From Escherichia coli (GTDB lineage Bacteria > Pseudomonadota > Gammaproteobacteria > Enterobacterales > Enterobacteriaceae): a DNA stretch of 64,000 nt. The position numbers were made by a program, and so were the translations under genes. The notes beneath the pieces were generated by a model, which had not been told where the DNA came from, ran no database searches, and saw only the letters and a list, made by a program, of their open reading frames with translations. Location of the stretch: the NCBI RefSeq assembly GCF_003334335.1, contig NZ_QOWQ01000005.1; one strand, given 5' to 3'. Each line of letters starts with the position of its first letter. Within the stretch, counting starts at the first letter, position 1. Of this stretch, positions 1 through 64,000 are shown one piece after another.

Positions 1-151
1 TGTAGAGAAGCAGCTTCCCAATAAATTTCATGGTCTTCCATCCCGTGAAATGCACATAAGGGAGTTATGCACGATTTACGCGCAATCCTCAAGGCGGGAA
101 TGGTGAAAGAGGTGAGACTGCGGCGGTAATTATCTTACCGCCGCCAGTGAA

Positions 152-1543
152 TTACTGTTTTTCTGGTGGGAAAATCAGATTCAGCACGATGGCAGTAATA
201 CCGCCCGCGGCGATCCCGGAGGAGAGCAGGTTTTTCAGCCATTCAGGGGCAAACTGCAAAATCAGCGGCTGCTGAGACACGCCCAGACCAACCGCCAGCG
301 ACAGCGCGATAATCAGAATCGCCCGACGGTTCAGCGGCTCACGAGAAACGATACGCACACCGGAGGCGGCGATGGTGCCAAACATTACAAGCGTTGCGCC
401 GCCCAGAACCGGTTCTGGAATGTGTTGTACAAAACCGCTCACTGCCGGGAACAGACCCAGCACGATCAACATCAGCGCGACGACAAAACCGACATAGCGG
501 CTGGCAACACCAGTCAACTGGATCACTCCGTTGTTTTGCCCGAAGCAGGAGTTCGGGAAGGTGTTAAACACCGCCGAAACAAACGAGTTCAGGCCGTTTG
601 CCAGCACGCCACCTTTCAGGCGTTTCATGTACAGCGGACCGGACACTGGCTGTTCGGAAACGTCAGAGGTCGCCGTGATATCGCCAATGGTTTCCAGCGA
701 AGTGATCATAAAGACCAGCATCAGCGGCAGCAGCAGACTCCATTCAATGCCAAGACCGTAATAGAGCGGCGTTGGCACCATAATCAGTTCTTGCGTCATC
801 GGTTCGTTGCTTTCTGGCAACATGCCCATAAACCACGCCAGCGCATATCCGGCCGCCATCGCAATCACCAGTGAGGCCACGCGTAAGTAAGGGTTACGTT
901 GACGGTTAAGCAGGATAATTAAGGCTAAGACCACGCCTGCCAGCAGCAGATTTTTCGGTGCGCCGAAGGTGTTATCGCTCATGGCTGCGTAACCGCCGCC
1001 AATGGACGTTAACCCAACCTGAATTAGCGACAGGCCGATAATCATCACCACAACGCCAGAAACCAGCGGCGTAATAATGCGGCGCGCCAGATGCAGAACG
1101 CGGGAGATCACCATCTCGGTGCAACTTGCCAGCATCAACGTGCCGAACAAAGCCGCCATCATGGTAGGAACATCAGCACCACCGGTTTTCAGCGCGGTAC
1201 CGCCCATAATCAGCGGGGCAACAAAGTTGAAGCTGGTGCCCTGAATAGACAACAGCCCGGAGCCAACCGGACCCCAGGCCTTAATTTGAATAATCGATGC
1301 CACACCGGAGGCAAACAGCGACATACTAATAATGTGTTGCGTGTCTTGTGCCGGTAAACCCAGCGCCTGGCAGATTAATAGCGCTGGCGTGATCACCGCA
1401 ACGAACATCGCCAGCAGATGCTGACAGGCGGCAAACAGGGTTTGAGGAAGCGGCGGACGATCTTCAAGACGGTAAATCAGTTCGCTGTTTTGAGTCTGCG
1501 CAACCGGTTGCGCATTTTCTGACTCGAGGGTGGAAACAGACAT
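152..1543 (-). CDS. xanP: Xanthine permease, NCS2 family
   Basis: 466-aa ORF 152..1552; recognisable nucleobase:cation symporter-2 sequence; start trimmed to the internal Met (MSVSTLESE...) matching the ~463-aa protein I recall. Confidence 0.8.
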
Positions 1544-1822
1544 CGAAAACAATCCCGTGGTAGCAAAGCGGGCATTTTAGCTGACCGAAAGAGAAAAGCA
1601 AACGTTTGCCACATCCTCATCTAAATATTTAAATGAGATAAATGCACTTTTTTATATAACTTTTGGTATTTTTCTGCTTAAAATCCATGCCATTTGTTCA
1701 TTAACAGCTGAGAATTTGACCCAGGAAAGCATAACTCGATACCCGTCATAGTTCATGAAGTTGCCACTGCGCGATGAAGTATGACGAGTATGAAAGAGTG
1801 ATGCGGATACAAAGGAGTAACT

Positions 1823-3028
1823 ATGTTTCATCTCGATACTTTAGCAACGCTTGTTGCCGCAACGCTGACGTTGCTGCTCGGGCGTAAGTTGGTCCATTCC
1901 GTCTCCTTTTTGAAGAAATACACCATACCGGAACCTGTTGCGGGTGGTTTGTTGGTGGCGCTGGCGCTACTAGTACTGAAAAAAAGCATGGGCTGGGAAG
2001 TCAACTTTGATATGTCCCTGCGCGATCCGTTAATGCTGGCTTTCTTCGCCACCATTGGCCTGAACGCCAACATTGCCAGTTTGCGTGCCGGTGGGCGTGT
2101 GGTTGGCATCTTCTTGATTGTGGTTGTTGGTCTGTTGGTGATGCAAAATGCCATTGGCATTGGTATGGCTAGCCTGTTAGGGCTTGATCCGCTGATGGGG
2201 CTGTTGGCCGGTTCTATTACGCTTTCCGGCGGTCACGGTACGGGCGCTGCGTGGAGTAAATTGTTCATTGAACGTTATGGCTTCACCAATGCGACGGAAG
2301 TGGCGATGGCCTGTGCAACGTTCGGTCTGGTGCTGGGCGGCTTGATTGGCGGTCCGGTGGCGCGCTATCTGGTGAAACACTCCACCACGCCGAACGGTAT
2401 TCCGGATGACCAGGAAGTCCCGACGGCGTTTGAAAAGCCGGATGTGGGCCGCATGATCACCTCGTTGGTGCTGATTGAAACTATCGCGCTGATTGCTATC
2501 TGCCTGACGGTGGGGAAAATTGTTGCGCAACTTTTGGCTGGCACTGCTTTTGAACTGCCGACCTTCGTCTGTGTACTGTTTGTTGGCGTGATTCTGAGCA
2601 ACGGTCTGTCAATAATGGGCTTTTACCGCGTCTTTGAGCGTGCGGTATCCGTGCTGGGTAACGTAAGCTTGTCGTTGTTCCTGGCGATGGCGTTGATGGG
2701 GCTGAAACTGTGGGAGCTGGCTTCGCTGGCGCTGCCGATGCTGGCGATTCTGGTGGTACAGACCATCTTCATGGCGTTGTATGCCATCTTCGTTACCTGG
2801 CGCATGATGGGCAAAAACTACGATGCGGCAGTGCTGGCTGCGGGTCACTGTGGTTTTGGCCTCGGTGCAACGCCAACGGCAATCGCCAACATGCAGGCGA
2901 TCACTGAACGCTTTGGCCCGTCGCACATGGCGTTTTTGGTGGTGCCGATGGTCGGTGCGTTCTTTATCGATATCGTCAATGCGCTGGTAATTAAGTTGTA
3001 TTTGATGTTGCCGATTTTTGCCGGTTAA
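1823..3028 (+). CDS. gltS: Sodium/glutamate symporter
   Basis: 401-aa polytopic membrane ORF, AAGGAG RBS 7 nt upstream of ATG; sequence recognised as GltS. Confidence 0.88.
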   Translation: MFHLDTLATLVAATLTLLLGRKLVHSVSFLKKYTIPEPVAGGLLVALALLVLKKSMGWEVNFDMSLRDPLMLAFFATIGLNANIASLRAGGRVVGIFLIVVVGLLVMQNAIGIGMASLLGLDPLMGLLAGSITLSGGHGTGAAWSKLFIERYGFTNATEVAMACATFGLVLGGLIGGPVARYLVKHSTTPNGIPDDQEVPTAFEKPDVGRMITSLVLIETIALIAICLTVGKIVAQLLAGTAFELPTFVCVLFVGVILSNGLSIMGFYRVFERAVSVLGNVSLSLFLAMALMGLKLWELASLALPMLAILVVQTIFMALYAIFVTWRMMGKNYDAAVLAAGHCGFGLGATPTAIANMQAITERFGPSHMAFLVVPMVGAFFIDIVNALVIKLYLMLPIFAG

Positions 3029-3193
3029 CCGATGAAGCGGCGGTAGAAGTGCCGCCGCAACAAAGACAAATGCCTGATACGCTTCGCTTATCAAGCCTGC
3101 GTATTGATTCATAATTTATTGAATTTGTAGGGTGAATCGCATCCGGCAGGAAGGTAGGGTAACCTGAAATGGCGGTCTTCTCACTGCCGCCTT

Positions 3194-5275
3194 TTACGCA
3201 TTCGAGTAACGTTCTGTCTCCGGCATCCAGCGTTCTATCAAGGCTTTTGCCTGTTGTGGGTAACGTTCGTGAATATGTCGCGCCAGGCGCTGAACTTCCG
3301 GGATCATCGCCTGATCGCGCAGTAAATCCGCCACTTTAAATTCAGCATTACCCGTCTGACGCGTGCCTAACAATTCGCCAGGGCCGCGAATCTCCAGATC
3401 TTTTTGCGCAATCACAAAACCGTCGTTACTGTCGCGCAGCACTTGCAGGCGAATTTGCGCCGTTTTAGAAAGCGGCGTTTTGTAGAGCAGCACGCAGTGA
3501 GAAGCCACCGCGCCACGACCTACGCGCCCGCGCAGCTGGTGTAACTGCGCCAGACCCAGACGCTCAGGGTTTTCGATAATCATCAGGCTGGCGTTAGGCA
3601 CATCAACACCGACTTCAATAACGGTAGTGGCAACCAGCAGATGTAGCTCACCTTGTTTAAACGACGCCATCACCGCCTGTTTCTCGGCTGGTTTCATCCG
3701 CCCGTGTACCAGGCCAACATTCAATTCTGGTAGCGCCAGTTTCAACTCTTCCCAGGTAGCTTCCGCCGCCTGCGCTTCCAGTAACTCTGACTCTTCAATC
3801 AACGTACAAACCCAGTACGCCTGACGACCTTCAGTTATGCAGGCGTGGCGCACGCGGTCAATGATGTCGGTACGGCGGGTATCAGGAATAGCGACCGTAG
3901 TCACTGGCGTGCGGCCTGGCGGCAGCTCATCTATCACCGAGGTATCGAGATCGGCATACGCCGTCATTGCCAGCGTGCGGGGGATCGGCGTGGCGGTCAT
4001 GATCAACTGATGCGGATGGAAGCCCTGCTGCTGGCCTTTCTCCCACAATGCCAGACGCTGATGCACGCCAAAACGATGCTGTTCGTCGATAATCACCAGC
4101 GCCAGGCCGTTAAACTGCACCTGTTCCTGGAAGATGGCGTGTGTACCGACAATCATCTGCACCTGACCGCTGGCGATGGCTTCCTGCTGAGACAGTCGCG
4201 CTTTGCCTTTCTGCTTACCGGCGAGCCAGCCCACTTTGATACCGAGCGGTGCAAACCAGTTGCGGAAGTTATTGGCGTGCTGCTCGGCGAGTAATTCGGT
4301 TGGTGCCATCAGTGCCACCTGTTTGCCGTGGGCAATCGCACGCAGCGCGGCGAGGGCGGCGACCAGCGTTTTACCGGAACCTACATCGCCCTGTACCAGG
4401 CGCATCATCGGCACATCCAGCGCCATATCATGCTCGATCTCCGCCACTACGCGTGCCTGTGCGCCCGTTGGCTTGAACGGTAAGGCGGCGAGGAGTTTAT
4501 TTTTCAGCGTGTCATTGGCGCTCAGCGGCTGGGCATGAAAACGCTGTGCTCCGGCACGTAAGGCTAACATGCTGAGGTTGTGCGCCAGCAGTTCTTCCAG
4601 AATCAGACGACGTTGCGCCGGATGCTGCCCGGTTTCCAGATCGCTAAGCTGTAGCGTCGGTGGCGGGCGGTGCAAAGTGCGCAACGCTTCCGGTAGCGTC
4701 ATCATTCCTTGTGACAGTTCCGGCGGCAGGAGTTCTTCAATGGCGCAGGTGTCGAGCAGATCCAGCGCCTGGTCGGTTAATTTACGCAGCGTGGCCTGCT
4801 TTACGCCTTCCGTTGTTGGATAAACCGGCGTGAGCGTTTCCTGTAATTCTGGCGTGCTGAGATCGCCCTGCACGCGGTATTCCGGGTGGATCATCTCCGC
4901 ACCATATTTACCGCGCTTTGCTTCGCCATAAGCCAGTACACGGCGGCCCGTCGCCAGGCTATTTTTCATTGCCGCGCTGAAATTGAAAAAGCGCATGGTG
5001 AGGATGCCGGAACCGTCGCTGATCTGGCAGGTCATCATCCGCCGACCGCCGAAGGAGATATTGCAGTTCAGCACTTCGCCTTCCACCGTGGCATAAACGC
5101 CCGGCAGTAGTTCTCCGATGGGGTAGAGATGGGTGCGATCTTCGTAGCGCAGGGGAAGGTGTAAGAGTAAATCCTGCACGGTATGCAGGTTGATTTTCGC
5201 CAGTTTGTTACTAAGCGCTGCGCCAACGCCCGTTAGGGAACTGAGCGGGACAGTATCTAACAGGCGGCCTTTCAT
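3194..5275 (-). CDS. recG: ATP-dependent DNA helicase RecG
   Basis: ORF 3194..5308; Walker A GSGKT and DEQHRFG helicase motifs visible; start trimmed to MKGRLLDTVPL (693 aa). Confidence 0.9.
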   Translation of the reverse strand: MKGRLLDTVPLSSLTGVGAALSNKLAKINLHTVQDLLLHLPLRYEDRTHLYPIGELLPGVYATVEGEVLNCNISFGGRRMMTCQISDGSGILTMRFFNFSAAMKNSLATGRRVLAYGEAKRGKYGAEMIHPEYRVQGDLSTPELQETLTPVYPTTEGVKQATLRKLTDQALDLLDTCAIEELLPPELSQGMMTLPEALRTLHRPPPTLQLSDLETGQHPAQRRLILEELLAHNLSMLALRAGAQRFHAQPLSANDTLKNKLLAALPFKPTGAQARVVAEIEHDMALDVPMMRLVQGDVGSGKTLVAALAALRAIAHGKQVALMAPTELLAEQHANNFRNWFAPLGIKVGWLAGKQKGKARLSQQEAIASGQVQMIVGTHAIFQEQVQFNGLALVIIDEQHRFGVHQRLALWEKGQQQGFHPHQLIMTATPIPRTLAMTAYADLDTSVIDELPPGRTPVTTVAIPDTRRTDIIDRVRHACITEGRQAYWVCTLIEESELLEAQAAEATWEELKLALPELNVGLVHGRMKPAEKQAVMASFKQGELHLLVATTVIEVGVDVPNASLMIIENPERLGLAQLHQLRGRVGRGAVASHCVLLYKTPLSKTAQIRLQVLRDSNDGFVIAQKDLEIRGPGELLGTRQTGNAEFKVADLLRDQAMIPEVQRLARHIHERYPQQAKALIERWMPETERYSNA

Positions 5276-5280
5276 GGCGC

Positions 5281-5970
5281 TTACCCTGCGGCCTGCATGG
5301 TGGACCACCAGTCAGCATCAGCTTCGATCTCGCCTTGCTGATTGACGTGGGGGTAAGGCAGGCCTTTGCGTTTTGCGACTTTCGCCAGCACCGGATAGCC
5401 GCCTTCAAACAACAGGCGTTGTTGCTCTGCTTCCGGCAACATGCTGTTTTCACGCAGGTACATGCCTGCATTTTGCCGCTGACGCTGGGCTTCGTAAAGA
5501 ATGAGGGCTGAGGCAACGGAAACATTCAGCGACTGCACCATGCCGATCATCGGAATGATGATGTCCTGATCCGCCAGGGCCAATGCTTCCTGCGTGATGC
5601 CCGTTTTCTCCTGTCCCATCAAAATGCAGGTCGGGCGAGTGTAATCAATTTCGCGGAAATCGACAGCATTATCAGAAAGATGGGTTGCCAGAATCTGCAT
5701 GCCCTGGCCTTTCAGATGAGCGACGGCATCGCCAATGGTGCGGTGTGTTTTCACCTGTACCCAGCTGTTACTACCCGCCGCTGCCGAAGCCATGGTGCGC
5801 ATCCGGCTACCAGGCCAGACGGCGTGAACTTCATGTACGCCAACGGCATCTGCGGTACGAATAATCGCAGAAACGTTATGAGGTTTGTGGACCTGCTCCA
5901 TGCAGACGGTCAGGTCAGGCTGCCGCCTGGCGAGCATTTCGCAGATGCGTGCATAACGTGTTGGGTTCAT
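5281..5970 (-). CDS. trmH: tRNA (Gm18) 2'-O-methyltransferase, SPOUT family
   Basis: 229-aa ORF immediately upstream of recG in the same orientation; SpoU-type sequence. Confidence 0.85.
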   Translation of the reverse strand: MNPTRYARICEMLARRQPDLTVCMEQVHKPHNVSAIIRTADAVGVHEVHAVWPGSRMRTMASAAAGSNSWVQVKTHRTIGDAVAHLKGQGMQILATHLSDNAVDFREIDYTRPTCILMGQEKTGITQEALALADQDIIIPMIGMVQSLNVSVASALILYEAQRQRQNAGMYLRENSMLPEAEQQRLLFEGGYPVLAKVAKRKGLPYPHVNQQGEIEADADWWSTMQAAG

Positions 5971-5976
5971 AAAACA

Positions 5977-8085
5977 TTAATTTCGGTTTCGGGTGACTTT
6001 AATCACGTCTGGCATCACGCGGATTTTGCGCATGATATTCGCCAGATGCACACGGTCACGAGCGGTCAGACGAATAAAGGCGCTGTAGACGCGACCATCT
6101 TTCTCTTCCGTATTCAAACTTTGAATATTCGAGGTCGTGGTGTTAATTGCCGCCGTCAGGTTTGCCAGCGCACCCTGATGATTGAACATCTCCACCTTGA
6201 TTTCGGTGATGAATTCCTGCGCCGTCTCTTTATCCCATTCCACAGCCATAAACTTCTCTGGCTCTTTCTGGTAGCCACGGATGTTACGGCAGGATTCATG
6301 GTGGATCACCAGACCTTTACCGGGGCTGACGTGGGCGATAATCGGGTCGCCAGGAATAGGGCGGCAGCATTTCGCAAAGGTGATCAGCACGCCATCGGCA
6401 CCTTTAATTGGCAGATGTCCGTGACTTTGGGTTGCCGGTGGAATGGAGGCGTCCCCATGTTGTAGATTTTTCGCGACCACCACGCTCATTGCGTTACCAA
6501 GGCCGATTTCAGCCAGCAGATCGTCAAGCGTTGCCAGCTTCATGCGATCCAGCTCGCGCTGAATATTTTCCTGCGGGATTTCATTCAGCTTACGGCTACC
6601 ACCCAAAGCATGGTTGAGCAGACGACGGCCCAGGCTTACAGAATCATCACGCTTGAGGTTTTTCAGCAACTGACGAATTTTGGCGCGCGCTTTTGAGCTA
6701 ACGACAAAGTTCAGCCACGCGGCATTCGGGCGAGCGCCCGGTGCGGTAATGATTTCAACGGTTTGACCGCTGGTAAGCGGCTGCGACAGCGGGTAAGGCT
6801 GGCGGTCAACGCGTGCGCCCACGCAGGCATGACCGATATCGGTATGCACTGCATAAGCGAAGTCGACGGGCGTTGCACCGGCAGGCAGCTCGACAATGCG
6901 CCCTTCCGGTGTGAAAACGTAAATCTCATCCGGGAAGAGATCGGATTTAACGCTCTCGATAAATTCAAACGAACTACCGGCGCTCTGTTGCAGCTCCAGC
7001 AGGCTTTGCATCCAGCGCTGGGCGCGGATTTGTGCGGTAGTACTGGTTTCGCCGTGCTCTTTATAAGCCCAGTGCGCGGCAACACCCATCTCCGCCATCT
7101 GATCCATATCTTCGGTACGGATCTGGACCTCAACCGGCACGCCGTGCGGGCCAATCATCGAGGTGTGCAAAGACTGATAGCCGTTCGCTTTTGGAATGGC
7201 GATATAGTCTTTCACGCGGCCCGGACGCGGCTTGTACAGGCTGTGCATCTGGCCCAGCACGCGATAACAGGTGTCAGAATCATTGACGATCACGCGGAAA
7301 GCGTAGATGTCCATGATTGAGTGAAAACGCTGCTCTTTGAGCACCATTTTGCAGTAAATCGAATAAAGATGCTTTTCGCGACCACTGACGCGGCACGGTA
7401 TTCCCGCTTCCTGCAAACGCCCTTCGATTTCAGAAAGAATCTTCTGGATCATCTCTTTACGGTTGCCGCGCGCGGCTTTCACCACTTCTTTGATTACGCG
7501 ATAACGGTTGGGATACAGCGCCTCAAAACCCAGCTCTTCGAGTTCGGTTTTAATGTGGTGGATACCTAAACGGTGCGCCAGCGGGCTGTAAATTTCGAGA
7601 GTTTCACGGGCGATGCGGCGACGTTTGTCCGGGCGAAGTGAGCCCAGCGTGCGCATGTTGTGGGTACGGTCGGCAAGTTTGATGAGGATGACGCGGATAT
7701 CCTGCACCATCGCCATAATCATCTTGCGAAAGTTTTCGGCCTGCGCCTCTTTCTTATCGCGGAACTTGAGTTTATCAAGTTTCGACACCCCCTCTACCAG
7801 CTCGGCGACGCTTTTACCAAAAAGCTGTTCCATATCCTGGTAGGTGGCGGGAGTATCTTCAATCACGTCATGCAGCAGCGCCGCCATCAGCGTTTCATAG
7901 TCGAGTTTCATCTCGGCCAGAATGCAGGCAACCGCTACCGGGTGCGTGATATAGGGTTCACCGCTTGAACGTGTTTGCCCCTCGTGAGCATCACGTGCAA
8001 CGAGATACGCCTGCCGCAGACGCTTGATTTGGTCTTCCGGCAGGTAGGTTTGAATCAGTTGATTCAGGCTTTCAAACAGATACAA
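5977..8085 (-). CDS. spoT: Bifunctional (p)ppGpp synthetase/hydrolase SpoT
   Basis: 702-aa ORF with HD-domain and RelA/SpoT synthetase regions; non-ATG (TTG) start as known for spoT. Confidence 0.92.
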   Translation of the reverse strand: MYLFESLNQLIQTYLPEDQIKRLRQAYLVARDAHEGQTRSSGEPYITHPVAVACILAEMKLDYETLMAALLHDVIEDTPATYQDMEQLFGKSVAELVEGVSKLDKLKFRDKKEAQAENFRKMIMAMVQDIRVILIKLADRTHNMRTLGSLRPDKRRRIARETLEIYSPLAHRLGIHHIKTELEELGFEALYPNRYRVIKEVVKAARGNRKEMIQKILSEIEGRLQEAGIPCRVSGREKHLYSIYCKMVLKEQRFHSIMDIYAFRVIVNDSDTCYRVLGQMHSLYKPRPGRVKDYIAIPKANGYQSLHTSMIGPHGVPVEVQIRTEDMDQMAEMGVAAHWAYKEHGETSTTAQIRAQRWMQSLLELQQSAGSSFEFIESVKSDLFPDEIYVFTPEGRIVELPAGATPVDFAYAVHTDIGHACVGARVDRQPYPLSQPLTSGQTVEIITAPGARPNAAWLNFVVSSKARAKIRQLLKNLKRDDSVSLGRRLLNHALGGSRKLNEIPQENIQRELDRMKLATLDDLLAEIGLGNAMSVVVAKNLQHGDASIPPATQSHGHLPIKGADGVLITFAKCCRPIPGDPIIAHVSPGKGLVIHHESCRNIRGYQKEPEKFMAVEWDKETAQEFITEIKVEMFNHQGALANLTAAINTTTSNIQSLNTEEKDGRVYSAFIRLTARDRVHLANIMRKIRVMPDVIKVTRNRN

Positions 8086-8103
8086 GGGCGACCCGCTTTG
8101 TGA

Positions 8104-8379
8104 TTAACGACGACCTTCAGCAATAGCGGTAACGGCTTGTAATTCAGCGGCTTCCTGCTCTTGCTGTTCCTGGCGTTCGCGAACGTCGAGGATCTGGTTG
8201 TTGATCAGACCTTCTTCGATTTCGCGCAGCGCGATTACAGTGGTTTTATCGTTTTCTTCCGGTACCAGCGGATCCTTTCCGCCTACCTGCATCTGACGAG
8301 CGCGACGCGCGGCGACCAGTACCAGGTCAAAACGGTTACCAATTTTCTCTACAGCGTCCTGAACAGTTACGCGTGCCAT
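8104..8379 (-). CDS. rpoZ: RNA polymerase omega subunit
   Basis: 91-aa [32 protein letters not shown], directly upstream of spoT. Confidence 0.92.
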
Positions 8380-8433
8380 ACTTAAAAAGCTCCACAGGTG
8401 AAGAAATGACTGGGCATGATACTGAAATCAGGT

Positions 8434-11611
<3,178 letters not shown>

Positions 11612-11902
11612 GGTTCTCTCCCTAAAAATCTGTCTGGCAGGGTAGCGATTTGTGCGTATTGTCACGATTGAGATTTTTTAAGGTGAGAGGAAATTGATAA
11701 CTTGTAGTTATGTGAAATCGCTATTTTCTGTAGCGTAGATGCATTCTTCTGACTTCTTGTCTGAGAAAATGCATAAGAAAAAATAGGTTAAAATTGAGGG
11801 GTGGAAAAGAAAGGTGCAATGTTTAGCCATTGTGTTCACCGCACCTGGACTTTGGCTTACGCATCGGGTATCTCAATCAACAAAAAGAGTTTTTAGTTTC
11901 TG

Positions 11903-12727
11903 CTATTTCTTCTCTGTAATTTTTACACTGTTTTCCAACTGCTTGATGCTGACCTGCGGGGTCGGCAACTCCTCAGGCATGGTTCCGCCAAGTTCCTGAA
12001 TGGTTTGCATCACCTTGCTACCCACGTCAAAGTGTGTGGTATTAGCTTGCTGTTTTGAATTCACGCCATCCCGCTTGAGTTTTTCTTCTGTTTGGGTAGC
12101 TCGAAAGAGATTAGCCGCCAGTTCTGTTGAACCCATATGATCCAGGATCTTCTGATTCTTTTTCAGCCCCTTCCGCTGATGAATAGCTTTCTGATCTAAT
12201 CCACCATACAGCCCCTGGTAACCATGATTCTGAAATATGGCGAAATCAGTAGCTGTCGCTACCCCAGCTTGCTGTGCTGCCTCAACCAATTGTTTGTTAT
12301 GTTCTTTCAACTCATTTCTCAGAAACAGACGCTTTTCGTCTTCACGAAGTTGCTTAAATGCTTCATCGTCAGCAAGCTCCTGCCGTCGGGTCTGGATAGC
12401 AAAATAAGTCTGCCCTGCCGCAATGACCGGTTTCGCAGGGTCGCCGTTTTGTACTACCAGGTAACAGGCATAGCGGGAGAGTACGATGTCTTTTAATGCT
12501 CTTTTGGCATTTGAGCCAATTTTGACCATATCGAGGATCTCCTCGAAATGGTCATCAATTGTGTGACCACTGTTCTCACAGGCTTCTTTGGCGCGCGTTA
12601 ATACAGGTATAAAGTGACGATACTCTGAATAACCCAGTAGTTTCCCAAGTTGTCTTGCTGACCATTGTTCTGCTCCGTTTGCATTAATCAGTTTTATCTC
12701 TTCAAAAGGTTGATGATGTTCGTTCAT
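11903..12727 (-). CDS. dinD: DNA damage-inducible protein D
   Basis: ORF 11903..12739 trimmed to MNEHHQPFEEIKLINANG (274 aa); near-consensus LexA box 46 bp upstream. Confidence 0.8.
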   Translation of the reverse strand: MNEHHQPFEEIKLINANGAEQWSARQLGKLLGYSEYRHFIPVLTRAKEACENSGHTIDDHFEEILDMVKIGSNAKRALKDIVLSRYACYLVVQNGDPAKPVIAAGQTYFAIQTRRQELADDEAFKQLREDEKRLFLRNELKEHNKQLVEAAQQAGVATATDFAIFQNHGYQGLYGGLDQKAIHQRKGLKKNQKILDHMGSTELAANLFRATQTEEKLKRDGVNSKQQANTTHFDVGSKVMQTIQELGGTMPEELPTPQVSIKQLENSVKITEKK

Positions 12728-12772
12728 TGCCCACTCCATGTGATATCAATTGCAAAGAAAGTAAATCTGTAA

Positions 12773-12788
12773 CTGTATTTATATACAG
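12773..12788. promoter_or_regulatory. LexA (SOS) box CTGTATTTATATACAG upstream of dinD
   Basis: Perfect CTGT-N8-ACAG palindrome with AT-rich spacer, read directly from the sequence. Confidence 0.7.
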
Positions 12789-12882
12789 TTGTGAGTATCT
12801 CACGTTCTCAGTGTGCTGGGCAAAAAAACATCGCAAAATCTGGAGCAGGCACGAAAAACAGAATTGAAAGTTGCGGGGAAGA

Positions 12883-12914
12883 AAAATGCCGCTCTGTTTG
12901 AGTGGGCGGCATTT
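12883..12914 (-). terminator. Putative rho-independent terminator downstream of yicC
   Basis: Inverted repeat aaatgccgc...gcggcattt, followed on the minus strand by a T-run. Confidence 0.5.
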
Positions 12915-12948
12915 GTGAAGGCTGAAAAGTAAGAATTGGCGTTACGAG

Positions 12949-13812
12949 TTATTCAATATTCTGAATCTGCTCGCGCATCTGCTCAATCAACACTTTCAGC
13001 TCAATCGCGGAGTTTGTCACTTCGGCATTGATAGACTTCGACGCAAGAGTGTTCGACTCGCGGTTGAACTCCTGCATCATAAAGTCCAGACGACGACCAA
13101 CGGCTTCTTTTTTCTTCAGAATGTTGTAGGTCTCTTTGACATGCGCTTCGAGGCGGTCCAGTTCTTCGGCAACGTCAATTCGTTGTGCCAGCAGAACCAA
13201 CTCCTGCTCCAGACGGTTGTTTTCCAACTGAACCTGAGCATCTTCCAGCTTCGCGACCAAGCGTTCACGCTGCCATTGCAGGATTTCCGGCATATGGGAG
13301 CGGACTTTGACCACTTCGGCGGTGACGCCTTCCAGACGCTGCTCGATCAATGCTTTCAGTGCCTGACCTTCGGTTTCGCGCGCGACAATAAAGTCGTCCA
13401 GCGTACCATCCAGCGCCGCGAGAATTTCAGCGGCAATGGCGTCAAGATCCTGCTCCTGGGCTGCCATCACGCCCGGCCAGCGTAGAATATCAACCGGGTT
13501 GATTTCCCCTTCGTCACTCTGCATTTTTACCCAGTTCGCGGCAGTTACCAGCTGTTTAGCCAGTTTTTCGTTGAGGATCAGCTCACCTTGCGCGCTAACA
13601 TCTGGCTCATAGCGCAGGGTACATTCCACTTTACCGCGCGTCAGGCGAGAACGAATACGCTCGCGAACGACAGGTTCAAGGCTACGGAACTGCTCCGGCA
13701 GACGAAAGTAAGTTTCCAGATAACGCTGGTTTACCGAGCGCATTTCCCAGGTTGCGCTCCCCCATTCACCCTTGATTTCACGCCGGGCGTAGGCGGTCAT
13801 ACTGCGGATCAT
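12949..13812 (-). CDS. yicC: YicC-family stress-induced protein (reported endoribonuclease)
   Basis: 287-aa ORF MIRSMTAYARREIKGEWGSATWEMRSVNQRY, YicC N-terminal plus DUF1732-type C-terminal region. Confidence 0.85.
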   Translation of the reverse strand: MIRSMTAYARREIKGEWGSATWEMRSVNQRYLETYFRLPEQFRSLEPVVRERIRSRLTRGKVECTLRYEPDVSAQGELILNEKLAKQLVTAANWVKMQSDEGEINPVDILRWPGVMAAQEQDLDAIAAEILAALDGTLDDFIVARETEGQALKALIEQRLEGVTAEVVKVRSHMPEILQWQRERLVAKLEDAQVQLENNRLEQELVLLAQRIDVAEELDRLEAHVKETYNILKKKEAVGRRLDFMMQEFNRESNTLASKSINAEVTNSAIELKVLIEQMREQIQNIE

Positions 13813-13938
13813 AGACGTTCCTGTTTATAAAAGGAGAGGTGGAAGGATTATAGCCATCGATGCCTTGTCAGGATAGGAATAACCGCCGGAAGTCCGTATA
13901 ATGCGCAGCCACATTTGTTTCAAGCCGGAGATTTCAAT

Positions 13939-14655
13939 ATGCGTCCAGCAGGCCGTAGCAATAATCAGGTGCGTCCCGTTACCCTGACTCGTAACTATAC
14001 AAAACATGCAGAAGGCTCGGTGCTGGTCGAATTTGGCGATACCAAAGTGTTGTGTACCGCCTCTATTGAAGAAGGCGTGCCGCGCTTCCTGAAAGGTCAG
14101 GGCCAGGGCTGGATCACCGCAGAGTACGGCATGCTGCCACGTTCTACCCACACCCGTAACGCTCGTGAAGCGGCGAAAGGTAAGCAGGGTGGACGCACAA
14201 TGGAAATCCAGCGTCTGATCGCCCGTGCGCTTCGCGCGGCAGTAGATTTGAAAGCGCTGGGTGAGTTCACCATTACGCTGGACTGCGACGTGCTTCAGGC
14301 TGATGGTGGCACGCGTACCGCTTCGATTACGGGTGCCTGTGTGGCGCTGGCAGATGCGCTACAGAAGCTGGTGGAAAACGGCAAGCTGAAAACCAACCCG
14401 ATGAAAGGGATGGTAGCCGCGGTTTCTGTCGGGATTGTGAACGGCGAAGCGGTTTGCGATCTGGAATACGTTGAAGACTCTGCCGCAGAGACCGACATGA
14501 ACGTAGTGATGACCGAAGACGGGCGCATCATTGAAGTGCAGGGGACGGCAGAAGGCGAGCCGTTCACCCATGAAGAGCTACTCACCTTGTTGGCGCTGGC
14601 CCGAGGGGGAATCGAATCCATTGTAGCGACGCAGAAGGCGGCGCTGGCAAACTGA
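13939..14655 (+). CDS. rph: Ribonuclease PH (intact 238-aa form)
   Basis: ORF 13915..14655 trimmed to [20 protein letters not shown]; C-terminus ...[13 protein letters not shown] is full length. Confidence 0.9.
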
Positions 14656-14660
14656 TTTTT

Positions 14661-14688
14661 AAGGCGACTGATGAGTCGCTTTTTTTTG
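14661..14688 (+). terminator. pyrE leader attenuator hairpin (GCGACT-GATG-AGTCGC + T8)
   Basis: Perfect 6-bp stem with an 8-T run between the rph stop (14655) and pyrE start (14720). Confidence 0.7.
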
Positions 14689-14719
14689 TCTGTAGAAAAG
14701 TAAGATGAGGAGCGAAGGC

Positions 14720-15361
14720 ATGAAACCATATCAGCGCCAGTTTATTGAATTTGCGCTTAGCAAGCAGGTGTTAAAGTTTGGCGAGTTTACGCTGAAATCC
14801 GGGCGTAAAAGCCCCTATTTCTTCAACGCCGGGCTGTTTAATACCGGGCGCGACCTGGCACTGTTAGGCCGTTTTTACGCTGAAGCATTGGTGGACTCCG
14901 GCATTGAGTTCGATCTGCTGTTTGGCCCTGCTTACAAAGGGATCCCGATTGCCACCACAACCGCCGTGGCGTTGGCGGAGCATCATGACCTGGACCTGCC
15001 GTACTGCTTTAACCGCAAAGAGGCAAAAGACCACGGTGAAGGCGGCAATCTGGTTGGTAGCGCGTTACAAGGACGCGTAATGCTGGTAGATGATGTGATC
15101 ACCGCCGGAACGGCGATTCGTGAGTCGATGGAAATTATTCAGGCCAATGGCGCGACGCTTGCTGGCGTGTTGATTTCGCTCGATCGTCAGGAACGGGGGC
15201 GCGGCGAGATTTCGGCGATTCAGGAAGTTGAGCGTGATTACAACTGCAAAGTGATCTCTATCATCACCCTGAAAGATCTGATTGCTTACCTGGAAGAGAA
15301 GCCGGAAATGGCGGAACATCTGGCGGCGGTTAAGGCCTATCGCGAAGAGTTTGGCGTTTAA
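14720..15361 (+). CDS. pyrE: Orotate phosphoribosyltransferase
   Basis: ORF 14705..15361 trimmed to [23 protein letters not shown] (213 aa); PRTase motif [13 protein letters not shown]. Confidence 0.92.
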
Positions 15362-15368
15362 AGAAACT

Positions 15369-15392
15369 CGCCGGATGAAAATTCATCCGGCG
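15369..15392. terminator. Perfect 10-bp hairpin between convergent pyrE and slmA
   Basis: cgccggatga-aaat-tcatccggcg inverted repeat; no strong T-run, so terminator function is uncertain. Confidence 0.4.
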
Positions 15393-15397
15393 TCATA

Positions 15398-15994
15398 TTA
15401 CTGCAACTGCGCGGCAATTAGCGGCCAGCGGGCGTCAAAATCATCCGTCGGGCGGTATTTAAATTCGCTGCGGACAAAACGTGACAGCATACCTTCACAG
15501 AAGGCCAGGATCTGGCTTGCCAGCAGGGTTTCATCGGTGGTGTAACCTTCACCCTCACGCATTCTCTTTTCACGCAATACCTGGCGCAGCTGCGCTTCAA
15601 TACGCTCGAACAGCTGGTTGATGCGCCCTTGCAGGCGATCCTGTTCAAACATTAGCGCATGACCAGTGAGGATGCGGGTCAGGCCAGGATTACGCTCACC
15701 AAAACCGAGAAGCAGCAACACAATCAGACGCAGGCGCGCTGTGGTGTCTTTCTCATCTTTCAGAATCAGATTGATGCGAGTAATCAGGCTATCTTCGATA
15801 AACTCAATCAGGCTATCGAACATGCGGGTCTTACTGGGGAAGTGGCGATACAGTGCCGCTTCGGAAACGCCGACAGAGGCGGCCAGTTTTGCCGTCGTGA
15901 TACGTTGGCTTCCATCGCTGGATTCCAGCATCAGCGCCAGAGACTGAAGTATTTCCTCGCGACGGTTCCTTTTCGCAGTTTGTTTTTCTGCCAT
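15398..15994 (-). CDS. slmA: Nucleoid occlusion factor SlmA (TetR family)
   Basis: ORF 15398..16036 trimmed to [23 protein letters not shown] (198 aa); TetR-type HTH. Confidence 0.85.
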
Positions 15995-16100
15995 GTTACA
16001 AAATACCCCTGAAAATAAGCACTTGCCAGGCGGCACCCACGCTATGACCGCAAACGAAATGTTTGCGGCTATGTTATGACGTTATTCGGATGCGTATGTG

Positions 16101-16559
16101 TTACTGACGACCAGAGTGACCAAAGCCGCCTTCACCGCGGTCGGTGGCGTCGAAATCTTCCACCAGATTAAATTCAGCCTGTACTACCGGAACAAAAATC
16201 ATCTGGGCGATGCGTTCGCCAGGTTGAATGGTGAAGCTGTCCTGACCACGGTTCCACACGGAAATCATCAACTGGCCCTGATAGTCGGAATCGATCAATC
16301 CTACCAGGTTACCAAGCACGATACCGTGCTTATGTCCCAATCCGGAGCGCGGCAGCATCATTGCCGCCAGTGAAGGATCGGCAATATGAATCGCCAGCCC
16401 GGTCGGAACCAGCGTAGTGTCACCCGGAGCCAGTTCTACGGCGTCGTCGAGACAGGCACGCAGGTCAAGTCCGGCAGAGCCAGAGGTGGCATAAGTCGGG
16501 AGCGGAAATTCCTTCCCAACGCGCGGGTCCAGAATCTTAACGTCGATTTTTTTCATCAT
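16101..16559 (-). CDS. dut: dUTP diphosphatase
   Basis: 152-aa [39 protein letters not shown]. Confidence 0.92.
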
Positions 16560-17757
16560 AACGGGTCACGATCTCGTCGAGTAATAATTGGCCAAGGAGC
16601 TCTTTGCGCTCAAGCGGTAAGACTTTATCTCCGTCCTGCCAGAAAAGGTGTAATGCGTTGTTGTCGCTGTTAAATCCTTGAGTTGGCTGGGAAACATCGT
16701 TCGCGCAGATCAGATCAAGGTTTTTACGGATACGTTTTTGCCGGGCGTATTCTTCCACATTATTTGTTTCGGCGGCAAATCCAACGACGTAGGGTCGATG
16801 GTCTTTTAGTGCGGCAACGCCTGCGACGATATCGGGGTTTTTAACCATTTTTATTGTTAATTCATCACCCTGCGTGGCCTGCTTTTTGATTTTTTCTGGG
16901 GCCACGGTAGCTGCGCGATAATCCGCCACGGCGGCGCAGCCGATAAAAATATTTTGCTGCTGTACAGAAGCATTCACGGCGGCTTCCATTTCCAGCGCGG
17001 TCATCACATCAACACGTTTAACAAACGGTGGCGTCGGTAGTGAAACCGGACCTGATACCAGCGTGACGTTCGCGCCACGACGGGCAGCGGCGGCGGCGAT
17101 AGCAAAACCCATCTTGCCGGAGCTGTGATTAGAGATATAACGCACCGGATCGAGCGGTTCACGCGTCGGACCGGCGGTAATCATAATGTTCAGATGTTTC
17201 AGGTCGTTGACGGGCGAAAAATGCGCCACCGCCATATCCACAATGGTTAACGGATCGAGCATTCGCCCAGGACCGATATCACCACAAGCCTGACTGCCAC
17301 TGTCTGGCCCCCAGATGAGCAAACCACGGGAAGCAAGCACCTCTAAATTATGCTGCGTGGCAGCGGCACGGTACATCTGCTGGTTCATGGCGGGGAGCAC
17401 GGCTACAGGCGCAGGTGTAGCCAGACAAATCGTCGATACCAGGTCATTCGCCATTCCGGCAGCAACACGGGCAATCAAATCTGCCGTGGCAGGGGCGAGA
17501 ATCACTAAATCAGCCCATTTACCCAGCTCAATATGGCCCATAGCGGCTTCGGCTGCCGGGTCCAGCAAACTGTCGGAAACGGGATAACCAGAAACCGCCT
17601 GCAAGCTAAGTGGGGTGATAAAGGCTTTTGCCGCTTCGGTCATGGCTACGCGGACGTCGGCCCCGCGATCGCGCAAACGACGCACCAGTTCAGGGGTTTT
17701 ATAGGCAGCAATACCGCCGCTAACGCCGAGAACGATTTTTTTACCGGCCAGGCTCAT
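16537..17757 (-). CDS. coaBC: Bifunctional phosphopantothenoylcysteine decarboxylase/synthetase
   Basis: ORF 16537..17829 trimmed to [20 protein letters not shown] (406 aa); flavoprotein N-terminal domain plus CoaB domain. Confidence 0.9.
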
Positions 17758-17922
17758 GATGATTTTTCCTGTTGGGTGACACCAGAAGTTGGCGATTTTA
17801 TCACAATACTTTTGTTGTCGTGCCTTCACCTGAGAATCACTTTGCGAGGCGCTTTCCAGGATTGAAAACTGGCCGTCGATTTAACGGAACGGCTATGACA
17901 GGATGCGAGCACCACAAAGGAG

Positions 17923-18597
17923 GTGAAGGTGAAAAACAATTCACAGCTGTTGATGCCGCGCGAAAAAATGCTGAAGTTTGGTATTAGCGCCTTAACGGAT
18001 GTCGAGCTGCTGGCGCTATTTCTGCGTACCGGAACGCGCGGTAAAGATGTATTAACCCTGGCAAAAGAGATGCTGGAGAATTTCGGCTCTCTTTATGGCT
18101 TGTTAACCTCTGAATATGAACAATTTAGTGGCGTTCATGGAATTGGCGTGGCGAAATTTGCCCAGTTAAAGGGGATTGCTGAACTGGCGCGGCGTTACTA
18201 CAACGTGCGGATGCGTGAAGAAAGCCCTTTACTCAGCCCGGAGATGACGCGGGAATTTTTACAAAGCCAGCTCACGGGTGAGGAGCGGGAGATCTTTATG
18301 GTGATCTTTCTCGACTCACAACACCGGGTTATAACGCATAGCCGTCTTTTTTCCGGCACGCTAAACCATGTTGAAGTCCATCCTCGGGAAATTATCCGCG
18401 AAGCGATAAAAATAAACGCCTCGGCGCTGATCCTTGCACATAATCACCCTTCGGGTTGTGCTGAACCCAGTAAAGCGGATAAACTCATTACTGAACGGAT
18501 AATAAAGAGTTGTCAGTTCATGGATTTACGCGTGCTCGACCATATCGTGATTGGGCGTGGAGAGTATGTTTCTTTTGCCGAACGCGGTTGGATTTAA
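17923..18597 (+). CDS. radC: RadC-like JAB-domain protein (UPF0758)
   Basis: 224-aa ORF with HNHPSG JAMM-like motif. Confidence 0.85.
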
Positions 18598-18792
18598 CCC
18601 GCTATGCGCGATCCTTCGGGATCTTTGTCTGTTCGGGACTTGAGCACATCGCTGAGTCAGCGTATACTACGCCACCTTTGAGAATCTCGGGTTTGGCATT
18701 TGGGCCTGGCAATCGAGAGTTCACATAGAACTGCGATGACCGGGCTGTAAAGCCTGACGAGGCGCCAATACCCCATACGAAGCTCGAGCTAA

Positions 18793-19050
<258 letters not shown>

Positions 19051-19067
19051 GTACTTAGAGGAAATAA

Positions 19068-19238
<171 letters not shown>

Positions 19239-19254
19239 TTCTCGCTTTGATGTA

Positions 19255-19288
19255 ACAAAAAACCTCGCTCCGGCGGGGTTTTTTGTTA
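19255..19288 (+). terminator. Rho-independent terminator of rpmBG
   Basis: A-tract, GC-rich hairpin (cctcgctccggcgggg) and T-run. Confidence 0.6.
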
Positions 19289-19335
19289 TCTGCTTGCCCC
19301 CATATTGACTGCATCTGTTCATTCCTGGAGATGCT

Positions 19336-20145
19336 ATGCCTGAATTACCCGAAGTTGAAACCAGCCGCCGCGGCATAGAACCGCATCTCGTTGGTGCAAC
19401 CATTCTTCATGCAGTGGTGCGCAACGGACGCTTGCGCTGGCCGGTTTCAGAAGAGATCTACCGTTTAAGCGACCAACCAGTGCTTAGCGTGCAGCGGCGG
19501 GCTAAATATCTGCTGCTGGAGCTGCCTGAGGGCTGGATTATCATTCATTTAGGGATGTCTGGCAGCCTGCGCATCCTTCCAGAAGAACTTCCCCCTGAAA
19601 AGCATGACCATGTGGATTTGGTGATGAACAACGGCAAAGTGCTGCGCTACACCGATCCGCGCCGCTTTGGTGCCTGGCTGTGGACCAAAGAGCTGGAAGG
19701 GCATAATGTGCTGGCCCATCTTGGACCGGAGCCGCTTAGCGACGATTTCAATGGTGAGTATCTGCATCAGAAGTGCGCGAAGAAAAAAACGGCGATCAAA
19801 CCGTGGCTGATGGATAACAAGCTGGTGGTAGGCGTAGGGAATATCTATGCCAGCGAATCTCTGTTTGCGGCGGGGATCCATCCGGATCGGCTGGCGTCAT
19901 CACTGTCGCTGGCGGAGTGCGAATTGCTGGCTCGGGTGATTAAAGCGGTGTTGCTGCGTTCGATTGAGCAGGGCGGTACAACGCTAAAAGATTTTCTGCA
20001 AAGCGACGGTAAACCGGGCTATTTCGCGCAGGAATTGCAGGTTTACGGGCGAAAAGGTGAGCCGTGTCGGGTGTGCGGTACGCCGATTGTGGCGACTAAA
20101 CATGCGCAGCGGGCAACGTTTTATTGTCGGCAGTGCCAGAAGTAA
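19336..20145 (+). CDS. mutM: Formamidopyrimidine-DNA glycosylase
   Basis: 269-aa ORF starting MPELPEVE (catalytic Pro2) with C-terminal zinc finger CxxC...CxxC. Confidence 0.93.
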
Positions 20146-20183
20146 TTCATGCGCGCCGGATGGCATACCATCCGGCATAAACG

Positions 20184-21948
<1,765 letters not shown>

Positions 21949-22354
21949 AATAAATAGCTGACTTATGGATGTGCTGGGGATTCTATGTATTTAGCACCGG
22001 GTTTGCCATTACTTTTCCTTTTTTTGACTTAATTAGCCTCTGTTTGAGCTGATCTGCCGCTAGATCTTCATTTTTTTTGTATTTTTATGCGATTCATTGA
22101 ATTTCAGCCAGGATTGCAGCTTTACATCGACAATATCTGGATTCTCGAGTATGCAAAATTTTATCTCTATGATTTTTATAATTAAAACATATTTTGTGTA
22201 TAAAAATCATTCGGGTCGGATTGCTGCGAAAGAAATGATACACTAGCGCGTCAAAGTAAGTGCGTTATCAGTATTCGGGTAGCTGTTGAGCCTGGGGCGG
22301 TAGCGTGCTTTTTTCTGCTTAACTTAACCAGACAATCACACAAAAGAGTCGCTA
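21949..22354. promoter_or_regulatory. Divergent waaA / waaQ control region (AT-rich, long waaQ leader)
   Basis: 406-bp AT-rich intergenic region between divergent operons; contains the ops element listed separately. Confidence 0.55.
22296..22307 (+). promoter_or_regulatory. ops element GGCGGTAGCGTG (RfaH recruitment site, JUMPstart core)
   Basis: Exact GGCGGTAG octamer followed by CGTG, about 50 nt upstream of the waaQ start on the coding strand. Confidence 0.75.
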
Positions 22355-23425
22355 GTGGAAAAGCCATTTCGAAAAATCCTGGTCATAAAGATGCGATATC
22401 ACGGAGATATGTTATTAACTACTCCTGTAATCAGTACACTCAAGCAGAATTATCCCGACGCAAAAATCGATATGCTGCTTTACCAGGATACAATTCCGAT
22501 TTTATCTGAAAACCCAGAAATTAATGCACTCTATGGTATAAGCAATAAAGGTACGGGAACATTCGATAAAATTAAAAATGCACTTTCACTGATAAAAACT
22601 CTGCGTGCGAATAATTACGACCTGGTCATTAATCTTACGGATCAGTGGATGGTGGCCCTGCTGGTACGTTGTTTACCTGCTCGTATGAAAATATCGCAGC
22701 TTTATGGTCATCGGCAGCATGGCATTTGGAAAAAAAGCTTTACACACTTAGCGCCTATACACGGTACACATATTGTTGAGCGTAATTTGTCGGTCCTTGA
22801 GCCATTAGGTATTACCGATTTTTATACTGAAACAACCATGAGTTACGCCGAGGATTGCTGGAAGAAAATGCGCCAGGAATTAGATGCACTGGGCGTGAAA
22901 GATCATTATGTCGTCATCCAGCCGACAGCCAGACAGATATTTAAGTGCTGGGACAACGATAAATTTTCTATGGTTATCGATGCGTTGCAACATCGTGGTT
23001 ATCAGGTTGTGCTGACTTGTGGCCCTTCGGCAGATGATCTCGCTTGCGTAGATGAAATTGCACGAGGCTGCCAAACAAAACCTATTACCGGCCTTGCCGG
23101 TAAAACACGTTTTCCTGAACTGGGCGCATTAATTGATCATGCAGTGCTCTTTATTGGTGTGGATTCTGCGCCGGGGCATATTGCAGCGGCTGTGAAGACG
23201 CCAGTTATTAGCCTGTTTGGGGCCACTGATCATGTATTCTGGCGTCCATGGACCGAGAATATTATTCAGTTCTGGGCGGGGAATTATCAAAAAATGCCTA
23301 CCCGGCACGAACTTGACCGCAACAAAAAATATCTTTCTGTTATTCCAGCGGAAGATGTCATTGCCGCTACGGAAAAGCTGTTGCCAGAAGATGCACCTTC
23401 AGCTGACAGGAATGCGCAATTATGA
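22355..23425 (+). CDS. waaQ: LPS heptosyltransferase III (GT9)
   Basis: GTG start with AAAGAG RBS; N-terminal KILVIKMRYHGDML aligns with the WaaC/WaaF N-terminal motifs, so the start must lie upstream of Met13. Confidence 0.8.
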   Translation: MEKPFRKILVIKMRYHGDMLLTTPVISTLKQNYPDAKIDMLLYQDTIPILSENPEINALYGISNKGTGTFDKIKNALSLIKTLRANNYDLVINLTDQWMVALLVRCLPARMKISQLYGHRQHGIWKKSFTHLAPIHGTHIVERNLSVLEPLGITDFYTETTMSYAEDCWKKMRQELDALGVKDHYVVIQPTARQIFKCWDNDKFSMVIDALQHRGYQVVLTCGPSADDLACVDEIARGCQTKPITGLAGKTRFPELGALIDHAVLFIGVDSAPGHIAAAVKTPVISLFGATDHVFWRPWTENIIQFWAGNYQKMPTRHELDRNKKYLSVIPAEDVIAATEKLLPEDAPSADRNAQL

Positions 23426-24546
23426 TCGTGGCATTTTGCTTATATAAATATTTTCCATTTGGTGGGCTACAGCGTGACTTTATGCGTATTGCCTCAACAG
23501 TTGCCGCACGGGGCCACCATGTTCGGGTATATACACAGTCGTGGGAAGGCGATTGCCCGGAAGCATTTGAGCTTATTCGCGTACCGGTTAAATCCCATAC
23601 TAACCATGGACGTAATGCAGAATATTATGCCTGGGTTCAAAACCATCTGAAGGCACATCCCGCTGATCGCGTTGTTGGCTTTAATAAGATGCCTAGGCTG
23701 GATGTTTATTTTGCCGCCGATGTCTGTTATGCCGAGAAAGTGGCGCAAGAAAAGGGATTTTTCTATCGTTTAACATCGCGCTATCGCCATTATGCTGCAT
23801 TCGAGCGAGCGACTTTCGAACATGGTAAATCGACGAAACTTATGATGTTGACCGATAAGCAAATCGCCGATTTTCAGAAGCATTACCAAACTGAACCAGA
23901 ACGTTTTCAAATTCTTCCCCCTGGTATCTATCCTGACAGAAAATACAACGCGCAAATCCCAAACAGTCGTGAAATTTATCGCCAGAAAAATGGCATCACT
24001 GAACAACAAAACTTATTGCTGCAGGTTGGTTCAGATTTTGGTCGTAAAGGTGTGGATCGCTCAATTGAAGCTTTGGCATCGTTACCAGAATCGTTACGCC
24101 ATAATACGTTGTTGTTTGTTGTTGGCCAGGATAAACCGCGTAAATTTGAAGTGCTGGCAGAAAAACTCGGTGTGCGTAGTAAAGTGCATTTCTTTTCCGG
24201 GCGGAATGATGTGTCTGAATTAATGGCAGCCGCTGATTTATTAATGCATCCCGCTTATCAGGAGGCTGCAGGTATTGTTCTCCTTGAGGCAATTGCCGCG
24301 GGATTACCTGTGTTGACGACTGCGGTATGCGGATACGCACACTATATCACAGATGCTAATTGTGGAACGGTCATCGCTGAACCTTTCTCCCAGGAACAAT
24401 TAAATGACGTTTTACGTAAAGCGTTAACTCAATCTCCATTGCGCATGGCCTGGGCGGAGAATGCTCGGTATTACGCCGATACTCAGGATTTATACAGCCT
24501 GCCGGAGAAAGCGGCAGATATCATTACAGGTGGTTTAGATGGTTGA
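23422..24546 (+). CDS. waaG: LPS core glucosyltransferase I (GT4)
   Basis: 374-aa ORF; ATGA start/stop overlap with waaQ. Confidence 0.9.
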
Positions 24547-25336
24547 ATTAGAAGAGCCACTTGCCACACTCTGGCGTGGTAAAGATGCCTTTGCAGAAGT
24601 TAAAAAACTGAATGGCGAGGTCTTCCGTGAACTGGAGACGCGTCGCACATTACGCTTTGAACTGGCCGGCAAAAGTTATTTCCTCAAATGGCACAAAGGG
24701 ACGACCCTAAAGGAGATTATAAAAAATCTGCTCTCATTGCGGATGCCCGTTTTAGGTGCAGACAGAGAGTGGCACGCTATTCATCGACTGCATGATGTCG
24801 GTGTTGATACGATGCACGGAATAGGATTTGGTGAAAAAGGGTTAAATCCATTAACTCGCACATCATTTATTATTACCGAAGATCTCACTCCCACAATTAG
24901 CCTTGAAGATTATTGTGCAGATTGGGCGGTCAACCCGCCTGATGTACATATTAAGCGTATGCTGATCGCGCGTGTGGCAACCATGGTGCGCAAAATGCAT
25001 GCAGCAGGGATTAATCACCGTGATTGTTATATCTGCCACTTTTTACTCCATTTGCCATTTACTGGCCGGGAAGATGAATTAAAAATTTCGGTTATCGATC
25101 TGCACCGGGCACAGATACGTGCAAAAGTACCACGTCGTTGGCGGGATAAAGATTTGATTGGTTTATATTTCTCATCAATGAATATTGGTCTGACGCAGAG
25201 AGATATCTGGCGATTTATGAAGGTTTATTTTGGGATGCCTTTACGCGATATTTATAGACTTGAGATTGATTTACTTAAAAAGGCAAGGATTAAAGCAGGA
25301 AAAATAGAAGCAAGAACAATAAGAAAAAACTTGTAA
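24539..25336 (+). CDS. waaP: LPS core heptose(I) kinase
   Basis: 265-aa ORF with kinase-like catalytic motifs ([11 protein letters not shown]); 8-nt overlap with waaG. Confidence 0.9.
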
Positions 25337-25368
25337 ATAGTATTTTATTACAAAAAGGGATTCTAAAA

Positions 25369-26349
25369 TTGTTGAAATATAGAAACTTCGTTGCTAAGAA
25401 GAAAAATTTATACCAAAACGAAGTGTCGTATGTTAAAAATTTACATATTGCACTATGCTTTGACCGTGAATTCATAATGCCAGCGGGTGTTGCATTATAT
25501 TCAATTATATCCAACAATAGACATATTAACCTTCATTTTCACCTTCTTATATCAGGCATAGAAGAAAAGGAGTGTTCAGCTTTTTACGAACTAGAAGGTC
25601 CTAATACATCAATATCTGTATATTATATAACTGATAAATTTGACATTAATCCGGATACATTAGTTCTTGGTATTCCTTTATCAACATGTTTACGTTTTTT
25701 AATCCCAGAAGTTATTGATGATAAAATAAATAAGATACTTTATCTTGACTGTGATGTCATATGTAATGGTCCTTTAGATGAACTGGTTGATTATAATTTA
25801 AATGCTGATATTGCATGTGTAATTCCAGATTCGCCAGAAATGCAAGAACGTGTAAAAAAATTAGACTATGGCATTGAGTTTATTAATTATTTTAATGCCG
25901 GGGTTATGTTTATTAATACCAGCGAATGGAAAAAAAATAATATAACACAAAAAGCGTTAGAAATGATCAACAGTGGAAAAGTATATAGGTATGCAGATCA
26001 GGATGTGCTCAATATTTTACTTAATGGACGAGTGCATTACCTTGATAAGAAGTACAATAATAAGACAACATTGTCAGTACGATGTGATGAAGAACAAAAA
26101 AACTTGCCCAACACAATTATAATGCATTATGTTACCCAGAATAAACCATGGTACAAAATATTTAGAGCACAAAATTTTGATCATTATTTTTCAAATTCTC
26201 CTTGGAAGAACCATAAAAGAAATCTAGCTCCATCATCAAGTGAGATTAGGTTAAAGTCTAAAGTTTTTTGGCTAGAAGGAAAATATTGTAAAGCCATTTC
26301 TTATTATTATAAGTATTTACTTGTTAAATTATTTGGCTTAAAGATTTAG
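25369..26349 (+). CDS. LPS core glycosyltransferase, GT8-like, at the waaS position
   Basis: 326-aa ORF from TTG start; YLDCDV (DxD), FNAGVMFIN and DQDVLN motifs shared with the two downstream GT8 paralogs; very low GC. Confidence 0.6.
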   Translation: MLKYRNFVAKKKNLYQNEVSYVKNLHIALCFDREFIMPAGVALYSIISNNRHINLHFHLLISGIEEKECSAFYELEGPNTSISVYYITDKFDINPDTLVLGIPLSTCLRFLIPEVIDDKINKILYLDCDVICNGPLDELVDYNLNADIACVIPDSPEMQERVKKLDYGIEFINYFNAGVMFINTSEWKKNNITQKALEMINSGKVYRYADQDVLNILLNGRVHYLDKKYNNKTTLSVRCDEEQKNLPNTIIMHYVTQNKPWYKIFRAQNFDHYFSNSPWKNHKRNLAPSSSEIRLKSKVFWLEGKYCKAISYYYKYLLVKLFGLKI

Positions 26350-26362
26350 CTGGAATGAAATT

Positions 26363-27442
26363 ATGAAAATAGCCTTTATTGGCGAAGCTGTTTCTGGATT
26401 TGGCGGCATGGAAACAGTCATTCGTGATGTTATTACTACCTTCAGGCAACAACATATCCAAAGTGAAATTTTTTTCTTTTGTCGTAATGACAAAATGGAT
26501 AAGGGATGGCTGGAAGGTATTAAGTACTCGTGTTCATTTTCCAATATTCGCTTAGGTTTTTTGCGTCGCGCGAAACATATTCATGCTTTAAGCAAATGGC
26601 TTCATGATTATCAGCCAGATGTTGTTATTTGTATTGACGTGATCTCGTGTTTGTATGCGGCCAAAGCTCGTAAAAAATCGGGGATTGATGTACCTGTATT
26701 TTCATGGCCGCATTTTTCTTTAGATCATAAAAAACATGCCGAATATATCACCTGTGCCGACTATCATTTAGCCATCAGCTCTGGTATTAAACAGCAAATG
26801 ATTAGCCGGGGTGTACCAGAATCGACAATAAACGTTATTTTTAATCCCGTTGAGGCGAAAAATTCAGTCATTCCTGCACCCGGGGAAGGCGAAACGGCAA
26901 CATTCATTTATGTTGGGCGCATGAAATTTGAAGGCCAAAAGCGCGTAAAAGATCTGCTTGATGGCTTATCACAAGTGCAAGGTGACTGGAAACTTCATGT
27001 ATTGGGAGATGGCTCCGATTTCGAAAAATGCCAGGCTTATGGTAGAGGATTAAATATTGATGATCGAATTGTCTGGTATGGTTGGCAACAACATCCCTGG
27101 AAATTAGTTCAGCAAGATATTAAAAAAGTGAGTGCATTATTACTCACGTCATCTTTTGAAGGTTTCCCAATGACTCTACTTGAAGCCTTGTCGTGGGGGA
27201 TCCCTTGTATCAGTGCAGATTGTGTCTCCGGGCCTGTTGATATCATTCAGCCTGATGTTAATGGTCATTTATATCAACCGGGGGATATGACCGGTTTTGT
27301 TGCTCTTCTCAATAAATACATAGCCGGTGAAATTCACATCGCACATGAAAAAATTCCGGCGTCGATCGATAAATTTTATCAACCGAAATATTACGACAGA
27401 TTGCAAAAGATAATTATTTCTGTTATTTCCCGGAGGAAATAA
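26363..27442 (+). CDS. waaB: LPS core alpha-1,6-galactosyltransferase (GT4)
   Basis: 359-aa ORF MKIAFIGEAVSGFGGMETV..., GT4 C-terminal EGFPMTLLEA motif. Confidence 0.8.
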   Translation: MKIAFIGEAVSGFGGMETVIRDVITTFRQQHIQSEIFFFCRNDKMDKGWLEGIKYSCSFSNIRLGFLRRAKHIHALSKWLHDYQPDVVICIDVISCLYAAKARKKSGIDVPVFSWPHFSLDHKKHAEYITCADYHLAISSGIKQQMISRGVPESTINVIFNPVEAKNSVIPAPGEGETATFIYVGRMKFEGQKRVKDLLDGLSQVQGDWKLHVLGDGSDFEKCQAYGRGLNIDDRIVWYGWQQHPWKLVQQDIKKVSALLLTSSFEGFPMTLLEALSWGIPCISADCVSGPVDIIQPDVNGHLYQPGDMTGFVALLNKYIAGEIHIAHEKIPASIDKFYQPKYYDRLQKIIISVISRRK

Positions 27443-28461
27443 TGCAGCAGGTTTTTTTCCAGGAGACTGAGTTTCTCAATTCGGTTATTGATTATAATCA
27501 TAAAATAGAAGCAGAAAATCTTTGTCTGGATATTGCTTATGGGACTGACAAAAATTTTCTTTTTGGATGCGGAATATCGATTGCTTCAATATTAAAATAT
27601 AATGAAGGAAATCAATTATGCTTTCATATTTTTACTGATTATTTCGGTGATGACGATCGCAAATATTTTGATGCCCTGGCCAGGCAATATAAAACAAGAA
27701 TTAAGATATATTTAATTAATGGTGATCGACTCCGTTCATTACCCTGCACCAAGAACTGGACTCATGCTATTTATTTTCGTTTTGTTATCGCCGATTACTT
27801 TTTTAATAAAGCACCCAAAGTTCTTTATCTGGATGCAGATATTATTTGTCAGGGAACTATAGAACCACTTATCAATTACACGTTTTCTGAACATACAGTC
27901 GCAATGGTTGTTACAGAAGGACAAAAAGACTGGTGGGCAAAACGTGCTCATTCGTTAGGTGTTGCTGGGATTGCTAATGGTTACTTTAACTCCGGTTTTT
28001 TACTGATTAATACTAATCAATGGACGAATGAGCGGGTTTCTGCACGGGCCATTGCAATGTTAAGTGATCCAGAGATAGTCAAAAAAATAACACATCCTGA
28101 TCAGGATGTATTAAATATGTTATTGGCAGACAAACTTGTTTATGCTGATATTAAATATAACACTCAGTTTAGTTTAAATTATCAACTAAAAGAAAGTTTT
28201 AAAAACCCAGTAACTAACGATACAGTTTTTATTCATTATATTGGTCCAACTAAACCCTGGCATGACTGGGCCTGGGATTATCCAATATCACAAGCTTTTA
28301 TGGCGGCAAAAAATGCTTCACCATGGAAGGATACTGCGTTATTGAAACCGGTTAATAGTAATCAATTAAGATACAGTGCTAAACATATGTTGAAAAAAAA
28401 GCAATATATCAAAGGATTTGGCAACTATCTTTTGTATTTTATAAAAAAGCTAAAGCATTAA
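27442..28461 (+). CDS. waaI: LPS core alpha-1,3-glycosyltransferase (GT8)
   Basis: 339-aa ORF; GT8 motifs YLDADIIC, FNSGFLLIN, DQDVLNMLL; 1-nt overlap with the waaB stop. Confidence 0.75.
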   Translation: MQQVFFQETEFLNSVIDYNHKIEAENLCLDIAYGTDKNFLFGCGISIASILKYNEGNQLCFHIFTDYFGDDDRKYFDALARQYKTRIKIYLINGDRLRSLPCTKNWTHAIYFRFVIADYFFNKAPKVLYLDADIICQGTIEPLINYTFSEHTVAMVVTEGQKDWWAKRAHSLGVAGIANGYFNSGFLLINTNQWTNERVSARAIAMLSDPEIVKKITHPDQDVLNMLLADKLVYADIKYNTQFSLNYQLKESFKNPVTNDTVFIHYIGPTKPWHDWAWDYPISQAFMAAKNASPWKDTALLKPVNSNQLRYSAKHMLKKKQYIKGFGNYLLYFIKKLKH

Positions 28462-28624
28462 TACTGATAATCTATACTCTAAATAATTCGAGTTGCAGGA
28501 CAAAAAGCCAGTGGCGTTTTGAGGAACGCTTGCGTTGGCCCTGAAATGCCGAGTAACTCGCCGATGCAGCACATGCAACTTGAAGTATAACGAGTATATA
28601 AAGTAATGATATAAGGATAGCCTT

Positions 28625-29641
28625 GTGAACTCATTTCCTGCCATAGAGATAGATAAAGTTAAAGCCTGGGATTTTAGGCTTATTGATGAAAATACTGCTG
28701 AAAGTTTAAATGTTGCCTATGGTGTCGATTCCAATTATCTTGATGGTGTAGGTGTTTCCATTACTTCAATTGTCATTAATAATCGACATGTTAATCTTGA
28801 TTTTTATATTATTGCTGATGTTTATAACGACGATTTCTTTCAAAAAGTTGAGAAACTTGCTGAGCAATACCAATTAAGAATCACACTTTATAGAATAAAT
28901 ACTGATAATCTTCAGTGCCTGCCTTGTACACAAGTCTGGTCAAGAGCAATGTACTTCCGTTTATTTGCTTTTCAATTATTGGGAGTAACACTTAATCGTT
29001 TGCTTTATCTTGATGCCGATGTAGTTTGTAAGGGAAATATTAGTCAACTATTGCATTTAGAGTTTAATGGAGCGGTGGCTGCAGTAGTCAGGGATGTAGA
29101 CCCAATGCAGGAAAAGGCGGTAGTCAGATTATCTGATCCTGAACTTCGGGGGCAGTATTTTAATTCTGGTGTCGTTTACTTAGACCTAAAAAAATGGACA
29201 GAAGCAAAACTAACCGAAAAAGCACTGTCTATTCTTATGAGTAAAGATAGTATTTATAAGTATCCTGACCAGGACGTTATGAATGTCCTACTAAAAGGGA
29301 TGACAATATTCCTGCCACGTGAGTTCAATACTATATATACAATAAAAAGTGAGTTAAAAGATAAAACGCATCAAAAATATAAAGAGTTGATAAAAGAGGA
29401 TACTCTTCTTATTCATTATACTGGGGCCACCAAGCCGTGGCACAAATGGGCAATTTATCCATCGGTAAAATACTATAAAATAGCTTTAGAAAGATCCCCC
29501 TGGAAAGATGACTCACCACGAGATGCAAAATCAATTATTGAATTCAAAAAAAGATATAAACATCTGTTAGTGCAACATCATTATATCTCAGGACTCATTG
29601 CAGGAGTGTGTTATCTTTGCCGAAAATATTACCGTAAATAA
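28625..29641 (+). CDS. waaJ: LPS core alpha-1,2-glycosyltransferase (GT8)
   Basis: 338-aa ORF from GTG start with AAGGA RBS; GT8 motifs YLDADVVC, FNSGVVYLD, DQDVMNVLL. Confidence 0.75.
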   Translation: MNSFPAIEIDKVKAWDFRLIDENTAESLNVAYGVDSNYLDGVGVSITSIVINNRHVNLDFYIIADVYNDDFFQKVEKLAEQYQLRITLYRINTDNLQCLPCTQVWSRAMYFRLFAFQLLGVTLNRLLYLDADVVCKGNISQLLHLEFNGAVAAVVRDVDPMQEKAVVRLSDPELRGQYFNSGVVYLDLKKWTEAKLTEKALSILMSKDSIYKYPDQDVMNVLLKGMTIFLPREFNTIYTIKSELKDKTHQKYKELIKEDTLLIHYTGATKPWHKWAIYPSVKYYKIALERSPWKDDSPRDAKSIIEFKKRYKHLLVQHHYISGLIAGVCYLCRKYYRK

Positions 29642-29658
29642 CATTTAACTGGTTTAAC

Positions 29659-30357
29659 ATGATTCAGAAGAATAAAATCAAAGATTTAGTTGTTTTTACC
29701 GATGAAAATAACTCAAAGTATCTCAATGTATTAAATGACTTTCTTTCTTATGATATTAATATCATCAAAGTTTTTCGTTCTATAGATGATACAAAAGTCA
29801 TGCTTATTGATACCGATTACGGTAAATTGATACTTAAAGTTTTTTCGCCTAAAGTAAAACGCAACGAACGTTTCTTTAAATCTCTTTTAAAGGGAGATTA
29901 TTATGAACGCCTTTTTGAGCATACTCAAAAAGTGCGTAACGAGGGGCTACATTCTCTCAATGATTTTTATTTGTTGGCAGAACGGAAAACATTACGTTTT
30001 GTCCATACTTATATCATGCTTATCGAATATATCGATGGCGTAGAGTTGTGTGATATCCCCGATATTGATGAAACTTTAAAAAATAAAATTCAACAATCAA
30101 TTCGTTCATTACACGAACACGGTATGGTATCTGGTGATCCTCACCGCGGTAATTTTATTATTGAAAATGGTGAAGTACGCATTATTGATCTTTCAGGAAA
30201 ACGGGCATCTGCACAACGTAAAGCGAAAGATCGTATTGATTTAGAGCGACATTATGGTATTAAGAATGAGGTTAAAGATCTCGGTTATTATCTTTTAGTT
30301 TATCGTAAAAAAATACGTAATCTTATGCGGCGTTTGAAAGGGAAGCCAGCACGATAA
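29659..30357 (+). CDS. waaY: LPS core heptose(II) kinase
   Basis: 232-aa ORF; small kinase-like protein at the position WaaY occupies in this cluster. Confidence 0.75.
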   Translation: MIQKNKIKDLVVFTDENNSKYLNVLNDFLSYDINIIKVFRSIDDTKVMLIDTDYGKLILKVFSPKVKRNERFFKSLLKGDYYERLFEHTQKVRNEGLHSLNDFYLLAERKTLRFVHTYIMLIEYIDGVELCDIPDIDETLKNKIQQSIRSLHEHGMVSGDPHRGNFIIENGEVRIIDLSGKRASAQRKAKDRIDLERHYGIKNEVKDLGYYLLVYRKKIRNLMRRLKGKPAR

Positions 30358-30428
30358 AGTAAAAGTCTTACATTTAAACGTCTTCGTCAGGACATTTCTA
30401 TGCGGAGTTCTTATTTCACAGGTTTATC

Positions 30429-31238
30429 ATGAAGAATATTAGATACATTGACAAAAAAGATGTTGAAAACCTGATAGAAAGTAAAACGTCTGATGATGTT
30501 ATTATTTTTCTTTCCGGCCCCGCATCGCAAAAAACACCATTGTCAGTGCTGCAGACAAGGGATGTTATTGCTGTCAATGGTTCTGCACAATATCTATTAA
30601 GTCATAATATTATTCCCTATATTTATGTACTTACCGATGTTCGCTTTTTACATCAACGGCGTGATGATTTTTATAAATTTAGCCAGAGAAGTCGTTATAC
30701 CATCGTAAATGTTGACGTTTATGAACATGCTTCTGAAGAAGATAAGCGGTACATCCTTCAAAACTGCCTGGTACTACGTTCATTTTACCGCAGAGAAAAA
30801 GGTGGATTGATCAAGAAGATCAAGTTTAATATTTTGAGCCGAATTCATAAAGAGCTCCTGATCTCTGTACCTTTTTCTAAAAAAGGTCGTCTGGTTGGCT
30901 TTTGCAAGGATATTAACCTCGGTTATTGTTCATGCCATACCGTTGCTTTTGCTGCAATCCAAATAGCCTATTCGCTGAAGTATGCTCGTATTATCTGTTC
31001 AGGCCTTGATTTAACGGGTAGCTGTTCGCGTTTCTATGATGAAGATAAGAATCCTATGCCCTCAGAGTTGACTCGGGATTTATTCAAAATTTTACCATTT
31101 TTCCGTTTTATGCGTGAAAATATAGAAGATATCAATATTTATAATTTATCCGACGATACTGCAATTCAATATGATATTATTCCCTATATGAAAATATCCG
31201 AAATTGAAGAGCCGTGTGTTTATGAAAAAATAAGCTAA
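30429..31238 (+). CDS. waaZ: LPS core biosynthesis protein WaaZ (KdoIII-associated)
   Basis: 269-aa ORF at the WaaZ position in the WaaY-WaaZ-WaaK order; assignment by position and size. Confidence 0.65.
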   Translation: MKNIRYIDKKDVENLIESKTSDDVIIFLSGPASQKTPLSVLQTRDVIAVNGSAQYLLSHNIIPYIYVLTDVRFLHQRRDDFYKFSQRSRYTIVNVDVYEHASEEDKRYILQNCLVLRSFYRREKGGLIKKIKFNILSRIHKELLISVPFSKKGRLVGFCKDINLGYCSCHTVAFAAIQIAYSLKYARIICSGLDLTGSCSRFYDEDKNPMPSELTRDLFKILPFFRFMRENIEDINIYNLSDDTAIQYDIIPYMKISEIEEPCVYEKIS

Positions 31239-31290
31239 TATTTTATATGTGTTTATTACGTGTTATAAATTATATTGGAGTTGGCTAATA

Positions 31291-32433
31291 ATGATTAAAA
31301 AAATAATATTTACCGTCACACCAATATTTTCTATACCGCCAAAAGGAGCTGCAGCGGTTGAAACATGGATTTATCAGGTCGCAAAAAGACTTTCGATTCC
31401 AGTAACTATCGCCTGTATTCGAAACGAAGGTTACCCAACCTACACAAAAGTAAATGATCACTGTGATATTCACTACATTGGTTTTAGTCGAGTCTATAAA
31501 CGACTTTTCCAAAAGTGGACTCGACTTGATCCTGTGCCATATTCTCAGCGTATTTTAAATACCCAACCTAAAAACACTGATCCGAAAGACTCTGTTATTG
31601 TTATCCACAATAGCATGAAGCTGTATAAACAGATTCGTAGCAGAAGCCCTCACGCGCAGCTAGTTATGCATCTTCATAATGCTTTCGAGCCAGGTGAGTT
31701 AGACAAAAATGCAAAGATAATTGTTCCTAGCCAGTTTCTTTTCGATTTCTATTCGGAAAAAATGCCTGATGCAAATATTGCTATTGTGCCTAATGGTTTT
31801 TGTTCTGAATCGTATGAACAAAATAATACTGAAGATTTGAGGCAGAAACTGAACATTGATGCAAATGATACCGTGTTATTATTTGCAGGAAGGATATCAC
31901 CAGATAAAGGTTGCCTGATGCTTATGGAGGCTTTTAATCAGCTGAATAAGATACAAGATAACCTCAAACTGGTGATTGTCGGAGATCCTTTTGCCAGTAA
32001 AAAAGGCGAAAAAGCTGAATATCAGAAAAAAGTTCTGGATGCAGCGAAAGCTATTGGAGCGCAATGCATTATGGCGGGTGGACAGCCTCCAGAGCAGATG
32101 CATAACTATTACCGTTTAGCAGATTTAGTTGTTGTTCCTTCTCAGGTAGAAGAAGCTTTTTGTATGGTAGCTGTTGAAGCGATGGCGGCAGGTAAACCAG
32201 TGCTTGCCAGTCAAAAAGGTGGAATTAGTGAGTTTGTTCTGGAAGGAATTACAGGCTATCACCTTGCAGAGCCTATGACATCTGAAAGTATTCTCGCGGA
32301 TATTAAGCGCGTTTTGGCGGATGCTGACAGAGCTCAAATTGCTAAAAATGCCCGAAATTTTGTTTTCTCAAAATATAGCTGGGAACATGTTACTCAGCGT
32401 TTTGAAGCACAAATACAAGACTGGTTTGGTTAA
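31291..32433 (+). CDS. waaK: LPS core GlcNAc transferase-like glycosyltransferase (GT4), Salmonella/R2-type
   Basis: ORF 31249..32433 trimmed to ATG 31291 (GGAG RBS at 31277-31280), 380 aa; GT4 fold; size fits WaaK rather than the K-12 WaaU length I recall. Confidence 0.65.
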   Translation: MIKKIIFTVTPIFSIPPKGAAAVETWIYQVAKRLSIPVTIACIRNEGYPTYTKVNDHCDIHYIGFSRVYKRLFQKWTRLDPVPYSQRILNTQPKNTDPKDSVIVIHNSMKLYKQIRSRSPHAQLVMHLHNAFEPGELDKNAKIIVPSQFLFDFYSEKMPDANIAIVPNGFCSESYEQNNTEDLRQKLNIDANDTVLLFAGRISPDKGCLMLMEAFNQLNKIQDNLKLVIVGDPFASKKGEKAEYQKKVLDAAKAIGAQCIMAGGQPPEQMHNYYRLADLVVVPSQVEEAFCMVAVEAMAAGKPVLASQKGGISEFVLEGITGYHLAEPMTSESILADIKRVLADADRAQIAKNARNFVFSKYSWEHVTQRFEAQIQDWFG

Positions 32434-32452
32434 AAATTATTGGATTTGAAGA

Positions 32453-32488
32453 GCCTGCCTGAACTTAATGTCAGGCAGGCTTTTTTTT
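32453..32488. terminator. Bidirectional terminator between convergent waaK and waaL
   Basis: Perfect 10-bp stem gcctgcctga / tcaggcaggc with 8-nt loop and T8 run; the waaL stop codon lies within the T-run. Confidence 0.7.
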
Positions 32489-33704
32489 ATTTATTCCGCA
32501 TTGCTAACAGTAAACCAACAATCAAGCCAATTGGTTTGAGATCAACTTCCTCGAAGTTACCTCGAATAATATAAAAGCTTACAAGCGTTAAAAATAGTAG
32601 TAATTGACCATTATAAGGAGTGACGACAACTGTTTTAAACGTTGCATTAGCTGTCTCTTTGATAATAGAGCCATACAGATAAAGTAAAGCGAGTAGTCCA
32701 GCCAAACCCGCTGCAAACCAAATTGACAAAACAACGTTGTGTGGCCCAATGGATTGCCTGAACTTCCATGACGGAAAATCTACAACACGCTTATTATATA
32801 TTGCATGGTAAATATCATCGCCGTAGCCATATCCCTTAAGAGGATTTTCCATAATTAATGTCCACGCCGTACCTTGAGTACCATTGGTATAGCGATAAGA
32901 ACTGTCGGTCTGTTGAAGTTTATAAATAAGCCTGTCTTTACCAGCATGATCACCTTTATAGGTAAATACACCCACTGCGGCAACAGAAATAACGATGGAA
33001 GTCAGCATCAATAATTTCCACTGACGATTTAAGATTAACCATAGCAGAGTCACTATGAATACTGCCAGCCATGCACCACGAGACAGCGTTCCTAATAGCA
33101 GAAATAAGAAAACTGCACTAAAAATTACGAATGCTATTTTATAAGAGGTTTTCTTGATAAGCCAAAGGTTTAATAATGCTGGAAACAGAAACACCATTGA
33201 ATCGGAAATACTACGGTGTTCATAGGTGGAAAATGGCATTATTCCTTTATTATAATCCTGAATATAAAGAATAAGTTCAACAAGACAACGTAAGCCAAGT
33301 CCGGTAACTAATGAGTATAGTACAATTTTACCAATGCTTTCATTATCTTCATCTTTTAATAATGCAGGTATAAGTAAACTATAGGCCAAAAATCCTTTAA
33401 GTACCGTATTACTGAATTCTTTAAAACTGATTTTCAGATCAGGTGATATAAAAGTAGCATATAAAAGAATGAGTGATAGTGCCAGGACACTATAAAAAAG
33501 ATTATTTTTATAGAGTACTTTAAATGTTCCCGGAGCACGAGAAACTTGATAGATTACCGTAATAATCATTAGTATAGATATGATGTGTTTATAACGGGTT
33601 ATACCATCAAGGAAAAAGGTTGCAATAAAGAGGAATACCAACGCTTTATTCCAGTACGGTTTCCACTTTTCTTTATTACGTAGCGCCAGCGAGGCTGTTA
33701 ACAT
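32487..33704 (-). CDS. waaL: O-antigen ligase
   Basis: 405-aa polytopic membrane ORF MLTASLALRNKEKWKPYWNKALVFLF...; N-terminus resembles the Salmonella/R2-type WaaL I recall, not the K-12 WaaL. Confidence 0.85.
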   Translation of the reverse strand: MLTASLALRNKEKWKPYWNKALVFLFIATFFLDGITRYKHIISILMIITVIYQVSRAPGTFKVLYKNNLFYSVLALSLILLYATFISPDLKISFKEFSNTVLKGFLAYSLLIPALLKDEDNESIGKIVLYSLVTGLGLRCLVELILYIQDYNKGIMPFSTYEHRSISDSMVFLFPALLNLWLIKKTSYKIAFVIFSAVFLFLLLGTLSRGAWLAVFIVTLLWLILNRQWKLLMLTSIVISVAAVGVFTYKGDHAGKDRLIYKLQQTDSSYRYTNGTQGTAWTLIMENPLKGYGYGDDIYHAIYNKRVVDFPSWKFRQSIGPHNVVLSIWFAAGLAGLLALLYLYGSIIKETANATFKTVVVTPYNGQLLLFLTLVSFYIIRGNFEEVDLKPIGLIVGLLLAMRNK

Positions 33705-33742
33705 TGCTTCTCCACCATCTTAAATAATATATAACGTATTAA

Positions 33743-34699
33743 TCAGGAATTGATTTTATTAAATACCGTTTCTGCAGTCAGATGAGCAAGATCTTTATCT
33801 GGTGCCCTACAAACCACCTGATTCTTCCCATATCCGCCAATTAATCCCGGATCGGTTGGTCCATAAACCGTGATATTCGGTCGATCCAGTGCTGCAGTTA
33901 AATGACTTAACCCAGTGTCTACCGATACCACGAATTTCGCTCCGGCCAGCACACGGGCAACACCTTCCAGACTCATCTTCGGCAATACTTCAACATAAGC
34001 AAATCCTTCCGCCAGTCGTTTCGCCCGTTTTTCCTCATGCGGCGCACCCCACGGAAGTTTAATGCGAATCCCTGAATCTGCCAGTAAACCAATCAATTCT
34101 CGCCAGTGTTCTTCCGGCCAGTGTTTATCATCACGGGTCGTCGCATGAAGAAATACGGCATATTCGCCAGCATCTGTAGGCAGGTTCGTCAGAAAATGCT
34201 GTGCGATAGCATAATCGCCCTGGGTTTGCGGTTTGCTATAGCCCAGACTTTTGGCAAAAAGTTCGCGGATGCGTTCTACGGCGTGCTGCTGTTTTGCAAT
34301 ATGATGTTTACGATTGTAAAACAGGCTGGCTAAAGGTTCGCGAGCGGTTTGCCAGTCCATTCCATGCTTTACGCCATGCGCCAGACGCGTCACCAGCGCC
34401 GCGCTTTTTACCAGCCCCTGAGCATCGATAACTGCGTCATAGTTCTCTGCTTGTAGCGCTTCACGAAACGCTTTGCGTTCAGCTTTTATGGGGGCCGAGA
34501 ACCAGGCTTTACGCCAGCGACGTATTGCCACAGGAATAACTCGCTCAACGGCGGCGTGCCAGGAAGGAATCTGTGCGAACCCTTCTTCCACCACCCAGTC
34601 AAACTTAATCCCTGGGATTGCCTGCTGGGCATCAGTGAGTGCGGGCAACGTATGGAGAACATCGCCCATCGACGATGTTTTAACGATCAAAACCCGCAT
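33743..34699 (-). CDS. waaC: LPS heptosyltransferase I (GT9)
   Basis: 318-aa ORF MRVLIVKTSSMGDVLHTLPALTDA. Confidence 0.9.
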   Translation of the reverse strand: MRVLIVKTSSMGDVLHTLPALTDAQQAIPGIKFDWVVEEGFAQIPSWHAAVERVIPVAIRRWRKAWFSAPIKAERKAFREALQAENYDAVIDAQGLVKSAALVTRLAHGVKHGMDWQTAREPLASLFYNRKHHIAKQQHAVERIRELFAKSLGYSKPQTQGDYAIAQHFLTNLPTDAGEYAVFLHATTRDDKHWPEEHWRELIGLLADSGIRIKLPWGAPHEEKRAKRLAEGFAYVEVLPKMSLEGVARVLAGAKFVVSVDTGLSHLTAALDRPNITVYGPTDPGLIGGYGKNQVVCRAPDKDLAHLTAETVFNKINS

Positions 34700-34702
34700 C
34701 CG

Positions 34703-35749
34703 TCAGGCTTCCTCTTGTAACAATAGAGAGTTGAGTTCTTCCAGCACGCGCTGGGGAGTAATGTCGATCAAGCTCTGGTGATAACCTTCTGCGGCGTCGC
34801 CTTTGCGTACTTTGTGATAGCCGGTAATCAGGCGGATCACGCGCGCTTTATGGGATAGCGGCGGTGTGAAGTCCGGGCTACTCGGACCATACAGGGCAAC
34901 CAGCGGACGATTGAGCGCCGCCGCAACGTGCATCAGGCCAGAATCGTTAGTGACAATGGCTTTACAGGCTGCAATCAGGATAACCGCTTGATCAAGCTGT
35001 GTTTCCCCCGCCAGGTTCCGGCACCATGCCTGCTGCTCGGTATTTAAAGCGGCAAGAATCTCATTGCCCGCTTCATGATCTTTCGCCGAGCCAAACAGAA
35101 CCACTTGATAACCTTCATCAATCAGTTGCTTTGCCAGTTCCGCATAGTGGTAGTGTGGCCAGCGTTTTGCCGGACCAAACTCCGCACCCGGGCAAAAACC
35201 AATCATTGGACGTTCTGATGAAAGCGAAAATTGATTACAGGTATATGATTTTTCACCTTCGCTCACCTGCAACTGCGGCCATAACAATGGCTGCGGCAGA
35301 TCTTGTGCGGTACGCATAATACCTTTGTCATAGGCCAGCGCCACATAGCGTTCCACCATCAGCGGCCAGGCTTCTTTATCCAGCACACGCACATCGTTGA
35401 GTAAACCGTAGCGCATTTCGCCGCGCCAGCCGGTGCGATGAGGAATACCCGCGAAGAAAGGCACTAATGCGGATTTGAAGGAGTTGGGTAAAACGTAGGC
35501 GCGGTCGTAACGTTTTTCGCGCAGGCTATGACCCAGCTTGCGGCGTTCGCCAATTTCCAGCGCCCCGTGACCAAGCGGCATAGGAATGGCTTCGTTAACT
35601 TCCGGCATCCGCGATAATAATGGACGGCACCATGCCGGTGCCATCACGTCGATTATCGCCTGGGGATAGCGCGCCTGGAGCGTGCGATAGAGACTTTGCG
35701 ACATCATCATGTCGCCAACCCATGACGGGCCGATCACCAATATTTTCAT
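34703..35749 (-). CDS. waaF: LPS heptosyltransferase II (GT9)
   Basis: 348-aa ORF MKILVIGPSWVGDMMMSQSLYRTL. Confidence 0.9.
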   Translation of the reverse strand: MKILVIGPSWVGDMMMSQSLYRTLQARYPQAIIDVMAPAWCRPLLSRMPEVNEAIPMPLGHGALEIGERRKLGHSLREKRYDRAYVLPNSFKSALVPFFAGIPHRTGWRGEMRYGLLNDVRVLDKEAWPLMVERYVALAYDKGIMRTAQDLPQPLLWPQLQVSEGEKSYTCNQFSLSSERPMIGFCPGAEFGPAKRWPHYHYAELAKQLIDEGYQVVLFGSAKDHEAGNEILAALNTEQQAWCRNLAGETQLDQAVILIAACKAIVTNDSGLMHVAAALNRPLVALYGPSSPDFTPPLSHKARVIRLITGYHKVRKGDAAEGYHQSLIDITPQRVLEELNSLLLQEEA

Positions 35750-35828
35750 TCACTTCATCCTTCAAGCTGTCTCTGCGGCGGCTGCCTGCGTTCACTCCGG
35801 TCACTTACTTTTGTAAGCTCCCGGAGAT

Positions 35829-36809
35829 TCACTTAGTTGCTGCCTTGATACTGCTCGAATGATTTTGTGAATTTACGTTGATGTCGCGATTCAGCCAGGC
35901 CATGTATTCCGTTACGCCTTCGGCAACGGTTTTGAACGGTTTGTCATAACCCGCCGCGCGCAGATTCGTCAGATCTGCCTGCGTGAATGCCTGATAGCGG
36001 CCTTTCAGTTTATCCGGGAACGGAATGTATTCGATCTGGCCTTTCTTGTGATAAGCAAGCGTTGCATCGGCTACCGCCTGGAAGGATTCCGCACGACCAG
36101 TACCGAGGTTGAAGATGCCGGAAACGCCATTTTCCAGGAACCACAGGTTTACATCTGCCACGTCGCCAACATAGACGAAGTCGCGTTTAAAGTTCTCGCT
36201 ACCTTCGAACAGTTTCGGTGATTCACCGTTATTAAGCTGGGTGTTGAGATGGAAAGCGACGCTCGCCATGCTGCCTTTATGGCCTTCACGCGGTCCATAA
36301 ACGTTGAAATAACGGAAGCCAACAATCTGTGAGTTTGCTTCCGGCAGAATTTGACGAACATATTCATCAAACAGGAATTTCGAGTAACCGTAGACGTTCA
36401 ACGGTTTTTCGTACTCGCGGGATTCAATAAAGTCGGAAGTGCGACCGCCGTAAGTGGCTGCGGATGAAGCGTACAGGAACGGGATTTCACGCTCCAGGCA
36501 GTAGTGCAGCAGCTCCTTGGAGTATTGATAGTTGTTATCCATCATATACTTGCCGTCCCACTCGGTGGTGGAAGAGCACGCGCCTTCGTGGAAAATCGCT
36601 TCGACATCGCCGAACTCTTCGCCAGCCATAATCTGGATCAGGAAGTCTTCCTTATCCATATAGTCTGCGATATTCAGGTCCACCAGGTTCACAAACTTGG
36701 TGCCGTCTTTCAGGTTGTCCACCACCAGAATATCGGTGATGCCTTTGTCATTCAGGGCTTTAACGATGTTGCTGCCGATAAAGCCCGCGCCGCCGGTAAC
36801 GATGATCAT
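35829..36809 (-). CDS. hldD: ADP-L-glycero-D-manno-heptose 6-epimerase, with a 16-residue C-terminal extension
   Basis: 326-aa [22 protein letters not shown] (Rossmann); ends ...[23 protein letters not shown] where I recall the canonical protein ending ...AWLNRDA (310 aa). Confidence 0.85.
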
Positions 36810-37022
36810 AACTGTAACCTTCGAATTGTGGAGTCAGAGACAATCTCAGACACGAATACTTCTATCATATCACTACACGGCGCTGGCTACAGCCATTCAC
36901 CGAAAGTGGTATGCCTGAGCGTGATTTATGCTTATTTTTTGACAAGTACAAATGCTTCATCTCGTATCAACCTATGGCTTTCGGTAATATGTGCTGAAAT
37001 TTGCCCAGTCTGGAGAATCGCG

Positions 37023-38219
37023 ATGCGTGGAGATTTTTATCAGCAGTTAGCCAACGATCTGGAAACCGCTCGTGCGGAAGGATTGTTTAAAGAAGAGCGC
37101 ATTATCACATCCGCTCAACAAGCGGATATCACTGTGGCGGATGGTAGCCACGTCATTAACTTTTGTGCCAATAACTACCTGGGGCTGGCGAACCACCCGG
37201 AACTGATTGCGGCAGCAAAAGCGGGAATGGATTCTCATGGTTTCGGCATGGCTTCGGTGCGTTTTATTTGTGGCACTCAGGACAGCCACAAAGAGCTTGA
37301 GCAGAAGCTGGCTGCATTCCTGGGGATGGAAGATGCGATTCTCTACTCTTCCTGCTTTGATGCTAACGGTGGCCTGTTTGAAACACTGCTGGGTGCGGAA
37401 GACGCCATTATCTCCGACGCACTGAACCACGCGTCTATTATTGATGGTGTGCGTCTGTGTAAAGCTAAACGCTATCGCTATGCCAACAACGATATGCAGG
37501 AGCTTGAAGCTCGTCTGAAAGAAGCGCGTGAAGCCGGTGCGCGTCATGTGCTGATTGCCACCGATGGTGTGTTCTCGATGGACGGCGTGATTGCCAATCT
37601 GAAGGGCGTTTGCAATCTGGCAGATAAATACGATGCCCTGGTGATGGTAGACGACTCCCACGCGGTCGGTTTTGTCGGTGAAAACGGTCGTGGTTCCCAT
37701 GAATACTGCGATGTGATGGGCCGGGTCGATATTATCACCGGTACGCTTGGTAAAGCGCTGGGCGGGGCTTCTGGTGGTTATACCGCGGCGCGCAAAGAAG
37801 TGGTTGAGTGGCTACGCCAGCGTTCTCGTCCGTACCTGTTCTCCAACTCGCTGGCACCAGCGATTGTCGCCGCTTCCATCAAAGTGCTGGAGATGGTTGA
37901 AGCGGGCAGCGAGCTACGTGACCGTTTGTGGGCGAACGCGCGTCAGTTCCGTGAGCAAATGTCGGCGGCGGGCTTTACCCTGGCGGGAGCCGATCACGCC
38001 ATTATTCCGGTCATGCTTGGCGATGCGGTAGTGGCGCAGAAATTTGCTCGTGAGCTGCAAAAAGAGGGGATTTACGTCACCGGTTTCTTCTATCCGGTCG
38101 TTCCGAAAGGTCAGGCGCGTATTCGTACCCAGATGTCTGCGGCGCATACCTCTGAGCAAATTACGCGCGCAGTAGAAGCATTCACGCGTATTGGTAAACA
38201 ACTGGGCGTTATCGCCTGA
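37023..38219 (+). CDS. kbl: 2-amino-3-ketobutyrate CoA ligase (glycine C-acetyltransferase)
   Basis: ORF track 36504..38219 is over-extended antisense through hldD; true N-terminus [27 protein letters not shown] (398 aa). Confidence 0.9.
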
Positions 38220-38228
38220 GGATGTGAA

Positions 38229-39254
38229 ATGAAAGCGTTATCCAAACTGAAAGCGGAAGAAGGCATCTGGATGACCGACGTTCCTGAGCCGGAACTGGGT
38301 CATAACGATCTGCTGATTAAAATCCGTAAAACAGCCATCTGCGGGACTGACGTTCACATCTATAACTGGGATGAGTGGTCGCAAAAAACCATCCCGGTGC
38401 CGATGGTCGTGGGCCATGAATATGTCGGTGAAGTGGTAGGTATTGGTCAGGAAGTGAAAGGCTTCAAGATTGGCGATCGCGTTTCTGGCGAAGGCCATAT
38501 CACTTGCGGTCACTGTCGCAACTGTCGTGGCGGTCGTACCCATCTGTGCCGCAACACGATCGGCGTCGGCGTTAACCGCCCGGGCTGCTTCGCCGAATAT
38601 CTGGTGATTCCGGCGTTCAACGCCTTCAAAATTCCCGACAATATCTCCGACGATCTGGCTTCCATTTTTGATCCCTTCGGTAATGCCGTGCATACCGCGC
38701 TGTCGTTCGATCTGGTTGGCGAGGATGTGCTGGTCTCTGGTGCAGGTCCGATAGGTATTATGGCTGCGGCGGTGGCGAAACACGTTGGTGCACGCAATGT
38801 GGTGATCACGGATGTTAATGAATATCGTCTCGAACTGGCGCGCAAAATGGGTATCACCCGTGCGGTCAACGTCGCTAAAGAAAACCTTAATGATGTGATG
38901 GCAGAACTGGGTATGACCGAAGGCTTTGATGTCGGTCTGGAAATGTCCGGTGCGCCGCCAGCGTTTCGTACCATGCTCGACACCATGAACCACGGCGGTC
39001 GTATTGCGATGTTGGGTATTCCACCTTCTGACATGTCGATAGACTGGACAAAAGTGATCTTTAAGGGCTTGTTCATTAAAGGCATTTACGGTCGTGAGAT
39101 GTTTGAAACCTGGTACAAGATGGCGGCGCTGATTCAGTCTGGCCTCGATCTCTCGCCGATCATTACCCATCGTTTCTCTATCGATGATTTCCAGAAGGGC
39201 TTTGACGCTATGCGTTCGGGCCAGTCCGGGAAAGTTATTCTGAGCTGGGATTAA
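38229..39254 (+). CDS. tdh: L-threonine 3-dehydrogenase
   Basis: 341-aa zinc-dependent alcohol dehydrogenase-family ORF directly downstream of kbl. Confidence 0.92.
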
Positions 39255-39492
39255 CACGAACAAGGGCTGGTATTCCAGCCCTTTTATCTGAGGATAATCT
39301 GTTAAATATGTAAAATCCTGTCAGTGTAATAAAGAGTTCGTAATTGTGCTGATCTCTTATATAGCTGCTCTCATTATCTCTCTACCCTGAAGTGACTCTC
39401 TCACCTGTAAAAATAATATCTCACAGGCTTAATAGTTTCTTAATACAAAGCCTGTAAAACGTCAGGATAACTTCAGAGGTCGTCGGTAATTT

Positions 39493-40527
39493 ATGATGAA
39501 CAGCACCAATAAACTTAGTGTTATTATTCCGTTATATAATGCGGGCGATGATTTCCGCACTTGTATGGAATCTTTAATTACGCAAACCTGGACTGCTCTG
39601 GAAATCATTATTATTAACGATGGTTCAACGGATAATTCTGTTGAAATAGCAAAGCATTACGCAGAAAACTATCCGCACGTTCGTTTGTTGCATCAGGCGA
39701 ATGCTGGCGCATCGGTGGCGCGTAATCGTGGGATTGAAGTGGCAACGGGCAAATATGTCGCTTTTGTCGATGCTGACGATGAAGTCTATCCCACCATGTA
39801 CGAAACGCTGATGACCATGGCGTTAGAGGACGACCTCGACGTGGCGCAGTGCAACGCTGACTGGTGTTTTCGTGAAACGGGAGAAACCTGGCAATCCATC
39901 CCCACCGATCGCCTTCGCTCAACCGGCGTCTTAACCGGCCCGGACTGGCTGCGGATGGGGCTTTCTTCGCGCCGTTGGACTCACGTTGTCTGGATGGGGG
40001 TTTATCGCCGTGATGTTATTGTTAAAAATAACATTAAATTTATTGCCGGATTACATCATCAGGATATTGTCTGGACAACAGAATTCATGTTTAACGCGCT
40101 GCGTGCGCGATATACCGAGCAATCATTATATAAATATTATCTGCATAATACGTCAGTGAGTCGGTTGCATAGACAAGGGAATAAAAACCTTAATTATCAA
40201 CGTCACTATATTAAGATTACCCGCCTGCTGGAGAAATTAAATCGAAATTATGCCGACAAAATTATGATTTATCCGGAATTTCATCAGCAAATAACTTACG
40301 AGGCATTGCGTGTTTGCCATGCGGTGCGCAAAGAGCCGGATATTCTTACCCGCCAACGGATGATTGCCGAGATATTTACTTCCGGTATGTATAAGCGCCT
40401 GATTACCAATGTGCGCAGCGTGAAGGTCGGTTACCAGGCGTTACTGTGGTCTTTCCGCTTATGGCAATGGCGCGACAAAACGCGGTCGCACCATCGCATT
40501 ACGCGTAGCGCCTTTAATTTGCGCTAG
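39493..40527 (+). CDS. waaH: LPS core GlcUA transferase (GT2)
   Basis: 344-aa ORF with GT2 N-terminal LSVIIPLYNAG...DGSTDNS and DADDE motifs. Confidence 0.8.
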   Translation: MMNSTNKLSVIIPLYNAGDDFRTCMESLITQTWTALEIIIINDGSTDNSVEIAKHYAENYPHVRLLHQANAGASVARNRGIEVATGKYVAFVDADDEVYPTMYETLMTMALEDDLDVAQCNADWCFRETGETWQSIPTDRLRSTGVLTGPDWLRMGLSSRRWTHVVWMGVYRRDVIVKNNIKFIAGLHHQDIVWTTEFMFNALRARYTEQSLYKYYLHNTSVSRLHRQGNKNLNYQRHYIKITRLLEKLNRNYADKIMIYPEFHQQITYEALRVCHAVRKEPDILTRQRMIAEIFTSGMYKRLITNVRSVKVGYQALLWSFRLWQWRDKTRSHHRITRSAFNLR

Positions 40528-41473
40528 CGTTAAACTTCGCCGCTTCGGGCTGTTTGCCCCAGCCTTGCCACTGATGCTGGAAGTAAACGATCAGCGTGCT
40601 CTGGCTGATGCTTTCGCTTAATACTTCAAAGAAGCGATTAGCATAAACAGGTTCTATCGGTTTCTTCGGTTTGCACAGCTTCACGCCACGGAACGGATTA
40701 CGCGGTGCATCAGGCACAGCGTTTTTCGGCGGTGTAGAAGTATCAACCTGCGGTTCATTCAGCAAGCTGCTGGCTTTCACCAGCGTAATGTCTGGCGGCA
40801 GGTTATAAACCATCTGTTGTAGCACGCGTACCGTTGAAGGGTGAGGATGCCCAATGGCAATGGTTGAACCGTTGCGACGCGCCAGATCAATTGCGCGATT
40901 AAATTGCACACGGATGTCCGCTTCGTTCTGCGAATCGTCGAGGAACACCTTCCGTTTGATCACCTTCACGCCAGTACCTTGCGCGGCGCGCATCGCCTGG
41001 GTATTACCGATGGTTACGCTGTCGAGGAAGTAAAGATTGTAACGCTCCAGTGCCTGCATCACTTTCTGCATACCAAACAGGTTAGAGGTCATCTTGCTAC
41101 CCATGTGGTTGTTGATCCCCACGGCATAGGGCACGTTATTGACCGCACTACGAATAATGCGCTCAATTTCGTCGCTGCTCATCTCCGGGCGCAGCGTATT
41201 TTTCTCCAGCGGCTGTTTACTCAGTGGTGCCATCGGGAGATGAATCAACACTTCGTGCCCGCTGTTATGCGCTTTGGTCGCCATCTCTCTGGCGTGCGGT
41301 GAATCGGGTAATACAGCGACGGAGATAGCGGAGGGCATCGCCAGCACCTGGTTTTCGTTGTGCGGGCGATACCCAAAATCATCAATGACGATGGCAAGTT
41401 TGCCAGCAAGTACGGGGGAGGAGAGCGCCAACAGAGCGGCAAATGCAAGAACGTTACGACGAAATGGAAACAA
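40514..41473 (-). CDS. yibQ: Divergent polysaccharide deacetylase family protein
   Basis: 319-aa ORF with signal peptide; 14-nt convergent overlap with the waaH 3' end. Confidence 0.8.
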   Translation of the reverse strand: MFPFRRNVLAFAALLALSSPVLAGKLAIVIDDFGYRPHNENQVLAMPSAISVAVLPDSPHAREMATKAHNSGHEVLIHLPMAPLSKQPLEKNTLRPEMSSDEIERIIRSAVNNVPYAVGINNHMGSKMTSNLFGMQKVMQALERYNLYFLDSVTIGNTQAMRAAQGTGVKVIKRKVFLDDSQNEADIRVQFNRAIDLARRNGSTIAIGHPHPSTVRVLQQMVYNLPPDITLVKASSLLNEPQVDTSTPPKNAVPDAPRNPFRGVKLCKPKKPIEPVYANRFFEVLSESISQSTLIVYFQHQWQGWGKQPEAAKFNASAN

Positions 41474-41476
41474 AAC

Positions 41477-42736
41477 TTATCTTCCCAACCACGGCTGTGG
41501 ATTGACCGCCTGACCCTGGCGGCGAATTTCGAAATAGAGTGAAGGCCGACCCTGACCGCCACTGCTGCCCACCAGTGCAATTGGCTGGCCCGCGCGAACC
41601 TGCGAACCAACGCTCACCAGTGCGCTCTGATTATAGCCGTAAAGACTCATGTCGCCTTTACCGTGCTCAACCACCACCACCAGACCGTAACCTTGCAGCC
41701 AGTCAGCCAGAATCACCCGACCGTCGGCAATCGCTTTAACTTCAGTACCTTCAGAGGCACCGATAACCATTCCTTTCCAGCGTAGTTCGCCCTGTAGCTG
41801 TTCACCATAGCGATGCAGCGTCGGCCCGCGAACCGGCCAGAATGCCTGACCACGCGGCGCACCCAGACCACCGGTACGGGACATCAGCGATTTTTCGCTT
41901 TCAGTCGGTTTGTAGGTGGTGCCTTTACGCGTCGCTTCTTTCTGGCGGTCGCGAACCGCCTGGGCCTCACGCGCTTCTCGTTCAGCACGCGCTTTCGCCG
42001 CGGCTTCCGCACGGGCAATGCTGTTACGCAGACGGGATTCGTTGGCACGCAGTTCACTTAGCTGCTGCTGACCTTGCTGGATGGAAGATTCCAGCCCCGC
42101 CAGCGTCTTTTTACGCTCGTTCAGAGCCTGAGTCAGTTTCGCCTGTTGGGCGCGCTGTTCATATAACAGCGTTTGTTGCTCGCTTTGTTTCTCTTCCAGT
42201 TCAGCACGCTGCATGGCGACTTCTTCACGCGTTTGCTTCAACTGGGCAATGGTTTCTTGTCGCGCCTGGTTGAGATAGCCGAAATAAGCCTGTAAACGCT
42301 GTCCACGCTGGCTTTCTTCACCGCTGAGAATTAGCTGAATACCGGTATGCTCGCCCTGACGGAATGCGGCATCCAGTTGTGCGGCGAGGCTGCGCTCCTG
42401 GGCGGCTTTTTGCTGCTCCAGTTTGGCAATCGACGCGTTCATCTCATCAATCTGTTTATTGAGTTGATTGAGCGTGTTTTGCGTTTCGCGCAGCTTACGG
42501 GTGGCTTCAGAGATCGCTTCTTCCTGCTTTTTCAATTGTGCGAGCAGGCTTGCGCGTTGTTGTTGCTTTTGGCGTACCGCGCGCTCTTTCGCGGCGATAT
42601 CGGCCTGAATAGATTTGAGTTGGTCACGCTCATCCGCGTGGGCGGAAAAGGCGCACAACAATACGCCAGCGCTAAGAACGCTGGCGTAGATGATGGGCCT
42701 GATTGCAAACCTGCGCGGTTTCACGGCCCGTGTCAT
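41477..42736 (-). CDS. envC: Murein hydrolase activator EnvC (coiled-coil plus LytM domain)
   Basis: ORF 41477..42760 trimmed to MTRAVKPRRF (419 aa); long Q/A-rich coiled coil and C-terminal M23/LytM domain. Confidence 0.88.
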   Translation of the reverse strand: MTRAVKPRRFAIRPIIYASVLSAGVLLCAFSAHADERDQLKSIQADIAAKERAVRQKQQQRASLLAQLKKQEEAISEATRKLRETQNTLNQLNKQIDEMNASIAKLEQQKAAQERSLAAQLDAAFRQGEHTGIQLILSGEESQRGQRLQAYFGYLNQARQETIAQLKQTREEVAMQRAELEEKQSEQQTLLYEQRAQQAKLTQALNERKKTLAGLESSIQQGQQQLSELRANESRLRNSIARAEAAAKARAEREAREAQAVRDRQKEATRKGTTYKPTESEKSLMSRTGGLGAPRGQAFWPVRGPTLHRYGEQLQGELRWKGMVIGASEGTEVKAIADGRVILADWLQGYGLVVVVEHGKGDMSLYGYNQSALVSVGSQVRAGQPIALVGSSGGQGRPSLYFEIRRQGQAVNPQPWLGR

Positions 42737-42769
42737 GGTATTAATCGCCTTTCCCCTCATGGGGAGGGA

Positions 42770-44314
42770 TTATTCCACGATGAACAGCGGCTTACCAGTC
42801 ATCTCTTGCGGGATTTCCATACCCATCAGCGACAACATGGTCGGCGCGATGTCAGAAAGTTTGCCGCCTGCAACCGCTTTCACGTTCTTATCACCAACGT
42901 AAATCAGCGGAACTGGCAGGTTGGTGTGTGCCGTGTGTGCCTGACCCGTTGCCGGATCGCGCATCTGTTCAGCGTTACCGTGGTCAGCGGTGATCAGCAG
43001 TTGTCCACCCACGGACTCAACCGCTTTCGCGACTTCTTCCACGCAGTGATCCAGTGCTTCAACCGCTTTAACCGCCGCTTCCATCACCCCGGTGTGACCT
43101 ACCATGTCGCCGTTCGGATAGTTACAGATAATGGTGTCGTATTTGCCGCTCTTGATGGCCGCAACCAGTTTTTCGGTCAGCTCTGCGGAGCTCATTTCCG
43201 GTTGCAGATCGTAGGTAGCCACTTTCGGTGAGTTGATCAGAATGCGATCTTCGCCTTTGAACGACTCTTCTACGCCACCGTTGAAGAAGAAAGTAACGTG
43301 GGCATATTTTTCGGTTTCGGAAATACGCAACTGAGTTTTGTCGTTTTTCGCCATCCACTCGCCGAAGGTGTTAACCAGGGAAGCGGGTGGGTAAGCAACC
43401 GCAGTTTTGATGTCAGCGGCGTATTCGGTCAGCATCACGAAATCGACGTTAACCACTTTCTTACGCGCGAAGCCGTCGAAATCTGCGTTTACGAATGCAC
43501 GAGTGATTTCGCGCGCGCGGTCAGCACGGAAGTTCATGAAAATCAGCGCATCGCCGTCTTCCATTGCCGCATCTGGCTGACCTTCTGCACGAATAACGGT
43601 CGCTTTCACGAACTCGTCGTTTTCGTCGCGAGCATAAGCTGCCTGCAAACCAGCAACGGCAGTATCGGCCTGGAACTCACCCTGCGCCAGAGTCAGCAGG
43701 TCATAGGCTTTTTCAACGCGATCCCAACGGTTATCGCGGTCCATCGCGTAGTAACGACCAATGATGGACGCTACGCGGCCTTTACCCAGCGCAGCAAATT
43801 TCTCTTCAAATTTTTTCAGCGAGGATTCAGCACTGCGCGGCGGGGTGTCGCGACCGTCAAGGAATGCGTGCAGGTAGATTTTTTCTGCGCCGCGTTCAGC
43901 TGCCAGTTCTACCATCGCCATGATGTGATCTTCGTGGCTGTGTACGCCGCCTGCGGAGAGCAGACCCATAATGTGTACTGCTTTACCTGCGTTTTTCGCT
44001 TTATCTACCGCGCCAGTCAGCACTGGATTAGCAAAGAAAGCGCGATCTTTGATTTCAACGTCCAGACGAGTCAGGTCCTGATACACGATGCGGCCGGCAC
44101 CCAGGTTAACGTGGCCTACTTCGGAGTTACCCATCTGACGGTCAGGCAGACCGACTTCCAGACCGGAAGCGTCGATCAGGGTATGCGGACGATTGGCCCA
44201 CAGTGCATCCATTACCGGGGTTTTAGCACTAAAAATGGCGTTATCCTGCTGTTCTTCACGATAGCCATAGCCATCCAGAATCACCAGTACCATAGGTTTT
44301 TTAGAAACCGACAT
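42770..44314 (-). CDS. gpmM: 2,3-bisphosphoglycerate-independent phosphoglycerate mutase
   Basis: ORF 42770..44458 trimmed to [19 protein letters not shown] (514 aa). Confidence 0.9.
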
Positions 44315-44558
44315 TGCGACAACCTCATACTCAAGAGTCAAAATTTGCGTAATTTTACTACAGCTGAATCGATAAAATAGCCTCTGAAGATCAAAATATA
44401 CGACCGCTCGCGGCAAGCCGATGCCAGATTTGCGCTTTTTTTTCGTCGTGCCCCGCAAAATTGCATTCCAGTTAACGCGCTGGCTGTATTTGCCGCACCG
44501 CGCAGGTATACTCCTTTCCTGGTTTTTTTAATCACTACGTCGGGAGTTGTTACCCCCC

Positions 44559-44990
44559 ATGCAAGAAATTATGCAATTTGTTGGCCGTCATCCCATACTG
44601 AGTATCGCCTGGATCGCGTTACTGGTGGCGGTTCTTGTGACTACGTTTAAGAGCCTGACCTCGAAAGTGAAGGTGATTACTCGTGGTGAAGCTACGCGTC
44701 TGATCAACAAAGAAGACGCTGTGGTTGTGGATTTACGTCAGCGTGATGACTTCCGTAAAGGCCATATCGCAGGTTCTATCAATCTGTTGCCGAGCGAAAT
44801 CAAAGCCAACAATGTTGGTGAGCTTGAGAAGCACAAAGACAAACCGGTTATCGTGGTAGACGGTTCTGGCATGCAGTGCCAGGAGCCTGCAAACGCGCTG
44901 ACGAAAGCTGGTTTTGCGCAAGTATTCGTGCTGAAAGAGGGCGTTGCTGGCTGGGCTGGCGAAAACTTGCCTCTGGTGCGCGGCAAATAA
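44559..44990 (+). CDS. yibN: Rhodanese-domain membrane-anchored protein
   Basis: ORF 44547..44990 trimmed to [21 protein letters not shown] (143 aa). Confidence 0.8.
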
Positions 44991-45131
44991 TTTACCTGTC
45001 GTCTTTCATGATGCAGGCCGTTAGCTGCAATTAGGCCCCCAGCGACTTATTGTTATAAGCTTCTGGGGACACTCCATTTTGCAGCCGCCCTGCAACATGA
45101 AATTTCAGGGTAAAAAAACAGGAGCTAAATT

Positions 45132-45383
45132 ATGGCCAATGTTGAAATCTATACCAAAGAAACCTGCCCGTATTGCCATCGTGCAAAAGCACTGCTGAGC
45201 AGCAAGGGCGTGAGTTTTCAGGAGTTGCCGATCGATGGCAATGCCGCCAAGCGTGAAGAGATGATCAAACGCAGCGGTCGCACCACGGTTCCCCAGATTT
45301 TTATTGACGCACAGCACATTGGCGGCTGTGATGACTTGTATGCATTGGATGCACGTGGTGGACTGGATCCCCTGCTGAAATAA
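45132..45383 (+). CDS. grxC: Glutaredoxin 3
   Basis: 83-aa ORF with CPYC active site. Confidence 0.92.
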
Positions 45384-45445
45384 CGTGTGAACGTTGGCAT
45401 TACATTGCGCAGTATTTAAGGACAACACTTAAGGGTTTTCTACAC

Positions 45446-45913
45446 ATGTCAGAACAAAACAACACTGAAATGACTTTCCAGATCCAACGTATTTATACCA
45501 AGGATATCTCTTTCGAAGCGCCGAACGCGCCGCACGTTTTCCAGAAAGATTGGCAACCAGAAGTTAAACTTGATCTGGATACGGCATCTTCCCAACTGGC
45601 AGATGACGTATACGAAGTGGTACTGCGTGTTACCGTAACGGCCTCCCTGGGCGAAGAAACCGCGTTCCTGTGTGAAGTTCAGCAGGGCGGTATTTTCTCC
45701 ATCGCGGGTATCGAAGGCACCCAGATGGCACATTGCCTGGGCGCATACTGCCCGAACATTCTGTTCCCGTATGCTCGTGAGTGCATCACCAGCATGGTAT
45801 CCCGCGGTACATTCCCGCAACTGAACCTTGCGCCGGTTAACTTCGATGCGCTGTTCATGAACTATTTGCAGCAGCAGGCTGGCGAAGGTACTGAAGAACA
45901 TCAGGATGCCTGA
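45446..45913 (+). CDS. secB: Protein-export chaperone SecB
   Basis: 155-aa [32 protein letters not shown]. Confidence 0.95.
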
Positions 45914-46932
45914 TGAACCAACGTAATGCTTCAATGACTGTGATCGGTGCCGGCTCGTACGGCACCGCTCTTGCCATTACCCTGGCAAGAAATGGCCACG
46001 AGGTTGTCCTCTGGGGCCATGACCCTGAACATATCGCAACGCTTGAACGCGACCGCTGTAACGCCGCGTTTCTCCCCGATGTGCCTTTTCCCGATACGCT
46101 CCATCTTGAAAGCGATCTCGCCACTGCGCTGGCAGCCAGCCGTAATATTCTCGTCGTCGTACCCAGCCATGTCTTTGGTGAAGTGCTGCGCCAGATTAAA
46201 CCGCTGATGCGTCCTGATGCGCGTCTGGTGTGGGCGACCAAAGGGCTGGAAGCGGAAACCGGGCGTCTGTTACAGGACGTGGCCCGCGAGGCGTTAGGCG
46301 ATCAAATTCCGCTGGCGGTTATCTCTGGCCCAACGTTTGCGAAAGAACTGGCGGCAGGTTTACCGACAGCTATTTCGCTGGCCTCGACCGATCAGACCTT
46401 TGCTGATGATCTTCAGCAGCTGCTGCACTGCGGCAAAAGTTTCCGCGTTTACAGTAACCCGGATTTCATTGGCGTGCAGCTTGGCGGCGCGGTGAAAAAC
46501 GTCATTGCCATTGGTGCGGGGATGTCCGACGGTATCGGTTTTGGTGCGAATGCGCGTACGGCGCTGATCACCCGTGGGCTGGCTGAAATGTCGCGTCTTG
46601 GCGCGGCGCTGGGTGCCGATCCTGCCACCTTTATGGGCATGGCGGGGCTGGGGGATCTGGTGCTTACCTGTACCGACAACCAGTCGCGTAACCGCCGTTT
46701 TGGCATGATGCTCGGTCAGGGCATGGATGTACAAAGCGCGCAGGAGAAGATTGGTCAGGTGGTGGAAGGCTACCGCAATACGAAAGAAGTCCGCGAACTG
46801 GCGCATCGCTTCGGCGTTGAAATGCCAATAACCGAGGAAATTTATCAAGTATTATATTGCGGAAAAAACGCGCGCGAGGCAGCATTGACGTTATTAGGTC
46901 GTGCACGCAAGGACGAGCGCAGCAGCCACTAA
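45913..46932 (+). CDS. gpsA: NAD(P)H-dependent glycerol-3-phosphate dehydrogenase
   Basis: 339-aa ORF with [10 protein letters not shown] Rossmann motif; ATGA overlap with the secB stop. Confidence 0.93.
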
Positions 46933-47011
46933 CCTCAGGGAACCTTTGTTACCGCTATGACCCGGCCCGCGCAGAACGGGCCGGTCATTATCTCATCGTG
47001 TGGAGTAAGCA

Positions 47012-47833
47012 ATGTCGTGTGAAGAACTGGAAATTGTCTGGAACAATATTAAAGCCGAAGCCAGAACGCTGGCGGACTGTGAGCCAATGCTGGCCAGTTT
47101 TTACCACGCGACGCTACTCAAACACGAAAACCTTGGCAGTGCACTGAGCTACATGCTGGCGAACAAGCTGTCATCGCCAATTATGCCTGCTATTGCTATC
47201 CGTGAAGTGGTGGAAGAAGCCTACGCCGCTGACCCGGAAATGATCGCCTCTGCGGCCTGTGATATTCAGGCGGTGCGTACCCGCGACCCGGCAGTCGATA
47301 AATACTCAACCCCGTTGTTATACCTGAAGGGTTTTCATGCCTTGCAGGCCTATCGCATCGGTCACTGGTTGTGGAATCAGGGGCGTCGCGCACTGGCAAT
47401 CTTTCTGCAAAACCAGGTTTCTGTGACGTTCCAGGTCGATATTCACCCGGCAGCAAAAATTGGTCGCGGTATCATGCTTGACCACGCGACAGGCATCGTC
47501 GTTGGTGAAACGGCGGTGATTGAAAACGACGTATCGATTCTGCAATCTGTGACGCTTGGCGGTACGGGTAAATCTGGTGGTGACCGTCACCCGAAAATTC
47601 GTGAAGGTGTGATGATTGGCGCGGGCGCGAAAATCCTCGGCAATATTGAAGTTGGGCGCGGCGCGAAGATTGGCGCAGGTTCCGTGGTGCTGCAACCGGT
47701 GCCGCCGCATACCACCGCCGCTGGCGTTCCGGCTCGTATTGTCGGTAAACCAGACAGCGATAAGCCATCAATGGATATGGACCAGCATTTCAACGGTATT
47801 AACCATACATTTGAGTATGGGGATGGGATCTAA
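47012..47833 (+). CDS. cysE: Serine O-acetyltransferase
   Basis: 273-aa ORF MSCEELEIVWNNIKAEART with left-handed beta-helix hexapeptide repeats. Confidence 0.93.
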   Translation: MSCEELEIVWNNIKAEARTLADCEPMLASFYHATLLKHENLGSALSYMLANKLSSPIMPAIAIREVVEEAYAADPEMIASAACDIQAVRTRDPAVDKYSTPLLYLKGFHALQAYRIGHWLWNQGRRALAIFLQNQVSVTFQVDIHPAAKIGRGIMLDHATGIVVGETAVIENDVSILQSVTLGGTGKSGGDRHPKIREGVMIGAGAKILGNIEVGRGAKIGAGSVVLQPVPPHTTAAGVPARIVGKPDSDKPSMDMDQHFNGINHTFEYGDGI

Positions 47834-47847
47834 TGTCCTGTGATCGT

Positions 47848-47880
47848 GCCGGATGCGATGTAATCATCTATCCGGCCTAC
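47848..47880. repeat. REP (repetitive extragenic palindrome) element
   Basis: gccggatgcgatg...tatccggcctac between convergent cysE and trmL. Confidence 0.6.
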
Positions 47881-47885
47881 AGTAA

Positions 47886-48359
47886 CTAATCTCTCAATAC
47901 CGCTCCCGGATACCCCAACTGCCGCCAGGCTTCATACACCACTACCGACACCGCATTGGACAGATTCATGCTGCGGCTGTCCGGCACCATCGGAATGCGA
48001 ATTTTTTGTTCAGCGGGCAGGGCATCAAGAATGCTCGCTGGCAGGCCGCGTGTTTCCGGGCCGAACATCAGATAATCGCCATCCTGATAGCTTACGGCGC
48101 TGTGAGCAGGTGTACCTTTCGTGGTGAGGGCGAACAGGCGCTGGGGATTTTCTGCTTCGAGGAACGCGCGATAGTCATGATGACGCGTAACGGCGGTAAA
48201 CTCGTGATAGTCCAGCCCCGCGCGGCGCAGGCGCTTATCGTCCCAGGCAAATCCCATCGGTTCGATGATATGCAGACGAAAGCCGGTATTAGCGCAAAGA
48301 CGGATGATGTTGCCAGTATTTGGCGGAATTTCTGGTTCGTAAAGTACGATGTTTAGCAT
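47886..48359 (-). CDS. trmL: tRNA (cytidine/uridine-2'-O)-methyltransferase TrmL (SPOUT)
   Basis: 157-aa [29 protein letters not shown]. Confidence 0.88.
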
Positions 48360-48394
48360 ACTGCCCCCTTAGTGCGGGGGCAGGATAGCAGAAA

Positions 48395-48550
48395 ATTGGT
48401 GAGCAGTGCGGCCTTTTCCCCTCACCCCGGCCCTCTCCCCGGAGGGGCGAGGGAGAAAAAAAGAGTGCGGTGTCGTTTCAGAGTGAGGGAGTACATACAG
48501 CGCCGAACGGTCCCCTCTCCCTGAGGGAGAGGGTTAGGGTGAGGGGGCGC
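48395..48550. repeat. GC-rich palindromic intergenic repeats (ccctctcc / ggagaggg and ccctcaccc / gggtgaggg units)
   Basis: Several inverted copies of the same short GC-rich units; the same family recurs at 55160-55378. Confidence 0.55.
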
Positions 48551-48556
48551 AAACGA

Positions 48557-49747
48557 CTATGCCGCATTCCCTTTCGCCATGGGAGCCAGTGCCGCAGGCA
48601 ACTCTTTACCCAGCCCCTGCACCAGCGAATCTTGCGTAATTTCGCTGATCGATTTCGCGCCAGTCAGCGTCATCGCCACTTTCATCTCTTTTTCGATCAG
48701 ATTTAGCAGGTTAGCTACACCCGCCTGGCCCGCTGTTGCCAGCGCATACAAGAAAGCACGACCCAGCAGTACGGTGTCGGCACCGAGCGCAATCATACGC
48801 ACGACATCAAGCCCGTTACGAATTCCGCTATCCGCCAGAATGGCTATATCACCTTTCACCGCATCTGCAATAGCAGGCAGTGCACGGGCGGAAGAGAGTA
48901 CACCGTCCAGCTGGCGGCCACCGTGGTTAGAAACCACAATTCCATCAGCACCAAAACGTACTGCATCGCGCGCATCTTCCGGATCGAGGATCCCTTTGAT
49001 CACCATCGGGCCATCCCAGAAATCGCGGATCCATTCAAGGTCTTTCCATGAGATGGACGGATCGAAGTTATTCCCCAGCCAGCCGATGTAATCTTCCAGT
49101 CCGGTCGGTTTGCCGAGATAAGCTGAGATATTACCTAAATCATGTGGACGACCGTTCAGGCCCACATCCCACGCCCATTGCGGATGTGTCACCGCTTGCA
49201 AGTAGCGGCGCATTGCCGCGTTCGGGCCGCTCATACCTGAATGCGCATCACGGTAGCGTGCGCCCGGTGTCGGCATATCCACGGTGAAAACCAGCGTCGA
49301 ACAACCCGCTGCTTTTGCTCGCTCCAGCGCGTTACGCATAAAGCCGCGATCGCGCAGTACATAAAGCTGGAACCACATTGGGCGCTTGATGGCTGGCGCG
49401 ACTTCTTCAATCGGGCAAACGGAAACCGTCGAGAGAGTAAACGGAATACCATGCGCGTCCGCCGCTTTGGCTGCCTGAACTTCGCCACGACGCGCATACA
49501 TGCCACACAAACCCACCGGAGCCAGTGCCACCGGCATCGACAATTTCTCATTAAACAGCGTCGTTTCCAGGCTTAAGTCGGACATGTTTTTCAGAATACG
49601 CTGGCGCAGCGCCACTTCTGACAAATCTTCCACGTTGCGGCGCAGCGTGTATTCAGAATATGCACCACCATCCATATAGTGGAACAGGAACGGCGGCAGA
49701 ATGCGTTGCGCTGCGGCGCGATAATCGCTGGCTGCGGAAATAATCAT
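48557..49747 (-). CDS. lldD: L-lactate dehydrogenase (FMN-dependent)
   Basis: 396-aa alpha-hydroxy-acid oxidase-family ORF. Confidence 0.92.
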
Positions 49748-50520
49748 GCGTTTTTCTCCCTCGAATGCTCATTATGCTCACCGGGCAGGCGGGTAATCCG
49801 TGCGTGGCGAGCCTGATCTTCATCGAATCGTTTCATGGTGGTGTGAACAAAACTAAGGTGCGCCATCATTGCTTTACGCGCCCCGTCAGCATCACCGGCA
49901 AAAATGGCGTCAATGACAGCCTGATGTTGTTCGGTCAGTTGTGAAAAAACCGGTGGCACCAGATACATCCGCTGACGGCTATGCTTCACTGAGGATTGCA
50001 GGACATCGAAGAAACCGCGCATGGTTTGCAGCAGCACGATGTTATGTGAGGCTTCGGCAATCGCCAGATGAAAACGAACGTCCGCTTGTGAGGCGATATC
50101 CGGGTCTTCACTTAGCGTTGCTTCAAAGCAAAGCTGAATCTTTTCTTTGTCGCCAGGTGTGGCGCGCATTGCCGCATGCCATGCGGTGCTGGCTTCAATG
50201 GCGTAGCGGGCTTCCAGAATATCGAAACTGTAATCCGGATCATCGGCCATCAGTGTTTTTAGCGGCTGGACGATGTTTTGCTCCGACCATGTGTCATGAC
50301 GCCAGCGAATAAACGTCCCGCCGCCGCGTCGACTGAGCAGCACGCCTTCACTCACCAGTTTTGCCAGCGCCTCGCGCAGTGAATTACGTGATACGCCGAG
50401 TTGCATCGCCAGTTGGCGCTCAGCGGGCAACTTCATGCCCGCTTCCAGGTTTTTTTCATCAATCAGCGCCCGCACACGATCGGCAACCTCGTCTGACAGG
50501 CGTCTGGGTAAAACAATCAT
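49744..50520 (-). CDS. lldR: L-lactate operon regulator (GntR/FadR family)
   Basis: ORF 49744..50535 trimmed to [22 protein letters not shown] (258 aa). Confidence 0.88.
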
Positions 50521-52175
50521 TAAGGAATCATCCACGTTAAGACATAAGCCTGAAGCGTGGTGATCACGCCCACTATACAGGTGAAGATCAGGCTGTGTTT
50601 GACAGTAAAGCGGAACAAATCAGACTCTTTGCCCACCAGGCCTACCGCCGCACAGGCGATAGCGATAGATTGCGGGGAGATCATCTTACCGGTGACGCCA
50701 CCGGTGGTATTGGCGGCAACCAGCAACAGATCAGAGACGCCAATTTGTTGTGCTGCGGTGGCTTGCAGCGCGGCGAACAGGGCGTTAGATGAGGTATCCG
50801 ACCCGGTCAGGAATACCCCCAGCCAGCCGAGGAACGGCGAGAAGAAGGTGAATGCATGACCGGTGTGCGCCAGTGCCAGCGCCAGTGTTGATGACAGTCC
50901 GGAATAGTTCGAAATAAAGGCGAATGCCAGCACCATACCGATGGAGTAGATGGGCAGAGCCAGTTCTTTCAGCGTGCTGCCGAAGGTGCTGATAGCGTCA
51001 GACGGTTTCATCTTCAGCCAGACAATCGAGAGCAGTGCAGCAAACAGAATGGCGGTGCCGGTGGCAGAGAACCAGTCAAACTTAAACACGGCGGCATAGG
51101 CTGTAGCCTCGCTGACCACTGGCGGCATACGGGCAACCAGTTTATCGAGGTACGGCACCGGAATATTGATCACCCACTCATACAGCGCGCCACCCGATGC
51201 GAACAGGGCTTTAAACGGCGGGATACTCCACAGTGTTACGGTAGCTGTCAGGAACAGGAACGGTGTCCAGGCACGTAACACCTGACCCGCAGTGTAACCG
51301 GTGTGGGCCAGCGTCATATCAACCTGTGACGCCCCCAAATCACCAAAACGGAATACACGCACTGGCTGCCAGCGTTTGAGGAACAGCGTCAGGCAGAGCA
51401 GTGATACCAGCGAAGAGATAATGTCCGGCAGCTCCGGCCCAATGAAGTTAGAGCTAAGGTACTGAGCGATGGCAAACGAGCCGCCCGCAACCACGACCGC
51501 AGGCCACGTCTCTTTGATACCGCGCCAGCCGTCCATAATCGCCATGATCCAGAACAGCACGATAATGGTCATAAACGGTAGCTGCCGCCCCACCATCTGA
51601 CCAATCTCAAAGCTGTCGATACCTGTTACCTGTCCGGCAACCAGGATTGGAATGCCCATCGCACCAAATGCCACTGGCGCGGTGTTAACAATCAGGCACA
51701 GCCCGGCGGCGTACAGCGGTTTAAAACCCAGGCCGACCAGCAATGCGGCGGTAATTGCTACCGGTGCGCCAAAGCCTGCGGCTCCTTCAAGGAACGCGCC
51801 GAAACAGAAACCGACGATCAGCATTTGCAGACGCTGGTCAGGGGTTATCGAAAGAATAGACGAGCGAATGATGTCAAACTGCCCGGTTTTCACCGAGATC
51901 TTATAGACGAACACCGCTGCAATAATGATCCACGCGATGGGCCACAACCCGTAGAAGAAACCATAAACCACCGAGGCCAGCGCGTTAGCGACCGGCATTT
52001 TATAGAACAGCAAAGCCACGGCAAGGGCGATTGCCACCGTCCACGAGGCGGCGACGTATCCTTTCAGTTTGAGCTTAATCAGCGCAAAGAAGAAAAACAG
52101 GATGGGAAGCGATGCTATCAGACTGGAAAGCCAGATATTCCCGGCGGGATCGTAGTTTTGTTGCCAGAGATTCAT
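50520..52175 (-). CDS. lldP: L-lactate permease
   Basis: ORF 50520..52202 trimmed to [15 protein letters not shown] (551 aa). Confidence 0.88.
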
Positions 52176-52373
52176 TGCAGGTCTCCTGGAGTCCACGCAC
52201 ATCGTGTAATGAGTCTGTTGCTCATCTCCTTGTCACACGTTGTGTAAAAGTGGCACTGCCAATTGTGTTGTGTAGGGATAATGACAATGAATGGTTAACT
52301 AAATGTTATGTATTGGCAACATTGATGTGAGTTTTAATTGGGAAATTGTGAACCAGAGGTCAGATAAGCGAAG

Positions 52374-52390
52374 AATTGGTAGGGCCAATT
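52374..52390. promoter_or_regulatory. Candidate LldR operator, perfect palindrome AATTGG-TAGGG-CCAATT
   Basis: 17-bp palindrome about 200 bp upstream of lldP; matches my recollection of the lldPRD operator AATTGGCCCTACCAATT on the coding strand. Confidence 0.6.
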
Positions 52391-52546
52391 CTTGTGGGGG
52401 GAGATGTCTGGTAAAGAAAAGGGCAATCCTCATCAGAGAATTGCCCTTAGGTTGTTGATCCAGAGCGCCTTATCTTGCCGGATGCGGCGTGAACACCTTA
52501 CTCGGCCTATAGGAATGTGCAGAATCACCCTGTAGATACTGTGTTC

Positions 52547-52909
52547 TTAAAACGCGGTCTTTGAAAACCCAGTCATCTCCTGCAGGCCCATTTCGCGGCC
52601 CAGTGCGGTCATTGGGTGCACAACGACCAGTCCGCGAACACTTTTCTTCAGCTTGCCCATATCAGCCTGCTCTTTTTTGGTAATTGCGCGCTGGAATGGC
52701 ATCTTCATCAGCTTCTGTGCTTCTTTACTCAGTTTTTGGCTATGAACTTCACGCAGGCGAGCAATTTCTGCTTCCAGCGTGGCTTTCTCTTTTTCCAGCT
52801 CGGCATATTTGTCTGCGGCTTCAACCAGCGAAAGATCGGCCTGCTGGTGGCGGATGGCGTCCAGGCGATCGCTGAGACGTTTGATTTCGTTTTTTTCGAC
52901 TTCTTTCAT
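52547..52909 (-). CDS. yibL: DUF2810 family coiled-coil protein
   Basis: 120-aa [26 protein letters not shown]. Confidence 0.75.
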
Positions 52910-53193
52910 GTGATGGCTTCTGATAAAGATAAATTTATAGCCCCTAGTATGCGCGACCAGGTGCTTTGTTCACAACTAATGACATTGTAATAGTTCTGTA
53001 ACGTAATCATTAACATGCTCAAAAACTACGCAATTCGTTGATTAATTAAGAAATCTATAGAAAAAAGATAATAAACAGCAGCGGATGATTATTGAGGATT
53101 CAGCACGTTTTCCTTAATGTCATCTTTACCGGGAACCTAAACTAAAATTGGCGGCCGCGCATTCCCGGCGCGGGGTAATACGGAGATATCATC

Positions 53194-53403
53194 ATGGGCA
53201 AATTAGGTGAAAACGTTCCGCTTCTTATCGATAAAGCCGTAGATTTCATGGCATCAAGCCAGGCGTTCCGGGAGTATCTGAAAAAACTTCCTCCCCGTAA
53301 CGCGATTCCGTCCGGAATACCCGATGAAAGCGTGCCGTTATATCTACAACGTCTGGAGTATTATCGTCGGCTTTATCGGCCGAAGCAGGTAGAGGGGCAG
53401 TAA
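53194..53403 (+). CDS. yibT: Small protein of unknown function
   Basis: 69-aa [34 protein letters not shown]; symbol from recalled synteny between mtlR and yibL; hairpin plus T-run downstream. Confidence 0.55.
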
Positions 53404-53414
53404 GCAGACGTTGC

Positions 53415-54002
53415 TTACTTTTGAAAGGCTTTTTTTAAGCTGATTTTGGAAATCAGCTCAGTCAGTGAAAGGACCATTGTTGATCGCACAGCCTGTTGAT
53501 AGCGCTGAATTTGCATTGCATACAAACTGGAGTCTGCTGGTTCAAACTGTGGCGGCGGTGGTAACGCCGCCACGCAGTGCAGTTCACCAAAGGGTCCAAG
53601 GATTTCGTCGTCGGTAAAGGCGTACTCGTTGCCGTCGTGATTTAGCTCTTCACGCAATGCCATCAGCAGTTCCGCATCTTCGTATTCCTGGCGGTTAATG
53701 ACGCCCAACCCGTAAATGAGTTTTAAACGCACAGAAAGATCGCCCAGCGGACCATCGCCGTCGAGTAACGGTTCTACAGCATACTTCACCGCGTAATCGT
53801 CTTTGCGGAATACCTGAAGCACCAGAAGATTTACCGCCTCGGTCAGGAGCTCGACGGCGGTGATCAGAAAGCTTCGCACGGTTTTGCCAGCATTCAGACG
53901 CTCAAGCACACGGTTTTCAAAGGCCTGGGTTTGTTCCATTGTTGCCTGCATATCTGACAATCTGTTATTCGGGCGCAGGGTGTCCTGCGCCTGGTCCACC
54001 AT
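53415..54002 (-). CDS. mtlR: Mannitol operon repressor
   Basis: 195-aa ORF immediately downstream of mtlD. Confidence 0.85.
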   Translation of the reverse strand: MVDQAQDTLRPNNRLSDMQATMEQTQAFENRVLERLNAGKTVRSFLITAVELLTEAVNLLVLQVFRKDDYAVKYAVEPLLDGDGPLGDLSVRLKLIYGLGVINRQEYEDAELLMALREELNHDGNEYAFTDDEILGPFGELHCVAALPPPPQFEPADSSLYAMQIQRYQQAVRSTMVLSLTELISKISLKKAFQK

Positions 54003-55150
54003 TATTGCATTGCTTTATAAGCGGTTACCGCCTCGGATACAACCTCGCTGTTGGCATCAAGACCGGAAATCTGTGCCAGCGCCGCCTGCGGACCTTTGTC
54101 AGCGATCAGTGCTGCCAGTTCCTGAGCCTGCGGATCATCTTCACTGCGGAAGTGCATTGCAGCGGCAATACCTTCAATCAGGTTTTTATGTGGCAGACCA
54201 TATTCCAGCGTACCGAGCAGTGGCTTGATCAGACGGTCGCCAGCACTCAGTTTACGCAGTGGCTGACGGCCTACGCGCTCTACATCATCTTTCAGATACG
54301 GGTTCTCAAAACGGCCGAGAATTTTCTGGATGTACGCCGCATGCTTGTCAGCGTCAAAGCCGTAGCGCTTGATCAATACTGCACCACTTTCTTCCATCGC
54401 ACCTTTTACCACCGCGCGGATTTTCTCGTCGAGAATCGCGTCACGAATGGTCTGATGACCGGCCAGTTTTCCGAGGTACGCGGTTATAGCATGACCCGTG
54501 TTCAGGGTGAAGAGTTTACGTTCGACAAATGCCATCAGGTTGTCGGTTAACTCCATGCCTGGGATGTTCGGCAGTGCGCCTTTGAACTGCGTTTTATCGA
54601 CAATCCATTCGCTGAAGGTTTCTACCGTCACTTCCAGCGGATCGTTAGTTGCCGAAGCCGAAGGCGGTACGATGCGGTCAACGGCGGAATCGACAAAGCC
54701 AACGTGTTCTTCTACCCACGCTTTGGCGTCTTCCGGCAGGGCGTTCATCACATGGCCTTTCAGCTGCGTGGTACCGCGTACCATGTTTTCACAGGCGATG
54801 ATGTTCAGCGGGGATTCATTACCTTGTTCTTTACGTTTCACCAGCCCTTTGGCGATTGCCGGAGCAATACGTTCCAGCACAACCGGGCCAACGGCGGTAG
54901 TGACTAAATCAACCTGAGCAATCAGATCAACGACATCATCACCAATGCTGCTGACAGCATTGACGCCGGAAACGGTATCTACCTGCTCGGTTTCACCAAC
55001 CACATGTACCTGATAGCTATGACGGGCATTCAGGGCATCAAGTACCACCTGATTGACATCGGCAAACGTCAGTTGGATACCCGCGTCTGCCAGCAGTTTA
55101 CCGATAAAGCCACGACCGATATTACCTGCGCCAAAATGTAATGCTTTCAT
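54002..55150 (-). CDS. mtlD: Mannitol-1-phosphate 5-dehydrogenase
   Basis: ORF track 54002..55468 is over-extended through the REP cluster; true N-terminus [17 protein letters not shown] (382 aa). Confidence 0.9.
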
Positions 55151-55159
55151 AGTATTAAC

Positions 55160-55378
55160 CTTCATCAATGTTTTTACCCGAGAGGGCTGGGGTGAGGCTT
55201 TTCCCTCACCCAAACCCTCTCCGTGAGGAGAGGGGCAGCGCCGGATGCGGCGTAAGCGCCTTATCCGGCCTACAAGAACGTGCAAATTCAACAAATTGTG
55301 ATGCATCCTGTAGGCCTGATAAGCGTAGCGCATCAGGCAATTAACCCCACCTTCTCCATGTGGAGAGGGTGGGATTGG
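55160..55378. repeat. REP / GC-rich palindromic repeat cluster in the mtlA-mtlD intergenic region
   Basis: Two canonical REP units (gccggatgcggcg...ccggcctac and gcctgataagcgtagcgcatcaggc) flanked by ccctctcc / ggagaggg palindromes. Confidence 0.7.
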
Positions 55379-55379
55379 A

Positions 55380-57293
55380 TTACTTACGACCTGCCAGCAG
55401 TTCCAGCACTTCATCCACGCTGGTGGTGTGTGCCAGACGCTCGATGACGGACTCATCATCCAGTGCATTGGTCAGGCTGGTGATAACCTGAATGTGCTCG
55501 TTGTTACGGGCAGCAATACCAATCACCAGACGGGCAATGTCATCTTCTTCTTCACCGAAGCGCACGCCTTCCGGGTACTGGCAGAACACGACGCCCGTTT
55601 TCAGTACGCGATCTTTCGCTTCAACCGTACCGTGTGGCACCGCGATAGACTCACCCAGATAAGTCGGGGTCAGTTTTTCACGATCCAGCATCGCCTGAAC
55701 GTATTCCGGCTCAACGTAACCGCCTTTCACCAGCTGCTCGCCAGCAAAACGAATCGCTTCTTCTTTGGTTGCCGCTTTGCGACCGAGGAAGATGTTCTCC
55801 GCGCCTAGCTTGAACAGGTTAGCACTGGAATCGTCAAAGCTGTCTTTCAGGCTGTCTTTTACTTTCTCTTCGTTTGCCGTGTGGCGTTGGGCAGCAACCA
55901 GACGTTCGGTCAGGCTGGTGTACAGGCCGCTGTCGAGGAAGTTGGTCAGCGAAATATGCTGTGCCTGCGGAACCTGGCGCATAGCGCGTTCGGTCAGGTC
56001 ACGGTGAGTGATGACGAGGTCCACATCTGGCGGCAGGTTGTTGATCGCGCTGTTAGTAACAGAAATCTGCGACAGACCTGCATCCTGAATTTTCTTACGC
56101 AGAACGCCTGCGCCCATCGCACTGGAACCCATACCGGCGTCACAGGCAACGATGATTTTACGTACGTGGCTCAGGTCGTTAGTCACATCGCCAGCAGACA
56201 GCGGAGATGCGCCTTTAGACTCAGCTTTCATGTCCTGCATACGACGAGTTGCTGCTTCAATATCATCTTCTTCTTTCACTTTGCTGGTTTTCAGCAAAAT
56301 AGCAGAGACAACGAAGGAGACAGCCATCGCCGCACACACACCCGCGATGTTAGCGAAGTAAGCACCTTTTGGTGTCATCGCCAGTACAGCAAGGATAGAA
56401 CCCGGAGATGCCGGAGAAACCAGACCACCGCCCAGGATAGTCAGCGTGAACACGCCAGTCATACCGCCGAGGATGACTGCGAGGATCAGACGCGGATTCA
56501 TCAGCACATACGGGAAGTAGATTTCGTGGATACCCCCCAGGAAGTGGATGATTGCCGCACCGCCCGCAGACTGTTTAGCGCTACCACGACCAAAGAACAT
56601 GTACGCCAGCAGCACGCCCATACCTGGACCTGGGTTAGCTTCAATCAGGAAGAAGATTGATTTACCCAGTTCATGGGACTGCTGAATACCCAGCGGCGAG
56701 AAGATACCGTGGTTAATGGCGTTGTTGAGGAACAGGATTTTCGCCGGTTCAACAAAGATAGACGCCAGCGGCAGCATGTCATGGACAACCATGAAGTTAA
56801 CGCCCGCAGCCAGCATTTTGGACAGGGCTTCAACAATCGGGCCAATGCCGAGGAATGCCAGAATAGCGAGGATCATCCCGATGATGCCTGCGGAGAAGTT
56901 ATTCACCAGCATCTCAAAACCGGATTTGATCTTACCGTCTACCCAGCGGTCGAAGTGCTTAATGCACCAGCCGCCCAGCGGACCTGCAATCATAGAACCG
57001 AGGAACATCGGCATGTCTGCGCCGACGATAACGCCCATGGTGGTGATGGCACCGACTACGCCGCCACGTTCGCCGCCTACCAGCTTACCACCGGTATAAC
57101 CGATCAGCAGCGGCAGGAGATAAGTGATCATCGGCCCGACCAGCTTCGCCAGCGTCTCGTTCGGTAACCACCCTGTTGGAATAAATAACGCGGTGATGAT
57201 ACCCCACGCGATAAACGCGCCGATATTTGGCATCACCATGTTGCTGAGGAAACGACCAAAGCTTTGCACTTTGATCTTAATATCGGATGACAT
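55380..57293 (-). CDS. mtlA: PTS mannitol-specific EIICBA component
   Basis: 637-aa [34 protein letters not shown]. Confidence 0.93.
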
Positions 57294-57436
57294 AAAAACA
57301 CCCCTTCTTATGTTTGCTGTCGCGCAGGCTGGAAGCCCGAGGTTTTTTGTTAATGTGGCGGCAGAGGTAGCCGGACCTTGTAGATACTGCGAAATCTGGC
57401 ACTGAATCGGTTAACTGTCCAGTCGACGGCCTTTTG

Positions 57437-57452
57437 TGTGATATCAATCACA
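57437..57452. promoter_or_regulatory. CRP site TGTGA-tatcaa-TCACA (mtlA promoter region)
   Basis: Perfect symmetric CRP core motif. Confidence 0.65.
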
Positions 57453-57553
57453 TAAATATAGGGGGTAGAGAGGTAATTGACGTGACGTTCATCACAAAAC
57501 GCTTGTGTAAAAAAGCAACAAGGCGGCGATTTTCGCTAAAAATGGCATTTAAA

Positions 57554-57569
57554 TGTGAGTAGTGTCACA
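57554..57569. promoter_or_regulatory. CRP site TGTGA-gtagtg-TCACA (mtlA promoter region)
   Basis: Perfect symmetric CRP core motif. Confidence 0.65.
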
Positions 57570-57597
57570 TTTTTGTTTTGATGGTTTGTTGAATCTT

Positions 57598-57613
57598 TGT
57601 GATCTGAATCACA
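57598..57613. promoter_or_regulatory. CRP site TGTGA-tctgaa-TCACA (mtlA promoter region)
   Basis: Perfect symmetric CRP core motif. Confidence 0.65.
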
Positions 57614-57829
57614 AGATATTTTCTTACGGCGTTCACCTGATGTGATCTACAGCATGTTATGCCTTCGTCATACAATCGTTATGTAACTAAGCAACTCATC
57701 ACCTCTAAAAATTATTCTTTGGTGTTATGGCGAGAATCGCGAACCCGGATTATTGTCAAAATATCAGCCTGACTCCCTTCTGGCTGCCAGCCCAAAAACA
57801 ACACTGATAAACGTGAATCCGAGGCAGAT

Positions 57830-58192
57830 ATGTTTCTAAACTATTTCGCGTTGGGAGTGCTGATCTTCGTCTTTCTGGTGATTTTTTATGGAATCATCGC
57901 GATACATGACATCCCTTATCTGATTGCCAAAAAGCGCAACCATCCCCATGCCGACGCTATTCATACGGCGGGCTGGGTGAGCCTGTTTACTCTGCATGTT
58001 ATCTGGCCGTTTCTGTGGATCTGGGCGACGCTCTATCAACCGGAGCGTGGCTGGGGTATGCAGTCACATGTTGCGTCGCAGGAGAAAGCGACTGACCCGG
58101 AAATCGCCGCACTTTCTGACCGAATTTCCCGGCTGGAGCATCAACTCGCCGCCGAGAAAAAGACTGACTATTCCACGTTCCCGGAGATCTAA
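57830..58192 (+). CDS. yibI: Small inner-membrane protein (DUF3302)
   Basis: 120-aa ORF with two predicted TM helices; stop is 2 nt before the yibH start. Confidence 0.75.
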
Positions 58193-58194
58193 TT

Positions 58195-59331
58195 ATGGAT
58201 CTATTGATTGTTTTAACTTACGTGGCGCTGGCGTGGGCGGTCTTTAAAATCTTCCGCATTCCGGTAAATCAGTGGACGCTGGCGACGGCGGCGCTGGGAG
58301 GCGTGTTTCTGGTGAGTGGTTTGATTTTGTTGATGAACTACAACCACCCTTACACTTTTACCGCGCAAAAGGCAGTGATAGCGATCCCTATCACGCCACA
58401 GGTGACGGGAATTGTTACTGAAGTCACTGACAAGAATAATCAGCTTATTCAAAAGGGCGAGGTGCTTTTTAAGCTCGACCCGGTTCGTTACCAGGCGCGA
58501 GTTGACAGACTTCAGGCTGACCTGATGACGGCGACGCATAATATAAAGACGCTGCGTGCGCAGCTCACTGAAGCGCAGGCCAACACCACCCAGGTTTCAG
58601 CGGAGCGCGACCGTCTGTTTAAAAATTATCAACGTTACTTGAAAGGCAGCCAGGCGGCGGTGAATCCGTTCTCGGAACGTGACATCGACGATGCGCGGCA
58701 AAATTTCCTCGCGCAGGATGCGCTGGTGAAAGGCTCGGTGGCGGAGCAGGCGCAGATCCAGAGCCAGCTCGACAGTATGGTTAACGGCGAGCAATCGCAG
58801 ATTGTGAGCTTAAGAGCGCAACTTACTGAAGCAAAATATAACCTTGAGCAGACTGTCATTCGCGCGCCGAGCAATGGCTACGTTACTCAGGTACTGATCC
58901 GCCCAGGTACATACGCAGCTGCCTTGCCGCTGCGTCCGGTGATGGTCTTCATCCCCGAGCAAAAACGGCAAATTGTCGCCCAATTTCGGCAAAACTCGCT
59001 GTTACGTCTGAAACCCGGCGATGATGCGGAAGTGGTGTTTAACGCGCTACCTGGGCAGGTGTTTCACGGCAAACTGACTAGTATTTTACCTGTCGTGCCA
59101 GGCGGTTCTTATCAGGCGCAGGGGGTATTGCAATCATTAACGGTCGTGCCCGGCACGGACGGTGTGCTGGGAACCATTGAACTGGACCCTAACGATGATA
59201 TCGATGCCTTACCCGACGGCATCTACGCCCAGGTGGCGGTTTACTCCGACCATTTCAGCCATGTTTCGGTGATGCGGAAAGTGCTGCTAAGAATGACCAG
59301 CTGGATGCATTATCTTTATTTGGATCATTGA
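58195..59331 (+). CDS. yibH: HlyD-family periplasmic adaptor protein
   Basis: 378-aa ORF with N-terminal TM anchor, coiled-coil and beta-barrel regions typical of membrane-fusion proteins. Confidence 0.8.
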
Positions 59332-59790
59332 GGGGGAGGGGGGAGATTATGGAACTTTGCTCCTTGTAAGGACTAATTATTTTTGCATATTACTTCATTA
59401 GCTGCGATGATTTTTCTTTAATATTCATTATGTTAATAAGTTCTGGATGAGTGTGCTCTCATTGGATTTTTTATCCGTCTTGTTCTGCCGCAGGATGAGA
59501 CTATACATCGTCGAGATCGCAATGATGATATGAGTTGTTCCTCCTGCGACGGCTCTAATCAAAAAAGAGCAGGAGTGCTTTTCCATCTATTGCGATGATG
59601 GCTTTATTATCTGAAGGATGACAGTCACATTTAAAAAATATTTAATCTATAGATCACAATGTAGGGTCATGGAATATATGTATACAACTATTTTCTTCTT
59701 CACTTTTAATTATCGTATTCATTATAAAACTAAGTTAAAAAAACTCCTGGAGAGTGAGTTATTAATATATTTTTAAATAAAATTAAGTTA

Positions 59791-60228
59791 TCATTCATCG
59801 ATGCACTTTATAGAATCATCAATGGCCATAATAGTACTATTAACTCTCAATTTTATATTTTTATCATCACTACAAATATTAACTGAATTTATATCAATGA
59901 TTTTTTTATTCTTATCTTTTATTTTATTTACTGTTTCAATGCAATCAGCGGCAAGTTGGAGTGGATTTAGATTTTTCAGATATGGTCTTATGATCTTTCC
60001 CTTACTTAATAAATAGCATGTATAGGATTCGGAAAGTCCAGCATCTATTTTGTACCTCATTATATTAGATAAGGATGTGAGAAATTCCTTGTTATCATTC
60101 GCAGCCATATATGCCAGTCCGAGTTCAGCCTCTGCGGCCTTACAGGCAAAATAGCTTAGTGAACACGCTTTTCGTCCCTCTTTAGTACTGGCTGATATTA
60201 GTGCCCATAATATTGCTTTGTCTGCCAA
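59791..60228 (-). CDS. Hypothetical protein; candidate immunity protein of the degenerate third Rhs module
   Basis: 145-aa AT-rich ORF immediately downstream (minus strand) of a degraded Rhs C-terminal remnant; role inferred from position only. Confidence 0.4.
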   Translation of the reverse strand: MADKAILWALISASTKEGRKACSLSYFACKAAEAELGLAYMAANDNKEFLTSLSNIMRYKIDAGLSESYTCYLLSKGKIIRPYLKNLNPLQLAADCIETVNKIKDKNKKIIDINSVNICSDDKNIKLRVNSTIMAIDDSIKCIDE

Positions 60229-60316
60229 ATCTAACTCTCTCTGAAATTGTCTTGCAGTAACTGCACTCGCAGAAATAGAGAAAAAAATACAATTGTTAAT
60301 AACCTTGCCATATTTT

Positions 60317-60900
60317 TTAGTCCGTAACTGTTAATGTGCTATCTGGCTCTGAAAATATTAACTCATTTAATTTTTGCATGTCATTAGATAAACCAGTTAT
60401 ACAACCCTCGGAACAGAATCGAGGTCCTAAAGACGGACCAAAAGCGTTTAAACAACTATGTATTGAAAATCCATTGCGATTATAAGTTCCTGTATTAACT
60501 GACGGTACTAATCGTATGCCGTCAGGTTTTCTATTGCTTGCTCCCGGGTCATTAACATTCCAACTCCATAGGCCTTGAGGTATTGGCCATCTATTTATAA
60601 ATGTGTACAACGGGGATTATTTTTACATTGCATATTATTACCAGAAGCGACTGGAATACTAAGCACATCATAAAAATTATCATCACATGGTATATCTGAA
60701 ACACACGAAAGCATACCTAAAGTTATGCTGTATAAACAGGTGGCTAATCCCAAGGGGATCGATTCCAGAAATCGGGTTCAACGGATACTGATAAAAATTC
60801 CACCTACCTTCCAGCCCAATCGGAGCCTGAGTGTTATACCGCCCCTGCTGCGGTTAATGTTACCGATAATAGTTATAGTACAGCCCTGATTCATCATCAT
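60317..60900 (-). pseudogene. Degenerate orphan Rhs C-terminal (toxin-tip) remnant
   Basis: About 140 bp (60764-60900) of degraded similarity to the Rhs core 3' repeat, followed by AT-rich sequence with only a 97-aa ORF (60317..60610) and no continuous frame. Confidence 0.45.
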
Positions 60901-60934
60901 ACTACTGCTGCGGCAGTCTGATGAACTATTGCTT

Positions 60935-61396
60935 TTACGGATTCTCCTTATTCTTCCTTCTATCCATTCGCTTTAGCTTTTTGAGCTCTTGAAGTTTGCT
61001 CTTTGCATCAATATTACCGTTATTTACAGCGAATTCCATCCAATAAATAGCTCTATTCAAATTATAATATTCTGATAATGTTGGATTTGTATCTGATAAA
61101 AAGACCCCATAATTAAACTGCGCTGTAACATTCCCCTGAGATGCTGATCTTTCCAAGAATCGCAATTGTTTGTAAATGTTATTTTTAGTAAAGCAGTAAT
61201 ATTGATATAGTCGAAATGATGCCTCTGAATCACCATGTTGTGATTTATACTTCAGTTTCATCAACTTTTCTTCACTTAAATCATAGGTCATTGCTGTAGA
61301 CCCCATCATACTTTCGTTTTGTTTTATTTTCACATCAGCACCATGCAATTGACAAATAAAAGAGAAATAAAAAAATAGTAACAAGCATGCTTTCAT
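60935..61396 (-). CDS. yibG: Sel1-repeat protein; candidate immunity for the orphan Rhs toxin tip
   Basis: 153-aa ORF with signal-like N-terminus and Sel1/TPR-like repeats; immediately follows the orphan Rhs tip. Confidence 0.6.
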   Translation of the reverse strand: MKACLLLFFYFSFICQLHGADVKIKQNESMMGSTAMTYDLSEEKLMKLKYKSQHGDSEASFRLYQYYCFTKNNIYKQLRFLERSASQGNVTAQFNYGVFLSDTNPTLSEYYNLNRAIYWMEFAVNNGNIDAKSKLQELKKLKRMDRRKNKENP

Positions 61397-61407
61397 ACAT
61401 CTACAAC

Positions 61408-62352
61408 CTATCTTATATCACTGGGTTTTTCTGGCGTACCTTGCATATTAGAAATGGGGTGCCCAGATGGCCCATATGTTATCCAATTACCAAGGTCTTT
61501 TGTTGTTATAGCCATTAGATCCTTATTTGAATTAAGGTTCGTTGGTGCTGTTAGCACTGTATCCATTTTTAACTTACCATTAGTTCCTCGCCCCCACCAC
61601 GTCCATAGCGTGTCAGGTCCTATTACATTTGTATGTAACTCTTTAGCTAATTGGCTAGCAAATGAATTTTGTCCTTTACCTGTATTACAAGAAAATAACC
61701 AAACTGTCATCCCATCTTTATAATTCCCATCAAATTTAATTAGATATGCTAGATCTTTAGCTGTCATGATACTGCGCGTTGCGGATTCAATAGATGTGGG
61801 GGAACCATGCCCCCCGATTGTGAAAACGCCTGGGATATTAATCTCATCAGCTACAGAATGGATAAGATCACTTTCGGGGTATAAATTTATATCAACCAAA
61901 CCTTGCGGATCTACATTTATGACCGGATTCAACGGATACTGATAAAAATTCCATCCCCCCTTCAGTCCAATCGGATCCTGAGTGATATACCGCCCCAGCA
62001 GCGGGTCATAATAGCGGTGGCGGTTGTAATACAGGCCGGACTCCTCATCATACTGCTGACCCGGCAGGCGAATGAGCTGCTGCAGATGATGCGGGTTCTC
62101 ATCACTCAGCAGGTTGCCCCATTCATCATATTCTGCGCACCACGCTGTTGCCCCTTCCGTGCTGATGAGCGCCAGCGGCAGGCCGCGATGGTCGCAGTGG
62201 TACAGGTGGATTTTTCGCGCCGGCGTGTACACCGGGTCCATCTGGTTTTGCATCTGCTCCACGGTCAGGCCGCACGATGCCAGCCAGCGGCGGCTTTCCT
62301 CACTCACCCGGTCAGCCAGGATTTCACTTTCCAGCCGGTCGAGCATCTGCAC
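61408..62352 (-). CDS. yibJ: Orphan Rhs C-terminal fragment (core 3' end plus distinct toxin domain)
   Basis: 314-aa ORF; N-terminal part matches the Rhs core end ([26 protein letters not shown]...[16 protein letters not shown]) and is followed by a divergent AT-rich C-terminal domain. Confidence 0.65.
61924..62250. repeat. Rhs core 3'-end repeat, copy in the orphan module
   Basis: About 95 percent identical over about 330 bp to 63675..64000. Confidence 0.75.
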
Positions 62353-62393
62353 CGTGCCGGCGGGAATCCCCCACTGTGCATAGGCAACTCACG

Positions 62394-63236
62394 CTATGAA
62401 CGCTTCAGCTTATCAATAGCGGAAGTTATAATTTCATTGTCATCAAACTTGTACAACATAGTATCTAAAACAGGAAGTAGCGTTTTATCACCTAATTCAC
62501 CCGCAGCTTCAATGATATCATCATAAACAGTATTTTTTTTTAACTCATCGCATAAAACAGATAAAACCCTTTTATCTTTTCTGTAGGAAAGTCCGATTAT
62601 TGCTTCAATACGGACTTCCTCATTTTTATCCTGAAGCATCTCCACAAAACAATCCCTAATATCACTATTATCATATTTATTGATATTTATTGCAAATGCG
62701 GCCCAGTTTCTGACATCTCCATTTGGATCTTTTAACAGATTAATCAATAGTGGAATTGTTGCTTTATCATTGATAACAGAAATAGCAAATGCTGTAGCAC
62801 GTCTGACATTAGTCGATTTATCAAAAGCAGTAATTTGAGATTGTTCTACTATTTTAGGTGAATAAATTGGGTTTTTCTTGCATCGCTGAGCCGTTGACTC
62901 GATTGCCGTAGCTCGAACGCAAGCGCTCTTATCATTCAATGCCATATTGTTCAAAATATTAAAAACATTATCTTCGCATTTTTTGCAAATTTTTATTTGC
63001 CCGAGTATAAATGCTCCGATATCTCTACGGATATAATTTTTATCAGAGCAGAACTCAATTGCCAATCTAACAGCGTCTTGCCCACCTCTTAACTGTAATA
63101 CTCTGGCAGATGAAATCCTTTTCAAGGAATTGTGATCATCAAGTAAGCGAAATAATTCATCATCATTTAGTTTCTTACATTGATTATATAAACCATACTC
63201 TTTACTTGCCTTTCTTTTCTGGTATGTATTTGACAT
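62394..63236 (-). CDS. yibA: HEAT-repeat protein; candidate immunity for the main Rhs C-terminal toxin
   Basis: ORF 62394..63251 trimmed to MSNTYQKRK (280 aa); AT-rich; repeated helical units; immediately downstream of the Rhs tip. Confidence 0.65.
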   Translation of the reverse strand: MSNTYQKRKASKEYGLYNQCKKLNDDELFRLLDDHNSLKRISSARVLQLRGGQDAVRLAIEFCSDKNYIRRDIGAFILGQIKICKKCEDNVFNILNNMALNDKSACVRATAIESTAQRCKKNPIYSPKIVEQSQITAFDKSTNVRRATAFAISVINDKATIPLLINLLKDPNGDVRNWAAFAININKYDNSDIRDCFVEMLQDKNEEVRIEAIIGLSYRKDKRVLSVLCDELKKNTVYDDIIEAAGELGDKTLLPVLDTMLYKFDDNEIITSAIDKLKRS

Positions 63237-63256
63237 TGCAGGAACCTCCACAAGGG

Positions 63257-64000
63257 CTATCTTTTTTTATCGTTTGACTGTCTGGAGTGACGACAATTCC
63301 AGGCTTTCTGTGTGCTTTTTGCATCTTTAGCACTAATATCACCACAATCAATTAGTTCCTGAAGTACGTCACATCTGTCGGGTTTTTTCCCATCACTCCA
63401 GAATCTGTCATTTATTATGTCATTGACACGATCAGTTATCCCTGTGTCTGCAACATTTCCACGAGAAGCTATCATTGTTATATCTAATGCTAGTCCCGGA
63501 TTATTCAATATTAGAGAGTCAAATATTCTTTGTGATGCTGTATCGTTCCACCATTTTGTCAATGCTTTTGCAGCATTATCATCTGCTTGCTGCTGTGCAG
63601 GGCTTTTGGGCCATGGAATTGGCAAGGGGAATGGTCTAGGAAAAACTTCTAACCCCAGAGGATCTGTATTCGTAACTGGATTCAACGGATACTGATAAAA
63701 ATTCCATCCCCCCTTCAGCCCAATCGGATCCTGAGTGATATACCGCCCCTGCAGCGGGTCATAATAGCGGTGGCGGTTGTAATACAGGCCGGACTCCTCA
63801 TCATACTGCTGCCCCGGCAGGCGGATAAGCTGCTGCAGCTGATGCGGGTTCTCTTCATTCAGCAGGTTACCCCATTCATCGTATTCTGCGTACCACGCTG
63901 TTGTCCCTTCCGTGCTGATAAGGGCCAGCGGCAGGCCGCGATGGTCGCAGTGGTACAGGTGGATTTTTCGCGCCGGCGTGTACACCGGGTCCATCTGGTT
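63257..64000 (-). CDS. rhsA: Rhs protein, 3' end only (core end with DPxGL motif plus C-terminal toxin domain); continues past the window edge
   Basis: GC-rich core-end sequence ...[20 protein letters not shown]...DPLGL followed by about 125 aa of AT-rich variable C-terminus; the symbol follows recalled K-12 synteny. Confidence 0.7.
63675..64000. repeat. Rhs core 3'-end repeat, copy in the main gene
   Basis: Near-identical direct repeat of 61924..62250. Confidence 0.75.

Follow-up and report, generated by a model that had tools for sequence, protein, structure and literature searches.

The dinD locus

The stretch analysed here, referred to as the window, comprises 64,000 nucleotides of Escherichia coli DNA and carries gmk, ligB, yicG, dinD, yicC, rph, pyrE and slmA in this order. 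The open reading frame between yicG and yicC was assigned to the DinD family (NF008573/PRK11525) by a full-length match to the NCBIfam equivalog NF008573, which covered residues 1-274 and scored 483.5 bits against a curated cut-off of 242. RefSeq names the gene dinD both in a record with 100% identity and in K-12, and its product is 99% identical to the protein cluster P0001 'DNA damage-inducible protein D'. The dinD segment is 100% identical to that of E. coli strain CFSAN061772 and 98.4% identical to that of K-12, with 99.5% nucleotide identity to K-12 over the coding sequence. The gene and two elements in or next to it are as follows.

11903..12727, minus strand: dinD coding sequence, K-12-type allele, 274 amino acids plus stop (open reading frame list, NCBIfam, RefSeq)
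12734..12737, minus strand: Shine-Dalgarno sequence GGAG, 6 nt 5' of the ATG at 12727 (read off the sequence)
11936..11951, plus strand: 16-nt stretch CAACTGCTTGATGCTG in the 3' end of dinD (exact match located)

An alternative in-frame ATG is present at 12739. Inspection of the sequence revealed no Shine-Dalgarno motif in front of it, and the occurrence of GGAG only before the ATG at 12727 supports the 274-residue start. No RNA family was detected at the locus in Rfam, even at E <= 1. The 16-nt stretch CAACTGCTTGATGCTG has been reported as complementary between tisAB RNA and dinD mRNA, though its authors found no tisAB-dependent cleavage of dinD mRNA, and no strong phenotype was reported for deletion of dinD (PMC2577331).

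The LexA operator

Upstream of dinD, the initial annotation had pointed out a 16-bp palindrome, 46 bp from the start of the gene, as a near-consensus LexA box.

12771..12790, minus strand: LexA operator (SOS box) AACTGTATATAAATACAGTT, a 20-mer with its core palindrome at 12773-12788

The core palindrome at 12773-12788 reads CTGTATTTATATACAG, and the complete 20-mer on the gene strand is AACTGTATATAAATACAGTT. The spacing was likewise recovered: an offset of 46 corresponds to 45 nt between the box and the ATG at 12727. The bare pattern CTGTN8ACAG was found once in the 64 kb with 0.62 occurrences expected by chance, and is not significant when taken alone. The full site agrees with the 20-nt consensus at 17 of 20 positions, a match that was obtained in none of 100 shuffles. 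For scoring, we used a symmetrised matrix derived from 14 other LexA boxes in PMC3009722, with dinD excluded. The dinD site reached 26.4 bits, compared with 14.7-28.2 bits for the training sites and 11.7 bits for the runner-up in the 64-kb window. With this box, dinD has in its promoter region the motif that defines membership in the SOS regulon (CTGT-N8-ACAG or TACTG(TA)5CAGTA). The box given for dinD in the literature, ACAACTGTATATAAATACAGTTACA, is identical to that of the window, and the same study reports induction of dinD by UV as well as its LexA dependence, determined by RT-qPCR in lexA(Def) and lexA3(Ind-) strains (PMC3009722). The gene is also listed among those with a known SOS box (PMC6590174, Table 1). 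The consensus match, the matrix score and the published operator all bear out the description as a near-consensus box.

The palindrome might also be read as a chance AT-rich inverted repeat without regulatory role, next to a gene expressed independently of damage. The bare pattern, expected 0.62 times per window, would allow this, as would the standard scan, which gave no consensus promoter. The full 20-mer, however, is far beyond chance by both the consensus shuffles and the matrix, and AACTGTATATAAATACAGTT is the published, experimentally supported dinD operator. Furthermore, the half-sites are conserved where neighbouring bases vary. In 3,374 E. coli genomes, among them strains with the other dinD allele (see below), the 66-nt region that contains the box shows 100% identity, and both allele classes carry the identical box. 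Among the promoter variants examined, the most divergent one differs at five of ten positions directly downstream of the box, whereas the box itself has a single change in the spacer and keeps both CTGT and ACAG. The probability of a chance repeat is thus close to nil, and the published expression data from lexA mutants refute it.

These data show that LexA represses dinD via the operator at 12771-12790 and that DNA damage relieves this repression. The NCBIfam match, the RefSeq annotation and the published RT-qPCR results make it virtually certain that the open reading frame is dinD and that it is LexA-regulated, and they uphold the view that it is a genuine SOS gene. UV induction, LexA dependence and the exact box having all been published, this finding is correct and already known; the locus is the known dinD and, as the initial annotation had put it, not a novel element.

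Promoter, terminator and base composition

A consensus promoter and terminator scan of 11550-13000 returned nothing. In view of this empty result, we give only a weak, hand-scored promoter and a terminator recognised by eye.

12794..12823, minus strand: candidate sigma-70 promoter, -35 TTGCCC (12818-12823), 18-nt spacer, -10 GATACT (12794-12799)
12882..12914, minus strand: likely intrinsic terminator of yicC, stem TGCCGC/GCGGCA, loop of 13-14 nt, T-run (by eye)

The candidate promoter has 8 of 12 consensus matches in the hand-scored scan, which is under the threshold of the consensus tool, and four divergent E. coli promoters show no variation in either hexamer. The best -10 candidate, GATACT, is abutted by the LexA box, and we infer that transcription from this promoter would start at the upstream edge of the box. 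The terminator scan missed the yicC hairpin because its loop exceeds 8 nt. The hairpin is conserved in four E. coli versions and probably ends yicC transcription, separating yicC from dinD. With this putative terminator 5' of dinD, the gene would be expected to have its own promoter.

The intergenic regions on the two sides of dinD have GC contents of 38.8% and 42.1%, compared with 45.5% in the dinD coding sequence and 53% in yicG and yicC. The AT-rich flanks noted in the initial annotation are therefore real, and they are explained by the nature of dinD as an accessory cassette.

An accessory cassette in two allelic forms

In a blastn census with the dinD coding sequence, the gene was present in 4,714 of 5,426 complete E. 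coli genomes (87%) and missing from 13%. In strain NR379, yicG and yicC are adjacent with no dinD between them. When the intergenic region of dinD-less E. coli was compared with the window by blastn, homology ended at about 11785 and restarted at 12949, and the cassette therefore measures about 1.16 kb. Its GC content is 44.5% as opposed to 53% in the flanking genes.

11786..12948, no strand assigned: dinD cassette; E. coli strains without dinD, such as NR379, have about 77 unrelated bp instead
12468..12708, minus strand: allelic replacement block, nucleotides ~20-260 of the coding sequence (window compared with the other allele in 30-nt steps)

We conclude that dinD is an accessory low-GC cassette of 1.16 kb between yicG and yicC in E. 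coli. A P4-like island is inserted beside dinD in some E. coli strains.

The genomes that carry dinD fall into two identity bands, with at least 95% identity in 1,956 and 80-90% in 2,754; the window and K-12 have the minority allele. Nucleotide identity between the alleles is only about 50-67% in the block, as compared with 87-100% (mostly 93-100%) in the promoter and the remainder of the gene. Accordingly, the two proteins are 51% identical over residues 8-87 and 96% identical over residues 96-255. The variable block is sharply bounded and coincides with the core of the Bro-N domain described below. There are thus two dinD alleles in E. coli, which differ only in a swapped N-terminal Bro-N block.

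Domain structure of DinD and homology with Deinococcus DdrC

A domain search of DinD, which the initial annotation had proposed as a check, revealed a protein of two parts: Bro-N at the N-terminus and, at the C-terminus, a domain with homology to the corresponding one of DdrC.

12413..12700, minus strand: region coding for the Bro-N domain, residues 10-105, a winged-helix type module
11990..12343, minus strand: region coding for the C-terminal helical domain, residues 129-246, homologous to the C-terminal DNA-binding domain of DdrC

DinD belongs to Pfam family PF02498 (Bro-N; i-Evalue 4.6e-7, residues 10-105), and the precomputed domain assignments of all listed homologues include Bro-N as well. 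The AlphaFold2 model, based on an alignment of 71 sequences, was confident (mean pLDDT 85.6) and predicted an N-terminal domain with a winged-helix-like alpha/beta fold, to which long helices are attached. The C-terminal domain shows a mean pairwise identity of 77% across phyla. KilAC/ANT (PF03374) was not detected in DinD by Pfam at E <= 10, and a classification of DinD as an antirepressor was rejected on the ground that the KilAC domain is missing. A sequence search of the PDB with a DinD profile gave no meaningful match.

When the fold was compared with solved structures using Foldseek, six chains of Deinococcus radiodurans DdrC were matched with probabilities of 0.99-1.00 over about 240 columns spanning both domains, and there was no other significant match among the solved structures. 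To assess this resemblance at the sequence level, the DdrC sequence was taken from a supplementary figure and verified against the PDB chains. When DinD was compared directly by hhalign with this single sequence and with a profile of Deinococcus sequences only, the similarity was weak (E 0.066 and 0.018). In a search of 1.84 billion representative proteins, a DdrC profile matched 289 clusters at E <= 0.001, and DdrC is therefore not confined to Deinococcus. Among the best 150 of these 289 clusters, 66 were also matched by the DinD HMM, with up to 49 bits and via the C-terminal domain, and several bridging sequences were significant to both DinD and DdrC after correction for the size of the whole library. 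When the distant DdrC relatives were added, hhalign aligned DinD residues 129-246 with DdrC residues 112-224 (97.6% probability, E 3.5e-12), and a reverse HMM matched the DinD of the window at 43.4 bits. The homology thus became clear only after the distant relatives of DdrC had been collected. The two proteins have a motif in common, KGLKK...ILDHMGSTEL in DinD and RGVKxTRDGLxxxEL in DdrC.

The C-terminal domain of DdrC is its core dsDNA-binding and dimerising element, its N-terminal domain senses nicks, and the residues in contact with DNA include R128 and K170; the protein forms an asymmetric homodimer, binds nicks or double-strand breaks two at a time, and compacts DNA (PMC11347143). R128 and K170 align with the near-invariant K145 and K189 of DinD, whereas R142 aligns with T160 and R164 with H183, so that only two of the four C-terminal contacts are conserved as basic residues. 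We consider homology of the C-terminal domains very probable. The lesion-sensing N-terminal domain of DdrC is a winged helix that includes R14 and R81. For the N-terminal halves, hhalign of DinD with DdrC was not significant (E 0.17); the Foldseek alignment extends over both domains, and both proteins match Dachshund in the fold comparison. C-terminal domains of the DdrC type also occur in combination with Bro-N, KilA-N and Rha modules. NCBIfam yielded no DdrC-related family for DinD or its paralogues at E <= 10. Both papers on the structure of DdrC state that there are no homologues outside Deinococcus, and our literature search retrieved no paper linking DdrC with DinD. These results suggest that DdrC is one branch of a large family rather than unique to Deinococcus.

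The DinD family, restriction-modification operons and LexA control

The DinD family is very large, with at least 8,000 candidates, all at E <= 1e-5. One genome per species was scanned, and we examined the 80 best loci. Their DinD proteins are 61-81% identical to that of E. coli and stem from Gamma-, Beta-, Delta- and Epsilonproteobacteria, Chlamydiae, Spirochaetes, Bacteroidales, Chlorobi, Synergistetes, Omnitrophota and one archaeon, a Methanolobus. Clustering of the neighbouring open reading frames revealed three recurrent partners. The first is HsdM (NCBIfam, above the curated cut-off), and the other two were called as putative HsdS and HsdR from sub-threshold matches to type I S subunits and EcoAI-type HsdR. 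In a census of the 74 loci with a called DinD reading frame, restriction-modification (R-M) genes were located within 7 kb in 44, and hsdM, hsdS or hsdR directly adjoined dinD in 41. All 129 R-M genes share the strand of the dinD homologue, and most homologues lie between hsdM and hsdS/hsdR on that strand. Comparison of the loci shows that the E. coli gene is an orphan, and that the family to which it belongs is horizontally mobile and as a rule resides within type I R-M operons.

The same loci were inspected for LexA control. An exact CTGTN8ACAG was present within 300 nt upstream at one of 80 homologue loci, and two of 71 upstream regions had a site of matrix grade, with a control rate of 0.24% per 260-nt chunk. 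The two dinD sites are CACTGTAAAAATATCCAGTA in Citrobacter werkmanii (21.9 bits) and ACCTGTATAAAAACACAGTA in Paraburkholderia madseniana (20.7 bits), and both copies are orphans with no hsdM, hsdS or hsdR among the genes called within 7 kb. No LexA box was found in Morganella, Providencia and Pseudocitrobacter, where dinD directly follows yicC. With one exact box in 80 loci and two matrix-grade sites in 71, LexA control as an ancestral trait of the family was ruled out; as judged from these predicted sites, the comparison shows it to have been gained in the E. coli lineage. The rarity of the box implies that the designation 'DNA damage-inducible' fits E. coli and possibly some further lineages, but not the whole family. 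The name 'DNA damage-inducible protein D' has nevertheless spread to thousands of homologues, most of them without a LexA site and in R-M operons.

The genomic setting raises the possibility that DinD acts in conflict with phages or other mobile DNA, either as an orphan of R-M-embedded defence accessories or as a phage-type Bro-N regulator or antirepressor. Its target would then be a phage protein or the ends of foreign or restricted DNA, and LexA control would simply tie it to damage inflicted by restriction or to the induction of prophages. This proposal overlaps in part with the explanation that we prefer. DinD matched the PADLOC model PDC-S13 (PDLC04919) with an E value of 8e-120, as well as PDC-S05 and a model of a DinD-HsdS fusion in which DinD is the N-terminal part, and in Bibersteinia a naturally occurring dinD-hsdS fusion functions as a specificity subunit (PMC4996451). 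The 41 of 74 loci that directly adjoin hsdM, hsdS or hsdR on the same strand fit this proposal, as do the dinD homologues of streptococcal phage-like islands and satellite phages, the resemblance of the Bro-N part to the N-termini of phage antirepressors, the phage regulatory or antirepressor proteins matched by fold in BFVD, the two sharply divergent Bro-N alleles in E. coli and the P4-like island inserted beside dinD in some strains.

On the other hand, PDC systems go back to genes located within type I R-M, BREX and DISARM loci and are described as untested candidates for phage defence (Payne et al., 2024, preprint). The copy in the window adjoins no R-M or defence gene; its neighbours are yicG and yicC, not the type I R-M or BREX/DISARM genes that go with PDC-S13. 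DinD has no KilAC/ANT domain, and defence proteins usually evolve fast, whereas the C-terminal domain of DinD is about 77% identical across phyla. The main text of the preprint by Payne et al. names neither DinD nor Bro-N, the DefensePredictor paper does not mention DinD, and in our literature search no paper used the name 'PDC-S13' or tied DinD to a measured defence phenotype. Taken together, we regard a role of this kind as rather unlikely for E. coli DinD.

Proposed mechanism of DinD

According to the initial annotation, DinD has no established enzymatic function. This is true as far as it goes, but an activity in vitro has been published: according to several papers that refer to Uranga et al. 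(2011), DinD inhibits RecA-mediated strand exchange by way of postsynaptic RecA filaments. In addition, the cold sensitivity of pcsA68 (dinD68) is recA-dependent (PMC2577331).

The regulatory part of the scheme is established. A LexA dimer on AACTGTATATAAATACAGTT, at or just downstream of the weak candidate promoter and 45 nt from the start codon, keeps dinD off. After DNA damage, RecA-ssDNA filaments trigger self-cleavage of LexA, and dinD is transcribed, in all likelihood from its own promoter behind the yicC terminator. For the protein, we propose that DinD forms a DdrC-like dimer whose conserved C-terminal domains bind duplex DNA, while the variable Bro-N domain may serve to recognise, where DNA is damaged, either a partner or a DNA structure. 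On duplex, that is postsynaptic, DNA, DinD would then compete RecA off. The inhibition reported for postsynaptic RecA filaments would thus follow from occupation of the duplex in repair intermediates by DinD. Overall, a LexA-controlled, DdrC-like protein that binds duplex DNA or breaks and displaces RecA from duplex DNA is our best explanation, with a probability of roughly 0.6. Taken by itself, DdrC-like DNA binding as the working mechanism of DinD in E. coli is given even odds.

Several considerations speak against our best explanation. DinD might affect RecA through protein contact alone, and an identity of 77% in the C-terminal domain across phyla is odd for a non-specific DNA binder. Such extreme conservation hints at a more constrained partner or activity. 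To these points come the weak match of DinD with DdrC when the bridging sequences are left out, the lack of significant sequence similarity between the N-terminal domains, the basic residues shared at only two of four C-terminal DNA contacts, the candidate promoter with just 8 of 12 consensus matches and no call in the standard scan, and the lack of a strong reported phenotype of dinD deletion (PMC2577331).

DinD could instead be a dedicated anti-recombinase that, like RecX, contacts RecA directly and caps or dismantles filaments once duplex has formed. DNA binding by DinD would then be irrelevant, and the resemblance to DdrC would reflect a shared scaffold only. The sole biochemical activity published for DinD, as cited from Uranga et al. 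(2011) in other papers, does concern RecA filaments, the cold sensitivity of pcsA68 depends on recA (PMC2577331), and a very conserved C-terminal domain would suit a conserved partner such as RecA. However, Pfam and fold searches uncovered no similarity of DinD to RecX, DinI or other RecA modulators: neither Pfam nor NCBIfam placed DinD with RecX or DinI, and neither of the two was among the fold-search matches. Moreover, the family resides mostly in type I R-M operons and is present in an archaeon that has RadA instead of RecA, and the homologous domain of DdrC is a core DNA-binding element. A protein devoted to contact with RecA is therefore improbable, and we favour DinD as a DdrC-like protein acting on duplex DNA.

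Implications

Both the gene dinD and the box to which LexA binds have belonged to textbook knowledge since the 1980s and 1990s, and the function of dinD has been vague for some forty years. The accessory cassette, the two Bro-N alleles, the lineage-specific LexA control, the embedding of most of the family in type I R-M operons and the homology with DdrC are new insights at the level of annotation.

Tentatively, and at somewhat less than even odds, DinD and DdrC may be viewed as one widespread superfamily devoted to DNA ends and nicks, in which a swappable winged-helix sensor (Bro-N, KilA-N or Rha) is combined with a conserved duplex-binding helical domain. If this were true, the R-M-embedded branch of DinD may handle double-strand breaks made by restriction, with the bridging DdrC-like proteins bearing N-terminal modules of phage regulators instead. 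Orphans would have been wired independently into DNA-damage regulons, namely that of LexA in E. coli and, it seems, also in Citrobacter and Paraburkholderia, and that of DdrO/RDRM in Deinococcus. E. coli DinD would be a sensor or bridger of breaks, its 'inhibition' of RecA a by-product of duplex occupancy, and DdrC would be no invention of Deinococcus.

Comparison with known systems

The closest known system is dinD of E. coli K-12 (pcsA, orfY), a LexA-regulated SOS gene. It is the same gene with the same locus, yicG-dinD-yicC, and the same operator sequence, and there is no substantive difference from the window, which represents a non-K-12 strain.

The candidate defence system PDC-S13 shares with DinD the strong HMM match, and most DinD homologues sit in R-M operons. 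The dinD of the window differs in being an orphan without R-M neighbour and in having a LexA operator. The phage regulators with Bro-N, KilA-N or Rha modules resemble DinD in the Bro-N module, which is 41-48% identical to the N-termini of actinophage 'antirepressors', and the whole-protein fold matches of DinD in BFVD are phage proteins termed 'regulatory' or 'antirepressor'. In contrast to phage antirepressors, DinD has no KilAC/ANT domain and the window offers no prophage context. Antirepressors under the control of LexA exist in temperate phages.

RecX and DinI are, like DinD, SOS-induced and reported to limit the function of RecA filaments, whereas DinD is said to act on postsynaptic, duplex-bound filaments.

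A further comparison is with DdrC (DR_0003/A2G07_003810; PDB 7qvb, 7udi, 8u0g), a damage-induced protein of Deinococcus radiodurans that senses and bridges DNA nicks and breaks. The N-terminal domains of DdrC and DinD are without detectable sequence similarity. Bro-N is present in DinD, whereas no member of the DdrC family has a precomputed Pfam domain, and the close DdrC homologue that was scanned first gave no Bro-N match. DdrC is regulated by DdrO/RDRM and DinD by LexA. The dimer of DdrC is asymmetric and domain-swapped and pairs nicks or double-strand breaks. With the conserved domain of DinD being the same as that of DdrC, the nick- and break-binding experiments carried out on DdrC are transferable to DinD. 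Structures, DNA-contact residues and assays for binding to nicks and breaks all exist for DdrC, and with them the function of DinD can be tested. The link to DdrC provides a concrete handle on the long-vague function of dinD.

Sequence features around dinD

The 3' end of dinD contains a 16-nt stretch for which complementarity between the tisAB RNA and the dinD mRNA has been reported, and the authors of that report saw no effect on dinD mRNA (PMC2577331). This stretch and other features of the window are as follows:

10994-10997, ligB (+) and yicG (-), convergent, with 3' ends overlapping by 4 nt
11936-11951, CAACTGCTTGATGCTG, inside the dinD 3' end
13915-14655, +, rph, intact ORF
22269-22307, +, JUMPstart, an RNA element with a 53.1-bit match to Rfam RF01707

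When the whole 64-kb window was searched against Rfam, nothing except JUMPstart exceeded the gathering score. The rph gene is intact here, whereas it is marked as frameshifted in the K-12 record, and the window therefore comes from a non-K-12 E. coli.

In another E. coli (GCA_016678035.1, L004:1500-8000), a P4-like island of about 6 kb lies between yicC and the dinD promoter and encodes an integrase, an AlpA-type HTH protein, a zinc-ribbon primase, a DUF5906/Pox_D5 helicase and small ORFs. Because both island ends carry a direct repeat of about 20 bp of the yicC 3' end (CAGATTCAxxATTGAGTA), the yicC 3' end acts as an integration site.

DinD homologues in other genomes

LexA-grade boxes were found upstream of two orphan dinD homologues, at -48 in Citrobacter werkmanii (L016, 21.9 bits) and at -69 in Paraburkholderia madseniana (L062, 20.7 bits). 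As the contexts of these two genes are unrelated, the boxes suggest that the homologues were recruited to SOS control independently. The C. werkmanii homologue is apparently split into ORFs of 104 aa and 141 aa.

Some type I restriction-modification loci possess two DinD-like genes, the second of which shares only 33-37% identity with E. coli DinD, and other homologues (398-435 aa) contain a tandem Bro-N duplication. Loci and proteins with paired genes or doubled Bro-N are:

loci L018, L056, L084
proteins P0011, P0014, P0063, P0108

A DinD that shares 99.3% identity with its E. coli counterpart is encoded at 50367-51188 of MG065686.1 (H46, 'Campylobacter phage A18a'), a 174-kb record without annotation labelled Campylobacter phage. 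Most likely, this is E. coli DNA in the assembly rather than a phage gene.

Distribution of the DdrC family

N-terminal Bro-N, KilA-N, Rha or T5orf172 modules were present in some of the 50 DdrC-family members examined. Although the family has been described as Deinococcus-specific, 289 representative clusters (P0217-P0364 among them) were recovered from public (meta)genomes at E <= 0.001.

Follow-up and report, generated by a model that had tools for sequence, protein, structure and literature searches.

A derived one-base variant of the pyrE attenuator behind an intact rph gene in a natural, non-K-12 lineage of Escherichia coli

Results

The rph-pyrE locus

The window analyzed here is the whole 64,000-nucleotide stretch of Escherichia coli DNA (contig NZ_QOWQ01000005.1). 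As shown in Table 1, rph and pyrE are adjacent on the same strand and are separated by a spacer of 64 nt (14656-14719). The open frame of rph runs from ATG at 13939 to TGA at 14653-14655 and encodes 238 amino acid residues. In the profile search, the product scored 380.8 bits against the RNase PH equivalog TIGR01966 (cutoff 141.5) and the alignment was full length: residues 2-236 of the product correspond to profile positions 1-235 of 236. Furthermore, the DNA is identical to rph annotated as "ribonuclease PH" (WP_001247093.1) in many genomes. Thus, the open frame and the full-length profile match verify the complete 238-residue RNase PH of the original prediction. The pyrE product was assigned in the same manner (240.6 bits against TIGR00336; cutoff 106.8).

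Table 1 Features of the window

Feature	Position	Strand	Evidence or remark
rph, intact RNase PH gene, 238 codons + TGA	13939-14655	+	ORF, translation, TIGR01966
GGGGG run, rph-1 frameshift site (MG1655, GGGG)	14605-14609	+	alignment with NC_000913.3
TAG, out of frame here; premature in-frame stop in rph-1 strains	14624-14626	+	sequence, MG1655 translation
rph stop codon, TGA	14653-14655	+	5 nt to extended stem, 8 nt to G+C-rich core
pyrE attenuator hairpin	14661-14682	+	fold, terminator scan, MG1655 alignment, allele counts
T8 run of the intrinsic terminator	14680-14687	+	pyrE -40 to -33; sequence, terminator scan
GAGGAG, putative Shine-Dalgarno sequence of pyrE	14707-14712	+	7 nt before ATG; read by eye
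pyrE, orotate phosphoribosyltransferase, 213 aa	14720-15361	+	ORF, TIGR00336, annotation in identical genomes
G+C-rich hairpin between convergent pyrE and slmA	15369-15392	unassigned	terminator-like site, 10 pairs
LPS core cluster, not K-12 type	22355-33704		alignment, profile matches
GT8 glycosyltransferase in K-12 waaS position	25369-26349		
waaK-type N-acetylglucosaminyltransferase in K-12 waaU position	31291-32433		PRK15484
RfaL unlike that of K-12, adjoining the waaK-type gene	32487-33704	-	PRK15487

The spacer contains the hairpin of the pyrE attenuator. The 5' arm AAGGCGACT (14661-14669), the loop GATG (14670-14673) and the 3' arm AGTCGCTTT (14674-14682) form a stem of 9 pairs. Five nucleotides (14656-14660) lie between the rph stop and this extended stem, which begins 6 nt after the last base of the stop codon as had been claimed; the G+C-rich core of the stem, GCGACT (14664-14669), starts 8 nt past the stop. 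When folded in isolation, the hairpin has a predicted energy of -11.6 kcal/mol, and none of 200 shuffled sequences folded as well (z about -5). The expected run of eight T residues is present at the 3' end of the hairpin, and the pyrE ATG is only 32 nt from it. Thus, the adjacency of the two genes, a terminator in the spacer and a stop codon within approximately 10 nt of it, which are sequence features of the translation-coupled attenuator of rph-pyrE, are all found in the window. Compared with the E. coli rph-pyrE (orfE-pyrE) attenuator, the genes, their order, the hairpin core GCGACT-GATG-AGTCGC, the T8 run, and the spacer and ribosome-binding site ahead of pyrE are the same. The position of the rph stop is also the same as in the known system, so the wild-type distance between stop and attenuator proposed previously was found.

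A scan for sigma-70 promoters found none upstream of rph and none between the T run and the pyrE ATG. It should be mentioned that TATAAT is present at 13897-13902; we do not claim this motif as the rph promoter because there is no good -35 element at the right spacing. No Rfam family covering the attenuator was detected, either when the entire window was searched or in a permissive search restricted to 13800-14800. Downstream, the hairpin between pyrE and slmA is likely to mark the end of the rph-pyrE operon, judging from its position and pairing.

Comparison with the rph-1 allele of K-12

We aligned positions 13880-14760 of the window with the genome of MG1655 (NC_000913.3). The rph-1 allele (MG1655, W3110) lies at the same locus, and the mutation site can be aligned base for base. 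MG1655 has lost one base of the G run (GGGG, as compared with GGGGG in the window); the frame is shifted, and the product has 228 residues ending in ARGESNPL. The hallmarks of rph-1, GGGG near codon 223 and the 228-residue product, are therefore absent from the window, which has GGGGG and 238 residues. The rph-1 stop is 29 nt further upstream, whereas the rph stop of the window adjoins the hairpin. Accordingly, the frameshift that the original prediction placed at this site in MG1655 is real, the alignment it proposed for the 3' end of rph revealed no such deletion in the window, and its conclusion that this is not an MG1655-type rph-1 background was correct.

The distribution of rph-1 in complete E. 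coli genomes was then considered. A 71-nt query carrying the rph-1 deletion matched exactly in 167 of the 5,356 matching genomes. Among the matches listed, the exact ones were a K-12 MG1655 and strain HT-946, and the other sampled matches that covered the whole query all span one extra base. For JM109 and GM4792, the extra base is the sole difference from the rph-1 71-mer. JM83, JM109 and XL1-Blue have been reported to be rph+ (PMC11148124). Judging from these matches, almost all E. coli, K-12 derivatives such as JM109 among them, have an intact rph, and this state carries little information on lineage. Because intact rph is the default, it excludes only strains of the MG1655 / W3110 type.

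Lineage of the window

The gene order of the window matches that of K-12 throughout, in agreement with the K-12-like synteny noted previously. In the 881-bp segment around rph, the alignment with MG1655 contains 9 substitutions and, in the hairpin, a second indel. A comparison with MG1655 over 25 kb gave 507 mismatches and an identity of 97.9%. The center of the waa region is 86-88% identical to MG1655 or unmatched, with no match at 25246-26362 and 31193-33794, and BLASTP detected no significant similarity of the protein in the waaU position and of WaaL to K-12 WaaU and WaaL. A non-K-12 waa cassette had been suggested, and these two proteins bear this out. Thus, neither the near-identity to MG1655 nor the K-12 type waa cluster that would mark the K-12 lineage is present. 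In contrast, the window is 99.96-99.99% identical to many isolates of natural origin, whose hosts are humans, pigs, poultry and other animals.

The single-C allele of the attenuator

The second indel changes the attenuator itself. The 3' arm reads AGTCGC before T8 in the window and AGTCGCC before T8 in MG1655: the window lacks a C between 14679 and 14680, and both alleles have a T8 run. Because of the missing C, G14663 pairs with U and not with C. Consequently, the pair adjoining the T run is still G-C, a G·U replaces a G-C at the base of the stem, and the spacer is shortened from 65 nt to 64 nt. The predicted energy of the isolated hairpin is -11.6 kcal/mol for the single-C form and -14.3 kcal/mol for the CC form; in the context following the stop codon, the values are -11.7 and -14.7 kcal/mol, respectively. 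The single-C hairpin is thus predicted to be weaker by about 3 kcal/mol.

The CC form was found exactly in 4,576 of 5,415 matching E. coli genomes (84%), and the single-C form (exact 70-mer) in 485 complete genomes, which is about 9%. The CC form is also present in E. albertii, Citrobacter youngae, Enterobacter, Leclercia and Pseudocitrobacter. Because other species possess CC, we consider CC to be ancestral and the single-C form to be derived. Therefore, the hairpin is not identical to the common attenuator of the K-12 type, and the word "canonical" in the original prediction does not hold: the window has a minority, derived allele in which one C is deleted from the stem.

Other natural changes were observed at this site. 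Strains EC21Z-097 and KBN10P04869 (L092, L093) have a CC stem followed by T9, not T8. In strain 23CRST050 (L094, 1545-2265), an IS200/IS605-family element directly follows a T run of the attenuator that is shortened to T7; this insertion places about 700 bp between the terminator and pyrE.

Geometry of the attenuator in other species

We compared the hairpin geometry at 79 rph loci from other species. A hairpin and a T run directly follow the rph stop at 50 of them, and the distance from the stop to the G+C-rich stem is 6-13 nt at 47 of the 50 (median, 8 nt; window, 8 nt). The stems vary by clade: for example, GGCGAC/GTCGCC in Enterobacterales, TAGCTCC/GGGGCTA in Vibrio and CGCGGC/GCCGCG in Aeromonas. 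Pairs were counted in separate folds of each sequence, with the T run as the anchor, and nearly all scored stem positions remain paired, with several types of pair at each position. A MAFFT alignment of 47 attenuator segments followed by RNAalifold was tried as well; the consensus was meaningless, the 3' arms being out of register across clades. The pair adjoining the T run is Watson-Crick at all 50 loci. In the window this pair is likewise G-C, but a G·U stands at the base of the stem, which fits a weakening of the terminator by the deletion.

In Pasteurellaceae and Pseudoalteromonas (loci L036, L039, L041, L048, L057-L059, L071 and others), no hairpin was found and pyrE starts 10-25 nt past the rph stop. 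Because the hairpin is absent from these loci, the attenuator seems to be specific to certain clades (Enterobacterales, Vibrionaceae, Aeromonas and Shewanella) and is not found wherever rph and pyrE adjoin.

Linkage to the LPS core cluster

The N-acetylglucosaminyltransferase in the waaU position scored 724 bits against PRK15484 (cutoff 618), and the RfaL protein scored 651 bits against PRK15487. The order of the waa genes was taken from the annotation of near-identical genomes. In a core of the R2 or Salmonella-like type, a waaK-type N-acetylglucosaminyltransferase gene adjoins waaL, together with waaB, waaO, waaJ, waaY and waaZ. Judged by its genes, the cluster of the window looks R2 or Salmonella-like; about 9% of the complete genomes carry it. 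Upstream of waaQ, there is a JUMPstart RNA (Rfam RF01707) at 22269-22307 on the plus strand (53.1 bits; gathering score, 35), which is the only Rfam match at the gathering threshold in the whole window.

For the waa region of 16 kb (21000-37000), only 509 genomes reach a coverage of at least 80%, and 479 match it at 99% identity or higher; these counts are close to that of the single-C genomes (485). The linkage was sampled from both sides. The single C is present in M217, whose rph-pyrE region is identical to that of the window, and in four of the best matches to the waa region; conversely, the waa cluster of the window is present in each of three genomes taken from those with the single C. 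Over the 30-60 kb compared, identity to the window is 99.8% or higher for all eight genomes. Because the two-way sampling agreed in eight of eight genomes, the single-C allele appears to travel on one haplotype with the waaK-type core cluster.

Discussion

We propose that the rph-pyrE operon in the window is of the wild type and belongs to a natural E. coli outside K-12, with coupled attenuation and a derived single-C allele of the attenuator; taken as a whole, this explanation is very probable. In such an operon, transcription would start upstream of rph, and the intrinsic terminator in the spacer would set transcription into pyrE. A ribosome that finishes rph close behind RNA polymerase would mask the 5' arm of the hairpin, so that the terminator would not form and pyrE would be transcribed. 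At low UTP, the polymerase would be slower, coupling would be tighter and read-through would follow; at high UTP, the polymerase would run ahead and transcription would terminate. Because rph is intact, the ribosome would reach the normal stop here; in rph-1 strains, it would stop 29 nt earlier. In the single-C allele, a G·U would take the place of G-C at the stem base, and the rest of the mechanism would be intact. The leader attenuator of E. coli pyrBI follows the same logic: UTP-sensitive pausing sets the proximity of the ribosome, and the ribosome blocks an intrinsic terminator. However, pyrBI uses a dedicated short leader peptide, whereas the upstream frame in the present case is the full-length enzyme gene rph. 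The coupling mechanism of rph-pyrE and the defect caused by rph-1 are described in PMC11148124 and PMC2784333, both of which cite Jensen 1993 and Bonekamp 1984. According to the supplement of PMC5933015, translation ends 10 bp before the terminator in rph+ cells and 36 bp before it in K-12.

The same base change is known from laboratory evolution. The CC of the common allele corresponds to pyrE positions -41/-42, and the T run to -40 to -33. In evolved MG1655, the mutation pyrE(G-41ΔG terminator) recurs at the nucleotide level (Knöppel et al. 2018; PMC5933015), and pyrE(G-42C terminator) is likewise listed there. The bases in that paper are written on the plus strand of MG1655, and pyrE is on the minus strand. 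Deletion of either C of -41/-42 yields exactly the attenuator sequence of the window. The terminator changes were read as putatively raising read-through at the attenuator and thereby relieving the pyrimidine defect of rph-1 (PMC5933015). Other suppressors of rph-1 include a deletion of A at pyrE(-40) (PMC5892946), a C-to-T change in the spacer (PMC6941894) and a recurrent 82-bp deletion (PMC2784333). The laboratory suppressors compensate in rph-1 strains, whereas the allele of the window is natural, occurs with rph+ on a non-K-12 haplotype and is carried by about 9% of genomes.

Three other explanations were weighed. The original prediction left open whether the window comes from another lineage or from a repaired strain, and rph+ derivatives of K-12 certainly exist: in addition to JM83, JM109 and XL1-Blue in PMC11148124, JM109 and GM4792 are rph+ by sequence, and the gene order is the same as in K-12 across the window. 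However, the 9 substitutions and second indel in 881 bp, the 507 mismatches in 25 kb, the waa center that is 86-88% identical or unmatched, the two waa proteins with no significant similarity to those of K-12 and the isolates that match at 99.96-99.99% speak against K-12. Because the substitutions, the divergence over 25 kb and the different waa cluster point the same way, the part of the claim that named another lineage stands; a repaired rph-1 strain, or an rph+ derivative such as JM109, is refuted as the source by the divergence of the sequence and has practically no chance of being correct. The missing C could also be an error of sequencing or assembly beside the T8 homopolymer. Such single-base indels are a common error of long reads, and one of the sampled genomes, ETEC4090, has what look like indel errors close by, in dut and coaBC. 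This explanation was rejected as exceedingly unlikely, given that 485 independent complete genomes carry the exact 70-mer, that the single C accompanies the flanking haplotype in eight of eight sampled genomes and is absent from MG1655, and that both alleles have the same T8 run. It is very improbable, too, that the hairpin merely terminates rph and that pyrE is expressed from its own promoter, outside attenuation. Long rph-pyrE spacers in some relatives (e.g. L008, L017 and L032) would suit this idea; against it, the 32 nt between the T run and the ATG gave nothing in the promoter scan, PMC11148124 and PMC2784333 treat co-transcription and attenuation as established in E. coli, and rph-1 could not be polar on pyrE unless transcription read through.

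Within the proposed attenuated operon, the effect of the single-C allele on pyrE is a separate question. The weaker predicted hairpin would, by inference, reduce termination somewhat and raise basal read-through into pyrE. The effect could also be negligible, since 9 pairs and T8 are kept and the predicted energy is within the interspecies range. That the deletion is neutral and hitch-hikes with the linked waa cluster, with no measurable effect on pyrE, is a serious possibility with somewhat less than an even chance. The linkage in eight of eight genomes and the similar counts (485 and 479-509) favor it, as do the retained pairs and T8, the energy inside the interspecies range and the intact rph, owing to which there is no pyrE deficit to be compensated. 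However, the 1-bp deletion at this position has been selected repeatedly in rph-1 MG1655, and therefore it changes read-through at least in that background; moreover, the Watson-Crick pair next to the T run at all 50 loci of other species and the predicted loss of about 3 kcal/mol do not fit neutrality well. We tentatively suggest, as a reading that is less likely than not, that the single-C form is a natural regulatory allele that measurably raises basal read-through into pyrE or narrows the response to UTP.

The rph-pyrE attenuation system is already known and its intact state is the norm in E. coli; therefore, intact rph together with the attenuator excludes only a laboratory strain of the MG1655 / W3110 type. 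The modest interest of the locus is that a natural attenuator allele coincides with a known suppressor from laboratory evolution and is carried with a particular LPS-core haplotype. If the regulatory reading is true, one lineage has naturally fixed a change that is repeatedly selected in rph-1 K-12 in the laboratory. If expression of pyrE is altered, the allele would show, in a simple case, how a classic attenuation mechanism varies in nature, and would caution against using the K-12 attenuator as the sole wild-type reference for evolved strains.

Several differences were observed elsewhere in the window. At 36810-37022, htrL, which is located between rfaD and kbl in MG1655, is absent, and a stretch of about 1.3 kb in MG1655 (L004, 7617-8939) is missing from the window. 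The close relatives M217 and NDM4 possess ISKox3 (ISL3-family) between dinD and yicC (L002, 11489-12709), which the window lacks (12740-12948). M217 also has an IS1A near RHS remnants, which the window lacks at about 61750. By the annotation of M217, which is near-identical, the region from about 59800 to 64000 contains fragments of RHS core proteins, a pseudogene of an Imm57-family immunity protein, yibG and yibA. This region is repetitive in E. coli: a query of 40000-64000 matches a median of 19 places per genome.

Follow-up and report, generated by a model that had tools for sequence, protein, structure and literature searches.

RfaH is recognised both as a virulence target and as a drug target. 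The ops element through which it is recruited is a consensus pause, with RNA polymerase halting at U11: on the non-template strand, ops folds into a small hairpin from which T6 is flipped out, recruitment of RfaH requires the bases G4, G5, A7 and G8, and T11–G12 drive the pause (PMC5995543). In the E. coli strain CFT073, the RfaH ChIP-seq signal extends over the rfa unit 3′ of the one ops in its leader, RNA polymerase occupancy in the ΔrfaH strain drops towards the end of the rfa operon, and the RfaH-dependent travelling ratio is ≤0.1–0.34 for wzx, kps and rfa, in agreement with earlier work in K-12; in the same three units the distance from ops to the start is 40–67 nt (PMC9765446). Protein-occupancy data (EPOD) for K-12 place the waa operons within an H-NS-dependent silenced domain.

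The primary paper on the small RNA RirA is reportedly that of Klein et al. 2016 (J Biol Chem). The K-12 MG1655 genome annotates rirA (b4760), a 73-nt ncRNA, between waaQ and waaA, and the ends of RirA as used here are those of the RefSeq annotation and of reviews. RirA is located in the waaQ 5′ UTR, shares its start site with waaQ and includes both JUMPstart and ops (PMC5736990, PMC6358824, PMC8745692); it binds RfaH, and ops is required (PMC5736990, PMC6358824). Its overexpression mimics ΔrfaH, as stated in reviews from the discovering laboratory (PMC6358824, PMC5736990, PMC8745692).

Here we analyse the region between waaA and waaQ in a 64-kb stretch of E. coli DNA (hereafter, the window). 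We are highly confident that this region comprises the promoter and the ~104-nt leader of an R2-like LPS outer-core operon (waaQ…waaK) with a canonical JUMPstart/ops element. Orthologous to the waaQ leader of K-12, the leader belongs to the JUMPstart/ops class as a standard member, and both the feature and RirA have been described already; beyond the K-12 and CFT073 literature, the window shows only that the R2-type allele retains the intact module. The elements of the leader, its conservation and its homology to K-12 are demonstrated directly by our analysis.

Results and discussion

Organisation of the waa locus

The waaA–waaQ spacer spans 406 bp (21949–22354) with a GC content of 37.4%, as compared to 48.8% for the whole window, which bears out the preliminary description of the DNA as containing a 406-bp AT-rich divergent region. 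Its divergent neighbour is the Kdo transferase gene waaA (20671–21948, − strand), as judged by the open reading frame and by the RefSeq annotation transferred from strain M217, 33.5 kb of which aligns to the window at 99.95%. On the other side lies waaQ (rfaQ; 22355–23425, + strand), which, as judged by the open reading frame and RefSeq annotation, has a conserved GTG start and encodes 356 aa. It heads a series of ten LPS-core genes (22355–32433, + strand; ~10.1 kb, ~38% GC) in the order waaQ-G-P-GT8-B-O-J-Y-Z-waaK-like, the last gene encoding a GlcNAc transferase; by annotation transfer, the cluster reads coaD-waaA, then waaQ-G-P-(GT8)-B-O-J-Y-Z-(GlcNAc transferase), then waaL-C-F-D. AT-rich and headed by ops, this series has the make-up of a JUMPstart-class operon, and annotation transfer and composition suggest that it would form one RfaH-dependent unit. 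With its K-12-like order and waaK-like last gene, the cluster is one that we take to be of the R2-like core type. The 1.5 kb around the site are 100% identical in many E. coli chromosomes.

The lowest-GC part of the operon (25200–26400, 29–31%) covers the fourth gene, which encodes a GT8-family glycosyltransferase and occupies the position of waaS in K-12. In M217 an element of the ISKox3 family is inserted between dinD and yicC (window 12777–12784), and the window lacks it; the two alignment pieces overlap by 8 bp, which looks like a target-site duplication. In strain MLI104K2 there is an insertion in the waaA–waaQ spacer itself (equivalent of window 22108–22117, ~135 bp upstream of the waaQ start site) that the window lacks: an IS1-like end is followed by long homopolymer runs, and the stretch is annotated as ‘hypothetical protein’. 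We have set this ‘hypothetical protein’ aside, as the homopolymer runs indicate that it is probably either an assembly artefact or an insertion sequence within DNA that was poorly assembled.

The ops element is embedded in a full-length JUMPstart match

An exact 12-nt ops element, GGCGGTAGCGTG, is located at 22296–22307 (+ strand), precisely where the preliminary description had placed it, and is the sole exact copy in the window. All 12 of its 12 bases are kept, including the RfaH-contacting G4, G5, T6, A7 and G8 and the pause-inducing T11–G12, with U11 at position 22306. The element lies on the coding (non-template) strand, as befits an RfaH recruitment and pause element, 45 nt 3′ of what would be the start site if the K-12 annotation applies here. 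From the end of ops it is 47 nt to the waaQ GTG (22355), close to the ~50 nt proposed earlier, and 83 nt to the ATG (22391) of the K-12 annotation.

The exact 12-mer was found in 0 of 100 dinucleotide-preserving shuffles, and with one mismatch allowed there was a match in 22 of 100; because of this latter frequency, the 12-mer by itself is only moderately informative and falls short of strong evidence. What decides the matter is the context, namely the match to the Rfam covariance model of JUMPstart (RF01707), which runs from 22269 to 22307 (+ strand), covers model positions 1–38 of 38 and scores 53.1 bits (E = 2.9e-10) against a gathering threshold of 35 bits. No other Rfam family reaches its threshold anywhere in the window. 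The JUMPstart hairpin (22276–22280 with 22290–22294, + strand) is 100% paired in 17 leaders and contains one covarying pair (AU/GU/GC/UA). All of the features by which membership of the JUMPstart/ops class is defined at the sequence level are thus present in the window.

That the ops match is a chance 12-mer without function is a reading to which we give practically no credence. It could draw on the 8-nt core GGCGGTAG, which has seven copies in the window, and 8-mers that frequent are common, 2,171 distinct ones occurring at least seven times; we have for that reason also dropped the apparent enrichment of the core (7 copies versus 1.3 expected from shuffles). The exact ops is, however, absent from the 100 shuffles and embedded in a 53-bit JUMPstart match, it is invariant and in the same position before waaQ across E. 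coli core types and genera, and there is an experimental literature on ops (PMC5995543, PMC9765446). The conservation and the covariance-model score already refute a chance origin. Five of the other six copies of GGCGGTAG entirely lack the 3′ CGTG, and the sixth (11399–11410) matches ops at 10 of 12 positions. One copy without the CGTG pause part, at 29116–29123 (+ strand), is on the sense strand of rfaJ, within the waa operon; published ChIP data indicate that ops-like sites within coding regions are ignored by RfaH (PMC9765446).

Sub-threshold Rfam matches at 19181–19322 (+ strand; istR, Leu_leader, rimP, RNAI and RsmY) were rejected as look-alikes of the rpmG terminator. This intrinsic terminator, AAAAAACCTCGCTCCGGCGGGGTTTTTT, is clearest at 19259–19286 (+ strand).

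The waaQ promoter and its leader

The original mapping of the promoter is said to be that of Clementz (1992). Reading the window sequence, we find an extended −10 element of the waaQ/rirA promoter, TGATACACT (TG-A-TACACT; 22236–22244, + strand), that is near-invariant in its placement and ends 7 nt before the equivalent of the RNA 5′ end annotated in K-12. Because rirA maps at 22251 and shares its start site with waaQ, transcription would start at about 22251, yielding a leader of ~104 nt (22251–22354, + strand); the K-12 annotation, the reviews and the conserved −10 element all point to this start. A run of six T residues (22309–22314, + strand) follows directly 3′ of ops, and AAAAGAG, a weak Shine–Dalgarno-like motif with conservation of ~0.9 (22342–22348, + strand), is located 6 nt before the GTG.

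The preliminary description had spoken of a long leader of 406 bp. This is where it needs to be corrected: 406 bp is the length of the spacer, most of which is non-transcribed, the transcribed leader is ~104 nt, and the remaining ~300 bp are promoter and regulatory DNA shared with waaA. Our consensus scan of the spacer returned no + strand promoter and no terminator, a result that is uninformative, the real waaQ promoter being an extended −10 with a poor −35. The scan gave two σ70-like sites versus 1.6 expected, which is weak taken alone. A candidate promoter facing waaA (ATGGCA-18-TAGAAT; 21980–22009, − strand) lies within 21949–22030, is the only σ70-like match on the − strand and sits in the most conserved block of the spacer (21971–21990, 0.98–0.99 identity).

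Conservation among E. coli alleles and across genera

The spacers of 5,426 complete E. coli genomes form three sharply separated classes: ~481 genomes are essentially identical to the window, ~469 are at ~89% (K-12 type) and ~4,461 are at ~79%, the representatives of this last class being R1 and R3 clusters. The classes appear to track the LPS core type, which would therefore put an allele boundary inside the spacer. In an alignment of four alleles (R1, R2, R3 and K-12), divergence is concentrated in the middle of the spacer, whereas the block from ~22200 to the U-run after ops is nearly invariant, as compared to ~79% for the flanking spacer.

The K-12 leader is the nearest of the described systems. 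The locus is orthologous, with the same divergent waaA; the stretch equivalent to rirA is identical at 72 of 73 positions, and ops, the U-run, the Shine–Dalgarno-like motif and the GTG are identical to those of the window. The K-12 JUMPstart differs from that of the window in one hairpin base (A→G at 22277), with the pair kept as G-U, and the differences in the spacer, which is 89% identical, are concentrated at 22100–22190, upstream of the promoter. The K-12 operon ends in waaU and that of the window in the waaK-like GlcNAc transferase gene, and K-12 annotates waaQ from an ATG located 36 nt downstream of the window’s GTG.

Outside E. coli, a scan for the JUMPstart/ops signature with one genome per species gave at least 120 loci, and retaining those followed by a WaaQ homologue (tblastn) left at least 16 leaders from at least 9 genera; among the matches listed, these are Escherichia, Citrobacter, Kosakonia, Cedecea, Shimwellia, Pluralibacter, Silvania, Intestinirhabdus and Pectobacterium. 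The complete module – extended −10, JUMPstart, ops and a GTG ~40–65 nt downstream – precedes waaQ homologues in at least 16 species representatives. Among the matches listed, TGnTACACT or a near variant is found at the same distance from ops in the leaders of nearly all genera, and the waaA start lies 321–352 nt upstream of ops in 11 of 16 leaders (347 nt in the window). Four contigs, labelled Erysipelotrichia MAG, Arthrobacter, Hymenobacter and Myxococcales MAG, likewise carried exact JUMPstart/ops signatures, which one would not expect outside γ-proteobacteria; the four are probably contaminating enterobacterial contigs.

Aligning 14 sequences from several genera resolves the spacer into separate conserved islands at 21949–22030, 22071–22100, 22161–22180 and 22201–22354, of which the first is waaA-proximal and the last contains the waaQ promoter (22201–22250), followed by the leader and then by AAAAGAG and the GTG. 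We therefore reject, as very improbable, a long waaQ leader that starts at a promoter adjoining waaA and takes up all 406 bp of the spacer. The length of the spacer and the one conserved island at 22071–22100 are what could be cited for it; against it stand the K-12 annotation and the reviews, according to which waaQ and rirA share a start that corresponds to 22251, the conserved extended −10 at the right distance upstream of this start in many genera, the poor conservation of the spacer middle (22040–22160, 0.34–0.50) and the lack of an upstream + strand promoter-like site in the consensus scan. The island at 22071–22100 (TTTTTTTTGTATTTTTATGCGATTCATTGA; 0.76–0.84 identity over the 14 sequences, amid the diverged spacer middle) could be a regulator site or part of the waaA promoter.

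Predicted RfaH dependence of the operon

The leader should, by homology, behave in this strain as in K-12 and CFT073 with respect to its start site, RfaH dependence and RNA species. All 5,426 complete E. coli genomes contain rfaH, and in M217 and 4/2-1, whose waaA–waaQ region is 100% identical to the window over 1.5 kb, rfaH is 100% identical to that of K-12. In our proposed mechanism, transcription would start near 22251 from the extended −10 promoter, and after ~56 nt RNA polymerase would pause at ops U11 (22306) with ops exposed on the non-template strand. RfaH would then bind both the ops DNA hairpin and the polymerase and refold, exclude the action of NusG and Rho, suppress pausing and recruit the ribosome to the weak ribosome-binding site and GTG start 47 nt downstream, after which transcription would traverse 10 kb of AT-rich, H-NS-bound DNA. 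That ribosome loading in such operons is RfaH-dependent is a published view (PMC5995543), with which the weak Shine–Dalgarno-like motif and the GTG start agree. RfaH-dependent antitermination of the low-GC waa operon, which the preliminary description had predicted, has been published for the near-identical K-12 and CFT073 alleles (PMC9765446) and may be expected for this allele as well. The ops element would explain the expression of a 10-kb AT-rich, H-NS-silenced LPS-core operon.

The leaders of the rfb/wzx (O-antigen), kps (capsule), hly (haemolysin) and tra units resemble that of the window in having the same 39-nt JUMPstart with its hairpin and the 12-nt ops in a 5′ leader, as well as a single ops per transcription unit ahead of an AT-rich, H-NS-bound operon. 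The ops-to-start distance of 47 nt is short, as in wzx and kps, in contrast to ~600 nt in hly (PMC9765446). Unlike most other JUMPstart loci, waaQ leaders as a rule have a U-run right after ops as well as a 5′ segment that is complementary to ops RNA.

RirA and the 3′ ends of the leader RNA

The stretch at 22251–22323 (+ strand) is the homologue of K-12 RirA (b4760), identical at 72 of 73 positions (A→G at 22277) and at the syntenic position in the waaQ 5′ UTR, between waaA and waaQ; ops corresponds to nt 46–57 of the 73. The earlier suggestion that the leader can encode a 5′-UTR-derived RNA is in line with this. The same leader would give rise to a short ops-containing RNA (RirA) that, when overexpressed, would bind and titrate RfaH.

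Curated Term-seq tables for K-12 total RNA (Adams et al. 2021, PMC7815308), with positions mapped via their sequence column, contain a waaQ leader 3′ end at K-12 position 3808184 with 62,669 reads and a Rho score of 1.04 (not a Rho region), as well as an intrinsic-terminator score of 6.28, and a second one, in another condition, at 3808183 with 116,952 reads. These abundant ends fall on ops G10/U11, that is, leader nt 55/56 or window 22305–22306 (+ strand), and the curated tables have no 3′ end in the U-run or at the annotated nt 73 of RirA. The preliminary description had called for mapping of any stable leader fragment and had named an ops outside the transcribed leader as an observation that would count against it: public Term-seq data thus supply the former, and K-12 RNA 3′ ends that map inside ops speak against the latter. 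In the leader of rfb (rfbB), K-12’s other RfaH target, a 3′ end likewise falls on ops G10 (2113139), with 27,479 reads and a terminator score of 2.83; in both leaders the ends are strong and Rho-independent. Since the rfb leader shows this end and yet has no U-run, we conclude that the abundant leader RNA ends at the ops pause and that this is a general property of ops. The main text of Adams et al. does not mention waaQ or RfaH, nor does it discuss 3′ ends at ops; that in both RfaH targets of K-12 the leader fragments have their 3′ ends at ops G10/U11, and not at the annotated RirA end, is a modest new point.

What these ends mean can be read in more than one way. The short leader-derived RNA may be a by-product of the strong ops pause, a nascent or released species of ~56 nt without a physiological role in trans, with the RirA phenotypes arising from overexpression. 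We regard this as possible, though the less probable reading. It accords with the location of the waaQ and rfb leader 3′ ends alike at ops G10/U11, with the lack of an end at 73 nt, and with the use of overexpression to obtain the RirA phenotypes that the reviews quote (PMC5736990, PMC6358824, PMC8745692); it is at odds with the mucoidy caused by a Tn5 insertion in rirA, although such an insertion also disrupts the waaQ leader in cis, and with the 62,669–116,952 reads, a number that is high for total RNA and suggests a stable species. A further, unlikely reading invokes an RfaH-sensitive attenuator. Minimum-free-energy folds predict a long hypothetical hairpin (22258–22310, + strand) in which leader nt 8–22 (22258–22272) pair with nt 47–60 (22297–22310; ops RNA plus CUU), enclosing the JUMPstart hairpin and followed at once by U6; with the U-run at 22309–22314, this could constitute an intrinsic terminator. 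Polymerase leaving ops without RfaH would terminate there and free a RirA-type RNA, RfaH-modified polymerase would read through, and the device would add to ops-based recruitment rather than replace it. In its likeness to intrinsic terminators and 5′-UTR attenuators, the leader has an A-rich tract, a long hairpin and U6 in a 5′ UTR, and a Rho-independent 3′ end nearby; it differs in that the hairpin is long (53 nt), G-U-rich and lacks statistical support, so that we speak of resemblance only.

The predicted hairpin has a free energy of −21.8 kcal/mol, with U6 directly after it and an A-rich tract before it, but the fold is not significant as compared to shuffles (z = −1.64, 12/200). In an alignment of 17 leaders the outer stem is 86% paired, as compared to 30–51% in slid controls, and seven pairs change on one side yet stay paired; stem and U-run come and go together, in that 12 or more of the 14 pairs are present where there is a T-run (13 leaders), as compared to 7–11 of 14 in the four leaders that lack one. 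Among the matches listed, the T-run follows ops in 13 of 16 waaQ leaders (81%) versus 21 of 110 other JUMPstart loci (19%). These counts are biased in favour of the stem, as the structure was derived from the window sequence, the ops arm is fixed by the search pattern and the species are related; moreover, one pair is broken in 10 of the 17 leaders, and RNAalifold on the same 17 recovers no outer stem, its sole structures being the JUMPstart hairpin and a tiny hairpin inside ops. The terminator score of 6.28 for the K-12 leader 3′ end (scores of 3 or more being suggestive; PMC7815308) also favours an attenuator. An intrinsic terminator, however, is a GC-rich hairpin plus a U-tract with 3′ ends there, and the K-12 ends at ops G10/U11 are located upstream of the U-tract, inside the predicted stem; the rfb leader has the same ops-position end with no U-run, and the consensus terminator scan was negative. 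We would offer it only as a long shot that the lineage-conserved ‘anti-ops’ 5′ segment and the U-run make up an RfaH-sensitive checkpoint, with the freed ops RNA feeding back on RfaH and with the RirA species set by the ops pause or structure and not by a 73-nt end. The conserved, waaQ-specific combination of the ops-complementary segment with the U-run is, as an observation, a second modest addition to what has been described.

The waaQ start codon

The start of waaQ is annotated differently in different sources: K-12 b3632 (344 aa) uses the ATG equivalent to 22391, and RefSeq/PGAP uses the GTG at 22355 (356 aa). Alignments by tblastn from other genera start at residue 1 of the GTG form, the GTG is kept across genera, and several of the allele differences within 22355–22390 are synonymous in that frame; for these reasons, the K-12 annotation of waaQ is probably 12 codons short. 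That cross-genus data favour the GTG start over the shorter K-12 annotation is the last of the modest new points of this analysis.

Follow-up and report, generated by a model that had tools for sequence, protein, structure and literature searches.

Which lipopolysaccharide core does the AT-rich centre of the waa locus of Escherichia coli encode in a given strain, that of K-12, that of R2 or a mixture of both? The question matters in practice, since the core type determines which O-antigens can be ligated and which phages, colicins and core-directed antibodies recognise the strain. R2 has been recognised since 1998 as a type mixing K-12-like and Salmonella-like genes, and it is already called by existing in silico typers. 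Its prototype strain is F632 (Heinrichs, Monteiro, Perry & Whitfield 1998, J Biol Chem 273:8849, as cited in PMC13293308). Here, a stretch of 64,000 nucleotides (the window) was analysed, and within it a cassette at 25337-33704, that is, from the base right after the waaP stop codon to the base with which the waaL start codon begins. We conclude, with a probability of about 95%, that this cassette and its flanks constitute the canonical waa locus of the R2 core type in E. coli, and the R2 identity is supported by gene content, orthology and typing. The locus is thus one that was already known, and the initial annotation, which had placed it with R2 and Salmonella rather than with K-12, was correct about an ordinary finding; its correct typing is useful for annotation and leaves current understanding unchanged.

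The features of the locus are collected in Table 1, and the gene order, strands and lengths agree with those first described (a GT8 gene, waaB, waaO, waaR/J, waaY, waaZ, a GT4 gene and a convergent 405-aa ligase gene). The JUMPstart leader upstream of waaQ indicates where the RfaH-dependent waaQ operon, which contains the cassette, begins; waaQ, waaG and waaP (rfaQ, rfaG and rfaP in RefSeq), the inner-core and first-glucose genes, precede it. The conserved inner-core genes do flank the cassette as had been claimed, with 91-98% identity to K-12 for waaQ, waaG and waaP and 95-100% for waaC, waaF and hldD. The open reading frame of the GT4 protein spans 394 aa from a GTG; counted from the RefSeq start, an ATG at 31291, the protein has 380 aa. 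A hairpin followed by a T-run, situated between the convergent genes waaK and waaL, is likely the terminator of the waaQ operon, and a promoter scan returned no more sites than in shuffled sequence.

Table 1. Features of the waa locus, in coordinates of the window
Feature	Coordinates	Strand	Evidence
JUMPstart (ops-containing) leader	22269..22307	+	Rfam RF01707, 53.1 bits (gathering score 35), E = 7e-10
waaQ, waaG, waaP	22355..25336	+	98%, 96% and 91% aa identity to K-12
wabA, 326-aa GT8	25369..26349	+	no WaaS match; 31%/29% identity to WaaJ/WaaO
waaB, predicted alpha-1,6-galactosyltransferase	26363..27442	+	92% to K-12 WaaB; NF007396, 593 bits (cut-off 385)
waaO, GT8	27442..28461	+	88% to K-12 WaaO; 55-56% to Salmonella WaaI
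intergenic repeat, ~124 bp	28477..28600		break in K-12 alignment, waaO-waaR spacer
waaR (rfaJ/waaJ), predicted GT8 alpha-1,2-glucosyltransferase	28625..29641	+	90% to K-12 WaaJ; RefSeq rfaJ
waaY, predicted HepII kinase	29659..30357	+	92% to K-12; NF007684, 394 bits
waaZ, predicted Kdo III transferase	30429..31238	+	88% to K-12; NF007333, 546 bits
waaK, predicted GT4 alpha-1,2-N-acetylglucosaminyltransferase	31291..32433	+	NF012028, 724 bits (cut-off 618)
hairpin, GC-rich 15-bp stem, then T-run	32448..32485	+	terminator scan
waaL, predicted O-antigen ligase, 405 aa	32487..33704	-	NF012031, 651 bits (cut-off 277)
waaC, waaF, hldD, heptose genes	33743..36809	-	95%, 99% and 100% identity to K-12

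Could the locus be of the K-12 type, with the heptosyltransferase WaaU and the K-12 ligase? It shares with K-12 (MG1655) its flanks and waaQ, waaG and waaP, and the next five genes in common (waaB, waaO, waaR/J, waaY and waaZ) follow in the same order as alleles 88-92% identical in amino acid sequence; even the site of the K12-R typing primer is found in waaY. However, there is no site for its partner K12-F, no homologue of WaaU, K-12 WaaL or WaaS is encoded here, and the DNA homology with K-12 breaks at 25247-26361 and 31194-33799. Where K-12 has waaS, this locus has wabA; where K-12 has waaU, encoding a GT9 heptosyltransferase, it has the GT4 gene waaK; and the K-12 WaaL, of 419 aa, is unrelated to the 405-aa ligase found here. 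K-12 differs further in carrying htrL between hldD and kbl and in lacking the 124-bp repeat in the waaO-waaJ spacer. A K-12-type core locus is therefore vanishingly improbable, and the five middle genes are diverged alleles of their K-12 counterparts, with waaS, waaU and waaL swapped for unrelated genes.

The two last genes of the cassette speak for R2. The terminal transferase is, by its sequence similarity, the WaaK that defines the R2 and Salmonella types: it shows 73.6-73.9% identity over 379 aa to WaaK of Salmonella enterica, exceeds the curated cut-off of the NCBIfam model NF012028 (‘LPS N-acetylglucosaminyltransferase’) and, among K-12 proteins, matches WaaG alone, at 26% identity, with no match to WaaU. 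WaaK is described as adding the terminal alpha-1,2-GlcNAc required by WaaL (PMC13293308). The ligase, in turn, is 65-66% identical to Salmonella WaaL from end to end and does not match K-12 WaaL significantly (E = 1.5), while neither K-12 WaaL nor K-12 WaaU matches NF012028 or NF012031. The comparison of both proteins with reference WaaK, WaaU and WaaL sequences hence favours the R2/Salmonella type, as suspected from the length of the transferase and from the ligase N-terminus, which had been quoted correctly and is included in the end-to-end similarity. Among solved structures, WaaL has no sequence-detectable relative at E <= 0.01. Typing gives the same answer: the published R2-F and R2-R primers (PMC13293308) have exact sites here, at 30775-30795 and at 31364-31384, the R2-F site being the one at 31364-31384, within waaK, and this waaZ-waaK pair yields a product of 610 bp, the published size. 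Gene content and order (waaQ-G-P-wabA-B-O-R-Y-Z-K and a convergent waaL) are shared with the R2 type of F632, no difference from it was detected, and the RefSeq annotation of genomes 100% identical here lists the same genes; judging by the typing scheme and the annotation, the locus probably corresponds to the F632 prototype sequence.

The third R2 marker is wabA, which occupies the waaS position between waaP and waaB, has no match to K-12 WaaS and replaces that unrelated gene. The initial annotation had called it GT8-like and left it there; the GT8 class holds, and the gene is itself diagnostic, being named and treated as an R2 gene in PMC13293308. Its presence also bears on whether the locus might be one of the rare K-12/R2 hybrids described in 2025, combining, for instance, waaS with waaK or wabA with waaU. 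Such arrangements have been reported in E. coli (PMC13293308), and similarly mixed loci occur in E. whittamii, with R2-type waaK and waaL but no wabA, and in Citrobacter, with wabA next to a GT9 gene and a K-12-like ligase gene. Nevertheless, wabA, waaK and R2-type waaL are all present together here, and the whole 8.4-kb cassette is at least 99% identical in 481 complete E. coli genomes. Moreover, wabA was found in 503 of 5,426 complete genomes and waaK-waaL in 501 (~9%), nearly equal counts, each as a single chromosomal copy every time. We consider a hybrid extremely unlikely, and the complete R2 set is the preferred reading.

A different question is whether the composition of the cassette betrays a recent arrival. 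Its GC content is 0.354, against 0.488 for the window, and 500-bp windows inside it (n = 16; mean 0.355, range 0.294-0.416) differ clearly from those outside the waa operon (n = 102; mean 0.513, sd 0.057; Mann-Whitney p = 2e-9). Per gene, GC ranges from 0.297 to 0.400 and GC3 from 0.235 to 0.342, while waaC, waaF and hldD show values of 0.50-0.54 and 0.455-0.615, respectively. The fall in GC noted at first reading is thus real, although the flanks were put slightly too high (at 55-58%), given that mutM (0.548), kbl (0.541), waaA (0.534) and waaF (0.538) lie lower. The drop takes place in two steps, with waaQ, waaG and waaP already intermediate (0.44). This dip, from ~54% in the flanks to 35%, might be taken as the mark of a foreign island recently acquired by the strain or its lineage, all the more since E. 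coli strains carry differing cassettes between identical flanks and the modules reassort across strains and genera. However, the equivalent cassette has an equally low GC content elsewhere, 0.332 in K-12, 0.352 in E. albertii, 0.368 in Salmonella and 0.407 in Citrobacter, so that low GC, common to every type and genus checked, is neither diagnostic of R2 nor proof of recent transfer. All cassette genes have positional orthologues in Salmonella, the synonymous divergence between R2 and K-12 from waaQ through waaZ (0.42-0.96) is comparable to that between E. coli and E. albertii, and no integrase, tRNA or insertion sequence was found at the cassette borders. A recent import is accordingly very unlikely; the shared AT-richness, the Salmonella orthologues and the synonymous divergence argue for old, maintained haplotypes. 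As to the horizontally exchanged middle that had been proposed, low GC alone does not show such an exchange for R2 in particular.

Loci of Salmonella enterica are collinear with this one gene for gene, including a GT8 gene between waaP and waaB, a WaaK of 381 aa, a WaaL of 404 aa and a similar GC dip, but the identity of the cassette proteins is just 55-74%. They were reached through WabA homologues, given that a scan of species representatives with WaaL peptide patterns needed near-exact words and missed Salmonella. The second hexosyltransferase of Salmonella, WaaI, is a galactosyltransferase, and this raises the question of the donor sugar of WaaO. Its RefSeq product name, 3-alpha-galactosyltransferase, would fit a Salmonella-like GalI, and WaaO passes the cut-off (461) of the equally named model NF011718, although sequence does not reveal the donor sugar. 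WaaO shares 88% identity with its K-12 counterpart and 55% with Salmonella WaaI, which, together with the Glc3 of the R2 core, favours glucose, and WaaO is predicted to add the second outer-core hexose as an alpha-1,3-glucosyltransferase. The R2 core has the composition Glc3-GlcNAc-Gal-Hep3-Kdo (PMC7504096).

From its gene content, the structure of the lipopolysaccharide of this strain can be outlined, taking the enzyme activities from PMC13293308 and PMC6358824, as secondary sources, and from established knowledge. The enzymes of the waaQ operon would assemble the core step by step on Kdo2-lipid A, on the cytoplasmic side of the inner membrane. WaaG would add GlcI, on which WaaB would place an alpha-1,6-Gal branch; WaaO and WaaR/J would add GlcII and GlcIII, and WaaK would cap the latter with an alpha-1,2-GlcNAc branch, giving the alpha-GlcNAc-(1->2)-alpha-Glc end expected of an R2 core oligosaccharide. 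In the inner core, WaaP and WaaY would phosphorylate HepI and HepII, respectively, WaaQ would add HepIII, and WaaZ could supply a third Kdo. At the periplasmic face, WaaL would finally join the undecaprenyl-PP-linked O-antigen to the finished core, a ligation expected to require the GlcNAc branch made by WaaK.

And what does WabA do? No assigned function was found in the searchable literature. Its cluster is assigned to Pfam PF01501 and PF08437, and the protein reaches 184 bits on NF011718, under the cut-off of 461. It aligns to LgtC (1ss9/1g9r) with E = 6e-17 and carries the GT8 LgtC-like motifs, namely the DxD metal site (as LDCDV), NAG (NAGV), DQDxLN (DQDVLN) and H...KPW (HY..KPW). With a dN/dS of 0.09-0.15, wabA is under purifying selection, and it is conserved across four genera, with positional orthologues in Salmonella enterica, Citrobacter and E. 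albertii and, in Hafnia, a 46%-identical homologue adjoining the tail-fibre genes of a P2-like prophage. We tentatively propose, at somewhat less than even odds, that WabA works as an alpha-hexosyltransferase, is maintained by selection and adds a non-stoichiometric hexose branch outside the textbook R2 core backbone. As a guess, this branch may go onto the Kdo/inner-core region, because wabA replaces waaS, the Kdo-rhamnosyltransferase gene of K-12, and, in R2, Salmonella and Citrobacter alike, occurs together with waaZ. The neighbourhood link between WabA and WaaZ is seen in Citrobacter and is absent in Hafnia, whose homologue is prophage-borne, and in Gilliamella. The positional orthologues named above and the Hafnia prophage homologue suggest that the family may represent a general, partly phage-borne, core-modifying activity.

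As for the repeat in the waaO-waaR spacer, an ERIC/IRU element was considered on account of its ends, and an Rfam search gave no match. It is a dispersed, hairpin-forming sequence (folding energy of the spacer -44.6 kcal/mol, z = -2.8), with copies in 5,411 of the 5,426 genomes and a median of three places per genome.

The waa locus of the window is of the previously described R2 core type, in agreement with the initial annotation, which had called its low-GC middle (the cassette, from wabA to waaL) R2/Salmonella-like rather than K-12; its observation is confirmed and its interpretation supported by composition, gene order, the WaaK and WaaL matches and the R2 primers. When the proteins are compared with those of K-12 MG1655 and of two Salmonella enterica loci (L009 and L011), the terminal GT4 is WaaK-like and not WaaU-like, and the ligase is of the Salmonella/R2 type and not of the K-12 type, the N-terminal resemblance to Salmonella WaaL that had been noted being seen again in the full alignment. 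Moreover, WaaK reaches 724 bits on NF012028, whose cut-off is 618, and WaaL 651 bits on NF012031 (cut-off 277), two models that the Salmonella proteins match and K-12 WaaU and WaaL do not. An independent check comes from the core typing primers published in 2025: R2-R and R2-F match exactly and delimit a 610-bp product, the same as published (PMC13293308), and K12-F, which occurs in MG1655, was not found within the window. With WabA placed in Salmonella, all eight cassette genes have a positional orthologue there, and only five have one in K-12.

Features of the waa region in window coordinates, with cassette ORFs in order and their protein identity to the references
Feature	Coordinates	Length (aa)	K-12	Salmonella
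JUMPstart element, upstream of waaQ	22269-22307			
waaQ, waaG, waaP	22355-25336			
Cassette	25337-33704			
wabA (GT8 after waaP)		326	WaaS no match; 29-31% to WaaO/WaaJ	63-66%
waaB		359	92%	63%
waaO	27442-28461	339	88%	55-56%
Repeat, waaO-waaR spacer	28477-28600			
waaR/J		338	90%	57-58%
waaY		232	92%	66-67%
waaZ		269	88%	69%
Primer R2-R	30775-30795			
Primer R2-F	31364-31384			
waaK		394	WaaU no match; 26% to WaaG only	73.6-73.9% over 379 aa
Hairpin (15-bp stem) and T-run, between convergent waaK and waaL	32448-32485			
waaL (convergent)		405	WaaL, E = 1.5	65-66% over 405 aa
hldD-kbl interval	36858-36919			
Second low-GC stretch	59000-63500			
DNA homology to K-12	up to 25246		94.8%	
	25247-26361		none	
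	26362-31193		88.3% and 86.6%	
	31194-33799		none	
	from 33800		96%	

The ORFs follow the gene order first described, the 394-aa one starting at GTG and measuring 380 aa if the annotated ATG is used. RefSeq names the genes of one identical genome rfaQ, rfaG, rfaP, "glycosyltransferase family 8 protein", waaB, waaO, rfaJ, rfaY, waaZ, "lipopolysaccharide N-acetylglucosaminyltransferase", rfaL, rfaC, rfaF, rfaD, kbl, tdh and waaH. In K-12, htrL (about 1.3 kb, 37% GC) sits between hldD and kbl, whereas here it is absent from that interval, with no other copy within the window.

The fall in GC that had been noticed also holds on computation: the cassette has 35.4%, against 48.8% for the whole window, 54.8% for mutM and 54.1% for kbl, and the sliding-window profile passes from about 0.50-0.55 at 18-22 kb to 0.29-0.42 at 25.0-34.0 kb and back to 0.50-0.55. 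Windows of 500 bp average 0.355 inside the interval (n=16) versus 0.513 (sd 0.057) outside the operon (n=102; Mann-Whitney p = 2e-9), and at third codon positions the eight cassette genes have a GC of 0.235-0.342, compared with 0.455-0.615 for waaC, waaF and hldD. Since waaQ, waaG and waaP already stand at 0.44, the fall occurs in two steps. Low GC belongs to the locus itself rather than to R2 in particular, the equivalent cassettes having 0.332 in K-12, 0.352 in E. albertii, 0.368 in Salmonella and 0.407 in Citrobacter. For the second low-GC stretch (0.33-0.39), the counterpart in an identical genome lies downstream of a gene for an RHS core protein and includes yibG, an RHS fragment that is truncated and an Imm57 immunity gene with a frameshift.

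Could the cassette then be a recent island? Against this speak the low GC common to other types and genera and a divergence at the E. albertii level: synonymous divergence between R2 and K-12 is 0.42-0.96 from waaQ to waaZ, resembling the distance between E. coli and E. albertii, and 0.19-0.21 in waaC and waaF. The values for waaQ, waaG and waaP (0.42-0.55) are about twice those of waaC and waaF, so the diverged haplotype reaches upstream past the low-GC cassette. R2-type waaK and waaL are also found in E. albertii and E. whittamii, the latter (L004) without wabA; reciprocally, a Citrobacter locus (L013; GCA_950098555.1, 10001-18294) has a wabA orthologue together with a WaaU-like GT9 of 358 aa and a K-12-like ligase of 423 aa. 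Rare K-12/R2 hybrids have been reported in E. coli (PMC13293308). The waa modules reassort, and the picture is one of old haplotypes swapped as modules, with which the "horizontally exchanged middle" of the initial annotation agrees.

Regarding core assembly, we infer the enzyme activities at the R2 locus through orthology, with steps drawn from general pathway knowledge and secondary citations in PMC13293308, PMC6358824 and PMC7504096. WaaG would add GlcI and WaaB the Gal branch, WaaO GlcII and WaaR GlcIII, and WaaK the terminal alpha-1,2-GlcNAc predicted to be needed by its cognate WaaL for O-antigen ligation; WaaP and WaaY would phosphorylate the heptoses, and WaaZ would add a third Kdo. 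RefSeq/NCBIfam names the waaO product "3-alpha-galactosyltransferase"; given its closeness to the K-12 glucosyltransferase WaaO (88%, and only 55% to Salmonella WaaI) and the three glucoses of the R2 core, this label probably misstates the sugar. In the waaO-waaR spacer lies a roughly 124-bp repeat bounded by inverted repeats, which K-12 lacks at this site; copies of it are present in 5,411 of the 5,426 E. coli genomes, at a median of 3 places per genome. It lies about 25 nt upstream of waaR, and the fold of the spacer is a long hairpin with a free energy of -44.6 kcal/mol (z = -2.8); in K-12, waaR synthesis is reportedly repressed by the sRNAs RybB and MicA (PMC6358824).

The published R2 composition, Glc3-GlcNAc-Gal-Hep3-Kdo (PMC7504096), accounts for every transferase but WabA. 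Its gene, which PMC13293308 names wabA as the one that R2 has here, occupies the position of K-12 waaS, a member of another family (NF053598, WaaS/CpsH). WabA lies far under the cut-off of the WaaO/WaaI equivalog model (184 bits, cut-off 461), which means that it is no mere third copy of WaaO or WaaI. In an alignment with LgtC, the galactosyltransferase of Neisseria, it retains the DxD, NAG, DQDxLN and H..KPW motifs. Its dN/dS, measured against the alleles of E69, E. albertii and Salmonella, is 0.09-0.15, the hallmark of a working gene. At the position between waaP and waaB, homologues are present in E. albertii and E. coli E69 (79%) and, at lower identity, in Salmonella enterica (63-66%) and a Citrobacter (63%). 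In Hafnia paralvei (CP014031.2; L014, 10001-10969), a 46%-identical homologue directly adjoins the genes for tail fibre and tail-fibre assembly in a P2-like prophage. Such a spot is typical for lysogenic-conversion genes that modify the receptor.

The 8,368-base cassette recurs at 100% identity on many complete E. coli chromosomes. In 501 of 5,426 genomes 80% or more of it is present (at least 99% identical in 481), and about 1,026 more show only partial matches at 80-90% identity. The near-equal counts of wabA (503/5,426 complete genomes) and waaK-waaL (501/5,426) indicate that these markers travel together, and about 9% of complete E. coli genomes have the R2 type, which the literature associates with phylogroup A. 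Contigs with waaL and waaK 99.8-100% identical to the R2 cassette also appear in a "Bacillota bacterium" MAG (L003) and a "Flavihumibacter" MAG (L006), and almost certainly represent E. coli DNA that contaminates these bins.

Follow-up and report, generated by a model that had tools for sequence, protein, structure and literature searches.

wabA of the Escherichia coli R2 core locus, a GT8 glycosyltransferase gene with a TTG start and a putative accessory role in lipopolysaccharide core assembly

The wabA gene and the R2 core locus

The closest described counterpart of the gene analysed here is wabA of the R2-type lipopolysaccharide (LPS) core locus of Escherichia coli, which is placed between waaB and waaP in the LPSTyper paper, a typing study from 2025 (PMC13293308). 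The R2 genes are tabulated there in the order waaR, waaO, waaB, wabA, waaP, waaG, waaQ, the core type is defined by a "hybrid" pattern with Salmonella-like genes, and frequencies among E. coli of 8.15% for R2 and 18.4% for K-12 are given. As for WaaS and WabA, that study states merely that they "could" introduce additional modifications. A full-text literature search for wabA in the LPS context returned only this paper and its preprint. The corresponding slot in K-12 holds waaS, encoding a rhamnosyltransferase that acts on Kdo II/III in WaaZ-dependent glycoforms (PMC6358824, PMC6286764). Further points of comparison are the GT8 enzymes of LPS core synthesis and, at the structural level, LgtC from Neisseria meningitidis.

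The window analysed is a contiguous stretch of 64,000 nucleotides, and its ORF list contains a TTG-initiated reading frame of 326 codons plus stop, which together with the relevant neighbours is arranged as follows:

22269..22307 (+): JUMPstart element with ops (GGCGGTAG at 22296), 5' of waaQ; Rfam RF01707, 53.1 bits, and ops match
24539..25336 (+): waaP, ending 32 nt upstream of wabA; as annotated in the identical locus
25369..26349 (+): wabA coding sequence; ORF list, translation, Pfam, and RefSeq CDS WP_000922462.1 at identical coordinates
26363..27442 (+): waaB, GT4 alpha-1,6-galactosyltransferase, downstream neighbour, 13-nt gap; annotation and NCBIfam NF007396, 592.9 bits
27442..28461 (+): waaO, GT8 paralogue; annotation and NF011718, 572 bits; 28% identity to WabA
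28625..29641 (+): waaR/rfaJ, GT8 paralogue; annotation; 29% identity to WabA

It is virtually certain that this reading frame is wabA, a GT8 gene with a TTG start in an R2 core-type waa locus. The gene is flanked by waaP and waaB, its locus has waaK and waaL of the R2 type, and it is carried by 503–505 of 5,426 complete E. coli genomes (9.3%). It thereby agrees with the R2 wabA of the typing paper in species, locus type, waaP–waaB position and, closely, in frequency, and no difference between the two was found; the name wabA itself rests on the gene order in that paper (PMC13293308). In the RefSeq annotation, the M217 order is waaA / rfaQ-rfaG-rfaP-[GT8]-waaB-waaO-rfaJ-rfaY-waaZ-[GlcNAc transferase] / rfaL-rfaC-rfaF, and the 1.1-kb wabA stretch is 100% identical in many E. 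coli chromosomes. The gene is thus already annotated and named. Heinrichs et al. (1998, J Biol Chem 273:8849) reportedly gave the original description of wabA.

Across the locus, the encoded proteins are 88–98% identical to those of K-12, except for wabA, the last transferase and waaL. In K-12, waaS takes the slot of wabA and waaU that of waaK; waaK and waaL of the locus are without a K-12 counterpart and are 73% and 65% identical to the Salmonella versions. The GC content of wabA, 29.7%, is the lowest in the locus; that of the window is 48.8%. On the antisense strand over wabA, the ORF list holds no frame of at least 80 amino acids.

The JUMPstart element with ops 5' of waaQ, in combination with the short gaps of 32 and 13 nt that flank wabA, places the gene within the RfaH-dependent waaQ operon, of which it is the fourth gene. 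JUMPstart is the only RNA family detected by Rfam over 20000–35000. The ops 8-mer GGCGGTAG occurs in seven copies in the window (3039, 11399, 22296, 29116 and 54893 on the plus strand; 36078 and 50649 on the minus strand), where roughly two would be expected by chance, and only the copy at 22296 lies within a recognised JUMPstart element. The gap between waaO and waaR (28462–28624) spans 163 nt here; in K-12 and one further E. coli locus it measures 39 nt. At its ends, the additional stretch of about 124 nt carries inverted repeats, TATACTC...GAGTATA and GAGTTGCAGG...TGCAACTTGAAG; it is present as a single copy in the window, is located in the waaR leader, and resembles an ERIC/IRU intergenic repeat. 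In K-12, waaR is a target of the RybB sRNA. For waaK, the longest ORF begins at GTG 31249 (394 amino acids), and the RefSeq start corresponds to 31291 (380 amino acids).

Domain structure and comparison with other GT8 enzymes

The domains and motifs identified in WabA map to the following positions:

25444..26157 (+): GT8 catalytic domain, residues 26–263; PF01501 E 1.6e-49, aligns to LgtC 1G9R/1GA8 with E 7.7e-17
25747..25755 (+): DxD motif D127-C-D129 (metal/UDP-sugar); invariant in an 18-sequence alignment, pairs with LgtC YLDIDV
25996..26004 (+): D210-Q211-D212, the LgtC DQD active-site motif; invariant, pairs with LgtC QDQDILN
26125..26151 (+): H253-Y-V-T-Q-N-K259-P-W261, the LgtC HYxGxxKPW motif; pairs with LgtC SHYCGPAKPW
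26167..26328 (+): GT8 C-terminal domain, residues 267–320, basic and aromatic; PF08437 E 6.5e-06

The Glyco_transf_8 match covers model positions 1–251 of 253, and the Pfam E-values for this domain and for Glyco_transf_8C exclude a chance match. The translation contains ILYLDCDV, YFNAGVMFIN and YADQDVLN, and the original prediction that motifs of the DxD, FNAGVMFIN and DQDVLN type are common to three GT8 proteins of the locus is borne out by alignment with WaaO and WaaR/RfaJ. In the alignment of 18 sequences, which comprises WabA orthologues and paralogues, D127, D129, D210, Q211, D212, H253, K259, P260 and W261 are invariant, and Tyr254 of the HYxGxxKPW motif is likewise without variation. 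At the level of sequence this confirms the 25369–26349 product as a member of CAZy family GT8 and Pfam PF01501 with all LgtC-type catalytic motifs intact. The prediction had also named two downstream GT8 genes; the family holds, and these genes are not directly adjacent to wabA, as the GT4 gene waaB intervenes.

LgtC is the structural archetype of bacterial GT8 enzymes. Residues 35–264 of WabA can be aligned with the LgtC structures (PDB codes 1G9R, 1GA8 and 1SS9; E about 6e-17), with matching motifs YLDIDV/YLDCDV, DQDILN/DQDVLN and HYCGPAKPW/HYVTQNKPW, the active-site motifs being those around LgtC Q189, H244 and K250, and a GT-A fold can be predicted for WabA. LgtC acts on the lactose of lipooligosaccharide and, unlike WabA, is devoid of the enterobacterial C-terminal domain of PF08437 type. 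The GT8 C-terminal region is said to have a membrane role, going by published work on WaaJ, and by analogy residues 267–320 of WabA are presumed to form a membrane-association region.

The enzymes most similar in architecture are WaaO, WaaR(J), WaaI, WaaJ, WaaT and WaaW, of which WaaT, WaaW, WaaI and WaaJ were taken from the R1 and R3 loci for comparison. As in WabA, PF01501 is combined with PF08437 in a protein of about 330 amino acids with all catalytic motifs, the gene is part of the waaQ operon, and a membrane-peripheral retaining mechanism is presumably common to all. In contrast to these enzymes, WabA has no canonical core residue attributed to it. The composition of the R2 core determined by mass spectrometry is Glc3-GlcNAc-Gal-Hep3-Kdo. 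In the R2 outer core, the three Glc residues are attributed to WaaG, WaaO and WaaR, Gal to WaaB, and GlcNAc to WaaK. Since these five canonical sugars are already assigned, a product of WabA would most likely be a non-stoichiometric decoration.

A different possibility is that WabA is a redundant or alternative transferase of the outer-core chain, which would use a different sugar, e.g., Gal for Glc, at the step of WaaO or WaaR and so produce a second main-chain glycoform. The shared domain architecture and operon with WaaO and WaaR are compatible with such a role, as is the fact that HexII differs among related loci of the K-12/R2 and Salmonella cores, being either Glc or Gal. Nevertheless, WabA is only 25–31% identical to each of WaaO, WaaR/J, WaaI, WaaJ, WaaT and WaaW (E 6e-36 against WaaO and 5e-40 against WaaR/RfaJ), and forms a clade with its orthologues apart from all of them. 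Against NF011718, the WaaO/WaaI equivalog model that WaaO of the locus matches with 572 bits, WabA reaches 183.6 bits, which is below the 461-bit cut-off, and R2 core mass spectra give a single hexose composition. Taken together, an alternative chain transferase is unlikely, and orthology to the characterised HexII/HexIII transferases of R1, R3, K-12 and Salmonella was rejected on the grounds of the low identity and the separate clade.

Orthologues, selection and the start codon

At the waaP-proximal site, orthologues with 58–81% identity occur in Citrobacter, Salmonella, Pseudocitrobacter and an E. coli locus of K-12-like type. The gene follows directly after waaP in all four: in Citrobacter the locus ends in a GT9 waaU-like gene, in Salmonella it ends in waaK, and in Pseudocitrobacter waaB is absent. 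The E. coli allele with 81% protein identity, a third wabA allele, belongs to GCA_050206055.1 (8001–8981 of the extracted locus), where the K-12-like locus ends with waaU and waaZ is a 283-residue form; this combination of wabA and waaU differs from both the standard K-12 and the R2 arrangement. The intergeneric divergence of WabA (55–64%) matches that of waaB, waaO, waaR, waaY and waaZ (55–70%). Between orthologues of the four genera, dN/dS is 0.08–0.20, which indicates a functional protein under purifying selection.

Broken copies also occur. In Salmonella enterica, wabA lies between waaP and waaB and is intact with 326 codons in some serovars and in subsp. salamae. One S. enterica genome carries a 28-residue in-frame deletion (8001–8897 of the extracted locus L005), and many Salmonella proteins of 137–316 residues are annotated as "partial" on long contigs, which suggests that gene decay is ongoing in this genus. 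A class of alleles with 90–95% identity is represented in 17 complete E. coli genomes. E. coli WEC (NZ_CP114592.1) has an allele of this class, 94% identical, in which a run of A about 196 nt from the gene start is longer by one A, so that wabA is split into two annotated fragments (3070–4051 of the extracted locus L003); this frameshift may be real or an assembly error. Because the gene is broken in part of Salmonella and in one E. coli strain, wabA is dispensable.

The truncated and deleted copies in Salmonella, the frameshift in WEC, the TTG start, and the fact that no canonical R2 core sugar requires WabA could all be explained if wabA were a functionless relic, poorly translated and turning into a pseudogene. 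This would be hard to reconcile with the low dN/dS across four genera, the invariance of every catalytic residue, and the constant length of 326 amino acids among E. coli, Citrobacter and Salmonella. Moreover, 485 of 503 E. coli copies are at least 99% identical and annotated as intact. We conclude that a relic is distinctly unlikely.

In tblastn searches of a phage collection, no match of genuine phage origin exceeded about 33% identity to WabA; a match of 61% was discarded because it derives from a Salmonella Infantis chromosomal contig filed among the phages. A GT8 protein of the WabA clade with 45% identity is encoded in Hafnia paralvei CP014031.2 (9001–9969 of the extracted locus L011), where it closes a P2-like cluster of tail genes and adjoins those for the tail fibre and tail-fibre assembly, near a gene resembling an S24-peptidase repressor. 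This protein is a candidate LPS transferase of lysogenic conversion.

Two elements define the proposed start of translation of wabA:

25356..25360 (+): Shine-Dalgarno-like AGGGA with an 8-nt spacer to TTG; AGGG/AAGGG equally spaced in Citrobacter and Salmonella and in further E. coli alleles
25369..25371 (+): TTG start codon; PGAP annotation, with TTG, ATG or GTG at the homologous codon of orthologues

The frame is open from an in-frame stop at 25291, and the candidates before Met37 are TTG 25369, TTG 25372, GTG 25423 and a few non-canonical ATT/ATA codons. The first in-frame ATG is codon 37 (25477), 11 residues into the Pfam domain and 3' of the near-invariant Leu25 and Asp32, which upholds the expectation that the true start lies upstream of it. 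The original prediction had chosen TTG 25369 with AGGGA as ribosome-binding site 9 nt upstream, a distance that applies when counted from the last G. PGAP arrives at the same TTG, and both the NTG codon and the AGGG/AAGGG sequence, 8–9 nt 5' of the start, are conserved in every compared orthologue. At this position, the 94% and 81% E. coli alleles and Citrobacter sp. NCU1 have TTG, one genome of S. enterica subsp. enterica has ATG, and subsp. salamae has GTG. A start codon that varies between TTG, ATG and GTG across five lineages is strong comparative evidence for initiation at 25369. Orthologues started in this way are also 326 residues long and have a common N-terminal F/Y-V/I-x-x-K...L-F pattern, and the N-terminal 24 residues are weakly constrained (dN 0.26 versus dS 0.35 for the closest pair). 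TTG 25369 is a weak start behind a moderate Shine-Dalgarno sequence.

Initiation elsewhere, at TTG 25372, GTG 25423 or ATG 25477, is very unlikely. TTG 25372 comes directly after TTG 25369 and, with a spacer of 11 nt, could still be served by the Shine-Dalgarno sequence, but its homologous codon is TTA, ATA or TCT in orthologues, where the first codon is always NTG, and it is thus not a conserved start. Neither GTG 25423, which is not conserved, nor any of the ATT/ATA codons before Met37 has a Shine-Dalgarno sequence. An internal ATG was picked by the gene caller in S. salamae (7893–8873 of the extracted locus L009), even though the reading frame extends upstream as far as the GTG; in WabA, a start at Met37 would remove the first β-strand of the GT8 domain together with Leu25 and Asp32. 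For annotation purposes, the comparison thus solidly backs the TTG start, and it also shows that some gene callers shorten the Salmonella orthologue to an internal ATG.

WaaS and the possible function of WabA

As for wabA, waaS in K-12 is located between waaP and waaB in the same operon, has a very low GC content, and is accessory in the sense that the main core chain does not need either enzyme. The segment that differs between the two loci is well delimited:

25247..26360 (+): segment differing from K-12, comprising wabA and the last ~90 nt of waaP, which are divergent; junction alignments and per-gene identities

Close homology to K-12 stops about 90 nt before the waaP stop codon and restarts at the waaB ATG. 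The two proteins belong to different families and are without sequence similarity. Although the common slot and the AT-richness of both genes (29.7% and 26.8% GC) might suggest that WabA is merely a diverged R2 version of WaaS with the same Kdo-region rhamnosyltransferase activity, this can be dismissed almost entirely, since BLASTP gives no significant alignment of WabA with K-12 WaaS (best E 1.8), K-12 WaaS matches the NCBIfam model NF053598 "WaaS/CpsH" at 179 bits where WabA has no match and hits the WaaO/WaaI GT8 model alone, Pfam puts WabA in GT8, and the genome sets differ (1,031 of 5,426 complete E. coli genomes for waaS, 503 for wabA). Homology to WaaS is accordingly ruled out, and the question of WaaS versus another transferase, previously considered undecidable from sequence, is settled.

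The gene does occupy the waaS position, between waaP and waaB, as had been proposed, but the suggestion that it is the replacement probably has the direction reversed, as four genera carry the GT8 gene there. With wabA in the slot of four genera and diverging in step with its neighbours, K-12 waaS looks like a newcomer, and wabA like an old resident of this locus family.

The sequence analysis shows the identity of the gene, its family, the intact catalytic motifs, the position of the start codon, purifying selection and synteny, and from these we infer donor, acceptor, stoichiometry and physiological role of WabA mainly by analogy with its paralogues. WabA would be a retaining enzyme of the GT-A type, with a C-terminal domain of the kind usual among GT8 enzymes of the enterobacterial LPS core, and would be located at the cytoplasmic face of the inner membrane. 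A UDP-hexose would be bound by means of the DxD motif and Mn2+, and an alpha-linked hexose transferred to the nascent lipid A-core before the latter is flipped by MsbA. We predict that the product is a non-stoichiometric alpha-hexose that is absent from the textbook R2 structure. Because orthologues have been kept in loci without waaB, and in loci that end in either waaK or waaU, the acceptor is probably in the core part shared by all wabA loci, i.e., Glc I to III, heptose or the Kdo region, and is probably neither the Gal branch nor the terminal residue. No biochemical or genetic evidence of WabA activity was found in the readable literature, and no extra hexose is reported in published R2 core mass spectra. 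The complete reading, R2 wabA with a TTG start encoding a GT8 enzyme for accessory alpha-hexose transfer, appears likely to us, and the accessory alpha-hexosylation as such fairly likely.

A more far-reaching scenario would combine these elements, such that WabA is the ancestral occupant of the waaP–waaB slot in Escherichia, Salmonella and Citrobacter, waaS a later non-homologous replacement, and the activity of WabA the addition of an undescribed non-stoichiometric alpha-hexose to the conserved core. We consider this combination possible but rather doubtful. It may further be speculated that the hidden hexose resides on the Kdo region of WaaZ-dependent glycoforms; a Kdo-linked product would be lost in mild-acid core preparations, which leaves room for a WaaS-like role of WabA. 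The R2 inner core may carry a Gal on Kdo, which is not used as evidence here. If a Kdo-region hexose were true, WabA would be a functional counterpart of WaaS and affect phage or host recognition, and the occurrence of GT8 relatives beside prophage tail-fibre genes would fit a role in phage recognition.

The R2 core type is present in about 9% of complete E. coli genomes, and wabA is a conserved glycosyltransferase gene of this locus without an assigned product. Should WabA attach a hidden sugar, the R2 core structure as published would be incomplete, as would the structures of some Salmonella and Citrobacter cores. Such a sugar would matter for vaccines and antibodies directed at the core, and for the receptor specificity of phages.

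Follow-up and report, generated by a model that had tools for sequence, protein, structure and literature searches.

The genes of the LPS-core (waa) cluster lie so close together that a single wide gap among them raises the question of what it contains and how it arose. In the window, the 64,000-nt stretch of Escherichia coli DNA analysed here (contig NZ_QOWQ01000005.1), the cluster runs along the + strand from waaQ through a GlcNAc transferase gene (Table 1), and its gene content appears nearest to that of the R2 core; the cluster is therefore called R2-like below. The gap between waaO and rfaJ/waaR measures 163 bp, while the remaining gaps of the operon are -4, -8, 32, 13, -1, 17, 71, and 63 bp. 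The first-pass annotation, which had singled out this gap in an otherwise tight operon, gave its coordinates exactly and had also quoted a GC-richer stretch inside it, which is found at 28495-28577. GC content is 38% in the operon, 41% in the spacer, 45% in the element described below, and 55% in the interior of that element (28498-28573). The boundaries of the gap are secure on both sides: the waaO product scores 572 bits against NCBIfam model NF011718 (cutoff 461) and its gene ends with a TAA stop codon at 28459-28461, rfaJ/waaR starts with GTG at 28625 behind the Shine-Dalgarno sequence AAGGA at 28613-28617, and PGAP places identical waaO/rfaJ boundaries in a genome that matches the window at 100% over the 163-bp spacer. 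The GT8 gene at 25369-26349 reaches 184 bits against the same waaO-type model, under the cutoff of 461. Its place is taken by rfaS in K-12-type clusters, and the two genes are unrelated (BLASTP E = 1.8), which reads as a non-homologous cassette replacement.

The first-pass annotation had left the origin of the spacer between a recombination scar, an internal promoter or processing site, and a small RNA. The analysis leads to a different answer. With a probability of roughly 0.88, the extra 124 bp represent one insertion of an ERIC/IRU-family MITE at a TA dinucleotide, in the form of a core-less derivative that is probably an immobile, passive passenger of the operon. The earlier reading was thus correct in recognizing a foreign, GC-richer sequence in the spacer, though it did not name the repeat as a member of the ERIC/IRU family.

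Table 1. Features of the waa cluster and of the waaO-rfaJ/waaR spacer, with positions counted in the window.
Feature	Position	Strand	Basis or remark
ops element GGCGGTAGCGTG	22296..22307	+	upstream of waaQ; 1 match against 0.12 expected by chance
waaQ	22355-23425	+	followed by waaG and waaP
GT8 gene, fourth of the operon	25369-26349	+	
waaB	between the GT8 gene (25369-26349) and waaO	+	
waaO (GT8, LPS 3-alpha-galactosyltransferase family)	27442..28461	+	ORF list, NCBIfam, PGAP; upstream of the spacer
Original spacer left of the insertion, TACTGATAATC	28462..28472	+	aligns with the K-12-type spacer; same in the diverged allele L008
TA, left copy of the target-site duplication	28473..28474	.	comparison of empty and filled sites; by convention the first two ERIC bases
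ERIC/IRU-family miniature inverted-repeat element, core-less, with hairpin module, 126 bp	28473..28598	+	alignments, SeRU-1 ends, fold
Left terminal inverted repeat TATACTCTAAATAATTCGAGTTGCA	28473..28497	+	identical to the left ends of aligned ERIC copies
Interior	28498..28573	+	head of module A and tail of module B; canonical ERIC core missing
Right terminal inverted repeat TGCAACTTGAAGTATAACGAGTATA	28574..28598	+	last bases are the right TA of the duplication, 28597-28598
Original spacer right of the insertion	28599..28624	+	24/26 positions match the K-12-type spacer; holds the rfaJ/waaR Shine-Dalgarno sequence
rfaJ/waaR (GT8, LPS 1,2-glucosyltransferase)	28625..29641	+	ORF list, PGAP; downstream of the spacer
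rfaY, waaZ	3' of rfaJ/waaR	+	
GlcNAc transferase gene	31291-32433	+	
waaL, waaC, waaF, hldD	after the GlcNAc transferase gene	-	

The origin of the spacer becomes apparent through comparison with an empty site. In K-12-type waa clusters (waaQGP-rfaS-waaB-waaO-rfaJ-rfaY-waaZ-waaU), the waaO-rfaJ spacer measures 39 bp, which is exactly 124 bp less than the 163 bp of the filled spacer. The K-12-type junction reads ...GGGAAAC-TA-TAAAGTAATG..., and the window reads ...GATAATC-TA-(122 bp)-TA-TAAAGTAATG...; over a longer distance, a hand-refined alignment sets ...GCATTAAAACTGGGAAAC-TA-TAAAGTAATGATATAAGGGTAGCATTGTG of the K-12 type against ...GCATTAATACTGATAATC-TA-(122 bp)-TA-TAAAGTAATGATATAAGGATAGCCTTGTG of the window. 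Against the K-12-type cluster, one BLAST block runs up to 28476 and the next begins at 28597, the two sharing 4 nt (TATA) of the subject. The target is TATA in one allele, which leaves it ambiguous which TA was duplicated. At the junction the two sequences differ by a clean insertion of 124 bp and the doubling of a TA, and duplication of a TA target is listed in reviews as a property of ERICs. The insertion point is 11 nt downstream of the stop codon of waaO, and 26 nt separate it from the start of rfaJ; the Shine-Dalgarno sequence and GTG codon of rfaJ are untouched. The comparison indicates that an ERIC/IRU-family element inserted once into a TA of the waaO-rfaJ/waaR spacer and duplicated it, leaving the ribosome-binding site of rfaJ intact.

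The inserted element forms an imperfect palindrome whose 25-nt terminal arms are 80% complementary, and its + strand, which is the sense strand of the waa operon, shows it in the same orientation as the Wilson & Sharp consensus. Its RNA is predicted to fold at -41.8 kcal/mol (z = -3.98), and 0 of 200 shuffled sequences were as stable. The first-pass annotation had proposed a fold prediction and would have regarded a spacer without structure as evidence against its suggestions; the spacer proved to be strongly structured. An imperfect palindrome of ~127 bp that folds into a long hairpin is characteristic of ERICs, and the 126-bp element has this form. Its terminal inverted repeats carry the family sequence TATAC.C.AAATAATTCGAGTTGCAG ... 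GCAACTTGAAGTATGACG.GTATA. Alignment places the ends column by column against long ERICs and the canonical 127-bp ERIC of the K-12 cusF-cusC locus, and the interior matches a ~70-bp block that forms the extra insertion in the long copy at pepB-iscX. Identity to the published Salmonella ERIC SeRU-1 (Delihas, 2007, Table 1a; PMC2759123) is 28/28 at the left end and 29/30 or 36/40 at the right end, and the middle 58 nt are unrelated to it. Identity to the E. coli ERIC consensus is 25/28 on the left and 24/30 on the right. The element shares with ERICs insertion at TA with duplication of the TA and empty sites in relatives, as well as dispersed, multicopy occurrence in intergenic positions within transcription units of Enterobacteriaceae. 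A literature search for ERICs in connection with waaO, waaR, or the R2 core found nothing relevant.

One feature of the family is missing. The canonical ERIC core, GTGAATCCCCAGGAGCTTACAT, has no match within 3 mismatches in the spacer, and the alignment with long ERICs shows the window copy gapped throughout the core columns. With the core absent, it is the terminal repeats, the TA duplication, and a chain of intermediate forms that tie the element to the family. Copies that combine the ends, the module, and the core provide this link, and the element is therefore classed as an internally rearranged ERIC derivative and not as a canonical member.

The interior itself can be traced to the long ERICs. 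Its head derives from their ~70-bp hairpin module A (CAAAA.GCC...GGCGTTTTG, CGCTTGCG, GGCCC...) and its tail, TAACTCGCCGATGCAG, from their module B, so that the window copy consists of a module A head joined to a module B tail (TAAC(C/T)CGCAG) just before the right repeat. Identity between the interior and module A of Escherichia 273-bp copies reaches 91% over 81-82 nt. RU-3, a repeat of Delihas placed "at the 3' side of pepB," was rejected as an origin for the interior module; it is REP-like (tgccggatgcggcg...) and has no match in the spacer. A scan for the interior motif CGTTTTGARSARCGCTTGC, in which each bacterial species was represented by a single genome, yielded at least 120 loci, which serve as examples rather than a census and include chance hits in unrelated phyla. 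Among the matches listed, with these chance hits included, the motif stands between ERIC terminal repeats at both ends in 68/121 and at one end or more in 87/121, and such flanking is usual for the hits in Enterobacterales. The genera include Escherichia, Enterobacter, Klebsiella, Citrobacter, Salmonella, Leminorella, Pectobacterium, Symbiopectobacterium, and Serratia. Three length classes were found: ~194-197 bp, with left repeat, module A, core, and right repeat; ~254-273 bp, with the core and two extra modules, which flank the core in the Escherichia 271-273-bp copies; and ~124-149 bp, with the module only and without the core.

The best BLAST matches of the element are Escherichia 273-bp ERICs, which align in two pieces ~141 bp apart, and in the alignment the window copy corresponds to the Escherichia 273-bp form with 147 bp taken out, the whole core among them. 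The simplest reading starts from a two-module 273-bp ERIC and removes the 147 bp between repeated module ends, though change in the opposite direction, or recurrent independent deletions, are possible origins of the core-less form. The same internal junction occurs in the E. coli copy of the uhpA-ilvN region and in a copy of Klebsiella spallanzanii; a 124-bp copy of K. oxytoca has a different one. Similar core-less copies are also present in Klebsiella, Citrobacter, Pectobacterium, and Leminorella. The uhpA-ilvN copy (E. coli EcPF18, L002:2501-2626) is a core-less ERIC of 126 bp, 80% identical to the waa copy; it adjoins a DUF6708 pseudogene between uhpA and ilvN, and its RNA fold is much weaker (z = -1.9).

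The spacer was searched for by BLAST in 5,426 complete E. coli genomes, which gives the distribution of the filled site. Full-length matches, and with them the filled site, are found in 484-487 of these genomes (~9%), a count that agrees with the 486 genomes in which the waaO-rfaJ flanks reach 90% or more identity with the window. Flanks of the K-12 type, at 80-90% identity, occur in ~1,050 genomes, and in the examples examined their match span is ~124 bp shorter; the 39-bp empty site was seen directly in two K-12-type clusters inspected in detail. One K-12-type waa cluster, that of E. coli G4/9 (L007; NZ_CP060073.1), is annotated with frameshifted or fragmented genes from rfaS to waaU, which may reflect a low-quality assembly or a truly decayed core cluster. 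The spacing after waaO is 25 bp in an R3-like cluster and 16 bp in an R1/R4-like cluster, and the element was not found at the waaO-rfaJ junction of any other core type examined. In a diverged allele of the window cluster (strain 32F4; L008) the element occupies the same site, and it appears fixed in the R2-like core type. The first-pass annotation had named a plain intergenic spacer shared by all waa clusters as the finding that would speak against it; among the core types compared, the sequence occurs in the R2-like type only.

Partial matches to the spacer are present in 5,411 of the 5,426 genomes, in a median of 3 places per genome at the stringency used. Other copies lie at cusF-cusC, at pepB-iscX, at uhpA-ilvN, and downstream of mnmH, the first three being intergenic and unannotated in RefSeq. 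When the 72-nt interior served as the only query, 496 genomes gave a single place each, a search too insensitive to count the other E. coli copies; of its low-identity hits, the two inspected are the diverged waa allele L008 and the partial copy downstream of mnmH.

Comparison with this diverged allele also reveals how the interior has changed. The window and L008 differ at 94 positions in 5,072 nt, and 11 of these fall within 75 nt of the interior (28506-28580 against L008:2509-2583). Divergence of the interior is therefore 14.7% against a background of 1.7%, or about nine times faster (binomial P ~5e-8, and ~3e-6 after window correction). A perfect 10-bp palindrome is kept in L008 and broken in the window allele. 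When the changes are polarised with other ERIC copies, derived interior changes are seen in both lineages. Such a hot spot points to hairpin-templated mutation or to ectopic conversion among ERIC copies.

A second ERIC-family insertion is present in the window at ~35753-35882, between hldD/rfaD (35829-36809) and waaF (34703-35749), both on the - strand. It retains the canonical core (AGTGAATCTCCGGGAGCTTACAAAAGTAAGTGACCGGAGTGAACG) between degenerate ends and aligns with SeRU-1 over ~118 nt without gaps. Only 9 bp separate hldD and waaF in the K-12 type. The hldD reading frame enters this ERIC, by which the C-terminus ...NRDA* (310 aa) becomes a product of 326 aa that PGAP annotates as full rfaD. 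At ~480 of 5,426 genomes, its frequency is close to that of the waaO-rfaJ element, and both elements are oriented alike with respect to transcription.

Among the alternatives, the recombination scar suggested earlier would have the spacer join gene cassettes of different core types, and the cluster is indeed mosaic relative to the K-12 type, with the GT8 gene in place of waaS and waaK/waaL in place of waaU/waaL. Homology nevertheless runs continuously through the junction, at 88.3% identity over 26362-28476 and 86.6% over 28597-31193, the 124-bp insertion with its TA duplication being the sole difference at that point. The truly non-homologous cassettes, 25247-26361 (GT8 gene for rfaS) and 31194-33799 (waaK/waaL for waaU/waaL), start 2.1 kb upstream and 2.6 kb downstream, and a scar at this position is hardly credible. 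Scarcely better placed, and very unlikely as well, is an internal promoter, an independent small RNA, or a small protein encoded in the spacer. MITEs are able to create promoters according to reviews, and one weak promoter-like match lies at 28458-28487, but the scan counted 5 promoter-like sites where shuffled sequences gave 3.2 ± 1.4, the spacer holding none of good quality, and the earlier suggestion of a promoter thus finds no signal above chance. The small RNA fares no better: the scan found no terminator-like site, a search of 27500-29500 against Rfam 15 at a permissive E-value gave only a chance snoRNA match outside the spacer (E = 0.31), and the sequence is that of a dispersed repeat. 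For a protein, it can be said that a 64-codon ORF on the minus strand (28450-28644) spans the spacer and is open in L008 too; it has no NCBIfam match, however, and differs from the L008 version at 10/64 residues. It was rejected as a gene, being a known stop-free ERIC frame whose ends, YSLYFKLHVL... and ...SCNSNYLEY, match published translations.

A further proposal grants that the sequence is an element but makes it a selected, cis-acting RNA processing site or stability hairpin that sets different mRNA levels for waaQ-waaO and rfaJ-waaK. The stable hairpin would suit such a role, as would the location within an operon at a distance of 11 nt from a stop codon and retention in essentially all of the ~485 genomes with the cluster, the diverged allele L008 included, since fixation is also expected if the element is useful. 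Reviews report that Yersinia ERICs are co-transcribed and that in one orientation the 3' repeat presents an exposed RNase E site, with destabilisation of the upstream mRNA; by this analogy the processing site suggested earlier is plausible. The ERIC at hldD-waaF shares the orientation relative to transcription and overlaps a stop codon. Retention is explained equally well, however, by the lack of excision of an immobile MITE, and K-12-type clusters without the element have orthologous waaB, waaO, rfaJ, rfaY, and waaZ. The accelerated change of the interior and the loss of its 10-bp palindrome in the window allele suggest a sequence without conservation or constraint, which counts against a selected role. 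Selection for such a function is accordingly considered improbable. A broader proposal, which appears equally doubtful, holds that the core-less 124-149 bp derivatives are a once-mobile subfamily and not decay products, that the waa copy perhaps uncouples waaQ-waaO from rfaJ-waaK expression as an RNA processing or stability element, and that its hypervariable interior arose by ectopic conversion.

The insertion of a core-less ERIC derivative remains the preferred reading, and its consequences for the operon may be outlined as follows. The ops element is the mark of the long, RfaH-dependent waaQ operon, for which RfaH-dependent read-through is established. In the window, ops (GGCGGTAGCGTG) lies 48 nt 5' of the waaQ start, as expected for this operon. 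Because the position of ops upstream of waaQ fits RfaH-dependent read-through, the element should be present in the long mRNA and form its hairpin there; the lack of terminator-like sites and of promoter-like sites above chance level in the scan gives further indirect support to co-transcription. The element would be transcribed with the waaQ operon under ops/RfaH control, its mRNA copy folding into a long hairpin, and it would no longer be mobile but passively carried and fixed in the R2-like waa haplotype. Any effect would concern segmental mRNA stability or processing, by analogy with the ERICs of Yersinia; the element could have a modest effect on mRNA structure or processing, and a selected function in the waa operon is unlikely. 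If processing were modulated, the locus would be a natural example of stoichiometry tuned by a MITE within an LPS-core operon, though no finding requires this.

The insertion explains an odd spacer in a well-studied operon, where the repeat is unannotated by RefSeq in every genome checked. ERIC searches based on the core, and ERIC-PCR priming, would miss copies like the one in waa. Together with the ERIC at hldD-waaF, the waaO-rfaJ element provides a handy marker of the R2-like waa haplotype, which accounts for ~9% of complete E. coli genomes.

Among the intergenic repeats compared, only ERICs match the ends of the spacer. REP/BIME elements and the RU-3 of Delihas are likewise short, structured, intergenic, and co-transcribed with operons, but their sequences are unrelated to the spacer. 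The ERICs of Yersinia belong to the same family as the waa copy and resemble it in the TA duplication, in the position next to a stop codon within an operon, and in an RNA predicted to form a hairpin; they differ in the interior, which makes up most of the hairpin. De Gregorio and colleagues are said to have described, in 2005, the co-transcription of Yersinia ERICs and their orientation-dependent cleavage by RNase E.

With the 127-bp MITE known as ERIC, IRU, or RU-1, which was reportedly described by Sharples and Lloyd in 1990 and by Hulton and colleagues in 1991, the waa element shares the palindrome, near-identical terminal repeats, the TA ends, the TA duplication, an intergenic site inside a transcription unit near a stop codon, and multicopy occurrence across Enterobacterales. 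The difference lies in the center, where the core (GTGAATCCCCAGGAGCTTACAT...AAGTAAGTGACTGGGGTGAGCG; the ERIC1R/ERIC2 primer sites, with a 44-bp consensus) is replaced by other sequence in the waa copy. The closest comparison is with the long ERICs that carry ~70-bp insertions, namely the pepB-iscX copy and the 194-197-bp and 254-273-bp copies of Escherichia, Enterobacter, Leminorella, and Pectobacterium, whose module A is homologous to the waa interior. These keep the canonical core between or beside their modules, whereas the waa copy has lost the core and returned to a length of 126 bp. ERICs with insertions of ~70 bp, and ERICs with internal deletions, were reportedly both described by Wilson and Sharp in 2006, and the waa copy, which has both an insertion module and an internal deletion, is inside the known range of variation of the family.

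Follow-up and report, generated by a model that had tools for sequence, protein, structure and literature searches.

The hldD (rfaD) gene carried by the stretch of Escherichia coli DNA analyzed here (64,000 nucleotides, hereafter the window) encodes a 326-aa protein, and the cause of the extension is almost certainly a natural allele in which an ERIC element has taken the place of the end of the gene. The complete account, which we consider very probable, is that an ERIC sits on the end of hldD, that the additional C-terminal residues are a by-product of this arrangement, and that the element has been maintained as RNA within the hldD-waaF-waaC mRNA. These three genes are co-transcribed in K-12.

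The open reading frame list contains a 326-aa ATG-to-TGA frame on the minus strand (35829-36809), which confirms the frame and the terminal TGA at 35829-35831 described in the original prediction. Its product is by sequence HldD/RfaD, ADP-glyceromanno-heptose 6-epimerase. The protein scores 676 bits against NCBIfam NF008360, well above the cut-off of 452, with the match covering residues 1-309 only, and these same residues are 100% identical to PDB 1EQ2, the crystallized E. coli enzyme. The extra residues of this HldD start at the point, residue 309/310, where the family model and the crystallized protein both stop. The canonical length of 310 aa and the ending AWLNRDA given in the original prediction agree with rfaD of K-12 and O157, and the 1EQ2 protein is likewise 310 aa.

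Closer inspection of the junction explains the difference. The rfaD-to-rfaF gap of K-12 and O157 is only 9 nt long (CGCGAC GCA TAA GAGCTCTGC ATG), whereas the window carries 133 bp (35750-35882) in place of K-12's 15 bp, so that the waaF ATG is shifted 118 bp away. The block is composed of a 9-nt linker and a 127-nt ERIC/IRU repeat whose last three bases align with the waaF ATG. Using the 127-nt E. coli ERIC/RU-1 consensus in Table 1a of Delihas 2007 (PMC2759123), we obtained a gapless alignment of positions 35873-35747 with 97 of 127 bases identical. The ERIC-PCR primer strings, checked against published literature (233 papers give both), match at 19 of 22 positions each (ERIC1R at 35811-35832 and ERIC2 at 35789-35810). 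An exact ERIC-core pattern search allowing up to three mismatches returned no match, because this copy has six mismatches in the 44-nt core. Coordinates of the features are collected in Table 1.

Table 1. Features of the hldD-waaF junction in the window
Feature	Position	Strand	Basis
hldD (rfaD) coding sequence, 326 codons + TGA	35829..36809	-	ORF list; NCBIfam NF008360
Canonical part of HldD, codons 1-309, last codon GAC (Asp309)	35883..36809	-	alignment to K-12 and O157
17 tail codons, the last 14 being ERIC frame 1	35832..35882	-	frame comparison with ERIC consensus
9-nt linker ATCAACGTA (Ile-Asn-Val) after Asp309, in place of GCA-TAA of ERIC-free alleles	35874..35882	-	alignment
ERIC/IRU/RU-1 element, 127 nt, in Wilson & Sharp consensus orientation on the hldD sense strand	35747..35873	-	consensus alignment
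Outer stem, 5' strand, inside the hldD tail codons	35847..35872	-	inverted repeat; consensus-structure helices 1-2
Private SNP of the window: coding-strand A, tail AGT (Ser) for GGT (Gly)	35852..35852	-	comparison with other alleles
hldD stop TGA, the TGA inside the conserved ERIC core GAGTGAATCC	35829..35831	-	sequence, consensus alignment
ERIC central inverted repeat (apical stem-loop; ERIC-PCR primer region)	35795..35826	-	arms 35795-35808 and 35813-35826; fold
Outer stem, 3' strand, including the waaF Shine-Dalgarno and the first two bases (A, U) of the waaF AUG	35748..35773	-	inverted repeat; consensus structure
waaF Shine-Dalgarno AAGGA, 8 nt upstream of the ATG; AAATA in the consensus	35758..35762	-	consensus comparison
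waaF (rfaF) coding sequence, ATG (35747-35749) on the last three ERIC bases	34703..35749	-	ORF list; NCBIfam NF008162 RfaF, 752 bits

The ERIC sits precisely in the interval that separates Asp309 of hldD from the waaF ATG, and it has displaced codon 310 (Ala), the TAA stop and the short intergenic spacer. The hldD frame therefore passes through the 9-nt linker into ERIC frame 1 and finishes at a TGA built into the ERIC core; HldD reaches 326 aa because, with its own stop replaced, the frame crosses linker and ERIC to the core TGA. In line with this, frame 1 of the consensus encodes YTQNNSSCSKAASE followed by a stop, and the window's copy encodes a parallel 14 residues followed by the TGA of the core GAGTGAATCC. 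The three frames of the consensus close after 14, 23 and 3 codons in this orientation, whereas two frames of the reverse orientation are open throughout. Since all three frames are closed in the orientation found here, an ERIC on a stop codon can add only a short tail.

The same junction, single and chromosomal, is present in 480 of 5,426 complete E. coli genomes (~9%), and 466 of these copies are at least 99% identical to that of the window. A junction 100% identical to the window's occurs in none of the 5,426; the exact Ser-variant of the 326-aa protein is known on 9 contigs. RefSeq/PGAP annotates the 326-aa protein as RfaD (WP_000587766.1), and this accession is found on at least 1,000 contigs of a large protein collection. 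The original prediction had left room for a genuine strain polymorphism and for a common 326-aa allele; both descriptions hold, because the form is carried by 480 of the 5,426 genomes and by at least 1,000 contigs.

The allele extends well beyond E. coli. In a cross-species set of one genome per species (80 hldD loci), an ERIC occupies the same site in the same orientation at 17 loci from about 10 genera. The ERIC-positive species belong to Citrobacter, Enterobacter, Klebsiella (oxytoca and michiganensis), Raoultella, Leclercia, Superficieibacter, Pseudocitrobacter, Phytobacter and Buttiauxella, together with the Enterobacteriaceae MAG UBA3516. In these loci the waaF ATG typically follows the EYMAWL motif at a distance of 160 nt, while the 63 loci without an ERIC have an hldD that ends in NRDA and a stop, or a close variant, with 1-16 nt of spacer after it.

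The orthologous ERIC copies are 94-96% identical to that of the window, as against at most 83% for the E. coli paralogs and 76-78% for the consensus. They also have in common right-end states that were derived at this locus (AAATAT to AAGGAT and GACGGGTATA to GAAGTGAATG), and the waaF Shine-Dalgarno AAGGA is invariant in all 18 orthologous copies. Because of these shared locus-specific derived states and of the difference in identity between orthologs and paralogs, the copies are, judged from their sequences, much more likely to have a single origin; repeated independent insertion at a hotspot is unlikely on the same grounds. There are two versions of the apical part of the element, distributed without regard to taxonomy (K. 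oxytoca differs from K. michiganensis in this respect); a certain amount of conversion or lateral exchange must therefore have taken place.

Hallmarks of ERIC elements are a terminal 5'-TA-3' and a TA target-site duplication. The termini in the window read AATTCAC...GTGAATG, with no clean TA...TA left. Buttiauxella keeps the GCA codon (Ala310) directly before the element, which fits an insertion at the TA of the TAA stop, although no recognizable TA duplication appears to survive.

We rejected a recent import of a foreign segment. The window's flanks are of Escherichia type all the way to the element: their proximal 150 nt are 96-98% identical to K-12, compared to 88-93% to alleles from other genera that carry the ERIC. 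Identity at third positions does not differ between pairs in which both, one or neither of the alleles has the ERIC, and ERIC-positive flanks show no excess similarity. In E. coli Z1323CEC0014 the ERIC is located between K-12-type SNPs on both sides and the strain encodes the K-12 RfaF protein, a mosaic which implies that recombination separates the ERIC from its flanks within tens of bases. The patchy distribution of the element may stem from a polymorphism of long standing, from ERIC-free alleles having repeatedly replaced it, or from lateral exchange long ago.

The predicted RNA fold of the element is a single long, imperfect hairpin (-55.8 kcal/mol, z = -4.46) that none of 200 shuffled sequences matches in stability, and folding of the K-12 hldD-waaF junction gave no significant RNA structure. 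A search within the element for promoter-like or terminator-like sites found none. To describe constraint and structure we aligned 18 orthologous sequences, the window's copy and those of the 17 species. Mean between-genus identity is 0.66 at third codon positions of hldD and 0.58 at those of waaF, and falls to 0.52 in the 9-nt linker, the most variable segment; it is 0.85 for the ERIC overall, 0.91 for the inner 3' arm and 0.95 for the outer 3' arm, which holds the waaF Shine-Dalgarno and AUG and is the most conserved segment of all. The linker is bound to travel with the element and is nevertheless diverged, which argues that the copies are old and have not spread recently.

The RNAalifold consensus of these sequences is a 33-pair hairpin. 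Across the alignment, 98.3% of the hairpin cells are paired, compared to 31-45% when the partners are slid relative to one another. Seven pairs show double changes, compared to 2.6 +/- 0.9 in shuffled alignments (none of 500 reaches seven; relatedness among the 18 sequences is ignored in this comparison) and 0-1 with slid partners. One of the compensatory pairs joins a C-to-T change that creates an early TAA in the Klebsiella/Phytobacter group to a G-to-A change beside the waaF AUG, at a distance of 115 nt. On the hldD-sense strand we counted 39 G.U cells and 2 A.C cells; this excess of G.U indicates that pairing acts in the mRNA sense and not in the antisense strand or in a DNA cruciform. Collectively, these substitution patterns suggest that the ERIC at hldD-waaF is probably a selected sense-strand RNA structure.

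The element lies between the co-oriented hldD and waaF, and its likely role is that of an intercistronic element in the mRNA with an effect on the translation of waaF or on the stability of the transcript. The ribosome-binding site of waaF is the ERIC right end as modified at this locus, and the element is probably maintained as RNA, in a long hairpin whose outer stem pairs codons of the hldD tail with the start codon and Shine-Dalgarno of waaF. As they complete hldD, ribosomes could briefly open the outer stem and make the waaF initiation region accessible, and such melting would keep the tight coupling that ERIC-free alleles get from a 1-16 nt spacer. Unfolding may also, or instead, uncover a nuclease site, in the way suggested for ERICs of Yersinia. 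Translational coupling of waaF to hldD specifically is a reading that we advance tentatively. In an equilibrium model with a ribosome parked on the window's own stop, the waaF Shine-Dalgarno and AUG stay closed, and they open only for early-stop variants. Coupling in the full-tail form would therefore have to be transient, and our confidence in simple coupling is lowered because the model opens early-stop variants alone.

The hairpin could instead serve mRNA processing or stability, as a nuclease target (RNase E at a right-arm site that translation unmasks, or RNase III on the long stem) or as a barrier to 3' exonucleases; it would then set the ratio of hldD to waaF-waaC mRNA and not control translation initiation, although the two roles are compatible. 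We regard this as somewhat unlikely, albeit worth weighing. A stable, conserved sense-strand hairpin does overlap the stop codon, and the model of De Gregorio et al. 2005, in the passages that describe it in PMC2229807, PMC3184786 and PMC10969869, provides a precedent. Against it, the right arm of the consensus has an AU-rich stretch (GAAATATGA) where this copy has the Shine-Dalgarno sequence GAAGGATGA in its place, and the most conserved part of the element coincides exactly with the waaF initiation region.

A broader scenario, which we offer as speculation and hold to be rather improbable in its entirety, is that the ERIC has become a domesticated riboregulatory hairpin, in possession of the ribosome-binding site of waaF (heptosyltransferase II) and tying waaF synthesis or operon mRNA stability to hldD translation. 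Its presence and absence would then be a long-kept polymorphism that crosses species and genera and is shuffled by short-patch recombination in conserved flanks, possibly for different ratios of LPS inner-core enzymes.

At the other extreme, the ERIC might be a neutral, selfish relic without a role, its similarity across genera being due to family-wide constraints or gene conversion. The element is absent from ~91% of E. coli and from most species examined and is therefore dispensable; this presence/absence variation, both within E. coli (480 of 5,426) and among congeneric species, is what a relic would display, and the two apical types at odds with taxonomy do suggest some conversion. We nevertheless find this explanation unlikely, since orthologs that are 94-96% identical across genera contrast with paralogs of at most 83% within the same E. 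coli genomes and with 76-78% to the consensus, and since every copy has the states derived at this locus, AAATAT to AAGGAT among them. Divergence is much greater in the neighboring linker and at silent sites than in the element, and compensatory changes are present.

A further alternative places the function in the protein, with the 17-residue tail as an addition to HldD that contributes to stability, assembly or localization and for which the frame is kept open. This is very unlikely, even though the tail is full length in nine lineages with a near-constant NSQNHSSGIKAATK. Its length is 17 residues in eight species, E. coli among them, and 15 in Buttiauxella, but 11 in two species (through a 14-nt deletion), 7 in one and 5 in five, and Citrobacter sp. 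Cu233 has yet another stop position (AAT-TAA). These amount to at least four independent truncations, namely TCA-TAA, AAT-TAA, the 14-nt deletion and the AAT-TAA of Citrobacter Cu233. The tail codons are still 0.90 identical to the consensus where they are untranslated, compared to 0.96 in full-tail lineages; the three linker residues vary freely across lineages, and NF008360 and the crystal structure end at 309/310. The hldD stop is inside the ERIC in all 18 orthologs, at four different positions and always at or beyond the first outer helix. That the tail has been cut independently at least four times argues that the RNA is constrained and the peptide is not, and on this pattern of truncation we conclude that the tail peptide is a dispensable by-product. 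Its frequency in nature suggests that it is also harmless.

The original prediction was correct that the coding strand reads CGCGAC ATCAAC GTAAATTCAC at the hldD 3' end, but the explanations it raised besides polymorphism (a fault in sequencing or assembly, engineering, or a small indel that shifts the frame and removes the stop) can be set aside with near certainty: nothing favors them beyond the departure from K-12, the difference is a replacement of 15 bp by 133 bp, or +118 bp of a known repeat, 480 complete genomes, independent of one another, share the junction, the 326-aa protein is on at least 1,000 contigs, orthologs exist in other genera, and the supposed ancestor CGCGAC-GC-GTAAATTCAC occurs in none of 85 fetched loci, K-12 reading CGCGAC GCA TAA GAGCTCTGC ATG.

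ERIC/IRU/RU-1 repeats of Enterobacteriaceae were reportedly described by Sharples & Lloyd in 1990, Hulton et al. in 1991 and Wilson & Sharp in 2006. The hldD-waaF copy resembles the family in its length of 127 nt, its central inverted repeat with both primer sites, its long imperfect hairpin and its membership of a dispersed, multi-copy set, as well as in its location between co-oriented operon genes and its variable presence between strains. It is unlike the family in lacking TA...TA and in having a right end remodeled to a Shine-Dalgarno and start-codon context, and it is far better kept between genera than paralogs are within one genome.

Three known systems offer points of comparison. Delihas 2007 (PMC2759123) described ERIC (RU-1) frames fused to the 3' ends of genes, among them Erwinia carotovora tdh (ECA0168, 361 versus 341 aa) and an amidase (ECA3499); hldD/rfaD is absent from the cases listed there. 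As in those fusions, a conserved housekeeping enzyme has its C-terminus lengthened by an in-frame ERIC on its 3' end (326 versus 310 aa). The fusions of Delihas use the reverse orientation and its open 42-codon frame, however, whereas the ERIC at hldD is in the orientation that closes all frames, and at hldD the peptide appears dispensable and the RNA conserved. Yersinia ERICs that overlap upstream stop codons are reportedly co-transcribed and are those termed 'B' orientation by De Gregorio et al. in 2005. According to the passages on that work in PMC2229807, PMC3184786 and PMC10969869, Yersinia ERICs overlap stop codons and modulate mRNA levels, and in the proposed model translating ribosomes block hairpin folding and unmask an RNase E site in the right-hand arm. 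The hldD-waaF ERIC similarly overlaps the upstream stop codon, but its right arm carries the downstream Shine-Dalgarno and AUG in place of the unmasked RNase E site. For translational coupling through long-range pairing of mRNA, the classical example is the coat-replicase pair of phage MS2. There as in the structure predicted at hldD-waaF, a downstream initiation region is paired with a segment inside the upstream reading frame; unlike in MS2, the pairing partner at hldD-waaF comes from a mobile repeat and coupling is only inferred.

The literature searched, which did not reach the key primary ERIC papers, yielded no paper describing an ERIC at hldD-waaF. The existence of ERIC repeats, their variability from strain to strain and their occasional in-frame fusion to gene ends are already known (PMC2759123); what makes this locus of added interest is that the element is conserved across genera, forms a hairpin with compensatory changes and has taken over the ribosome-binding site of waaF. 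In annotation and quality control, the 326-aa HldD should be treated as a legitimate, common allele and not as a frameshift, pseudogene or assembly fault, and the cause of the extension can be recognized from its ERIC signature. The locus provides a clear case of a mobile repeat that inserted at the stop codon of an LPS housekeeping gene, took the place of the following gene's ribosome-binding site and then remained near-unchanged across genera as the surrounding silent sites diverged to 58-66% identity. If the hairpin controls waaF, ERIC-positive and ERIC-free strains of one species would constitute a natural on/off pair for studying ERIC function. To our knowledge, there is little direct evidence on that function beyond the work in Yersinia.

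An Rfam scan of the junction returned no family at threshold, Rfam being without an ERIC family. The sequence did match the 129-nt model of RF02818 (V_AS5) end to end (E = 4e-4), but we rejected membership because the score of 29.6 bits is below the gathering score of 96. The match probably arises because V_AS5 is itself an ERIC-like repeat; unlike the element studied here, V_AS5 is from Vibrio, a different genus, and is an antisense RNA by name.

ERIC-like copies were detected by blastn in all 5,426 complete E. coli genomes, at 2-15 places each with a median of 9, and these dispersed copies are mostly in unannotated intergenic DNA. A K-12 paralog located between hsdM and hsdR is 82.7% identical to the ERIC of the window, and the window itself contains a second, degenerate ERIC copy at 44993-45096.

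We compared the 18 orthologous ERIC repeats at the hldD-waaF junction (that of the window and those of 17 other species) and observed two apical types, the canonical GGGAGCTTACAAAAGTAAGTGACC and a second, AGGAGCATAGAATAACGATGTGACT, in columns 62-101 of their alignment (A2). Because these types fall out of step with taxonomy, as between K. oxytoca and K. michiganensis, the alignment suggests that the central ERIC segment has been converted or exchanged. The orthologous copy of Citrobacter sp. Cu233 (locus L007, about 2400-2702) is broken up by two nested insertions, both of which start GTGACAAAT..GTCTGGAAC..TTTGAAC, and the distance between hldD and waaF is increased to 302 nt. From their sequence, these insertions look like another small palindromic repeat within the ERIC.

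In E. coli Z1323CEC0014, K-12-type SNPs lie on either side of an ERIC-positive junction and the encoded RfaF is the K-12 protein. These features mark the locus as a recombinant whose breakpoints lie within tens of bases of the ERIC. A C precedes the waaF ATG in this strain, as in K-12, and this base disrupts one outer-stem pair of the ERIC hairpin.

We also examined the genes on either side of the repeat. Across the 80 loci sampled at one genome per species, between-genus identity at third codon positions was unusually high, 0.77-0.79, over the opening 150 nt of waaF (35600-35749 in the window), as opposed to 0.51-0.55 further into the gene, a pattern common to ERIC-positive and ERIC-free species and one that suggests extra nucleotide-level constraint at the start of waaF. 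Upstream of hldD, yibB (htrL) separates kbl from rfaD in K-12 and O157 but is missing at this place in the window (at 36810-37022) and in strain L73. The 90%-identity protein cluster holding the window's RfaD has a 352-aa representative and also includes proteins named RfaF; this appears to reflect how the protein collection was clustered and not biology.

Further ERIC-like sequences were observed in the window. A degenerate stretch at 44993-45096 shares 69% identity with the published ERIC consensus over 108 nt, and a 26-nt segment at 28473-28498, located in the gap separating two waa-cluster glycosyltransferase genes (27442-28461 and 28625-29641), matches the left end of the consensus at 92% and may be an ERIC remnant. 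The remainder of the LPS core cluster comprises, in order, rfaQ, a glycosyltransferase gene, rfaP, a GT8-like gene, rfaB, rfaI, a second GT8-like gene, rfaY, an unassigned ORF, an rfaK-like GlcNAc transferase gene, rfaL and rfaC, and this gene set is Salmonella/R2-like.

Features neighbouring the ERIC and ERIC-like sequences, in window coordinates
Feature	Position	Strand	Remark
LPS core cluster, remainder	22355-34699		final two genes, rfaL and rfaC, are minus-strand
kbl	37023-38219	plus	immediate upstream neighbour of hldD
Rhodanese-like ORF	44547-44990		one flank of the degenerate ERIC-like stretch
Small 83-aa ORF	45132-45383		other flank of the degenerate ERIC-like stretch
secB	45446-45913		degenerate ERIC-like stretch lies upstream

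Finally, the Rfam family V_AS5, annotated as a Vibrio antisense RNA, aligned end-to-end with the junction ERIC (window 35751-35874) at 29.6 bits, far under the V_AS5 threshold; V_AS5 itself probably represents a repeat of the ERIC type.
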